From: Candidatus Methanoperedens sp. | GTDB lineage: Archaea > Halobacteriota > Methanosarcinia > Methanosarcinales > Methanoperedenaceae | Assembly (NCBI GenBank): GCA_027460535.1 | Contig: JAPZAR010000007.1 | Span: 120,001-152,000, forward strand | Length of the DNA stretch: 32,000 bases | Direction of reading: 5' to 3' | Shown: positions 1 through 32,000 of the stretch, in pieces | Layout: each line of letters starts with the position of its first letter | How positions within the stretch are numbered: position 1 is the first letter of the stretch | Notes under the pieces: model-generated | What the model saw: the letters and a program-made list of their open reading frames with translations, nothing else | What the model was told of the DNA's origin: nothing | The model's database searches: none | Position numbers and translations under genes: made by a program

Positions 1-1983
1 CCGAGCAACCTGAAAGCCCCCCTCACCGAAACCATAATGGGGCTTGCGCCCACGACGATAGGCGATTTCCTTCCGGTACTTGATTACGTGGAGGAGCAGC
101 TGACGCAGCTCATAGCGGCTGCCAATACAGGGCAGGAAGGCTCTGCACGTGATTTTGAATCCAAAGCGCTCCACGCTGGAATGCTTGATCTTCTGGGAAT
201 GGAAGTGGCGGATATAATCCAGATATCATGTATGGGACTTCCGAAATCTGATGAGAATACATCTCTGGCAGAAGTGGGAATGGGAATCCTTGACCCTAAA
301 AAACCGGTGGTAATATGCGTGGGACATAATATTGCGGCACCTGCATACATCCTTGATTATATGGACCGGAATGGACAATTCGATAAAATTGAGATAGCGG
401 GATTGTGCTGTACTGCTCATGACATGGCCCGTTATAACAGGGCTTCAAAAATAATTGGTTCCATGAGCAAGGAACTGAAATATATCAGGTCGGGAATACC
501 CGATGTACTGGTTACCGATGAGCAGTGCGTTAGAGCCGATATACTGAAGGAAGCACAGAAACTTCATATTCCTGTAATTGCCACTAACGAAAAAATCACA
601 TACGGACTACCTGATAGGTCAAATGACAGTGTGGATGCCATCATAGATGACCTGGTGAGTGGAAAACAGGCAGGTGTACTGCTTCTTGATTTTGAAAAAA
701 TCGGGGAACTTGTCCCTAAACTTGCAATGAAGATAGGACCGATCAGGAAAGCCAAAGGGTTGACAGCGCTTCCCGATGACGAAGAATTCAGGAAACTCGT
801 ATCAAAATGTACCAAATGTCTCCAGTGCACGCGGGATTGCCCGCAGAGCCTTCCAATTGCAGAAGCGATGACAGCTGCAGTTAATGGGGACCTCTCACCA
901 TTTGAAGTGCTCCATGACAAATGCGTGGGCTGCGGAAGATGCGATTACAGCTGCCCTGTTGACATACCAGTGCTGAACGTCATCGAGAAGGCGGCCCAGC
1001 GAGTGATAAGAGAAGAAAAAGGCAAGGTAAGGATCGGAAGAGGACAGATAGGCGATCCTGAGATACGCGAGGAGGGAAGGAACCTTGTGCTCGGCACCAC
1101 ACCAGGAGTGCTCGCCTTCGTGGGATGCGGAAATTACCCCGACGGCACGAAGGATGTTTACGATGTTGTTGAAGAAATGATCCAGCGCAGTTATATAATA
1201 ATTTCTTCAGGATGCTCTGCAATGGACATTGGGATGTACAAGGATAAGGAAGGTAAGACCCTCTATGAGCGCTACCCTGGAAGGTTTATCAAAGGAAATC
1301 TCTTGAACACAGGTTCGTGCGTCTCAAATGCCCATATAGCTGCCACCACTATAAAAGTAGCGTCAATATTCGCCGGGCGAAAGACGAAAGGAAACTGGGA
1401 AGAGATCGCGGATTATGTGCTCAACAGGGTTGGAGCAGTAGGAATAGCCTGGGGCGCGTACTCCCAGAAAGCATTTGCCATCGGAACAGGTTGCAACAGG
1501 CTTGGCATTCCCGTGGTTGTGGGACCGCACGGGACAAAATACAGGCGCGCTTTTATCGGCAAGCCTTACAGGAAAGACAACTGGAATGTACTGGATGGGA
1601 GAGATGGCTCGGTTGTCAATGTCGAACCTGCACCTGAGCACCTGATGATAACAGCTGAAACTAAAGATGAGCTCATGCCCCTTCTTGCGAAACTCTGTTT
1701 CAGGCCAAGCGATAACAGCCTGGGAAGAGCCATCAAGCTCACACATTATATCGAACTCAGTGAAAAGTACCTGAAAATGATGCCTGATGACTGGCATATC
1801 TATGTCCGAAATGAGGCTGACCTTCCTGTGGCTAAGAGAGAACAGCTCCTGAAACTGCTTGAGGAGAAAGGATGGAAGATCGACTGGGAGAAAAAGAAAA
1901 TTACTGAAGGACCACTTCGTAAAGTGGATGTCTCGTTCCAGCCCACCAATGTCCCGCGCCTCTGCAAGGAGGTTAAGAAATGA
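1..1983 (+). CDS. cdhA: CO dehydrogenase/acetyl-CoA decarbonylase-synthase complex alpha subunit, 5' end cut by window edge
   Basis: The frame is open from nt 1, with 12 sense codons before the ATG at 37, so the gene starts upstream of the window. It is a large CODH-like protein with two ferredoxin-type Cys motifs ([24 protein letters not shown]). The stop overlaps the next start (ATGA at 1980-1983). It is followed by cdhB, cdhC and a cooC-type gene, the order known from Methanosarcina cdh operons. Confidence 0.9.
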
Positions 1984-2645
1984 CCGCGAAGACACACGTA
2001 AAGCCATCAGGGCACAAGGCACCTGCTGAGGGGCATGCTGAAAAACATATTGAAAAGCATGTTGAGAAGCCTGTTGAAGAAGTCTCCATAAAATCGGTGG
2101 AAAAGCCTCCTGAGAAGATTATCGATACAACGCGCCAGGCCGTGCCTTTTGATACGGGGAATATACCGGGACCGAAGATGGCAAAAGCTGTTATGCCGGC
2201 AGTATCGGGAAAAATGCTCGCAAGAGCGAAACGGCCCCTGCTGATAGTTGGCTCCCAGATCCACGAGGAAGATGTGCTCGCAAAAGTTGTGGACATGGGA
2301 CATGCAGGAATACAGATAGCTGCCATTGGGAATGCCTACAAATCCCTCGGCGATAAGGGACTGGATGTCCATTATGCGAACTTGCATGCGCTTGCATCAT
2401 ACCTGTGCGATCCGAATTGGCGCGGACTGGATGGAAAAGGCGGATACGACCTAGTGGTGTTTTTCGGAATTACGTATTATTACGCATCGCAGGCGATATC
2501 GGCACTTAAGAATTTCTCAGACATCAAGGTCATATCCCTGGATAAATACTATCATCCGAATGCGTTTATGTCATTCGGCAACCTTAAGAAAGACGTGTTC
2601 ATTGCAGCTCTTGACGAGGTCATAAAAGAGTTGCCGAAAAGATAA
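1980..2645 (+). CDS. cdhB: ACDS complex epsilon subunit with an unusual ~50 aa His/Lys/Glu-rich N-terminal extension
   Basis: 221 aa ORF, start-stop coupled to cdhA by ATGA. The conserved epsilon-like core starts around [10 protein letters not shown]...[10 protein letters not shown]. It sits between the alpha and beta subunit genes. Confidence 0.85.
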
Positions 2646-2656
2646 AGACCCAAGTA

Positions 2657-2676
2657 CCCCGTATTTAAATACGGGG
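2657..2676. other. Perfect 20-nt palindrome (CCCCGTATTTAAATACGGGG) in the cdhB-cdhC spacer
   Basis: Read directly: ccccgtattt is the exact reverse complement of aaatacgggg. It lies 12 nt after the cdhB stop and 26 nt before the cdhC ATG. It could form a 10-bp hairpin in the mRNA or act as a protein-binding site. Function unknown. Confidence 0.6.
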
Positions 2677-2701
2677 ACTGATAAAAGACAGGACGACAAT
2701 C

Positions 2702-4108
2702 ATGGCAAACGAATTTCCCTTTGAAATCTCACCCATGTTCGAGGGTGAACGTGTACGAAAAGATGATATGTTTGTTGAACTCGCAGGTCCCAAATCGCGG
2801 GGATTTGAACTCGTGAGGGCGGCAGCATCAGATGAGCTCGAGAACGGGAAGTTTACACTCATCGGGCCGGATATCTCTCAGATGCAGGAAGGTTCTCGCC
2901 ATCCCTATGCAATGATCTACCGAATAGCGGGAAAACTCGTGGAGCCCGACCTTGAGGCAATAGTAGAGAGGCGAAACCACGATTTCCAGAACTATATACA
3001 GGGATACATGCACCTGAACCAGCGTTATGATATCTGGGTACGGATAAACAAGGACGCAATCAAAAAGGGACTGAAATCGTTTGAACAGATAGCCAAAGCC
3101 ACGATGATGCTTTTTAAGAATGAACTGCCTTTTATCGAGAAGATAGAAGCTACTTACATCACTGACCCTGAGGAAGTCGAGAGACAAAGAAATGAAGCCT
3201 TGAAGATATACGAAGCAAGGGACGCCAGGACAAAGGGCCTCCATGACGAGGATGTAGATGTTTTTTACGGCTGTACCCTCTGCCAGAGCTTTGCCCCTAC
3301 AAATGTATGCGTCGTGACACCTGACAGGATATCCCTGTGCGGCGCAATTAACTGGTTCGATGGGCGTGCGGCAGCCAAAGTTGACCCCGAAGGCCCCCAG
3401 TTCGCCATACAAAAAGGCGAGGTCATAGACAATGCAGGTGGCGAATACTCTGGCGTGAATGAAAAAGCTGCCTCGCTATCGGGAGGTGAATTTTCCCGCA
3501 TCAAGCTGCATTCTTTTTTCGAGTACCCGCACACGAGCTGCGGATGCTTTGAAGTCGTAGGTTTCTACATACCTGAGGTGGATGGCATCGCCTGGGTTGA
3601 CCGAGATTTCAGTGGCACTGCTCCAAACGGTCTTGCTTTCTCGACCATGGCGGGACAAACAGGGGGAGGAAAGCAGATCATCGGCTTCCTGGGAGTAGGG
3701 GTGAATTATTTCCGATCTCCCAAGTTCATACAGGCAGACGGAGGATGGAACCGTGTCGTGTGGATGCCCAAGAATCTGAAAGAAAAGATAAAAGCAGATA
3801 TACCTGCTGAACTTATTGATAAAGTTCCCACGGAAGAAGATGCAGCGGACTTGAAGACTCTCCGGGACTATCTTGAGAAAAAGCAGCATCCTATAACCCA
3901 GCGCTGGGCAAAGGAAGAGGCTGCTGCCGAGGCTGCGTCTTCGGAGGTTTCTGCTACAGCCGCGCCTGCATGGTCTGCGCCTGCGATGACAATGCCATCA
4001 GGAATGCCTGCCATGCCGCATTTCGGTGGAGGTGAGGGTGTTAAACTCACTTTCAAGAACGCCAAGATATCAATAGACCGCATTGTGTTCAAAAGCAAGG
4101 AAAAATGA
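2702..4108 (+). CDS. cdhC: ACDS complex beta subunit (acetyl-CoA synthase, A-cluster subunit)
   Basis: 468 aa. It contains the SCGCFE Cys-Gly-Cys motif characteristic of the Ni-binding A-cluster of acetyl-CoA synthases, plus an upstream CTLCQSFAPTNVC Cys cluster. It has an Ala/Pro/Met-rich C-terminal linker. Operon position is after cdhA and cdhB. Confidence 0.9.
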   Translation: MANEFPFEISPMFEGERVRKDDMFVELAGPKSRGFELVRAAASDELENGKFTLIGPDISQMQEGSRHPYAMIYRIAGKLVEPDLEAIVERRNHDFQNYIQGYMHLNQRYDIWVRINKDAIKKGLKSFEQIAKATMMLFKNELPFIEKIEATYITDPEEVERQRNEALKIYEARDARTKGLHDEDVDVFYGCTLCQSFAPTNVCVVTPDRISLCGAINWFDGRAAAKVDPEGPQFAIQKGEVIDNAGGEYSGVNEKAASLSGGEFSRIKLHSFFEYPHTSCGCFEVVGFYIPEVDGIAWVDRDFSGTAPNGLAFSTMAGQTGGGKQIIGFLGVGVNYFRSPKFIQADGGWNRVVWMPKNLKEKIKADIPAELIDKVPTEEDAADLKTLRDYLEKKQHPITQRWAKEEAAAEAASSEVSATAAPAWSAPAMTMPSGMPAMPHFGGGEGVKLTFKNAKISIDRIVFKSKEK

Positions 4109-4233
4109 GTCATGAAAATCCTGACAACGAATTTATTCGACCATTAAATGTCTGAAGGTCGTTCTGAATCGTTGATTTTGCTCTGTGTGCATTGTGGTTT
4201 TCAATATAGCAGGAACTCATGAAGCAGAGGACC

Positions 4234-4278
4234 TGTGATATTTTGAACATACATTTTAAAAATGTGACATTTTCAAAA
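4234..4278 (+). promoter_or_regulatory. Possible internal promoter/operator upstream of the cooC-type gene
   Basis: A direct repeat TGTGAYATTTTSAA (4234-4247 and 4263-4276) flanks a perfect 15-nt A/T palindrome ACATTTTAAAAATGT (4251-4265). The palindrome resembles an archaeal TATA box and is centred ~31 nt before the ATG at 4289. Assignment is by sequence pattern only. Confidence 0.3.
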
Positions 4279-4288
4279 GGACACAAGT

Positions 4289-5038
4289 ATGAAAATAATT
4301 GCAATAACTGGTAAGGGCGGGACAGGAAAAACCGCGGTGGCAGGAATGCTGATAAAGTGTCTATCGTCAGGCAATAAGACGCTGCTTGCCATCGATGCTG
4401 ACCCTGATTCCAACCTCCCCGACGTACTCGGCGTCAAGGTCGATAAGACCATTGGGGACATGCGGGAGTTCATGCTGCAGGAGCGTGACAGGATGCCGCC
4501 TGACACCAATAAAGAGCGGGTGCTGGAATCAAAGATATACGAGGTCCTGACCGAGATGCCTCACTATGATATTCTGGTTATGGGGCGTCCGGAGGGCTCA
4601 GGATGCTATTGCTTTGCGAACAATCTCCTGCGCGGGATAATGGACAGGATATTGAAGAACTACGACCTTACCATAATAGACACAGCGGCAGGACTCGAGC
4701 ATCTCTCGCGCAGGATCATCCGCGACGTGGACGAACTCCTCGTGGTCACGGACGGCTCGCGCCGGGGTTTGCAGACAGCGGAGAGGATAAGAGAGCTTGC
4801 CGGGTCTCTGAACCTCAATATCAAAAAAATGCATGTGATAGCGAACAAGGTAACACCAGAGAATCGCGCAAGGATCGAGGAATATGCAAAAGAGCTGAAG
4901 ATGGATCTTGTAGGAGTTGTGCCTTTTGATGAGGTTCTTGCCAACTTCGATCTTGAGGGAAGACCTCTGGCTGAATTACCACCGGATTCGACGGCGTTGC
5001 GCGGAGTAGGAGAGATTGCGAGAAGAATGGGGTTGTGA
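4289..5038 (+). CDS. cooC: CooC/AcsF-type nickel-insertion ATPase (CODH/ACS maturation)
   Basis: 249 aa. N-terminal deviant Walker A motif GKGGTGKT, and a GSGCYCFANN Cys-x-Cys motif as in CooC-family Ni-binding ATPases. It lies immediately downstream of cdhC, as in Methanosarcina cdh operons. Confidence 0.85.
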   Translation: MKIIAITGKGGTGKTAVAGMLIKCLSSGNKTLLAIDADPDSNLPDVLGVKVDKTIGDMREFMLQERDRMPPDTNKERVLESKIYEVLTEMPHYDILVMGRPEGSGCYCFANNLLRGIMDRILKNYDLTIIDTAAGLEHLSRRIIRDVDELLVVTDGSRRGLQTAERIRELAGSLNLNIKKMHVIANKVTPENRARIEEYAKELKMDLVGVVPFDEVLANFDLEGRPLAELPPDSTALRGVGEIARRMGL

Positions 5039-5064
5039 AGTCTTTCAATAATCGAAATTCACAT

Positions 5065-5877
5065 TTAAGAATTTGATTTTACAGCAGCCCTTTTCAGTTC
5101 CTCCTCAACCCTCTTGCGCTCAATAATATCGCAGAATGTCACAATTATGCCAACCATGTTATCCTTCCTGTTTTTGATAGGGGTACCAATTATATCAATC
5201 GGTATTTCAGTCCCTCCCTTTGATTTCAAAAAAGTATTGTCAACCAGGCCATAGAATATCCCTTCTCTTATTACCTTTGCTACAGGATCTTCGACCTTTT
5301 TGCCTTTTTCTTCGCTCACAATATTGAACACCGTTGTCAGGGGCTTTCCCATAGCATCTTCCTGCTTCCAGCCAGTCAGCGCTTCTGCGATTGGGTTCAT
5401 GAATTTGACCATTCCGCCCGGATCCGTAGCAATCACTCCATCCCCTATACTTTTAAGTGCTGCCGCAAGCCATTGTTCGCTTTCTTTCAACCTTCCCTCC
5501 ATAATATGTTTGTAGATGGCTATCTCAAGATTGACCTGCAATTCCCTCTGGTTGAAAGGTTTTATTATATACCCATAAGGCTCCGTGATTCTCGCACGTT
5601 CCAGTGTTTTTTCATCCGCATAGGCTGTGAGATAAATAACCGGGATATCGAAATCACAACGTATTTTCTCCGCAGCCTCGATGCCATCCATTTCGCCACG
5701 AAGCATAATGTCCATCAGCACCAGATCGGGATTATTCTCTCCGGCTTTCATGATAGCCTCTATTCCCGAAGATACCACGACTGGAACTGTATAACCCATA
5801 TTCTCCAGTCTTTTCCGAATATCCTCAGCTACGATGATCTCATCCTCAACCACAAGTATCTGTTTTTGTACCGCCAT
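5065..5877 (-). CDS. Response regulator, receiver (REC) domain fused to a PAS domain
   Basis: 270 aa. The N-terminus ILVVEDE...DLVLMDIML...KPF is a canonical CheY-like receiver. The C-terminal half (GDGVIATDPGGMVKFMNPIAEALTGW...) is PAS-like. No DNA-binding output domain is visible. Confidence 0.85.
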   Translation of the reverse strand: MAVQKQILVVEDEIIVAEDIRKRLENMGYTVPVVVSSGIEAIMKAGENNPDLVLMDIMLRGEMDGIEAAEKIRCDFDIPVIYLTAYADEKTLERARITEPYGYIIKPFNQRELQVNLEIAIYKHIMEGRLKESEQWLAAALKSIGDGVIATDPGGMVKFMNPIAEALTGWKQEDAMGKPLTTVFNIVSEEKGKKVEDPVAKVIREGIFYGLVDNTFLKSKGGTEIPIDIIGTPIKNRKDNMVGIIVTFCDIIERKRVEEELKRAAVKSNS

Positions 5878-6070
5878 TGTAGCCTCTAAATTTCCCAGTT
5901 TTTCTTAAATCGGGAATTCTGGTGTGTAAATCCCATTATCTATGACCCATTTCTCATGCTGGTTGCCTTTACTCCAGACACTTTCAACATTATATTACCA
6001 TTATTAGAATGATGAGATATATAAAATTATCTTCTATATTCCAAAATAAACGTCAGGTTACCGGCCCAAT

Positions 6071-7075
6071 TCAAACTACAACTGTTTTTACCAGCTGCGT
6101 CTCTTCAACTTGATTGTTCATTAAAAGCTGAATAGTTATCGAGTAATCCCCCACCGGCCTTATACCGCTAACTTTTTCAGGTATTTTCACTTGCACAGGT
6201 ATCTGAACAGAATCTCCGGGCTTAAGTTCATAATCAAAAGTATCGGTAAACTCTTTTTTCGAAATATCGCCCATCCATTCGAAATTATGGTTCACCACAA
6301 GTGTCTTGATGGCATAATCTTTTACAGGAACCGTGCCCGCGTTCTGAAGGAATATCTTTCCATCCACCGTATCACCGGCACGATAGCTTCCAGCAATATC
6401 GACCCTTGTTATTTTTAGTTTTGCCAGTGACTCCAGGCTGAAACTCCCGCTACCGATATCTTTACCTCGAAACATGGCTTTCCACGTATGCGCCCCTGCA
6501 TAAAGACCGGAAACGGTCAGCTTTCTGCATTCCGGAATGCTTCCCATGTCCTTTTCATCGAGGATAACTGAAACCCCGTCTACATAATATACTGCATCTT
6601 TGAACTTTGTCAGGAAAACGCGTTCATTAATCATGCTTCCAGCCACGTTCTCTGCCGAAATCCCATCCGTTGAATCCACAATGATAATCTCAATCTCATC
6701 CTGCGCGGAATCGTTACCCGATGCAGCTTTCAAAATGAGTGAATTCTCTCCAGTTTTAAAGGTATAAACAAGATTCCGCTCTGTCCCCAGTGTTTTATTA
6801 TCTGATAACCACTGGTACGACGGAGACCTCATGTTAGTGGAAGCTGAAAGATGAATCTCTGCATCCTTCCATTCAACCCTGCTGCACCCAATGCTCACAC
6901 TAGGTTTATACACATATTTATATTGGGTTTTTTCAAGCTGCGTCTCGTTTTCATGAACTCCGGGTGCGGAATACACAGACCATAGACCAAAGGCAACAGC
7001 GCCTTCGATTACGAAAACCAGTATCAAAAGAATCTGCTTTTTCGTAAGTCTCCGCGGATCAAAATTCACGCTCAA
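6071..7075 (-). CDS. N-terminally membrane-anchored extracellular protein with beta-rich (Ig/CARDB-like) repeats
   Basis: 334 aa. It has one N-terminal hydrophobic helix (ILLILVFVIEGAVAFGLWSVY) followed by a Ser/Thr/Val/Gly-rich beta-type sequence. The fold assignment is an impression only. Confidence 0.6.
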   Translation of the reverse strand: MSVNFDPRRLTKKQILLILVFVIEGAVAFGLWSVYSAPGVHENETQLEKTQYKYVYKPSVSIGCSRVEWKDAEIHLSASTNMRSPSYQWLSDNKTLGTERNLVYTFKTGENSLILKAASGNDSAQDEIEIIIVDSTDGISAENVAGSMINERVFLTKFKDAVYYVDGVSVILDEKDMGSIPECRKLTVSGLYAGAHTWKAMFRGKDIGSGSFSLESLAKLKITRVDIAGSYRAGDTVDGKIFLQNAGTVPVKDYAIKTLVVNHNFEWMGDISKKEFTDTFDYELKPGDSVQIPVQVKIPEKVSGIRPVGDYSITIQLLMNNQVEETQLVKTVVV

Positions 7076-7318
7076 AGCCTCCTCTTATAATCCATCTTGT
7101 TCAATAAATCTATTTATATTTGTTAACTTATAAGTTTGATTGCTCCGATAAATAATAATAACCTTAATCGCTTAATCACCGATGATAGGCGAACATTAGC
7201 AGCAGTAACACCTTTTCTTTCAAGCCTCATAGCGCCTGCGAACGAAAGGATATCTCTTGCTCTCACTCAGGCAACTATAGTGGGTGTACGGGTGATATTG
7301 TAATATTATTGGGGAATT

Positions 7319-7663
7319 TCAGCGGCTTTCCAGGAATGTTTTCAGGGCGACTGCGGCATTGTATTTCTCATCCTTTGCAGCGTAAACAAACGTAACTATT
7401 CCTTCATTGCTTTTCTGTTTCAGAAGGTGTACCAGGTCTATTTTATTTTCAAGTTCTTTCCAGTAGCGATCACGGAACTCTTCCCATTTCTCGGGTTCAT
7501 GGCCAAACCATTTTCTTAATTCAGTGCTTGGAGCCACTTCTTTCAACCACAAATCCACAGCTGCCCTCTCCTTTGTGAACCCACGCGGCCAGAGCCTCTC
7601 GACCAGTATTCTCTGCCCATCATCTTTTGAGGGCTCGTCATAAATCCGTTTTAATTTTATCAT
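7319..7663 (-). CDS. DUF488-family protein
   Basis: 114 aa. The sequence RIYDEPSKDDGQRILVERLWPRGFTKERAAVDLWLKEVAPSTELRKWFGH matches the remembered DUF488 signature (RIY..., LVDRLWPRG, W.K..APS..LR.WF.H). Confidence 0.75.
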   Translation of the reverse strand: MIKLKRIYDEPSKDDGQRILVERLWPRGFTKERAAVDLWLKEVAPSTELRKWFGHEPEKWEEFRDRYWKELENKIDLVHLLKQKSNEGIVTFVYAAKDEKYNAAVALKTFLESR

Positions 7664-7810
7664 ACGTGGTAACCCCCGGAATATTTTAAATGTATCCTTC
7701 GTTCGTTAAATAATTCACCTGTTACACAGCAGGATACGCCTGATAATGTCTTTTCATGACTGACCTGTGACAAAAATCAGAACAGAAAATGAAGAGATGC
7801 CAGATCAAAT

Positions 7811-8128
7811 TTATCTTTTGATAAGAATCCCGATCCCGACTATAAGGATCAAAACCAGCACAGGAACTATTACGGTCTTCATCAACCCATATATCATATT
7901 GACATTCGCTGTCAGGTTTTTAATTGATTCTGCCACAGCATCTGCCTGTAATGGCGCTATCTCATGTCTTACTTCAACAACTGGCTTTTCTTCGTAGGTT
8001 TCAACTGGCGGTGCAGGAGGGACGGGTTTTACTGGCTCTTTTCGTACCTGCGGCTTCGGCGCTGCCTGTACTGGAGGTTTATTTTTCAATAATGCTTTGA
8101 ATAATGCATCTTCGCTCATGTTTGACAT
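7811..8128 (-). CDS. Small Pro/Lys-rich protein with a C-terminal transmembrane anchor
   Basis: 105 aa. It has a Pro-rich middle (PPVQAAPKPQVRKEPVKPVPPAPP) and a C-terminal hydrophobic helix (VIVPVLVLILIVGIGILI). No family recognised. Confidence 0.5.
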   Translation of the reverse strand: MSNMSEDALFKALLKNKPPVQAAPKPQVRKEPVKPVPPAPPVETYEEKPVVEVRHEIAPLQADAVAESIKNLTANVNMIYGLMKTVIVPVLVLILIVGIGILIKR

Positions 8129-8256
8129 ATTATACCCTCTGCCTCCAAAGTTAGATCTTTAAAGGCATATTCGATATAACTTTTAGATATTTAAATCATT
8201 TGACTGCGTCATACCAGCAATCTTATTAATTGTGAAGTCAAGTATCGGACGGTTTT

Positions 8257-9279
8257 ATGGAACGGTTCAAATCGAGGAACATCCTGTTCGTTGCATTGAT
8301 CGGCGCAATAGTTTTTGCTGTGTTCGCAAATGAGATAGGTTTTCAAAGGCTTTTGTCTCTGATAAGCAATGTCAACAAACCGCTTGTTCTTCTTGTGGTT
8401 GTTTTTAATCTGCTGAATCTTATAATGTTCACGATGACATGGCGATTTCTTACCACTGCAAACATCAGTTTTTACAGATTATTCAAGTTCTATATGGCAG
8501 GCACGTTCATCAATAATATCACCCCTTCCTTCGGGACGGGAGGTGAACCTGTAAAGGCTATGCTTCTTGGAAAAGAGACGGGTACAAGCAAAGCCGAATG
8601 TTTTGCGAGTGTTGTTTCACAGAGGATGATCAACATGTTCCCTTTTCTGACGATCGGAATCGTGGGTATCGGACTTCTGTTTTCCAAACCAGAACTTAAA
8701 CTCGGGACCTGGGAGATCGCAGGGCTTGTATTTTCTCTCGGTGCCGGATTTGGATTGCTCGCTCTTCTAATTTATTTCTATACCAGGAAAGATAAACTTT
8801 CATCATTTGTTCATTCAACGATCCGGTTTTTTGCTCCTTTCATCGGACTGGTGAAAAAAGGTTTTGACCACAGAGCATACACCGATGCAGTGGAGGAATC
8901 GATCAATTCTTTCCACGGCGGACTACAGAACATAGGTCACAATAAAACCGGTGTCAGAAAAGCCATAGTGTTCTCTTATCTTGGCTGGGTCTTCGATATT
9001 CTGGCGATATACGCTGTATTTCTTTCCATCCCGGACGCAAATATCCATGCCAGTGTGCTTATAATCACATATACGATTTCCATGATCAGCGGCTGGCTTC
9101 CTTTATTCCTTCCGGGAGGTCTTGGCATTGTGGACGGGACCATGGCCGGCCTTTTTATTTTCGGAGGCGTGCCTGTGGAGATCGCCATACTCGCTACGAT
9201 GCTTTACAGGCTGGCGTCATACTGGTTTAACACGATCCTCGGAGCTTTTTATCTTGGGATTTCAATAAAGAACGGCTAG
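8257..9279 (+). CDS. Polytopic membrane protein, lysylphosphatidylglycerol-synthase-TM/flippase-like family
   Basis: 340 aa with about 8 hydrophobic segments. The motifs FGTGGEPVKAMLL and LPGGLGIVDGTMAGLF resemble the flippase-like domain family (TIGR00374 / LPG_synthase_TM), as recalled. Confidence 0.6.
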   Translation: MERFKSRNILFVALIGAIVFAVFANEIGFQRLLSLISNVNKPLVLLVVVFNLLNLIMFTMTWRFLTTANISFYRLFKFYMAGTFINNITPSFGTGGEPVKAMLLGKETGTSKAECFASVVSQRMINMFPFLTIGIVGIGLLFSKPELKLGTWEIAGLVFSLGAGFGLLALLIYFYTRKDKLSSFVHSTIRFFAPFIGLVKKGFDHRAYTDAVEESINSFHGGLQNIGHNKTGVRKAIVFSYLGWVFDILAIYAVFLSIPDANIHASVLIITYTISMISGWLPLFLPGGLGIVDGTMAGLFIFGGVPVEIAILATMLYRLASYWFNTILGAFYLGISIKNG

Positions 9280-10161
9280 ATCATCTTTTTTGAAGGAAAA
9301 ACTTCCTTTCACCTTTACAGATGCGGGAAGTTCGCCAAACCTTGCTCTCAGGATCAGGTCTGCAATTTGGGCATCCAGCACCTTTGCTATACCCAGGATG
9401 GAAGTCGTGGGTCTGGGATTTACATCCACCACATATGGTCTGTCGGCAAGCACTATATCAACGCCTGCATACCCACGGCATCCCAGGGTTTTTACAGTCT
9501 TTTTTGCAACCTCAATGATCTCCCCGTTCCGGCTGCAATAATAGGGTACTATCCCGCCTTTATATGATATTTTGTGGTTGATCTCGATCAACTGTTTGTT
9601 GACAGTCAGGGGAAGCAGCGTTTTTCCGCAAATCAGGCTCACGCTCAGGTGTTCTCCCTCAATAAAGCCGGTAGCTATGTCACCTTCTTTCAAAGTACCT
9701 TCGCGGCTCCTATGGATTCCCTCGGAAGCGCAGCCGAACCTTGGCTTGATCACGTAATCCCCGCTATAGTCACCGAAGCCCAGCGTTTCAGGTACGGGTA
9801 TATTTTCAGACAGGAGCGCATTGGTGCATTCAAGCTTATCTGCGCAGAGGCGTACAGAGTCTGAAGGGCAGCCCAGGTTCACCGAGTTCTCCTCCACGAT
9901 CTCCGTAAGGTGGCCGAGGAGTTCATCGGGAGCGATTACCAGGGCAGCATCGCAATCTCTGGATATTGTCTCGATCGCCTCCTCAAATCTTTCTGCCTGG
10001 ATGGCTTTCCCTACATCAAGTCGCACACCCGCTGTCGGATAGATCACTTCATGCCCGCAGGAGGCAAAGCTCCCGGCAAGCACTCCGAGCATGGCACGCC
10101 CTTCGAGCATGAATTCAGGAACTCCTGCTCCAATAGCGTACTCGGCGACCATTATTTTCAT
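9262..10161 (-). CDS. ATP-grasp ligase, possibly MfnD-type (tyramine-glutamate ligase of methanofuran synthesis)
   Basis: 299 aa. An N-terminal Rossmann-like part is followed by an ATP-grasp-like core (YVIKPRFGCASEGI..., GYAGVDIVL...PYVVDVNPRPTTS). Substrate assignment is speculative. The 3' end overlaps the convergent gene 8257-9279 by 18 nt. Confidence 0.6.
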   Translation of the reverse strand: MKIMVAEYAIGAGVPEFMLEGRAMLGVLAGSFASCGHEVIYPTAGVRLDVGKAIQAERFEEAIETISRDCDAALVIAPDELLGHLTEIVEENSVNLGCPSDSVRLCADKLECTNALLSENIPVPETLGFGDYSGDYVIKPRFGCASEGIHRSREGTLKEGDIATGFIEGEHLSVSLICGKTLLPLTVNKQLIEINHKISYKGGIVPYYCSRNGEIIEVAKKTVKTLGCRGYAGVDIVLADRPYVVDVNPRPTTSILGIAKVLDAQIADLILRARFGELPASVKVKGSFSFKKDDLAVLY

Positions 10162-10215
10162 GGGTTTATGCTTTCCTGCAATATTATTTATAGGTTTGTA
10201 ACATAATTATTAACT

Positions 10216-10488
10216 ATGTTCGACGTGGATACGTTCAAAAAGGCATATCCGGAATTTTTCAGCTCCCCCGTAACTGGCGAGGATATAGTGAAATGGTTCC
10301 TTGTTTTCATCCTTCCATTCTTGTTAGCATATCTTTACATAAGATATTTCGAGAGCAGGGGAAGTTCATTTCTCAGGGACAGGGTGGTTCCATTTATCAG
10401 GTTCAGGCTGAGGCTGGATAAAGCCATTGAATTTATTAAGCGCATCCTTAGAATACAGATATTCAGGGGCACGAGAACGAGATTTTAG
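10216..10488 (+). CDS. Hypothetical small membrane protein
   Basis: 90 aa ORF with one hydrophobic segment (WFLVFILPFLLAYLYI). No recognisable family. It could be non-coding. Confidence 0.3.
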   Translation: MFDVDTFKKAYPEFFSSPVTGEDIVKWFLVFILPFLLAYLYIRYFESRGSSFLRDRVVPFIRFRLRLDKAIEFIKRILRIQIFRGTRTRF

Positions 10489-10540
10489 GTTAAAGCTTCC
10501 CGGGATGCAGCTCCTGGCATAAAAAGATGATGAGGGAGAC

Positions 10541-10742
10541 ATGCTTTTCATAGAAGAAAATGAAGGGATACTGGTGCAGCCAAGGAAAAAAAGGACGTTG
10601 AAAGATATAATCGGGCTGGCAAAAGCACAAGGAGATGGTGTCGAGTCCAAAAAGCAGGTCCAGAAGGGACTTAAATGATATTCGCGGACTCTTCGTATTT
10701 TATCGAGCGGCACTCCAGAGACAATTTCCAAAACATGCAGCC
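10541..10742 (+). pseudogene. Decayed vapBC-like remnant: AbrB/SpoVT-type antitoxin C-terminal fragment plus the first ~20 codons of a PIN toxin
   Basis: The 45-aa ORF at 10541-10678 reads MLFIEENEGILVQPRKKRTLKDIIGLAK.... In-frame upstream codons read KDDEGD, preceded by a TAA stop. Together this looks like the second half of an AbrB-type swapped-hairpin antitoxin. Its TGA overlaps an ATG (ATGA at 10675-10678) that opens MIFADSSYFIERHSRDN, a typical PIN N-terminus. Similarity is lost where the convergent vapC gene ends (10743). Confidence 0.35.
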
Positions 10743-11165
10743 TCAAAGATTCTTAAGTTCTTCCTGCGGCGTTGCTACCTCGATACATTCCTTTGCCCTA
10801 TCGGTCTGCTGTTTGTCGAGGCTGATTAATTTTGCACTGAATATAAAAGCAACAGCTACATAGATTGCATCGCATCCTCTAAGCCTGTACTCTGCCGCAA
10901 GTCTTGAAGATTCGTCGGCAAGCTCCCGATCTATGGGAACAAATACAATGTTCGGGATTTGTTTTAGCTCTTTTACAAACTCCAGCGCCTTTTCTGGGTC
11001 ATCTGTACCCCTTGCTATTGCAGAAGATATCTCAGGCAAGACAATTTCCGGAACTATGACTGTAATTCCCCGCTTTCTGATGTTTTGCATGAGCCTCGCG
11101 CTGTACTCATGAAATTGTTCGCTTTCTATCTCAGAGTTTATAAAGACACTGGCATCTAGTACATA
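10743..11165 (-). CDS. vapC: PIN-domain ribonuclease toxin (VapC-like), start codon unresolved
   Basis: The ORF track starts at the ATG at 11090. The same frame stays open up to the antitoxin stop and reads YVLDASVFINSEIESEQFHEYSARL. This supplies the first conserved PIN Asp (LDAS). The remaining acidic residues lie in PEIVLPEISS, GCDAIYVAVA and LISLDKQ. Confidence 0.7.
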   Translation of the reverse strand, partial: YVLDASVFINSEIESEQFHEYSARLMQNIRKRGITVIVPEIVLPEISSAIARGTDDPEKALEFVKELKQIPNIVFVPIDRELADESSRLAAEYRLRGCDAIYVAVAFIFSAKLISLDKQQTDRAKECIEVATPQEELKNL

Positions 11166-11378
11166 TTATCTTCTTGCTTCAGATATTAGCTGCCAACTCG
11201 GTTTTTTGCTTTTCCATTCTCTGGTTATTTCCCTGCCAACAGCATGCAGCCTGTCCCATGCTTTTGGGTTTTTTTTCTCCATTTTTGCACCAAGCATCCT
11301 GCGCATAGCGTTCAGCTCTGTTTCCAGGGTATCTATGCGGCTTTTGAGAGTCTGTATAGAATCTTCCATTTCTTGCAC
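11166..11378 (-). CDS. Small coiled-coil antitoxin-like protein upstream of vapC
   Basis: 70 aa, directly abutting the PIN gene. It is a helical, charged protein ending in SWQLISEARR, which resembles the C-terminal tail seen in archaeal VapB-type partners (recalled pattern). The call rests mainly on gene context. Confidence 0.55.
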   Translation of the reverse strand: MQEMEDSIQTLKSRIDTLETELNAMRRMLGAKMEKKNPKAWDRLHAVGREITREWKSKKPSWQLISEARR

Positions 11379-11578
11379 CTGAATTATAATATTGTAAATG
11401 ATTTAGACAATATAAAATAGTTACTCCATTACATTACGCATGATTCTAATCTGCTGGCAGGCGCGCCGGGCATTGCTCAGGCAAGGGGGCGAGGTGGAGA
11501 GGATGCGGGCAGGATATAAATTAGGATAGAAAAGCAACCTTTTAATCCCAAACCGCCAATTATCCATAAGAGATTCAC

Positions 11579-14170
11579 ATGCCCATTCGATTCGACAGAT
11601 TCACCATCAAAGCCCAGGAAGCATTCCAGGACGCACAGAATATAGCCCTTGAAAGAGGCCAGCAGCAGCTTGATGTTGAGCACCTTTTACTTGCGCTCAT
11701 CAACCAGAAAGAGGGCTTGACACTGCAACTTCTGCAAAAACTCGGTGCTAATGTTGCAGGGATAACCTCCCAGCTTGAAGACGAAATCGATAAGCTCCCG
11801 CGTGTGGAAGGCGCAGGCGCCGGTCAGATATACATGTCAACAAGATTGAATAATGTCGCAGAAGCCGCTTTTAATGAAATGAAGAACCTTCGCGATGAAT
11901 ACCTGAGCACTGAACATCTCCTGCTTGCAATTGCTAATGAGAAAAATGGTATTTCGGCGCGCATACTGAAAGAGAACGGAGTATCAAAGGACGCTCTCAT
12001 GAAAGCCCTGAAGGAAGTAAGAGGTTCATCCCGGGTTACTGACCAGAACCCTGAAGAGAAATACGAGGCGCTCAAAAAATATGGTCGCGACCTCACAGAC
12101 ATGGCTGCGCGCGGCAAGCTTGACCCTGTGATAGGGCGTGACAACGAGATACGCAGGGTGCTCCAGGTGCTCTCGAGAAGGACAAAGAACAACCCTGTGC
12201 TCATCGGGGAACCGGGGGTCGGGAAAACCGCAATAGCCGAAGGCTTGGCGCTCCGGATATTTGCTGGAGATGTTCCTGAGAATATCAAGGACAAAAGAGT
12301 GGTTGCCCTCGATTTGGGCGCGCTTGTGGCCGGCACCAAGTTCAGGGGTGAGTTCGAGGAGCGCCTGAAGGCCGTGATAAAAGAGGTTCAAGATTCGGAA
12401 GGCAAGGTCATTCTTTTCATAGATGAGCTACACACCGTAGTGGGCGCTGGAGCGGCGGAAGGTGCTATCGACGCCTCCAACTTACTCAAGCCCGCCCTTG
12501 CCAGAGGGGAACTGCGCTGCATTGGTGCAACCACGCTGAATGAATACCGAAAATACATCGAAAAGGATGCTGCGCTTGAGAGGCGGTTCCAGCCAATACT
12601 TGTGGGAGAACCCACTGTCGATGAAACGATATCCATCCTGCGTGGGCTCAAGGAAAAATACGAAGTGCATCACGGCGTGCGGATACAGGATGCCGCGCTC
12701 ATCGCAGCCGCAATCCTGTCCCAACGCTACATTACAGACAGGTTCCTGCCCGATAAGGCCATCGATCTTATCGATGAGGCTGCATCGAAGCTCCGGATAG
12801 AGATAGACAGCATGCCTGCAGAACTCGATGACATCGAGAGGAAGATAAGACAGCTTGAGATAGAGCGCCAGGCGGTGAAGAAGGAAAAAGACGAATATTC
12901 AAAGGAACGCCTCGAAAAGATAGATAAAGAGCTCTCAGACCTGAAAGAGAGAAGCAGCCAGATGAAAGCCCACTGGCAGCTTGAGAAAGATTCCATCCAG
13001 AAAATAAGGAAGATAAAGGAGGATATCGAGAGAACGCGCATGGATTCTGAAAAAGCGGAACTTGAGGGCAATCTTGAGAAGGCATCCGAGCTTCGCTATG
13101 GCGTTCTGATAAACCTGCAAAAACAGCTTGAGGAGGAAAACAGGAAACTCGTAGAGCTCCAGAAAGACCAGAAGATGCTCAAGGAAGAAGTGGATGAAGA
13201 GGATATCGCCGAGGTCGTCTCACGATGGACGCACATACCTGTGAGCAGGATGCTCGAGGGTGAGATGCAGAAACTGGTCCACATGGAGGAACGAATAAAG
13301 CAGCGGGTGGTGGGGCAGGATGAAGCCGTCATTGCTGTGGCTAACGCTGTCAGGAGAGGCCGCGCAGGCATATCGGACCCCAAGCGGCCAATAGGCTCGT
13401 TCATGTTCCTGGGCCCCACGGGCGTGGGCAAGACTGAACTTGGGCGCGCGCTTGCGGAGTTCCTGTTCGATGACGAGGCTGCCATGATCCGGCTGGATAT
13501 GAGCGAGTACATGGAAAAGCACACTGTTGCAAGGCTCATAGGCGCTCCACCTGGCTATGTGGGTTATGAAGAGGGCGGCCAGCTAACTGAGGCTGTGAGA
13601 CGGCGTCCGTACGCCGTCATTCTTTTCGATGAGATCGAGAAGGCGCATCCCGATGTGTTCAACCTGTTACTCCAGATACTGGACGACGGCAGGCTTACGG
13701 ACGGACACGGGCGCACGGTTGATTTCAAGAACACTGTTATCATCATGACATCCAACATCGGTAGCCAGTGGATATTCGAACTCGGGGACAAGGAGGATGA
13801 AATGAGGGAGAAAGTGATGGAGATGGTTCACCGGCAGTTCAAACCCGAGTTCCTGAATCGCCTGGATGAGATAATTATTTTCAATTCATTAAAGCTCCCG
13901 CAGATCACGAAGATCGTGGATATCCAGTTCAGGATATTAAGCAAGCGTCTTTCTGAAAGGAAGATCACCATTTCTCTTAGCGAAAAAGCCAGGGATTTCA
14001 TAGCAAAGGCAGGTTACGACCCGCTCTATGGGGCAAGACCTATAAAACGTACCATCCAGCACAGGATCCTTGATCCGCTTGCACTGAAGATACTCAATAA
14101 GGAGTTCGCGGAGGGGGATGCCGTGAAAGTGGATGTGAAAAGGGATGAGATCCTGTTTTCGAAAATCTAG
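11579..14170 (+). CDS. clpB: ClpB/Hsp104-type AAA+ disaggregase
   Basis: 863 aa. It has a Clp N-domain and two AAA+ modules with Walker A motifs [10 protein letters not shown] and [11 protein letters not shown] long coiled-coil middle domain lies between them. The C-terminal region reads [10 protein letters not shown]. Confidence 0.95.
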
Positions 14171-14228
14171 GGCTCCATTGTCGAATATTTGAATTGATTT
14201 TTCAAAAAGGGAAAGGATTGAGTATTGT

Positions 14229-14684
14229 TCACTCAATCTTCAGAGGTTTCATCTTCTTTATCTCGGTCTTGGGCATCTTTATTTCAAGAACCCCGTTCTT
14301 GTATGAAGCTTTGGAATTATCGGTATCCACAGGCGACGGAAGGGATATTGCACGGTAATAACTTCCGCTGCGCCTTTCCCTGTAAACATACCCCTTTTCC
14401 TCCTTTTTCTCTTCATGCTGTGTCTCTGCGGATATCTCAAGCCTGTCCTCGGTAAGGTTGATCTTTATGTCCTGTTTTTCAAGCCCCGGCATTTCGGCCG
14501 TTGCAACAATTTCCTTGTCGGTTTCCATGACATCGATGAAGGGCTGCCTGGATTCAGCCGGCACAATCTCGCCTTTTTCACCCGAAGGAAGCATGAGCCG
14601 CCTGCTGGGTCTTCCCCAGAAATCCTCAAACATCCGGTTCATCATTTCTTCGAATCTTCTGAAATCATCCCATTGATCTGCCAT
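14229..14684 (-). CDS. hsp20: Small heat shock protein (Hsp20/alpha-crystallin family)
   Basis: 151 aa. The alpha-crystallin core includes DVMETDKEIVATAEMPGLEKQDIKINL, FYRAISLP and ASYKNGVLEIKMPK. It is convergent with clpB. Confidence 0.9.
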   Translation of the reverse strand: MADQWDDFRRFEEMMNRMFEDFWGRPSRRLMLPSGEKGEIVPAESRQPFIDVMETDKEIVATAEMPGLEKQDIKINLTEDRLEISAETQHEEKKEEKGYVYRERRSGSYYRAISLPSPVDTDNSKASYKNGVLEIKMPKTEIKKMKPLKIE

Positions 14685-14780
14685 AACTAACTACCTCCAA
14701 TTTTAATTTTGTCGTATCTAATATTAAAACCTACCTCACAAAACCACAGATTTATTTTAACCGGAGCGTATCTGGTATCA

Positions 14781-15566
14781 ATGAAAAAGATCCTTTTGAC
14801 TAACGATGACGGAGTGTATTCCACAGGACTCAAAGCGGCTTACGAAAGTGTGCGCGATCTGGGAGAAGTTACGGTCGTGGCGCCATCCACGCAAAAAAGC
14901 GGCGTGGGAAGAGGCATATCAATCTTCGAACCATTACGCGTATCGCTTGCGAACGTAAATGGCTTCAGGGCGTATGCAGTGGCAGGGACTCCAACGGATT
15001 CGGTCATCCTGGGATTGTTCTCCATAATGAAACAGCATCCCGACCTTGTGCTTTCCGGCTTCAACGTAGGTGAGAACATAAGCACTGACACGGTTACTAC
15101 AAGCGGGACGATCGGCGCCGCACTTGAAGCCGCGAGCTACGGCATTCCAGCACTCGCTGCATCCATACAGGTTCTGGATGAAGGAGATAAGTTCGATGAC
15201 CACCGGGGTTATATTTATGATTTCGATGTGGGAATAAAGATAGTTAACAAGATCGCTGGAAATGTGATGGATAAAGGGCTTCCTGCCGGGGTTGACCTGC
15301 TGAATATCAATATACCCAGACACGCCACAATGGATACCGAGATCGAGATAACCAGGCTTGCGAGGAAGATATTCGTTACAGGAGTAGAGGAGCGATTTGA
15401 TCCAAGGGGCAGGCCATATTATTGGATAAACGGGGAATTGATCCGGGATGCCGAGGAGGGGACAGACGTCAAGGCTGTAATGAAAAAAGGGCATATTTCC
15501 ATAACTCCGCTGTCGCTTGATTCGACTGCAAGGGTTGATTTTAAAGAGATCGATGCGTTGTTGTAA
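14781..15566 (+). CDS. surE: 5'/3'-nucleotidase SurE
   Basis: The sequence MKKILLTNDDGVYSTGL... is the canonical SurE N-terminus, and SGFNVGENIS is the conserved loop. The ORF-track start at 14709 is a TTG that adds 24 non-conserved residues, so the ATG at 14781 is preferred. Confidence 0.9.
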   Translation: MKKILLTNDDGVYSTGLKAAYESVRDLGEVTVVAPSTQKSGVGRGISIFEPLRVSLANVNGFRAYAVAGTPTDSVILGLFSIMKQHPDLVLSGFNVGENISTDTVTTSGTIGAALEAASYGIPALAASIQVLDEGDKFDDHRGYIYDFDVGIKIVNKIAGNVMDKGLPAGVDLLNINIPRHATMDTEIEITRLARKIFVTGVEERFDPRGRPYYWINGELIRDAEEGTDVKAVMKKGHISITPLSLDSTARVDFKEIDALL

Positions 15567-15617
15567 GTGAGGGAATAATTTTAATATCACTAAAGGTATT
15601 ATGAACCTGGGAAAACA

Positions 15618-16076
15618 ATGATTTTAAATTTTCAGCTTACTCATGTTGAATCCAAAGTCTTTTCGAGCACTGAGGATATTCGAAAATATAAGAATATCAA
15701 TATAAATTACGATGTAAATCTCAAAAATCCTTCATTGGCGTCGGAGCATACCCCTTTCGGAGATAAATCCGTACTGAGGATTGAGTATACATTCGCCATC
15801 AATTACCTGAGCCCCAATATAGGGCATATAAGATTTGAGGGTTCATCTGATTATTACAGCGAAGAAGACCTCAAGGGTTTAAAAGAAAAATGGGATTCCG
15901 GGAATGCACCTGGGGATATCCAGAACGAGATAGCAAATACCATGGTGGCGAACCTTGCTCCCCTTGCATTAATGCTGTCAAAAGCCCTGGGACTTCCACC
16001 CTCAATGCCCGTTCCTGTCATCAACTTCCAGCAGGCTCAGAAGAAAAAAGAAGAGCCGACATATTATCACGGATAG
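15618..16076 (+). CDS. Hypothetical protein, possibly SecB-like chaperone fold
   Basis: 152 aa. The layout, and a C-terminal segment (IANTMVANLAPLALMLSKALGLPPSMPVPVINFQQ), parallel the LFPYARE...GFP.L.L.PVNF region of bacterial SecB. This is pattern resemblance only. Confidence 0.4.
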   Translation: MILNFQLTHVESKVFSSTEDIRKYKNININYDVNLKNPSLASEHTPFGDKSVLRIEYTFAINYLSPNIGHIRFEGSSDYYSEEDLKGLKEKWDSGNAPGDIQNEIANTMVANLAPLALMLSKALGLPPSMPVPVINFQQAQKKKEEPTYYHG

Positions 16077-16244
16077 CGTCTTTGAGACTGCTTTCATTGG
16101 TTCGATAATTTTCTTAAATTGCTGATTCCCATTGTGTAATACACATATCTTTATTTATAAAGTTGACCGGCAGCATCTTGCCTGTTGCTGAGTTAGATTT
16201 ATATACTATCACAACTATGGTCAGCTTCCCCAACGAGAGAAAAA

Positions 16245-17582
16245 ATGTCTGAATATACTTTGTTCTTAGGCTGCATCATCCCGGCGCGTTTTCCTTTCAT
16301 GGAAAAATCAACGAGGCTGGTTTTGTCAAAGCTTGGATGCGTTCTCCATGACCTTCCAGGTGCAACATGCTGCCCTACAAAAAGCATCATCAAACCCATA
16401 GGCGATCTTGCCTGGTATGTAACGGCGGCGAGGAACCTCGCTCTGGCGGAGAATACAGGGCATAATCTTCTGGTACCCTGCAACGGATGTTACAGTACAT
16501 TAAAATCGGTCGAGGTTGAACTTCGGATAGATCTGCATCTTCGGGAGCAGGTGAACAATATACTTTCATCAGCCGGTCTTGAATACAGGGGAACCATTGA
16601 AGTAAAGCACCTGGTCGAAGTGCTGCATGATGAGATCGGGATACCCAAGATAAAGCAGCAGATTATCAAGCCCTTTGACGGCATGAAAATAGCAGCCCAT
16701 CCGGGATGCCACATGCTGCGTCCAAGTTCATCAATATTTTTCGATGACCCAAATAAACCCAAAAAATTCGATGCACTGATAGAAGCTCTCGGGGCAAAAA
16801 GCATCGACTATGAGACAAAGATGCTCTGCTGCGGCGGCAACCTGAACACCGCGGATGAGCCTGATGAAGCCACGGCCCTGGCACGCATGAAGCTGCTTGA
16901 GGTCACTAAAAAGGCCGATGCAATATCGCTCACCTGCCCGTCATGTTTTATGCAATTCGACTCGCGCCAGTATCTCATGCAAAAAAGCGGTGAAAAGCTG
17001 AATCTTCCAATCATATATTATCCCGAACTACTGGGTCTCGCCATGGGTTTCACAACAGAAGAGCTTGGAATGGATATGCACAGGATAGATGCAGCGGAAT
17101 TCCTGTCGAAGTGGGATTCGAAGTACAATTATCTCAAGACTCTGCGAGAGGTTTTTGACCTGCCGGCTCTCAGGAAATGTTACGAGTGCGGAGCATGTGT
17201 TAATGACTGCCCCGTTGTTAAGATAAATCCTGAATTCAATCCCAATGAAATAATAGGGAGGCTGCTCTCAGGCGAGCTTGAGGCAGTAATAGAATCCCAC
17301 AATATATGGCGGTGTGTTGATTGTTATACCTGTTATGAACTCTGCCCGCAGAAAATGGGCATGAACAAGATATTTGATAAGCTGAAACATATTGCCCTTG
17401 AAAGAGGAAAAGAACCCAAGGGCTTTGCTGCCAGCATAGAGATGTTCAAGAAAGAAGGGAGATTGGGCGAACCGACATCCGTGCGAAAGAAACTGAAACT
17501 TCCCGAGCCCCCAAAGAGCGGGGGAGAGGAATTAAAAAAATTATTGCTAATAATACAACAAGGAGAAGAAAATGAAGCATGA
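16245..17582 (+). CDS. Heterodisulfide-reductase-like fusion: two CCG (HdrB-type) domains followed by a 2x[4Fe-4S] (HdrC-type) domain
   Basis: Counted in the translation: C-x31-CC-x35-CxxC (LGC...ATCC...PCNGC) and C-x39-CC-x34-CxxC (PGC...MLCCGG...CPSC). Two CxxCxxCxxxCP motifs follow (CYECGACVNDCP, CVDCYTCYELCP). The 3' end overlaps the next gene by 11 nt. Confidence 0.8.
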   Translation: MSEYTLFLGCIIPARFPFMEKSTRLVLSKLGCVLHDLPGATCCPTKSIIKPIGDLAWYVTAARNLALAENTGHNLLVPCNGCYSTLKSVEVELRIDLHLREQVNNILSSAGLEYRGTIEVKHLVEVLHDEIGIPKIKQQIIKPFDGMKIAAHPGCHMLRPSSSIFFDDPNKPKKFDALIEALGAKSIDYETKMLCCGGNLNTADEPDEATALARMKLLEVTKKADAISLTCPSCFMQFDSRQYLMQKSGEKLNLPIIYYPELLGLAMGFTTEELGMDMHRIDAAEFLSKWDSKYNYLKTLREVFDLPALRKCYECGACVNDCPVVKINPEFNPNEIIGRLLSGELEAVIESHNIWRCVDCYTCYELCPQKMGMNKIFDKLKHIALERGKEPKGFAASIEMFKKEGRLGEPTSVRKKLKLPEPPKSGGEELKKLLLIIQQGEENEA

Positions 17583-18693
17583 TGTGATGAATCCGGAGAT
17601 AACCAATCCATCTGGACGGGTTCATCAAAGAATACCATCCGGATGTGCGATTTCCGGAATGATGAGTGAGCAGGGCAGACGCATTGACGGCAGGGTGGTA
17701 ATCAGATCCATCGCCTGCATGCATGACCGCTCAAACGGGCTTGGAGGAGGCTTTGCTGCCTATGGTATTTATCCGAAACGAAAAGACATGTATGCTTTTC
17801 ACATGATGTATGATAATATTGAAGCAAAAGAGGCCACGGAAGAGTTCTTCAAGGATGTTTTCAATGTGGACAAGGATGAAGCCATACCCACACAAAGGGA
17901 GAACGGAGTATCGAATCCTCCCATGCTCTGGAGATATTTCCTTGAAGTCCCTGAAAATAAACTCGAATTTCTCTCCGAGCGGGATTATGTCATGAAAACC
18001 GTGATGAAAATTAATTCAGATGTCGAGGGAGCTTTTGTTGCCTCAAGCGGCAAGAACATGGGCGCATTCAAAGGCGTCGGGTACCCAGAAGACATAGGCA
18101 GGTTCTATAAATTAGAGGATTACAGCGCATACATCTGGACAGCACACGGAAGATTCCCCACGAACACACCGGGCTGGTGGGGCGGCGCCCATCCATTTAC
18201 ACTTCTTGACTGGTCCGTGGTGCACAACGGCGAGATATCTTCGTATGGAATAAACAAGCGGTACCTTGAAATGTTCGGGTACAAACTTGAACTCCGGACG
18301 GATACTGAGGTTATTGCATATTTGTTTGATCTTCTCGTCAGAAGGCATAAGCTCCAGCCATCCTGGGCCGTAATGGCACTTGCCTCTCCTTTCTGGAAGG
18401 ATATAGACAGAATGGAACCTGAAAAAAAGAAAATAGCCACCCTGATAAGGCAGGTGTATGGAAGTACGCTTCTAAATGGCCCGTTCAGCATTATCATAGG
18501 GCACAACAGGGGAATGATAGGTTTGAACGACAGGATAAAGCTCCGTCCCATGACAGCAGCCCGCAAGGATGATATGCTGTACATGGCATCCGAAGAATCG
18601 GCAATCAGGGAGATATCGCCGGACCTTGATGAAGTGTGGAGCCCGAAAGCAGGGACTGCCGTAGTGGGTAACCTGAATGAAGAGGTGGAATAA
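17572..18693 (+). CDS. Class II (Ntn) glutamine amidotransferase, archaeal split glutamate synthase domain-1 protein
   Basis: 373 aa. It has a CAISGMM nucleophile-type motif after a 24-residue leader, an HGRFPTNT motif and an HNGEISSYG motif, all typical of GltB-type/PurF-type amidotransferase domains. It is coupled to both neighbouring genes by overlaps. Confidence 0.8.
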   Translation: MKHDVMNPEITNPSGRVHQRIPSGCAISGMMSEQGRRIDGRVVIRSIACMHDRSNGLGGGFAAYGIYPKRKDMYAFHMMYDNIEAKEATEEFFKDVFNVDKDEAIPTQRENGVSNPPMLWRYFLEVPENKLEFLSERDYVMKTVMKINSDVEGAFVASSGKNMGAFKGVGYPEDIGRFYKLEDYSAYIWTAHGRFPTNTPGWWGGAHPFTLLDWSVVHNGEISSYGINKRYLEMFGYKLELRTDTEVIAYLFDLLVRRHKLQPSWAVMALASPFWKDIDRMEPEKKKIATLIRQVYGSTLLNGPFSIIIGHNRGMIGLNDRIKLRPMTAARKDDMLYMASEESAIREISPDLDEVWSPKAGTAVVGNLNEEVE

Positions 18694-20201
18694 TGGAATC
18701 ACAACTTCCTGCGGAATTCATAGTGAACGTTGACCATGAAAGGTGCAGGCGATGCAAGCGCTGCGTGATCAATTGCAGCTTCGGTGCTATCGAATTCAAG
18801 GATAAGGTCACACCTAACCACAGGCAGTGCGTTGCATGCCACAGGTGCGCCACGTTCTGCCCTGAGAGCGCGATCACCATCACAGAGAACCCGCTTGATT
18901 ACAAGGACGGGTATAACTGGACACCAGAGATCAGGAAGAATATCCTGAAACAGGCCGAAAGCGGCGGCATCATTCTTACAGGCATGGGAAACCCGAAGCC
19001 ATATCCCATATACTGGGACCACATGCTGATAGATGCATGCCAGGTGACAAATCCCTCCATCGATCCCCTGCGGGAGCCAATGGAGCTTCGGACATACCTG
19101 GGCGCAAAACCCGAGGCTATCGAATTTGAGGGAGAGAATGACAATATCAGCCTGAAAACAGAGCTTGCGCCCCAGGTGAAGCTGGATATACCCATAGTGT
19201 TCGCTGCAATGTCCTATGGCGCGATAAGCCTGAATGCACACAAAGCCCTGGCAATGGCAGCGAAGCGCATGGGAACCCTGATGAATACGGGCGAAGGCGG
19301 TCTGCATGAGGACCTTGCATCCTATACGGACAGGATCATTGTGCAGGTCGCATCGGGAAGGTTCGGAGTGACAAGCAAGTACCTGAACAACAGCGCTGTG
19401 GTAGAGATCAAGATAGGGCAGGGCGCAAAGCCGGGTATTGGCGGACACCTGCCAGGTGAAAAAGTAGGCGAGGATATCTCAAAGACGCGCATGATACCCG
19501 TGGGCACGGATGCATTATCACCCGCCCCCCATCACGATATATATTCTATCGAAGACCTATCGCAGCTCATATATGCGATAAAAGAAGCAACGGATTACAG
19601 GAAACCTGTATCTGTCAAGATAGCGGCGGTGCATAACGTCGCAGCCATCGCAAGCGGGATCGTTCGCGCCGGCGCGGATATAGTGATGATAGATGGGTTC
19701 CGCGGAGGAACAGGAGCAGCGCCCATGATAATCAGGGACCATGTTGGGATTCCCATTGAACTCGCACTTGCCGCCGTGGATGACCGGCTCAGGCAGGAAG
19801 GGATAAGGAACAGGGCATCCATACTCGTAGGCGGAAGTATCAGGCAGAGCGCCGATGTCGTAAAAGCCATAGCGCTGGGCGCAGACGCCTGCGTTATAGG
19901 AACGGCCTCTCTCATAGCCATGGGCTGCCGCGTATGCCAGAAGTGCTACACCGGCAATTGCGCATGGGGAATAGCAACCCAGAAACCTGAGCTTGTGCGC
20001 CGCCTGAATCCTGAACTTTCGGCTGACAGGCTTTGCAATCTTCTTACCGCATGGGGTCATGAGATACAGGAAGTGCTGGGCTCACTTGGCATTAATGCCA
20101 TCGAATCGCTGCGGGGAAGCAGGGAGCGGCTGCGTGGCGTGGGTCTTAACCAGGAGACGCTGGACATACTCGGGATCAAGCATGCCGGGATAGGACAGTG
20201 A
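18693..20201 (+). CDS. gltB: Archaeal-type glutamate synthase FMN/Fe-S subunit with an N-terminal 2x[4Fe-4S] ferredoxin domain
   Basis: 502 aa. It has CRRCKRCVINC and CVACHRCATFCP ferredoxin motifs, then a GltS FMN-domain sequence (EIKIGQGAKPGIGGHLPG, SPAPHHDIYSIEDL, IDGFRGGTGAAP). The start overlaps the previous stop by 1 nt (TAATG). Confidence 0.85.
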   Translation: MESQLPAEFIVNVDHERCRRCKRCVINCSFGAIEFKDKVTPNHRQCVACHRCATFCPESAITITENPLDYKDGYNWTPEIRKNILKQAESGGIILTGMGNPKPYPIYWDHMLIDACQVTNPSIDPLREPMELRTYLGAKPEAIEFEGENDNISLKTELAPQVKLDIPIVFAAMSYGAISLNAHKALAMAAKRMGTLMNTGEGGLHEDLASYTDRIIVQVASGRFGVTSKYLNNSAVVEIKIGQGAKPGIGGHLPGEKVGEDISKTRMIPVGTDALSPAPHHDIYSIEDLSQLIYAIKEATDYRKPVSVKIAAVHNVAAIASGIVRAGADIVMIDGFRGGTGAAPMIIRDHVGIPIELALAAVDDRLRQEGIRNRASILVGGSIRQSADVVKAIALGADACVIGTASLIAMGCRVCQKCYTGNCAWGIATQKPELVRRLNPELSADRLCNLLTAWGHEIQEVLGSLGINAIESLRGSRERLRGVGLNQETLDILGIKHAGIGQ

Positions 20202-20228
20202 TTTGTATGAAGAATTTTAATGAGAAGG

Positions 20229-20303
20229 AACCGCAGATAAACGCAGATGAACGCAGATTTGTTCTTGTATCCACCCTTATCCAAGTTCAACCGCGGTTAC
20301 TTT
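20229..20303 (-). repeat. Copy C of the intergenic repeat family, inverted relative to copies A and B
   Basis: It contains AACCGCGGTT (20289-20298) and tandem GATRAACGCAGAT units (20235-20259). The reverse complement aligns with the start of copy B (AACCGCGGTTGA...GGATA...ATCTGCG...). Confidence 0.6.
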
Positions 20304-20355
20304 TTGATGATTTGATTAATGCTGAAACATGTGGCATTGAGGGACGTGACGCTTT

Positions 20356-21084
20356 ATGAGAATCGATGCAAAAGGCATGCATTACAGGCCGTTAAACAAA
20401 ATTATCCGCGATGCGGTTGCAGCAGGCGAAAAGGAGTTCGAGCTAGATAACGTGGGCGGGCAGAGGTATATCGGGGATGGATTGAACGAAACCGTTAGGA
20501 TCACCATCAACGGCACACCGGGGAACGACCTGGGTGCTTTCATGAACGGTCCGAAGATCATAGTCAACGCGAACGCCCAGGACGGCATCGCGAACACCAT
20601 GAATGCCGGCGAGATAATCGTACATGGCAATGTGGGCGATATCATAGGTTACGGCATGCGCGGCGGGAAGCTGTACATCAAAGGAGATGCAGGATACCGC
20701 GTCGGGATACACATGAAGGAGTATAAGAAACAGGTGCCGGTAATCGTGACAGGCGGTACAGCAGGTGACTTTTTCGGGGAATATATGGCAGGCGGGATAT
20801 TGATCCTTCTTGGCCTGAACGGGAAGGATCCGATCGCGGGTGATTATGTGGGAACGGGAATGCACGGCGGAGTGATATATATCCGTGGAAAGGTTGACCC
20901 GTATCACCTTGGAAAAGAAGTGAACTGCCTTGAATTGAATGAAGAGGATTTGAAGCTCATTGGTACTTTCCTTAAGGAGTACTGCGAGTATTTCGGGTTC
21001 GATTTCAATGAAGTGATGGGCGGGAAGTTCACGAAGCTTGTCCCGTTATCCGTTCGGCCGTATGGGAATTTGTATGTGTATTAA
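20356..21084 (+). CDS. GXGXG-repeat beta-helix protein, glutamate synthase domain-3 type (also related to FwdC)
   Basis: 242 aa with repeated Gly-rich turns (GNDLGAFMNG, GDIIGYGMRGG, GDAGYRVG, GTAGDFFGEYMAGG, GTGMHGG), as in the C-terminal domain of GltB. Confidence 0.8.
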   Translation: MRIDAKGMHYRPLNKIIRDAVAAGEKEFELDNVGGQRYIGDGLNETVRITINGTPGNDLGAFMNGPKIIVNANAQDGIANTMNAGEIIVHGNVGDIIGYGMRGGKLYIKGDAGYRVGIHMKEYKKQVPVIVTGGTAGDFFGEYMAGGILILLGLNGKDPIAGDYVGTGMHGGVIYIRGKVDPYHLGKEVNCLELNEEDLKLIGTFLKEYCEYFGFDFNEVMGGKFTKLVPLSVRPYGNLYVY

Positions 21085-21189
21085 ACGTTCTTTATTTTCT
21101 TTGAACATCTCTCACATCTCTGGATTGGAACGGCTGCGTCTCATTCAGGGGCAACGAGATAGCAATAAAAAAATGAAAACTCTTTTTAT

Positions 21190-24100
21190 TCACACTGGAT
21201 GAGCATAAATACTCAGTCCCTGTCCAAAATACGAGTCATAGATGTGCTGATATACCACATCACACTTGTGTTGAAATAACTCTTTTGTATAGCTTACTGG
21301 CAGTTCCTCATCCAGAACCACTTCAATAGATTGTCGCACAGCAGCCCGTGATTGCTGGCGCTTTCTCCAATCGAGAACGAGTTTCTCCTGTTTAAGTGTT
21401 TCAAGAAGGTCATGAGCCACCTTCTTTACCTCTTGCTCCTCCTTCTTGCTCAGAATCATCTCAGGTTTTACCAGGAGGTCGAAGACTGCTAATTCCTCCT
21501 CACTAAGATTCTCCGAAATTCCTCTCTTTTCTTCTGCATTGAGTCCCTGGGCGAATTCAACAAGATTGGCGAAGAATGTTTCCACATTATAGGAGCCTGA
21601 ATTGTATTCATCTATCAGTTTCTGAAACTTCTCCAGGTAATTCACCCTGCTCTTGTTTAATCGAACCATTTGCATCAGTTTGCGATTAATTGCGCCCCTC
21701 AGTTTTTCAGCCTCAATCCGCTTTCGACTTTTCTCAAATTTCTCCTTCAGCGCCTCAAAATCGATCTGGCTCAAATCCACAAGGCGATATTCATCGGACC
21801 TTTCCCGGATAACATATCCTTCAGTGGCGATGGACTCGTCCAGCAGATTTTCGACTGATTCCATAACTTCAGAAATGTCAGTTTCAGGAGACAGAGAACG
21901 AATTGTTTCTGCAATTTTAGTGAAAAGCAGCTGTTTCGGGCCGAACTCGTTGGCTGCCGGGTCAGGGAGGATAGCCCTGTATATTCTGACCACACTAGCT
22001 GCCATCGAAAGGTACTTTGCCTTTGATTCGTCGCTGGTCAATATTGCATCAGTAGCATCATCAATCAACTTGACACGCTCAAAACCATAGGCTGCCTGTA
22101 TCTTCGAGATGTCAATGCCTCGTTCTGTGCAAAATGCCGTGGTCTCCAAAATCAACTGCTTTAGTTGATCAACGAGCACACTCTTGTCCTTTACCGGAGT
22201 TTCGCCTTCTTCTATTCCGCCGCCTGAGCCAGAACCGTAGATTGCCAGTGCTTTCTGCAGGTTCCTGAACACTCCAACATAATCCACTATCAGACCATTT
22301 GACTTATCTCTGAAAACCCGGTTTGCCCGTGCTATGGTCTGCATGAGGGTATGGTTGCGCATGGGTTTGTCAAGGTAGATGGTGGAACAGGATGGTACAT
22401 CAAAACCCGTCATCCACATGGCGCACACGAATACGATGCGGAACGGGTCATCCGGGTCCTTGAACTTCGTATCGAGGTCCTCTTTTACGATTCTCTTGCG
22501 ATGGACAGCGATATCTAATCCCTTTTTCTTAAAGTCTTCAATTTCATTTTGCGATTGAGACACCACGACCGCCATGTCAGTATCTTCCATAAATTTGATT
22601 TTTTCTTCAAGTTCCTTTTTCTCGGATTCTCCACATTTTACAAGCTTAATCTTCAAATCCATCTGATACAATTTCCAGTACTTTTGCACCTTATCGTACA
22701 TCCGAACAGCAGTTGCTTTGTCAATGGAGAAGACCATTGCCTTCCCAAATTGCCCGCGTCCCATGAAATGAGTGACAATGTCATTGGCTATCTTCTCCAG
22801 CCGGTCATCCCTTGTTATCAGGTGGTATTCTCGTGAAAACTCACGCTCAAGTTTATTCTCCTGGTCTGGATCGAGTTCAGCCTCATCGATGAGGCACTGC
22901 AGGTCTTCATTCAGTTCCCTGTTGGTCAGTTGAAGCTCTGGGATGCGATTTTCATAATAAAGAGGAACCGTGGCGCCGTCATCTACAGACTGCTTGAAGT
23001 TGTAGATGCTGACGTAGTCCCCGAAAACCTCTTTTGTCTTTTCTTCACCGATAATGAGAGGCGTGCCTGTGAAGGCGATGAATGCCGCATTGGGGAGAGC
23101 ATTGCGCATGTTCAGGGCAAGGGCATCGTACTGGCTGCGGTGCGCCTCATCCGTGATGACAATAATATCTTTGCGAGCTGAAAGCATGGGATAGGTCTCG
23201 CCCTTCTTTTTATGGAACTTCTGGATGAGTGTGAATATGTAGCGGTGGTCTTCACGCAGCAGCTGCTTTAAGTGTTCTCCGCTCTCTGCCTGCACCTGCT
23301 CTTCAGTCACGGCGCCAGCGCCTGCAAAGTTCTTGTATATCTGGTTGTCCAGATCCTGTCTGTCGGTCACGATAACGAACGTGAAATTACCGGGAATTTT
23401 TCGCAATACTTTCTGCGAAAAGAAAACCATGGAGTAACTTTTCCCGCTGCCCTGCGTATGCCAGAAGACCCCTAAGCGACCTCTATTCTTTTCGATCTGC
23501 TTCAATGCCTCAGTAGCGTTATTCACACCAAGGTACTGGTGGTTCTTCGCAACCAGCTTCACAATCCCGCCGCTGGCTTCGCTGAATAGCATGAAATTCT
23601 CAATAATGTCAAGAAGGCGCGCCGGCTCGCATGTTCCCCTGATCATTGTATCCAGTGAAACAATACCCTCCTCGCCTTCTCTGTTTATCTTTTTCCACTC
23701 TGCGAAGTGCTCCCACTCAGCGGTCATACTGCCTATTTTGCTCTGGCTTCCGTTTGAAAGAATGATTAAACCATTGTACCAGAAGATCTGGGGGATTGCG
23801 TTCTTGTAGTCGCGCAGGTTATCCCTGTATGCATGTTCCAGACGCTTGTGTGATGCCTTAAGTTCGATAAAGACCAGCGGCAGGCCATTTACGAAACCAA
23901 CAAGGTCGGCGCGACGCTTGTACATCTCACCCGTTACCCAGAACTGCGATGCAAGGAAGAAATCATTATTCGAAGGTTCATTCCAATCGATTACACGTAC
24001 GTTCTCAACGGTCTCTTCATTTTCTTTGCCCCGGAAAGAGACTTTCACGCCGCTCTTCATCAAGCGGTAAACCTCCCGGTTGGCATTCGCCGGGCTCATG

Positions 24101-24351
24101 ATGCTGCGATCGCGCGTCAGTTCTTCGATGGCAAGCTCGATGGCTTCTGGTGGCAGGTCGGGATTCAGGTGCACAAGCGCGGCGCGCAGGCGGGGGAGAA
24201 GGACGACTTCGCTGGAGGTTTCGCGCCCGAGCGTGCCATTTTCTCCGAATTTTTCGTAGAAGCAGTTTGCGATCTTCCAGCCCAAATCTGAAAAGAGTTC
24301 GATGGCGGGCTGTTCAACAAGGGAATCTTCGGAGTAATCACTCATTGCCAT
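21190..24351 (-). CDS. hsdR: Type I restriction enzyme R subunit (helicase/endonuclease)
   Basis: 1053 aa. It has an HsdR-type N-terminus (SEDSLVEQPAIELFSDLGW), a Walker A-like motif HTQGSGKS, and a DEAH box ITDEAHRSQ. The C-terminal domain is long. The true start may be the second ATG at 24345. Confidence 0.95.
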   Translation of the reverse strand: MAMSDYSEDSLVEQPAIELFSDLGWKIANCFYEKFGENGTLGRETSSEVVLLPRLRAALVHLNPDLPPEAIELAIEELTRDRSIMSPANANREVYRLMKSGVKVSFRGKENEETVENVRVIDWNEPSNNDFFLASQFWVTGEMYKRRADLVGFVNGLPLVFIELKASHKRLEHAYRDNLRDYKNAIPQIFWYNGLIILSNGSQSKIGSMTAEWEHFAEWKKINREGEEGIVSLDTMIRGTCEPARLLDIIENFMLFSEASGGIVKLVAKNHQYLGVNNATEALKQIEKNRGRLGVFWHTQGSGKSYSMVFFSQKVLRKIPGNFTFVIVTDRQDLDNQIYKNFAGAGAVTEEQVQAESGEHLKQLLREDHRYIFTLIQKFHKKKGETYPMLSARKDIIVITDEAHRSQYDALALNMRNALPNAAFIAFTGTPLIIGEEKTKEVFGDYVSIYNFKQSVDDGATVPLYYENRIPELQLTNRELNEDLQCLIDEAELDPDQENKLEREFSREYHLITRDDRLEKIANDIVTHFMGRGQFGKAMVFSIDKATAVRMYDKVQKYWKLYQMDLKIKLVKCGESEKKELEEKIKFMEDTDMAVVVSQSQNEIEDFKKKGLDIAVHRKRIVKEDLDTKFKDPDDPFRIVFVCAMWMTGFDVPSCSTIYLDKPMRNHTLMQTIARANRVFRDKSNGLIVDYVGVFRNLQKALAIYGSGSGGGIEEGETPVKDKSVLVDQLKQLILETTAFCTERGIDISKIQAAYGFERVKLIDDATDAILTSDESKAKYLSMAASVVRIYRAILPDPAANEFGPKQLLFTKIAETIRSLSPETDISEVMESVENLLDESIATEGYVIRERSDEYRLVDLSQIDFEALKEKFEKSRKRIEAEKLRGAINRKLMQMVRLNKSRVNYLEKFQKLIDEYNSGSYNVETFFANLVEFAQGLNAEEKRGISENLSEEELAVFDLLVKPEMILSKKEEQEVKKVAHDLLETLKQEKLVLDWRKRQQSRAAVRQSIEVVLDEELPVSYTKELFQHKCDVVYQHIYDSYFGQGLSIYAHPV

Positions 24352-24365
24352 TCTCTATGTCAGAT

Positions 24366-24392
24366 TATTATTTAAAGATACGTATATATTAA
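24366..24392. promoter_or_regulatory. A/T-rich divergent promoter region (TATA-like boxes) between hsdR and the 24449 gene pair
   Basis: On the minus strand, TTTAAATAA (plus-strand 24368-24376) is centred ~21-27 nt upstream of the two candidate hsdR ATGs. This is compatible with a leaderless transcript. TATATATTA (24383-24391) could serve the plus-strand pair. Pattern only. Confidence 0.3.
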
Positions 24393-24448
24393 CTTCACTC
24401 TTGCTGAACAATAAGTTTTAACTTATCATAAATCTTAAGGCATATACA

Positions 24449-24748
24449 ATGTACAGCGAAGATTCTGTTTCGGAAATCACTTCTGATCTCAGTCATGTGA
24501 TAGGCTTACCTGAGACCGAGCTTATCCACAGAGGCTTAATATCCTTTATGGAAAAGGAGATCCGGCTTGCTGAGGCGGATATAGCTGATCTTGTGGACAG
24601 ATATAATGTTGCCTCGAAAGAGGATCTGTACGAGGCGATCAGGTCTAAAAAGATACCAAGCCATCCAGCCTGGGAAGATTATATTATCTGGAAGAATAAG
24701 GAAAAATACATCAAAGACCTGAAAGCGCACCTCGGTAAGGTACAGTAG
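24449..24748 (+). CDS. Small helical protein, putative antitoxin/partner of the downstream DUF6516-like gene
   Basis: 99 aa. Its TAG stop (24746-24748) directly abuts the next ATG (24749). It contains an HPAWEDYIIW motif that I recall from small proteins paired with DUF6516-type genes. Confidence 0.55.
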   Translation: MYSEDSVSEITSDLSHVIGLPETELIHRGLISFMEKEIRLAEADIADLVDRYNVASKEDLYEAIRSKKIPSHPAWEDYIIWKNKEKYIKDLKAHLGKVQ

Positions 24749-25129
24749 ATGCTTTTAACGTATAAAACGCTTGAAGAGGTAGCCAGGACAGAATTTTCAG
24801 ATATTGTTAAAGATACGGCGCTAATTGGCGGCAGGTCTGCACAGCCTAATAAGCTGAGGATATACCTAACAGACGGCAGTTTCCTTGATGTCTGGCTTAG
24901 TGAAGAGGAGGATTATTCATATCACTGGGAGCAAAGGGCTGTGAGGGGCTTGATCCATCGATGGGATAATGCCCCTGATCATCCTGAGATCGAGACTTTT
25001 CCGAACCATTTTCATGATGGTAAAGAAAACAATGTCCTGAGCAGTCGATTGAATGCTGATAATAGAGTTGCATTCAAAGATGTTCTTGGTTTTATCAGGA
25101 TTAAATTAAAGGGATTCCATATTCACTGA
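24749..25129 (+). CDS. DUF6516-like protein (family labelled TumE-like toxin in some databases, as recalled)
   Basis: 126 aa. The motif HRWDNAPDHPEIETFPNHFH matches the remembered family signature (W/Y-D-N-A-P-H-H-P...F-P-H-H-x-H). The 3' end overlaps the convergent hsdS stop by 7 nt. Confidence 0.55.
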   Translation: MLLTYKTLEEVARTEFSDIVKDTALIGGRSAQPNKLRIYLTDGSFLDVWLSEEEDYSYHWEQRAVRGLIHRWDNAPDHPEIETFPNHFHDGKENNVLSSRLNADNRVAFKDVLGFIRIKLKGFHIH

Positions 25130-26466
25130 ACCGAAATGTCGATATTCTCCGCGTCCACCTCGCCAGAGATGAGCTTCGGCAGCAGCAGGTCGCGGGTGCG
25201 GCGGAAGTTGGCGTTTTTTGCAAACATTTCAATAATGCTTTTATGCATCGGAGAGCTGATTTCAGTAAATCTATCTTGTATGCTTCTTGGAGGAAGCAAA
25301 AAACTTGTTTTAGCAATAGTTTCCCTCCCAAGCTCCGTTTGGCCAGTAGAGCCGATGCCTTGACTATCAAAGTGTGGTTCAAGGGTTGACATATAAGAGC
25401 CAAAATAATCTATACTTACCTTATCATTCGGCCGAACGATAGTGACATGAGAATCCACTGTACAATCAGGAATTTCCTTATAAATTTGAGCAATACGTCC
25501 AAGTGTTCCGATACCCGTTGAATTTATCAGGACATCACCAAATTTTATGGATTTCTCCACTGGAATTTTCGAAGCGTGCCTTCGAACTAAATCCTGATTG
25601 AATTTGCCTTCCCTAATGCATTTCTGATTGATTACAATTTGTGACGATTGGTCATCATACTTAGGCGAAACACCACGGTTAATATAATCACTAACATCTC
25701 GAATTGTTACTACTTCCCATCCCTGCGGTATCATCCCAAGCTCCGACTCCACCATCCTCACCTTCTCATGCCCCGGAAACCTGAGATTAACAAACCACTC
25801 GCGGTAGAGCGCCTGCGCCATCTCTTCCAGTATTTTGATGCGCCGCGTGTTGTTCTCGATGAGGTCGTCGTAGGCGCTGAGGATGGCGGCGATTTTGCTT
25901 TGCAATTCGACTGATGGTAGCCAGAACATATAAGCATTAATTTGTGAAGGGCTGATATGTGGTACAGACACACCAGTTACGATCGGCTTAATGTAATCTG
26001 TAAACGATTGATCAGCGATGACATACCGCAGATATTCGGTTAACAATCCATTTATTCCACGCAATCGGGCTACCCGTTGGACTAATAGGCAAGGAGGATC
26101 GTGCTTTTTAACCCAAGCGTACTTGAGACCAGCTTCAATCCAAGGTCGATCCATCGCTAGGATTACGTCACCACGTTTAAGTAAATATCTGGTGAAATCA
26201 CCTGACTTTGATAACGGCCAGAGCTTGACCCCCTCCCAGCGCAAACAGCCTTGAGCAACATTATCGCCACGTAATAGTTTGATTGATTCCGAATCATTGG
26301 TGTATTGGGCACTTTTGAACGGAAAACCCGTTAGTAGATCGATGTGTTCTCCGAGTTTGACCAACCTCCAAGATGTCTTCACACTTGCGTTCAAAGTACA
26401 GCCAGCAGTAGTTCCTTCACTTTCTTTTTTGGTTGTCTCACCATTTATTACATTATTTGCCATCAT
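25123..26466 (-). CDS. hsdS: Type I restriction-modification specificity subunit
   Basis: Two target-recognition regions are separated by the conserved central helix (ILSAYDDLIENNTRRIKILEEMAQALYREWF). A matching distal conserved region follows (RRTRDLLLPKLISGEVD). The preferred start is the tandem ATG ATG at 26466/26463, preceded by GGGAGGGAGGTGGG. The ORF-track GTG at 26514 would run into the repeat element. Confidence 0.9.
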   Translation of the reverse strand: MMANNVINGETTKKESEGTTAGCTLNASVKTSWRLVKLGEHIDLLTGFPFKSAQYTNDSESIKLLRGDNVAQGCLRWEGVKLWPLSKSGDFTRYLLKRGDVILAMDRPWIEAGLKYAWVKKHDPPCLLVQRVARLRGINGLLTEYLRYVIADQSFTDYIKPIVTGVSVPHISPSQINAYMFWLPSVELQSKIAAILSAYDDLIENNTRRIKILEEMAQALYREWFVNLRFPGHEKVRMVESELGMIPQGWEVVTIRDVSDYINRGVSPKYDDQSSQIVINQKCIREGKFNQDLVRRHASKIPVEKSIKFGDVLINSTGIGTLGRIAQIYKEIPDCTVDSHVTIVRPNDKVSIDYFGSYMSTLEPHFDSQGIGSTGQTELGRETIAKTSFLLPPRSIQDRFTEISSPMHKSIIEMFAKNANFRRTRDLLLPKLISGEVDAENIDISVQ

Positions 26467-26524
26467 CCCACCTCCCTCCCTCTCTCGCTCTGCCGTAGTC
26501 CTGAAAGCTGGCACTTCAAATTTG

Positions 26525-26565
26525 ACAGGATAACAGGATAAACAGGATTAAGAGCATATCCTGTT
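26525..26565 (+). repeat. Tandem ACAGGATA units plus an 8-bp hairpin
   Basis: ACAGGATA occurs at 26525-26532 and 26533-26540, and AACAGGATT at 26541-26549. AACAGGAT (26541-26548) pairs with ATCCTGTT (26558-26565) across a 9-nt loop. Confidence 0.7.
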
Positions 26566-26591
26566 AATCCCATCTGAAAAATCACCGAACT

Positions 26592-27000
26592 AAAAAACCG
26601 CGGATGATGGCGCCCAGAGTCACGCCTCTGGAGGGCGTGTCCACGTCGACTGTCACGCCAGTCGATTGCGTGCACACGTATGCCAGCGCACTGGCATACG
26701 TGGACGGGCGTCCTCAAGGGGCGCAACCCTTGACGTATGCCCACAGGCATACGTGTGCGCGGAGTCGAGAACCCGCAGGGTTTCGGCGTGATAAACGCAG
26801 ATACCTTTGTGCCAGATGCCGGATTTTTCAGAGAAGAGCAAACGTGATGGAACACGGATTGCGCGGATGCGCGCGGATCCGTGGAAATCCGTCCAATCCG
26901 TGTTATCCGTGTTCTGCGTTGCGGTTTTAGCACGTTTCCAGACCTGAGCGCGAAGGTCGCGGAGACTTCTGAGCTTTGCGTTCTTTGCGTACTTTGCGGT
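26592..27000 (+). repeat. Copy A of the intergenic mosaic repeat (composite, carries the extra hairpin module)
   Basis: The 5' motif AAAAAACCGCGG (26593-26604) is shared with copy B. The core at 26871-26918 aligns with 27802-27849 at about 42 of 48 positions by my count. The 3' triple CTTTGCG 9-mer at 26974-27000 matches 27861-27887. About 250 bp (roughly 26612-26860) has no counterpart in copy B. Confidence 0.75.
26614..26757. repeat. Array of five perfect hairpins (BIME/REP-like palindromic units)
   Basis: H1 is 26614-26631 (CCAGAG-tcacgc-CTCTGG). H2 is 26646-26665 (TCGACTG-tcacgc-CAGTCGA). H3 is 26675-26702 (12-bp stem, CACGTATGCCAG-cgca-CTGGCATACGTG). H4 is 26714-26733 (TCAAGGG-gcgcaa-CCCTTGA). 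H5 is 26733-26754 (ACGTATGCC-caca-GGCATACGT). An alternative 12-13 bp pairing joins 26672-26684 with 26746-26758. Confidence 0.8.
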
Positions 27001-27118
27001 TCTGGATATTTCTCATCCATAATGCCCAACAATATATTTTATGGTCTGTTTTTAATCTATAAAGTCATAAATATTTGGTTAGGTTCAAATCAAAGAAAAA
27101 GTTGCGGAGAGAAATGAA

Positions 27119-27310
27119 TTAAGATGAAACGGTTTTCGCATCAATTTTTCCAGACATCAGCCCTTTCTTTTTCCGGGCAGGCACATCATCAACATATTTA
27201 TAAGAAACAACCTTTGTTTCATGTGGCCCTTCCCACTCATCTGGTTTGATCGGCGATGCTTCTATATCTTTTATCGCCTTTTCCCTCTCTTCTTTAGTGT
27301 ATTTTTTCAT
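27119..27310 (-). CDS. Small charged protein, putative BrnA-like antitoxin (by position)
   Basis: 63 aa. It starts 5 nt after the stop of the upstream BrnT-like gene. The toxin-first order matches brnTA operons. There is no recognisable DNA-binding motif, so the call rests on context only. Confidence 0.4.
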   Translation of the reverse strand: MKKYTKEEREKAIKDIEASPIKPDEWEGPHETKVVSYKYVDDVPARKKKGLMSGKIDAKTVSS

Positions 27311-27315
27311 TGATA

Positions 27316-27603
27316 CTATGTTTTACATCTTTCCCTATATAAATTCTTATAGCCGTCCGAAGGCTCATAGGCAGTAAGCAGATAGAATCTCTGAGTAGAT
27401 TGCTGTGTCAGCACCACCATAAGGATTCTGCCCTGAGATTCACCCAATATAGTATATCTTATTTCTCCAGCGGTCTTAATCTTCCGGGAATAGGTCAGCC
27501 CATTAAGTACATTGAAAACATCCGAAACGCTAACACCATGCCTTTTTATATGGTCTTCAGCATCAGGTCCGGCTATTAACTCAATCCTTTTCCAATCAAC
27601 CAT
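27316..27603 (-). CDS. BrnT-like (DUF497-type) toxin candidate
   Basis: 95 aa. The segments DHIKRHGVSVSDVFNVL, EIRYTILGESQGRILMVVLTQ and FYLLTAYEPSDGYKNLY parallel the remembered BrnT pattern (KHGVSFEEA..., eRy..iG...grll.vv.t, iRiISAR.a...E...Y). Confidence 0.5.
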   Translation of the reverse strand: MVDWKRIELIAGPDAEDHIKRHGVSVSDVFNVLNGLTYSRKIKTAGEIRYTILGESQGRILMVVLTQQSTQRFYLLTAYEPSDGYKNLYRERCKT

Positions 27604-27774
27604 TTAAGCTTGAATAGTCCACACCGGTTTTAATACTTTCGAAACTCAGTGGGTATAAAATCTTTTAGGGTTACAATAGCTTAATTTGGCAGACAGTGTC
27701 TGCCGATTTTAAAAGGGTAATTTATCGATATCGATTCGTGACGCACTGCGTCATAAATTTGAAAATTCACATCA

Positions 27775-27887
27775 TAAAAAAACCGCGGTTGACGTGGATA
27801 CGCGCGGATCTGTGGAAATCCGTCCTATCAGTGTCATCCGTGTTCCGCACTGTGGCTGTGCTTTGCGCTCTTTGCGTCCTTTGCGGT
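27775..27887 (+). repeat. Copy B of the intergenic repeat (short form, same orientation as copy A)
   Basis: It runs AAAAAAACCGCGGTTGA, then the core GCGCGGATCTGTGGAAATCCGTCCTATCAGTGTCATCCGTGTTCCGC, then the CTTTGCG 9-mer triplet (27861-27887). See copy A for the alignment. Confidence 0.75.
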
Positions 27888-27928
27888 GGGCTGCGCCAAA
27901 ATTAGAAGCCGACATTTCAACAGTCATA

Positions 27929-28012
27929 TTATTCATCAGATGCCTCAACCATTTTACGCTTCTTCGCGATTTTTGTTCTTTTTTCAACAAGGGCTTCGAA
28001 TTCATCTGGCAT
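27929..28012 (-). CDS. Possible 27-aa micro-ORF downstream of hsdM
   Basis: It reads MPDEFEALVEKRTKIAKKRKMVEASDE and is preceded by GGAGGA, 4 nt before the ATG. It is too short to assess and is not in the ORF track. Confidence 0.2.
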   Translation of the reverse strand: MPDEFEALVEKRTKIAKKRKMVEASDE

Positions 28013-28062
28013 ATAATCCTCCAGGTTCAATAACAGCACTCCCTTCGTTTCAGCCTCTTTTT

Positions 28063-29613
28063 TCATCCGGCTTCCAGCAGCCTCTCAACATTCTCAGCAA
28101 TACGCCCTTCCAGTTCCCGCGCCTCTACATTAAGCGTTTCAAGCTCCTCGTTCAGTTCCTCAAGGCGTTCCTTGAAATCAAAATCATCAGCCTCGCGTTC
28201 AGCCACTCCAACATAGCGCCCCGGGTTCAGGCTCCAGCCCTGCGCTTCAATCTCGGAAAGTTCAGCCACTCTGCATAAACCGGGAACATCCACGTATTTA
28301 ACATCGGGGAACTTCTCTTTCAACATCGGCGCGCTGCCGTTCGTTGTTTCAGGCTCCTCGCCCCGATATAGCCGCACGATATTGGCAAGGAATTCGATTT
28401 GATCAGGCATGAAGTCTCGATGGGCGCGGTCAACCTGATGGAATATATACCGTGCGTCCAGAAAGAGGACTTTGTCCTTGCGCGGCGTTTTTAACTTGCC
28501 GCGGTCGAGGAACCAGAGAGTGCATGGCAATGTTACCGTGTAGAAGAAGTTCGAGCCAACGGCAACCATTACATCTACGGCGCCAGCTTCAATAAGCGAT
28601 TTTCGGATATCCTGCTCGCTTCCGCGGGCGTCGCTGGCTGAGTTTGCCATCACGAATCCACTGCGACCACCCTCATTCAGAGCGCTGTAAAATACCTGGA
28701 TCCAGAGATAGTTGCCATTATCAGGCTTTGGCATGCCAAATGGGAAGCGGGGGTCGTCCTTGATACGCTCCTTGTCCACTCTATCGACGTTAAACGGTGG
28801 ATTTGCCATCACGAAATCGAATTTGCCAAAGCTTTTGTGGATATCTTCGTAGTAGCTGTTGCCCTCGCGAATATCTCCAGAGAGACCATGAACCGCGAGG
28901 TTCATTTTGCACAGGCGCACAGTTTCAGCGGTTTTTTCCTGACCATAAACGCTTATCTCAGAATTGGGATTCTTCTTGTGGTTTCCCACGAAACGCGCAC
29001 TCTGGACGAACATACCGCCTGAGCCGCAGGCAGGGTCAAAGATGCGCCCGTGATAGGGCTCGATGACCTCGACTATGAGTTTAACAATAGAGGTGGGTGT
29101 AAAGAACTCGCCTCCCTTCTGCCCCTCGCTCATGGCGAACTTGCCCAGGAAATACTCATAGATCTTTCCAAAGGCATCGCCTTCAATGTCCATAGGCACA
29201 GAGTTGAATGTCTTTAATAATTCAACCAGGGTGCTGTTATCGAGGTGATTATATGTCTTGGGCAGAATGTCTTTGAGCTCTTCGTTCTCAGCCTCGATGG
29301 CGCGCATCGCTTCGTTGATGGCCTTTCCAATATCAGCACCTTCTGGCAGGTTGAGAAGCTTGGAGAATCTTGAGGCTTCAGGCAGGTACAGCACACCGCG
29401 CGCCTGGTAATCTGTTTTGCCGACGGCGCGCCTGTCTGAACTTTTACCTGCCAGCTCCTTCTGGGCTATAGTAAACTTGTGATCAGCGTAACGGAGAAAG
29501 ATCAGTCCAAGAACCGGGACTGAGTATTCCGAAGATTTTAATTTAGAATTTGCCCGTAGCTCGTCTGCGGCAGACCACAGACGTTTTTCAATCTCGTTAT
29601 GATTGCCTGCCAT
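28063..29613 (-). CDS. hsdM: Type I restriction-modification N6-adenine DNA methyltransferase subunit
   Basis: 516 aa. It has an HsdM N-terminal domain ([31 protein letters not shown]), the SAM-binding motif [12 protein letters not shown], and the catalytic motif IV NPPF (MANPPFNV). Confidence 0.95.
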
Positions 29614-30066
29614 TTTTGCGCCTCATTTCTCCTTCCTTGTTTGACCCGCTAAGGACGATAGGCATCCTTTAGTTAGACCGAACATATAACTTAGTATATA
29701 TTGATAAGCATATTGTCTTAAATGCAATATCGAATTATGGATTTAAATTTAAATATGTCTCCTTTTGGCTTTGTCATACCAACTCTTCCTGAGCCTTGAA
29801 GAGGAGGAATTTCTGGGGCTGTTCGCAGAATATGAGCCTTATCCCCCAAAGTCCTCAGACGCATGGAATCGAAATCATAACGGTGGCTAAAATTTATGTA
29901 CGATTAATAACAATGATTTCTTATAATGTATGTAATCCTCTCCCTTTAATTAAAAAATAGACGGGAATAAAGATGGGGAAAGGATTCGGGATAATTCATG
30001 CCTGGGGAAGCGGTTCTGGTCAGCGGGGCTCTTAATTGCTCATTTATCATTGAAATGAGGTAACGG

Positions 30067-30918
30067 ATGGAAATTAAAAGAATAGGGGTGATAGGTGCAG
30101 GGATTATGGGAGGAGGAATAGCCCAGGTCGCTGCACAGAGCGGTTATGAGGTAGTCCTGGAAGACCTGAACGAAGAATATGTAAAAGCAGGATTCACAAA
30201 AGTAAAAGAAAGACTTGAAAGAAGGGTAAGTGAAGGAAAAATTGAAAGCAAAGAGAAAGACAGGATCCTCTCGAATATAAAAACCTGCACAAGCCTGGAG
30301 GATTTTGGAAATGTTGACCTGGTGATCGAGGCGGTGGTAGAAAATGAAGATATTAAAAAACAGATTTTTAAAGAGCTTGATAGAATATGCCCCAGCGATA
30401 TCATTTTCACAACCAATACCTCTTCAATATCAATAACCAGACTTGCCCGGGTCACAGAAAGACCGAAGATCTTTGCTGGTATGCATTTCATGAACCCTGC
30501 GTACATAATGAAACTTGTGGAGGTGGTCCGGGGGTTGCACACGTCAGAGGAGACAATAGATGCGGTGAAAGCAATAGCTGAAAAAATGGGTAAAATCCCT
30601 GCTGTTGTCAATGATTCACCAGGCTTTGTAGTGAACCGTTTGCTTATGCCCATGGTAAATAATGCCATCTACTGCCTGCAGGAAGGGGTTGCTGCCAGAG
30701 AGGACATTGATACCATCATGAAGTTTGGGGCAAATCATCCGATGGGACCGCTTGAGCTTGCGGATTTTATTGGCCTTGATATTTGCCTTAATATTATAGG
30801 GGTCCTTCATTCAGAACTCGGAGAGAAATATATGCCTTGTCCATTGCTTCGAAGAATGGTAGCTGAGGGAAAGCTCGGGAGAAAAAGCGGAGAAGGATTT
30901 TATGAATACAGGAAATGA
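30067..30918 (+). CDS. hbd: 3-hydroxyacyl/3-hydroxybutyryl-CoA dehydrogenase
   Basis: 283 aa. It has an N-terminal NAD-binding motif IGVIGAGIMGGGIAQV, the segment HFMNPAYIMKLVEVVRG, and a C-terminal GRKSGEGFYEY, all typical of the Hbd/FadB C-terminal family. Confidence 0.9.
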   Translation: MEIKRIGVIGAGIMGGGIAQVAAQSGYEVVLEDLNEEYVKAGFTKVKERLERRVSEGKIESKEKDRILSNIKTCTSLEDFGNVDLVIEAVVENEDIKKQIFKELDRICPSDIIFTTNTSSISITRLARVTERPKIFAGMHFMNPAYIMKLVEVVRGLHTSEETIDAVKAIAEKMGKIPAVVNDSPGFVVNRLLMPMVNNAIYCLQEGVAAREDIDTIMKFGANHPMGPLELADFIGLDICLNIIGVLHSELGEKYMPCPLLRRMVAEGKLGRKSGEGFYEYRK

Positions 30919-31677
30919 ACTCGTAAAGATTGAGAAGAAAAAGGATATCGCGATTCTAATATTGAACAGACCTGAAGCTATGAATGTCCTGGATACCAGA
31001 ATGCTTCAGGAATTCGGGTCTTTTTTGACCGAGCTTGAGAATGACAAAGAGATTAGAGCCGTAATTATAACCGGTGAAAAAAATTTCTGCGCGGGGGCAG
31101 ACATTAAAGAAATCAAAATAAAACATCCGGCGGAAGCAGAAATGTTTTCAAGGCTGGGTCATAGAGTCTTCAATCAGCTTGAAAATATTGAAAAACCGGT
31201 GATCGCTGCAATTAAAGGCTATGCACTGGGGGGAGGATGTGAACTTTGTCTTGCCTGTGACATAAGGATCGCTGCCGATGATGCAAAATTCGGCCAGACT
31301 GAAATCAATCTTGGTCTTATTCCCGGGTTTGGAAGCACCCAGCGGCTGACAAGACTCGTGGGGATAGGGAAAGCAAAGGAGATGATACTTACGGGTAGGA
31401 TTATAGGCGCAAAAGAGGCAGAATCAATCGGGCTTGTCAATATGGTTGTGAAGAATGAAGAGCTTGCGAAAAAGGCAGAAGAAACTGCACAGGTTCTGGC
31501 TCAAAAAGCCCTCTAACTATTAAAATAGCTAAAATGTTGATAAATAAGAATCTGGAAATGAAAAAAGGACTTGAGATGGAGATAATTTCGTTCTCCGAAT
31601 GCTTTGCCTCCCAGGATCATATGGAAGGTATAAACGCCTTCCTGGAAAAGAGAAAGCCCAGGTTCAAGGGTAATTGA
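30902..31677 (+). pseudogene. Enoyl-CoA hydratase (crotonase), reading frame broken near the 3' end
   Basis: The 204-aa ORF (crotonase motifs FCAGADIKE, KGYALGGGCELCLACDIRIA) stops at 31514-31516. The C-terminal ~55 residues typical of the family continue in another frame to the TGA at 31675-31677 (KSPLTIKIAKMLINKNLEM...EGINAFLEKRKPRFKGN). One extra A in the A5 run at 31503-31507 would restore a single ORF. Confidence 0.75.
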
Positions 31678-31685
31678 TCTTTAAA

Positions 31686-31907
31686 ATGTCCGAAAAATTC
31701 GACGTCATAATTGTAGGCTCTGGGCCAGGGTGCAGCAGCTTATTCGCTTGCAAAGATGAGGTATTGATGGTAGAGAAGGGCAAGTATCCTGGGGCTAAGA
31801 ATGGCGGGAGGATGTATGTGCATCGGTATCTGCTTCATGCATGCAATAAAGTCCATGATCACTTTTTCTTTTTTTTTATTATGGTCTTAGCATCAGTGAT
31901 TCAATAA
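31686..31907 (+). pseudogene. Stub of a FixC/ETF-QO-like FAD-dependent oxidoreductase (N-terminal ~55 codons only)
   Basis: The ORF frame reads MSEKFDVIIVGSGPG...VLMVEKGKYPGAKNGGRMYVH, a dinucleotide-binding N-terminus. It reads CSSLFAC where an alternative frame over ~31727-31760 reads GAAAYSLAK, the expected continuation. Similarity ends near 31850, and the ORF tail runs into the convergent gene's 3' region. Confidence 0.5.
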
Positions 31908-32000
31908 GGCGCGAACTCTTTTCCCAGGATCTCTCTGCCAATAATTATCTTCATGATGTTTTGTGCTCCCTCAGCCCCTATAATATAGGAAGCCACGCCC
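31901..32000 (-). CDS. Acyl-CoA dehydrogenase, C-terminal 32 codons (rest lies beyond the window edge)
   Basis: The minus strand reads GVASYIIGAEGAQNIMKIIIGREILGKEFAPY-stop (TGA = complement of 31901-31903). This resembles the conserved ACAD C-terminal helix (I.EGT.EIQ..II.R.LL). It is not in the ORF track because it is short and truncated. Confidence 0.5.
   Translation of the reverse strand, partial: GVASYIIGAEGAQNIMKIIIGREILGKEFAPY

Follow-up and report, generated by a model that had tools for sequence, protein, structure and literature searches.

To our knowledge, it has never been established what reduces the split archaeal glutamate synthase (GOGAT) in the cell. Among the closest described enzymes are FGltS(I), FGltS(II) and those of the ANME FrhB10 group, which combine the same split GOGAT core as the one studied here with an extra operon-encoded redox subunit (PMC3448663; PMC3087415; PMC9012536), and the F420-dependent glutamate synthase is still termed "putative" in 2026 (PMC13381448). 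Their extra subunit is an FrhB-like F420/FAD protein, whereas that of the locus described here is a flavin-free CCG-ferredoxin protein, and a different donor is therefore expected. The NAD(P)H-dependent GltB-GltD enzymes and the ferredoxin-dependent GOGATs share the amidotransferase, FMN and GXGXG chemistry of the present enzyme, but the latter is divided into three polypeptides, has no GltD, carries a two-cluster ferredoxin domain on its FMN subunit and has an FMN-proximal cluster with four cysteines.

The extra subunit aligns end to end with HdrB and HdrC of soluble HdrABC (PDB 5ODC, 7BKB, 8RVU, 9SFI) and has the same predicted cofactors, two non-cubane and two cubane [4Fe-4S] clusters, but it is a single chain in B-then-C order, its partner is a glutamate synthase with no hdrA nearby in this genome, and the direction proposed for it is thiol oxidation, not disulfide reduction. 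Fusions of the HdrD, GlpC, GlcF and LdhH types join the same two building blocks in one chain, but with the ferredoxin part first, and their partners are HdrE, GlpAB, GlcDE and lactate utilisation proteins. In thiol:fumarate reductase (TfrAB) of Methanothermobacter, a CCG Fe-S subunit takes electrons from CoM-SH plus CoB-SH and passes them to a flavoenzyme, by which an organic acceptor is reduced. We propose TfrAB as a functional analogy, as it works for fumarate in the same sense as the putative input subunit would for GOGAT; the acceptor enzyme, however, is unrelated to glutamate synthase, and TfrB (NCBIfam NF004898) has its Fe-S domain first and its CCG part last, the reverse of the fusion, which scores 67 bits against a cut-off of 385. 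The sHdr-LbpA system of sulfur oxidation combines Hdr-like CCG proteins with a lipoylated carrier and lipoate-assembly genes, as does a Bacillota operon described below, but its B and C subunits are separate, it includes HdrA and its carrier is the GcvH-like LbpA (PMC11094781; PMC10332631), whereas in the Bacillota version an E2-type lipoyl domain of 77 aa is paired with an E3-like reductase and the archaeal operons have no carrier. We found no literature linking an HdrB/HdrC-like or CCG protein to a glutamate synthase, in a search that did not cover subscription journals.

The DNA analysed here, called the window, is a stretch of 32,000 nucleotides from a Candidatus Methanoperedens genome, in which four ORFs, all on the + strand, form the operon of interest. 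The first of them (16245..17582) encodes the HdrB-HdrC fusion of 445 aa, assigned from Pfam, NCBIfam, PDB alignments and synteny, which we propose to be an electron-input subunit of glutamate synthase. Translation of the ORF agrees exactly with the two CCG motifs and two CxxCxxCxxxCP clusters that the first-pass annotation had read in it: the first CCG motif (C-x31-CC-x35-CxxC; Cys10, 42, 43, 79, 82) lies at 16272..16490, the second (C-x39-CC-x34-CxxC; Cys155, 195, 196, 231, 234) at 16707..16946, and the HdrC-like ferredoxin domain, with its two CxxCxxCxxxCP motifs (residues 312-323 and 357-368), at 17178..17345, all on the + strand. Pfam recognises two CCG stretches and a 4Fe-4S dicluster domain. 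The HdrB-then-HdrC order also holds against NCBIfam, where HdrB (TIGR03288) matches residues 3-289 with 293 bits and HdrC (TIGR03290) residues 310-423 with 62.6 bits, and the opposite order attributed to the known fusions is found in the TfrB, GlpC, GlcF and LdhH profiles, with ferredoxin N-terminal and CCG C-terminal. Since both parts score under their equivalog cut-offs (345 and 160 bits), the substrate specificity of the fusion may have changed relative to HdrB and HdrC.

Solved HdrB chains align to residues 3-291 (E 1e-60 to 1e-69) and the HdrC chains 5odc_C and 9sfi_E to the ferredoxin region (~306-404; E ~1e-16), with the cluster cysteines in register. All 18 of these cysteines (10 CCG and 8 ferredoxin) are observed to be invariant across 39 and 48 family members, while the single non-ligand cysteine varies among the same members. 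In a quick tree, the fusion branches away from canonical HdrB, in a clade (SH-aLRT 99) with fusions of related methane- and alkane-oxidiser lineages; resolution is lacking at the deep nodes, and whether the fusion arose only once can be neither affirmed nor ruled out from this tree. Neighbours of the fusion in the ESM Atlas serve as leads only, the domain order of the clusters not being given there. By its CCG-CCG-2x[4Fe-4S] architecture, its length (~440 aa in the family) and its place in a split GOGAT operon, the window protein qualifies as a member of an unnamed family of GOGAT-associated HdrB-C fusions.

Downstream on the same strand lie the three genes of an archaeal-type split glutamate synthase, with GATase_2, Fer4 plus Glu_synthase, and GXGXG on separate genes. 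They encode a class-II glutamine amidotransferase subunit (17572..18693, +; 373 aa; Pfam GATase_2), the likely catalytic Cys of which is residue 25, in PSGCAISG; a ferredoxin-FMN subunit (18693..20201, +; 502 aa; Pfam Glu_synthase 486 bits with an N-terminal Fer4), the 12 invariant cysteines of which make up two 4Fe-4S motifs (18-56) and a Cx2Cx2Cx4C motif (412-423); and a GXGXG (beta-helix) subunit (20356..21084, +; 242 aa; Pfam GXGXG 121 bits). This operon is the only GOGAT of the genome, which has no other full-scoring Glu_synthase domain; across the class, the split trio is present in 239 of 301 genomes. No FrhB-like or GltD-like neighbour of the operon is present in the window, and the FrhB/FdhB-like subunit that would define an F420-dependent GOGAT is thus missing; the three FrhB-like genes of the genome are all on other contigs. 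Nor does the window contain any other hdr gene. The genome has three canonical hdrC-hdrB pairs, all elsewhere, in agreement with the initial statement that canonical hdrC and hdrB are separate genes.

The first-pass annotation had named, as an outcome that would refute a link with GOGAT, the absence of the Hdr-like gene next to glutamate synthase genes in relatives. On the contrary, we observe the adjacency in every informative locus, in two domains and down to 33% identity. In every archaeal or distant locus with enough contig, the fusion lies directly before the GATase, ferredoxin-FMN and GXGXG genes on the same strand: this is the order in the window and 23 other Methanoperedens loci (24 in total), and in 14 loci of ANME-2-type and related archaea, which take in 13 complete loci from four other families with fusions of 57-60% identity and one of Ca. 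Argoarchaeum. Seven distant relatives agree, six of them, at 46, 44, 41, 38, 37 and 33% identity, with the fusion itself and one with split hdrB-like and hdrC-like genes before the GOGAT genes; in three species of Bacillota, the ortholog closes the operon instead of opening it. For P0126 and P0145, the contigs are too short to include neighbours. McrA or Acr-like genes were present in every fusion-bearing genome tested in the class and phylum samples (n=3). Cultured genera with closed genomes in these samples have HdrB only as a separate protein, and the fusion is absent from all cultured isolates of the sampled class, a possible reason for the missing biochemistry.

The fusion is not universal among close relatives. 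The Methanoperedens genome G256 (93% complete) and sister genera carry the three-gene core without it, and the core can therefore presumably work alone. In fusion-less relatives, an F420 FrhB-like subunit holds or neighbours the slot of the fusion: in two of them an FrhB/FdhB-like gene overlaps the start of the GATase gene, and in a third it lies one gene further upstream. This observed alternation of modules matches the published putative F420-dependent GOGATs (PMC3448663; PMC3087415).

What surrounds the operon in other lineages bears on the donor. In 10 of the 14 archaeal loci outside Methanoperedens, canonical hdrC and hdrB genes, bona fide by score (217 bits against a cut-off of 160 and 463 bits against 345), abut the GOGAT operon co-directionally in one of two arrangements, and an HdrA2-like gene was detected beside them in 8 of these 10. 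This adjacency is absent in Methanoperedens, and it could partly be inherited regional synteny, because in genus g6 hdrB sits 8-30 kb away from the GOGAT genes. The Bacillota orthologs (51-54% identity, three species genomes) stand last in operons encoding GATase, FMN and GXGXG subunits, an Lpd-like protein, LplA, LipA and a 77-aa lipoyl domain; one of the three species lacks LplA and a detectable lipoyl carrier, and in a fourth, truncated locus a LipA::lipoyl-domain fusion lies directly upstream. With the bacterial ortholog as query, a single scan of named genomes yielded just three loci. These lipoyl-carrier and Lpd-like genes, together with hdrCBA next to the ANME-2-type operons, lend indirect support, by gene context alone, to a thiol/disulfide route of electron entry.

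We think it reasonably probable that the fusion belongs to the split GOGAT as its own fourth subunit, through which electrons from a dithiol enter the enzyme. The gene architecture, the conserved cluster ligands, the synteny and the alternation of modules are direct observations; that the proteins form a complex, which way the electrons move and what donates them are all inferred, in the absence of biochemical or expression data. The two CCG domains, each predicted to hold a non-cubane [4Fe-4S] cluster, would run HdrB chemistry in reverse and oxidise a dithiol. Electrons would then pass through the two C-terminal cubane clusters of the fusion to the two ferredoxin-domain clusters of the FMN subunit, and on through its Cx2Cx2Cx4C cluster to FMN, which would reduce 2-iminoglutarate to glutamate. 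The dithiol appears to depend on the lineage. In Bacillota it is probably the small lipoyl carrier, which the operon-encoded dihydrolipoamide-dehydrogenase-like enzyme would keep reduced; in ANME-2-type archaea it would be CoM-SH plus CoB-SH, which is also most plausibly the donor in this Methanoperedens, although this is an inference from related loci. Hdr would then reduce the resulting heterodisulfide again, or Mcr would use it up in activating methane. Two points call for caution. A donor near -140 mV would have to send electrons across clusters and a flavin of probably lower potential, which counts against a thiol donor. In addition, no dithiol-regenerating gene lies near the family members of a sigma-54 bacterium and of a bacterium with SpoIIE and GroEL neighbours, and because these two bacteria presumably lack CoM and CoB, CoM-SH/CoB-SH cannot be the donor of the whole family. 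A predicted complex of the fusion with the ferredoxin-FMN subunit, computed from our own alignments, scored 0.22 against a mark of 0.32 and is no evidence either way.

A lipoyl protein was also considered as a general donor in these archaea and rejected. Lipoyl synthase does not track the fusion: among the Methanoperedens relatives it was found in 14 of 24 with the fusion and in one of four without it. No lipoyl synthase was detected in 10 Methanoperedens genomes that bear the fusion, nor in four of the five ANME-2-type genomes, the same four being without lipoyl-domain proteins as well. With the synthase undetected in so many fusion-bearing genomes, the donor cannot generally be lipoyl-based, but for this particular genome a lipoyl donor is not strictly rejected; its only lipoyl domain belongs to a classical 2-oxoacid dehydrogenase operon (E1 alpha, E1 beta, E2, E3, LipA) on another contig.

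Other readings of the fusion have to be set against dithiol-driven input. It could be an adaptor that docks HdrA through its HdrC-like domain, glutamate synthesis replacing the heterodisulfide as the high-potential acceptor of flavin-based electron bifurcation, with F420H2 or another HdrA donor and no thiol involved. The HdrA2-like gene adjoining the ANME-2-type operons fits such a role, as does the position of HdrC in the solved HdrABC entries matched here, where it joins HdrA to HdrB. However, the adjacent hdrA brings its own complete hdrC and hdrB, no hdrA is found nearby in Methanoperedens, Bacillota, G531 or the distant members, and the strict conservation of the ten CCG cysteines is left unexplained, so that we regard HdrA docking as unlikely. 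We give slightly less credit still to the idea that reduced ferredoxin is the donor, its electrons entering through the ferredoxin-type clusters, with the CCG clusters serving as a sensor of the thiol/disulfide state that gates or stabilises the enzyme. Many relatives do have the three-gene core without the fusion, and the FMN subunit has a ferredoxin domain of its own, but a disulfide reductase with a dithiol carrier, as in Bacillota, exceeds what a sensor needs, and the module with which the fusion alternates is a catalytic F420H2-oxidising subunit, not a regulator.

A membrane or quinone link like GlpC or SdhE, tethering the enzyme and exchanging electrons with menaquinol or methanophenazine, is very improbable: the matches of the fusion to the CCG-containing SdhE membrane-anchor and GlpC families which suggest it fall far under the cut-offs (160 vs 500 bits; 37 vs 278 bits), soluble HdrB proteins are its closest relatives by a wide margin, and menaquinol is probably too positive to drive the glutamate synthase reaction. 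Hardly anything remains of the notion that the fusion works in energy metabolism like any other heterodisulfide reductase and merely neighbours the GOGAT genes. Its 40-43% identity to bona fide HdrB would allow it, but the genome already has its canonical pairs elsewhere, the fusion misses both equivalog cut-offs (HdrB and HdrC) and is separated from canonical HdrB in the quick tree, and the synteny data already contradict such a reading: the adjacency spans two domains and reaches down to 33% identity, with genes that often overlap.

Dithiol-driven input, in contrast to these alternatives, offers a concrete hypothesis for the reductant of the split archaeal GOGAT. Since the sole GOGAT of this genome is encoded behind a fusion that accompanies the enzyme in archaea as well as in bacteria, our data point to an undescribed, probably thiol-driven, electron feed into nitrogen assimilation. 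If the donor is CoM-SH plus CoB-SH, nitrogen assimilation of an anaerobic methanotroph would be wired into the thiol/heterodisulfide pool that drives methane activation, and HdrB-type chemistry would gain a biosynthetic role, as with thiol:fumarate reductase. The Bacillota version would be a new route from NAD(P)H to GOGAT, the lipoyl carrier replacing GltD. We offer only tentatively, as a possibility that falls somewhat short of an even chance, the broader proposal of a previously unrecognised class of glutamate synthase fed by a dithiol/disulfide couple. Methane- and alkane-oxidising archaea would oxidise CoM-SH plus CoB-SH with it, Bacillota, having received the module by transfer, would use a lipoyl carrier reduced by NAD(P)H, and the hdrCBA string of ANME-2-type loci would mark a heterodisulfide shuttle between a bifurcating Hdr and GOGAT. 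Were this true, ammonium assimilation would directly regenerate the heterodisulfide required by Mcr for methane activation.

The overlaps reported earlier are real: the amidotransferase ATG at 17572, preceded by AGGAG at 17561-17565, lies 11 nt inside the fusion gene, which stops with TGA at 17580-17582, and the amidotransferase and ferredoxin-FMN genes share 1 nt. Tight spacing at the first junction is conserved, but the overlap itself is not, because the amidotransferase of most other Methanoperedens genomes is alignable only from about residue 20 on and starts a few bases past the fusion stop. The promoter and 5' leader (16160..16244, +) were delimited by conservation in 11 Methanoperedens loci, in which about 85 nt before the fusion ATG are conserved while the DNA farther upstream is unrelated between genomes. 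In this leader, a TATA-like element, TTTAAATAC/TTTATATAC, lies some 45 nt before the ATG, which is itself preceded by a purine-rich stretch; inspection by eye revealed no NrpR-type operator (GGAA-N6-TTCC) in the promoter region. Between the ferredoxin-FMN and GXGXG genes lies a spacer of 154 nt with short repeats (20202..20355, no strand assigned), which contains a tandem 10-mer at 20229-20248 and, at 20289, the palindrome AACCGCGGTT, of which a second copy occurs at 27781. The equivalent spacer in sister genera is only about 8 nt long.

Gene order across archaeal and bacterial genomes indicates that the HdrB-HdrC-like fusion encoded in the window is tied to glutamate synthase (GOGAT). The window covers bases 120001–152000 of contig C7 in a genome of 2.9 Mb that is 99.8% complete, and the closest protein relatives of the window carry the name Candidatus Methanoperedens. 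Four ORFs lie at 16245–21084, all on the + strand: the fusion (445 aa; start at 16245, stop at 17580–17582; Pfam, NCBIfam), a class-II glutamine amidotransferase (ATG at 17572, preceded by AGGAG; Pfam), a glutamate synthase subunit with a ferredoxin domain and FMN (Fd-FMN; 18693–20201; Pfam, 486 bits) and, after a 154-nt spacer, the GXGXG subunit (20356–21084; Pfam). The first-pass annotation had described overlaps at the first two junctions and both were confirmed, the fusion stop sitting within the amidotransferase gene and the amidotransferase and Fd-FMN genes sharing 1 base. This operon is the sole full glutamate synthase copy in the genome.

Conservation of the Hdr-like gene beside the GOGAT genes in relatives, on which the same annotation had staked its proposal, was seen in all loci with sufficient contig. 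Of the 28 other Methanoperedens genomes in a 301-genome sample of the class, 24 carry the full-length fusion; it also occurs patchily in four other families, and the large cultured genera with closed genomes have only separate HdrB. The order fusion, amidotransferase, Fd-FMN, GXGXG is kept on one strand in 23/23 Methanoperedens loci reaching far enough; it recurs in 13 complete loci of other families (fusion identity 57–60%) and in Candidatus Argoarchaeum. Three Methanoperedens genomes without the amidotransferase gene are also without the fusion. An exhaustive search of 1.8 billion representatives retrieved about 25–30 more clusters of full-length B-then-C proteins (33–46% identity). All distant members whose contig permitted inspection have the amidotransferase gene directly 3' and, on contigs long enough, the other two GOGAT genes as well; their identities are 46, 44, 41, 38 and 33%, and 37% for one from a 401-genome phylum sample. 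One representative that falls within the fusions is split: its hdrB-like gene (302 aa) overlaps a separate hdrC-like gene (140 aa), and the GOGAT genes come next. The B-then-C order is therefore characteristic of the family rather than a chance outcome of gene fusion.

As far as sequence allows a judgement, the fusion protein looks functional. The CCG motif spacings proposed in the first-pass annotation match exactly (cysteines 10, 42/43 and 79/82; 155, 195/196 and 231/234), and the two CxxCxxCxxxCP clusters expected after them are present at residues 312–323 and 357–368. Pfam assigns two CCG stretches and a 4Fe-4S dicluster domain. In alignments of 39 and of 48 members, none of the ten CCG or eight ferredoxin cysteines varies, but the single extra cysteine does. 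Full-length alignments to five solved HdrB chains cover residues 3–291 (E 1e-60 to 1e-69), and HdrC aligns to residues 306–404. However, the fusion does not meet the NCBIfam membership test for HdrB (residues 3–289, 293 bits, cut-off 345) and, although both CxxCxxCxxxCP motifs are present, scores 62.6 bits against a cut-off of 160 for HdrC (residues 310–423). Nor does it meet the test for HdrD/TfrB: the TfrB, GlpC, GlcF and LdhH profiles place the ferredoxin part N-terminal to the CCG part, whereas it comes last in the fusion, in agreement with the reversed domain order originally claimed. Canonical hdrC and hdrB had been described as separate genes, and the window's genome indeed encodes them separately, as three hdrC-hdrB pairs located on other contigs. 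In a quick tree whose deep nodes are unresolved, the fusions stand apart from canonical HdrB, including the three copies of the window's own genome; the window's protein falls in a well-supported clade with fusions of related methane-/alkane-oxidiser lineages, adjoined by Bacillota orthologs. The fusion fits the definition of a B-then-C family that is dedicated to GOGAT and has no name, and our literature search found no description of an HdrB-C-type fusion paired with glutamate synthase.

The three-gene core is present in 239/301 genomes of the class and usually stands without the fusion. In two relatives lacking the fusion, the amidotransferase start is overlapped by an FrhB/FdhB-like gene; a sister genus of Methanoperedens also has such a gene, farther upstream with one gene in between, and other fusion-less relatives have only glnA at that position. 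Because an FrhB-like gene occupies the fusion slot in relatives, the fusion alternates with a known electron-input subunit type, and this alternation is found within one family. FrhB-like 'subunit 4' proteins underlie published, unproven F420-dependent glutamate synthases (PMC3448663, PMC3087415, PMC9012536), still termed 'putative' (PMC13381448). The window's operon does not meet the membership test for this type (FGltS), and the three FrhB-like genes of its genome sit away from the operon. In one fusion-less relative, genes for an IscB RNA-guided endonuclease (346 bits) and npdG (NADPH:F420 reductase) sit between the GXGXG gene and hdrC-hdrB (L056:2220-3443).

We infer that the fusion works like HdrBC/TfrB: its CCG clusters would oxidise a dithiol, with electrons wired to FMN. 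Thiol:fumarate reductase does likewise with fumarate as acceptor. The FMN subunit has twelve invariant cysteines, corresponding to two clusters of the ferredoxin type and, close to the FMN domain, a Cx2Cx2Cx4C motif; with the fusion's clusters these would, on paper, link the CCG sites to the flavin through a continuous series of clusters. The heterodisulfide couple lies at approximately –140 mV, the 2-oxoglutarate + ammonium/glutamate couple has an approximately similar potential and glutamine hydrolysis contributes ~14 kJ/mol, so a thiol-driven reaction would come out as slightly exergonic (about –10 to –15 kJ/mol). The heterodisulfide formed in this way is, in a methanotroph, the co-substrate of methane activation. 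Dithiol donation to GOGAT via the fusion is an inference, with neither activity nor donor demonstrated.

That CoM-SH/CoB-SH is the donor throughout the family is called into question by the sub-threshold HdrB score, by bacterial family members without a dithiol system nearby, and by one Methanoperedens genome that keeps the core without the fusion. Genome content offers clues to the donor. Close fusion homologs carry the source names Methanoperedens, ANME-2 and Argoarchaeum, and McrA is present in the window's genome and in one ANME-2-type genome; the phylum sample contains a single fusion-bearing genome from beyond the class, and it encodes seven McrA-like genes, mostly with weak scores, as a multi-Acr alkane oxidiser would be expected to show. 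The operon is directly adjoined by co-directional, bona fide hdrC (217 bits) and hdrB (463 bits) genes in 10/14 non-Methanoperedens archaeal loci, downstream in seven and upstream in three, with an HdrA2-like gene detected beside them in 8/10. This adjacency survives rearrangement, which suggests that hdrC-hdrB and the GOGAT operon are linked by function.

Lipoate was also considered as donor. Three Bacillota species genomes encode fusion orthologs (51–54% identity) with GOGAT subunits 63–75% identical to the archaeal ones. Their operon starts with amidotransferase, FMN, GXGXG and a dihydrolipoamide-dehydrogenase-like flavoprotein and ends with lipoate-protein ligase, lipoyl synthase, a 77-aa lipoyl domain bearing a TSKA lysine motif and, last, the fusion; the ligase and a detectable carrier are missing from one of the three loci, and in a fourth, truncated locus a lipoyl synthase joined to a lipoyl domain is encoded immediately upstream of the fusion. 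Judged by gene content, the Bacillota operon is a complete dithiol-regenerating system, and sHdr-LbpA is a precedent for an Hdr-like protein with a lipoyl carrier (PMC11094781). The two operon types run parallel in that each pairs the same dithiol-oxidase-like module with a disulfide reductase, E3-like in Bacillota and HdrABC in the ANME-2 type. As a general archaeal donor, lipoate is ruled out by fusion-bearing genomes in which lipoyl synthase was not found: ten of Methanoperedens, and four of five of ANME-2 type (92–99% complete; above cut-off). In those four, the only lipoyl-domain proteins found were frames of ~580 aa, which are probably biotin enzymes. Across the methane-oxidising archaea examined, the distribution of lipoate machinery does not follow that of the fusion. 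The window's genome has this machinery, but as a classical 2-oxoacid dehydrogenase operon, with complete E1 alpha, E1 beta, lipoyl-E2 and E3 genes plus lipoyl synthase (contig C12, ~45.4–51.0 kb; L081:7460-13022), a patchy trait unusual for a methane-metabolising archaeon (lipoyl synthase in only 21/36 other Methanoperedens genomes). A 301-aa ORF adjoining the E3 gene has a borderline GXGXG match (L081:6560-7465; 32.3 bits, cut-off 32.5), and a weak partial Glu_synthase match lies ~11 kb away in a 407-aa frame (G000:C12:56445-56756). A protein dithiol, for example thioredoxin, remains possible as donor. One distant fusion-GOGAT operon has, 3 kb upstream, genes for a glutaredoxin and for a protein resembling the catalytic subunit of ferredoxin:thioredoxin reductase (L092:3447-4039), a possible hint of a protein-dithiol donor in that lineage.

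The operon is flanked upstream by clpB, hsp20 and surE and downstream by a type I restriction locus. The segment just 5' (11579–16076) holds clpB, hsp20 (opposite strand), surE and a 152-aa ORF without a Pfam match, a context not kept in other Methanoperedens genomes. Conservation among Methanoperedens genomes extends about 85 nt upstream of the fusion ATG, taking in a TATA-like box, and no sequence beyond that is shared, which places the fusion at the head of the operon. This region (16160–16244) has a leader that does not vary (GCTTCCCCAACGAGAG...) together with an upstream element, CACCAGT-N5-TTGCC, a possible regulator site; it showed no NrpR-type GGAA-N6-TTCC motif. An NrpR-like gene is divergent from one distant operon (that of P0125) and Lrp/AsnC-type genes lie beside two others (L093:6526-6975, L097:2726-3214), which fits control by nitrogen or amino acids. 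The spacer between the Fd-FMN and GXGXG genes (20202–20355) carries short repeats, among them a tandem 10-mer (20229–20248) and a palindrome, AACCGCGGTT, at 20289, with a second copy at 27781, within the restriction locus (chance expectation 0.03). The corresponding spacer in sister genera is only ~8 nt long, indicating that a small repeat element was inserted between co-functional genes.

Follow-up and report, generated by a model that had tools for sequence, protein, structure and literature searches.

The 32,000-nt stretch analysed here (the window), from a chromosome of the methane-oxidising archaeon Candidatus Methanoperedens, contains an hsd island of roughly 8.5 kb, whose left (21183) and right (29711) limits are those of the region shared, in blastn, with the related island of strain BLZ2 (locus L006). 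It is flanked by a GATase_2/Glu_synthase/GXGXG operon on one side and by 3HCDH, ECH and ACAD genes on the other, the glutamate synthase operon and beta-oxidation cluster that a first-pass annotation of the bare sequence had named. An ORF check of the window agreed with that annotation on the coordinates of seven open reading frames, and the ORF coordinates, Pfam and PADLOC bear out its description of hsdM, hsdS and hsdR as all lying on the minus strand without being contiguous. The hsdM–hsdS gap spans 1596 nt and the hsdS–hsdR gap 771 nt. Family match for one insert, fold match for the other and conserved partner genes for both uphold the view that each gap holds a toxin–antitoxin (TA)-like module.

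The hsdR gene (21190–24351, minus strand) encodes an intact type I restriction subunit of 1053 aa with HSDR_N, SWI2_SNF2, T1R_D3-like and T1RH-like_C domains in Pfam, a PADLOC REase_I match (E 6.7e-187) and an NCBIfam TIGR00348 score that exceeds the cut-off; its GSGKS, DEAH and D..ELK motifs were read directly from the translation, and among solved structures EcoR124I HsdR comes closest to it (E 5e-33). The specificity gene hsdS (25123–26466, minus strand), preceded by the strong ribosome-binding site GGAGGTG, encodes 447 aa from its ATG, or 463 aa from a possible upstream GTG start at 26514, and shows two Methylase_S stretches in Pfam and a PADLOC Specificity_I match (E 6e-73). The methyltransferase gene hsdM (28063–29613, minus strand) is likewise intact (516 aa; HsdM_N and N6_Mtase in Pfam; PADLOC MTase_I, E 7e-234), with NPPF and the further key motif letters (n = 10) present in the translation as read directly. 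A conserved region 5' of it (29614–29711), delimited by blastn of the window against the BLZ2 island, is a probable promoter. The start of a 45-aa ORF without NCBIfam family match (27929–28066, minus strand) overlaps the hsdM stop, and in BLZ2 this hsdM-coupled position is held by a different 93-aa ORF. By Pfam and PADLOC this is a complete type I restriction–modification (R-M) system and, judging from its sequence, probably an active one.

The opposite-strand 99-aa/126-aa pair that had been noted in the hsdS–hsdR gap proves to be tumA–tumE. The 126-aa toxin TumE (24749–25129, plus strand) matches PF20126 (TumE, formerly DUF6516) with E 2.5e-18 and 66.3 bits, against a gathering cut-off of 23.4, and keeps every residue that is invariant in its family alignment; PMC10584680 validated the family as a type II TA system that inhibits translation. 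The tumE and hsdS genes are convergent and overlap by 7 nt at their 3' ends. The partner TumA (24449–24748, plus strand; 99 aa), the presumed antitoxin, carries the precomputed Pfam assignment PF27273 'MJ0235'; searched against a local Pfam copy it gave nothing above threshold, with a weak HTH_17 match at E 0.011. Between the divergent hsdR and tumA genes lies a 97-nt spacer (24352–24448) with TATA-like AT-rich boxes and a perfect 7+2+7 palindrome, ATAAGTTTTAACTTAT (24411–24426), 30 nt upstream of tumA. The parts of the spacer nearest hsdR and nearest tumA are conserved in L006, L013 and L089, all of which carry an extra ~100 nt between the palindrome and the hsdR-proximal boxes. A unit of ~706 bp (24405–25110, plus strand), comprising the promoter-like region and both genes, recurs by blastn at loci L010, L007 and L012 with 76–81% nucleotide identity; homology ends at these limits and the flanks are unrelated. 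Since the palindrome region accompanies tumAE into non-hsd loci (blastn), it looks like the cassette's own promoter/operator. A TumA homologue stands upstream of TumE in 75 of the 80 genome loci and, by these sequence comparisons, tumAE is an autonomous cassette with its own promoter-like palindrome.

The hsdM–hsdS gap contains, as had been described, a BrnT-like pair between two real repeat copies. The toxin of the pair has the BrnT fold; its partner is no recognisable BrnA. The 95-aa BrnT-fold (DUF497-like) toxin (27316–27603, minus strand) reaches 29.2 bits against BrnT_toxin PF04365, under the gathering score of 34.5; its AlphaFold2 model has a pLDDT of 93.9, and the best PDB fold in Foldseek is Brucella BrnT 3U97 (probability 1.00, TM 0.56/0.67). 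It would probably act as an RNase. The subfamily is narrow, with 42 proteins, of which the sole source-named member is from Methanoperedens. The 63-aa partner and putative antitoxin (27119–27310, minus strand) has no match in Pfam or NCBIfam, and in every homologous locus a 63–69-aa ORF lies 2–5 nt after the toxin gene or overlaps its stop. Four contexts free of hsd genes (L086, L087, L181 and L182/183) carry the toxin together with its 63–69-aa partner, and on this comparison the pair is also an autonomous cassette.

Flanking the pair, copy A (26525–27000, with the segment paired with copy B starting at 26572) and copy B (27757–27887, direct relative to copy A) belong to a dispersed modular repeat and are 78–91% identical by segment. 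Copy A is interrupted by a nested palindromic MITE-like element of ~245 nt (about 26608–26854), which folds as a long hairpin (z -6.9) and recurs (94%) at an unrelated location in L016; a public 185-aa gene call over this element has no family match and is probably spurious. On the transcribed strand of each repeat copy, read by eye, an oligo-T run follows CCGCGG.

The window locus is identical across five independent assemblies. BLZ2 carries the same hsdR and hsdM (86% and 94% amino acid identity) at a different site, in an island bordered by AbiE-like and TnpB-like ORFs (read by eye), with a YhcG/DUF1016 nuclease gene instead of the BrnT pair in the hsdM–hsdS gap and additional genes after tumE. 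Between the two, hsdS matches only in its conserved central and C-terminal regions (94–97% nucleotide identity), and the target-recognition domains have therefore been swapped. The same composite island occurs at a third site in L089, riddled with deletions, and L013 retains tumAE next to a broken hsdR. Every one of the four island copies has the divergent tumAE–hsdR layout. In the proposed synteny check, hsd genes are absent beside the glt operon in three relatives and beside hbd in about 25, and a clean glt|hbd empty site was not found among the relatives. We infer from this absence elsewhere that the island was inserted between the glt and hbd clusters. With other sites in other genomes and two decayed copies, the island is, on sequence comparison, accessory, as had been proposed.

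Across TumE loci, an hsd gene lies nearby in 4 of the 80 best genome matches (the orthologous islands L006 and L013, together with L010 and L083) and in none of the other 76, as judged by tblastn with the window proteins and by Pfam and PADLOC on immediate neighbours, a procedure that a distant, divergent hsd gene could escape.

We consider the locus, with a probability of about 0.7, to be an intact type I R-M accessory island with two autonomous type II TA cassettes in its spacers, each unit independent of the others. On this reading, tumA–tumE would have settled between hsdS and hsdR, on the strand opposite to theirs, and the BrnT-fold pair between hsdM and hsdS, in an island where a dispersed MITE-like repeat family also has copies. 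The R-M enzyme would methylate host DNA and cut unmodified incoming DNA; TumE would inhibit translation and the BrnT-like protein probably cleave RNA, each toxin being presumably restrained by what its own partner gene encodes. A promoter of its own would probably drive each cassette, which would, we infer, work independently of the R-M system. The cassettes most likely persist because insertions are tolerated in the spacers of an accessory defence locus and because addiction modules resist deletion, and they may contribute an abortive-infection layer without being wired to the R-M enzyme in the manner of PrrC.

Such wiring was raised by the first-pass annotation, which suggested a layered defence in which R-M status might gate the toxins, with the E. 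coli prr locus as precedent. On this view an intact R-M complex would keep one or both toxins latent, and phage anti-restriction or loss of R-M would trigger abortive infection, as in the case of PrrC and EcoprrI. The physical embedding of both cassettes, the tumAE–hsdR juxtaposition conserved in four island copies, the independent embedding of TumE in the type I R-M loci L010 and L083, and the weak match of TumE to PADLOC candidate PDC-M44B (PDC candidates derive from cassettes embedded in BREX, DISARM or R-M loci) all point towards coupling. However, each toxin comes with a conserved partner gene of its own, which makes masking by the R-M enzyme unnecessary; 76 of 80 TumE loci and all four independent BrnT95 contexts lack hsd genes, whereas PrrC almost always lies inside a type I R-M locus; tumAE arrives with its own upstream region; the hsdM–hsdS cargo is interchangeable between BrnT pair and YhcG; and Pfam finds neither an ABC-ATPase nor a HEPN architecture in the window toxins. 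With two autonomous cassettes, in each of which the toxin gene has a conserved partner, PrrC-like latency under R-M control is not supported, and we regard it as very unlikely.

It is equally improbable that the TA proteins chiefly regulate transcription of the R-M genes, for example by TumA or TumAE binding the hsdR–tumA spacer. The short divergent spacer with its palindrome and the weak HTH_17 match in TumA would suit such a role, for which the Phd-Doc-like TvrAT pair, regulating a recombinase gene in the pneumococcal tvr locus, is a precedent (PMC6265443), but in BLZ2, L013 and L089 the palindrome and the hsdR-proximal boxes stand an extra ~100 nt apart, and the palindrome goes with tumAE into non-hsd loci. 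Somewhat less remote, yet still unlikely, is an R-M system already compromised by insertions that cut the hsdM–hsdS operon, on the path of decay taken in L013 and L089, with only the TA cassettes under selection. The oligo-T runs in the repeat copies could serve as archaeal transcription terminators that separate hsdM, the BrnT pair and hsdS; the three full-length hsd ORFs with their catalytic motifs, the strong hsdS ribosome-binding site and the identity of the locus in five independent assemblies argue against decay.

Embedded genes are documented in type I R-M, BREX and DISARM loci under the term 'guilt-by-embedding' (Payne et al. 2024, bioRxiv 10.1101/2024.01.29.577857; Makarova et al. 2013, PMC3632139). 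Like the loci of Payne et al. 2024, the window has small accessory cassettes between hsd genes, with cargo that differs between orthologous loci and families mostly also found non-embedded elsewhere; unlike them, its host is archaeal, and their main text makes no mention of TumA–TumE or a BrnT-fold pair as cargo. The PrrC gene of E. coli EcoprrI (type IC) is similarly a translation-targeting toxin gene within an hsd locus, but PrrC is an ABC-ATPase/HEPN protein without antitoxin that is masked by the R-M complex, whereas each of the two window toxins is paired with a partner gene of its own and is found mostly away from R-M loci. The tvrAT pair of the pneumococcal tvr/SpnIV locus is also a type II TA homologue pair inside a type I system, placed between hsdM and hsdR and accompanied by a recombinase and by hsdS fragments whose shuffling it regulates (PMC6265443); the present locus has neither a recombinase nor spare hsdS fragments. 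The immigration control region of E. coli, a variable defence hotspot, has brnAT, symER and rpn TA systems alongside type I hsd families (PMC12707154); there a BrnT-family TA adjoins hsd genes within a chromosomal hotspot, whereas in the window it lies between hsdM and hsdS and its partner is no recognisable BrnA. Within the same host lineage, an HsdR/HsdM/HsdS+YhcG locus is found both on Methanoperedens chromosomes and on jumbo extrachromosomal elements (PMC13444090), and the BLZ2 orthologue, with its YhcG gene between hsdM and hsdS, matches it in gene content; the window copy has the BrnT-like cassette at the YhcG position. Finally, as in the TumE–TumA superfamily of Durairaj et al. 2023 (PMC10584680), the PF20126 toxin is encoded downstream of a small partner in a bicistronic unit, but the window pair is of an archaeal subfamily with an MJ0235-type partner, and its TumE falls below the NCBIfam equivalog cut-off, which was built on validated proteobacterial examples.

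The suggestion that this arrangement was undescribed therefore stands for these particular families and falls for the kind of arrangement, which is well documented: the composite locus adds one more case to a documented pattern and does not amount to a novel type of defence system. Modestly new is that, among the 80 best genome matches, TumE lies inside type I R-M loci of three unrelated types (the window type, L010, and L083, in which the stop of TumE overlaps the start of hsdS) and also keeps company with other defence genes, next to Cas3 and Csc2 genes and within a TA/R-M/GmrSD island, a context absent from Durairaj et al. 2023, where neither R-M nor defence neighbourhoods of TumE–TumA appear. 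These neighbourhoods are more frequent than we would expect by chance, and they leave room for a role of TumE in defence.

By its subunits the island is a type I restriction-modification (R-M) locus, for which methylation and restriction activity are predicted from sequence. The first-pass annotation had described a split hsd locus with two embedded gene pairs, and our ORF map reproduces its gene coordinates exactly: hsdM at 28063-29613, hsdS at 25123-26466 (with an alternative GTG start at 26514) and hsdR at 21190-24351, all on the minus strand. The Pfam and PADLOC scans that it proposed, here complemented by NCBIfam, identify the three products as type I R-M subunits with complete domain sets and place the 126-aa product of the hsdS-hsdR gap in PF20126. 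HsdM matches PF02384 (E = 4e-84) and PF12161 in Pfam, and the AdoMet and NPPF motifs can be read directly in its translation. HsdS has two Methylase_S stretches in Pfam, corresponding to two target-recognition domains, and PADLOC Specificity_I matches cover its residues 48-457. HsdR combines HSDR_N, SWI2_SNF2/ResIII and T1R_D3 in Pfam, that is, an N-terminal nuclease and an SF2 translocase; it scores 519 bits against the NCBIfam model TIGR00348 (cut-off 284), its Walker A, DEAH and D..ELK motifs are readable in the translation, and the closest solved HsdR is that of EcoR124I (E about 5e-33).

The gap of 1,596 nt between hsdM and hsdS holds ORFs of 95 and 63 aa on the same strand as the hsd genes, and the gap of 771 nt between hsdS and hsdR holds ORFs of 99 and 126 aa on the opposite strand, with the final codons of the 126-aa ORF overlapping the end of hsdS. 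A 45-aa ORF (27929-28066, minus strand) starts on the hsdM stop codon; the counterpart position in Candidatus Methanoperedens strain BLZ2 (L006, 10307-10588, minus strand) carries an unrelated ORF of 93 aa.

The 126-aa protein matches PF20126 (TumE, formerly DUF6516) in Pfam with 66.3 bits, where the gathering score is 23.4, and stays below the cut-off of the NCBIfam equivalog NF045777, which was built on validated proteobacterial TumE (26.7 versus 90 bits). By these scores it is a member of a divergent subfamily and a non-equivalog of the validated proteins. Experiments have shown PF20126 to be the toxic half of a type II toxin-antitoxin (TA) system that inhibits translation, with the antitoxin TumA encoded upstream, and neutralization of TumE toxicity by the partner has been demonstrated for six gammaproteobacterial pairs only (PMC10584680). 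The window pair is likewise a bicistron with a small upstream partner, the tumA stop adjoining the tumE start, and the 99-aa ORF is assigned to PF27273 (MJ0235) in precomputed annotation. In 75 of 80 retrieved genome loci, the TumE homologue is preceded by a TumA homologue, which makes TumA a conserved partner of TumE. Similarity to the tumAE genes of L010, a locus with an unrelated type I R-M system, and of L007 and L012 is restricted to 24405-25110, with unrelated flanks. This shared span comprises both genes and the 44 nt before them, in which there is a conserved palindrome, ATAAGTTTTAACTTAT, at 24411-24426. The spacer between hsdR and tumA measures 97 nt in the window but is longer in the three remaining island copies, at about 200 nt. 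This difference argues against a shared operator.

The 95-aa protein of the other pair scores 29.2 bits against PF04365 (BrnT_toxin) in our local Pfam copy, under the gathering score of 34.5, and the precomputed PF04365 matches of its homologues are mostly marked as weak. Its AlphaFold2 model (pLDDT 93.9) finds Brucella BrnT (3U97) as the best PDB match, with a probability of 1.00, TM-scores of 0.56/0.67, an r.m.s.d. of 3.2 Å over 80 columns and an E-value of 3.9e-3, so that, as modelled, the protein has the BrnT fold. In the BrnT-BrnA family the BrnT gene precedes that of BrnA. Here too the toxin gene comes first, 5 nt before the 63-aa gene, and the order is the same in all homologous loci; an ORF of 63-69 aa follows every homologue examined, either 2-5 nt downstream of the toxin stop or overlapping it. 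The 63-aa partner has no Pfam or NCBIfam match and no BrnA (RHH) domain, even at E ≤ 1, and we therefore describe the pair as a toxin of BrnT fold and a putative antitoxin that is unclassified. Elsewhere in the window (10366-11090, minus strand), a PIN-domain ORF of 115 aa (PF01850, E = 8e-12) shares 4 nt with an ORF of 126 aa that has no family; from their sequences, these two may be another TA-like pair.

Direct repeats at 26572-27000 (copy A) and 27757-27887 flank the 95/63-aa pair. Copy A is split by a GC-rich palindromic element of roughly 245 nt. Its fold is a long hairpin (z = -6.9), and another metagenome-assembled genome carries a copy with 94% identity at an unrelated position. The ORF of 185-189 aa that runs across copy A (26463-27032, minus strand; a 185-aa gene in public assemblies) has no family match and resembles a BLZ2 ORF only in the repeat modules; it is probably a translated repeat and a spurious gene call. 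No repeat adjoins the stand-alone BrnT cassettes examined (L086 and L087, both in hsd-free contexts), so that Campbell-type insertion of the cassette through the repeats lacks support.

Modules of the dispersed repeat recur at other places. In three other loci a CTTTGCG module stands no more than about 150 nt upstream of tumA, and in several unrelated loci (L007 at about 9581, L008 at about 5354, L010 at about 9535-9568 and L016 at about 7646-7691) tumA is shortly preceded by a CTTTGCGnnCTTTGCG module. With about 20 motif matches of the latter in 257 kb, its adjacency to tumA looks non-random. In the glt operon of the window, the 154-nt spacer between the FMN-domain gene and the GXGXG gene (20202-20355) contains an inverted fragment of the dispersed repeat, TCAACCGCGGTTACTTTTT, especially at 20287-20309. 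In all three repeat copies of the window, CCGCGG and a T-run are oriented with local transcription, and together they could form an archaeal terminator-like or attenuator-like module. Another possibility, which we consider unlikely, is that the dispersed CTTTGCG/CCGCGG repeats, which abut several cassettes, serve as recombination sites for cassette swapping in hsd spacers. Rfam and tRNA scans of the window gave no match; they show neither a tRNA attachment site nor a known RNA in the repeats.

The island, found as an identical locus in five public assemblies, is located on the chromosome, as marked by CODH/ACS genes, a glutamate synthase operon and, on a longer public contig (L001), fibrillarin. 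By its CODH/ACS cluster at 37-5038 (Prismane/CdhA-like, CdhB, CdhC and a CooC-type ATPase), the window is core chromosomal DNA of a methane-metabolizing archaeon. In BLZ2, HsdR and HsdM share 86% and 94% identity with those of the window, DNA homology spans 21183-29711 and no further, and the flanking DNA is unrelated, with AbiE-like fragments and a TnpB-like gene read by eye from translations. The BLZ2 copy keeps tumA-tumE at the same place beside hsdR, with additional genes after tumE, but its hsdS encodes different target-recognition domains, and a YhcG/DUF1016 nuclease gene replaces the BrnT-like pair in the hsdM-hsdS gap. At a third site (L089, 7703-12337) we find a deletion-riddled copy of the composite island in which all hsd genes are fragments. 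What is left of hsdM is joined in frame to the remains of the BrnT gene, the 63-aa gene is present, and of hsdS, tumA and hsdR only pieces survive. Another decayed copy (L013, 135-1899) has intact tumAE genes next to an hsdR from which five deletions have removed about 1.5 kb.

Relatives were compared as the first-pass annotation had proposed. No hsd genes lie beside the glt operon in three relatives, where an extracellular contractile injection system (eCIS) cluster, carA or a FrhB-like gene is found downstream of the GXGXG gene, and neither hsd nor glt genes were detected upstream of about 25 close hbd orthologues, where a second ACAD gene is often present; a clean empty site joining glt to hbd was not found among the relatives compared. 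The proposed composite accessory island is borne out by the copies at differing sites, the decayed copies and the hsd-free glt and hbd relatives, on the basis of which we regard the island as accessory, mobile (or at least patchily inherited) and eroding. In the closest relative found (L090, 3635-10893; GXGXG orthologue with 91% amino acid identity), a contractile-injection-system cluster (sheath, gp19, baseplate, Pvc16_N and AAA) occupies the position of the hsd island downstream of the glt operon, so this junction looks like a variable spot. Both eCIS genes and HsdR/HsdM/HsdS+YhcG loci are reported from Methanoperedens jumbo extrachromosomal elements, the latter loci being common to these elements and to chromosomes (2026 paper, PMC13444090), and such elements are a plausible vehicle for the island. 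No terminal repeats or target-site duplications were seen at the island limits (21183 and 29711), GC content shows no contrast between island and flanks, and the plasmid database returned no DNA match to the island and a single, distant TumE match.

How far the toxins depend on their host locus is a separate matter, and here the evidence points to autonomy from R-M. Gating of the toxins by R-M status had been suggested on the precedent of PrrC, which has no antitoxin, is masked by EcoprrI and occurs almost exclusively in type I R-M loci, whereas the window toxins have their own partners and occur mostly outside R-M. Among the best 80 TumE loci, hsd genes are near TumE in four (two orthologous islands, L010 and L083), and of the four independent contexts in which we find the BrnT-like cassette none has hsd genes. 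Unlike a PrrC-like guardian of R-M, each toxin has its own conserved partner gene, and domain searches found no ABC-ATPase and HEPN anticodon-nuclease architecture in any of the four small proteins. Judged by sequence, the two toxins lack the features of such a guardian, namely absence of an own antitoxin, near-exclusive embedding and the ABC-ATPase/HEPN architecture. Together with the confined tumAE homology, this speaks against gating, for which we found no evidence, and nothing links TumAE mechanistically to R-M.

TumE recurs in defence loci. In L010 (uncultured archaeon LFW-280_4, CABMII010000056, 2652-13928), the type I R-M system belongs to another family, for its HsdR is of the EcoEI_R_C type and its HsdM shows only 25% identity; tumAE lies between hsdS and hsdR, and a PIN gene, a DUF4258/MqsA-like pair and a nucleotidyltransferase gene also stand among the hsd genes, so that one hsd locus holds several TA-like modules. 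In a Gallionellaceae bacterium (L083, VIKH01000005, 5085-11376), the operon reads hsdR-hsdM-DUF2281-128aa-TumE-hsdS; TumE is thus placed between hsdM and hsdS, its stop overlaps the hsdS start, and its partner is not TumA-like. In the Methanoperedens contigs L173-L175 and L179, tumAE directly follows the gene of a Cas3-like helicase, L173 having HD and Csc2 genes as well, and in L176-L178 it belongs to an island with HicAB, two PIN genes, HEPN-MNT and either a ResIII/N6_N4_Mtase pair or GmrSD. HsdS accounts for 2 of 133 immediate TumE neighbours, far above a rough expectation of <0.1 that comes from our own estimate of hsdS density rather than a computed background, and on this basis TumAE resides in defence islands and qualifies fairly as a candidate by 'guilt by embedding'. 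The three unrelated type I R-M loci, the Cas3/Csc2 cas cluster and the TA/R-M/GmrSD island would also fit a bolder reading, namely that archaeal TumA-TumE is an anti-virus or anti-plasmid module that preferentially colonizes and cooperates with DNA-targeting immune loci, translation arrest by TumE acting as a second line once the first is evaded; we consider this unlikely.

The embedding pattern itself is already documented. Variable additional genes inside R-M loci were recorded by Makarova et al. (PMC3632139), and Payne et al. (2024) treated them systematically, with a count of 17,432 embedded genes for BREX, DISARM and type I R-M loci. The pneumococcal tvr locus carries the Phd-Doc-like tvrAT between hsdM and hsdR (PMC6265443), and brnAT, symER and rpn are found with the hsd families of the E. 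coli immigration control region (PMC12707154). The host lineage and the TumAE cargo are new here, and the window locus reveals no new mechanism. It provides an archaeal example, from methane-oxidizing Methanoperedens, of type I R-M spacers as landing pads for small toxin modules. For the recently named TumE-TumA family it is a first defence-island context and, by the logic of guilt by embedding, makes TumAE a reasonable candidate for phage defence. Side by side, the copies of this one island, whether intact, with swapped cargo or decayed, illustrate concisely how composite islands move, trade cargo and break down.
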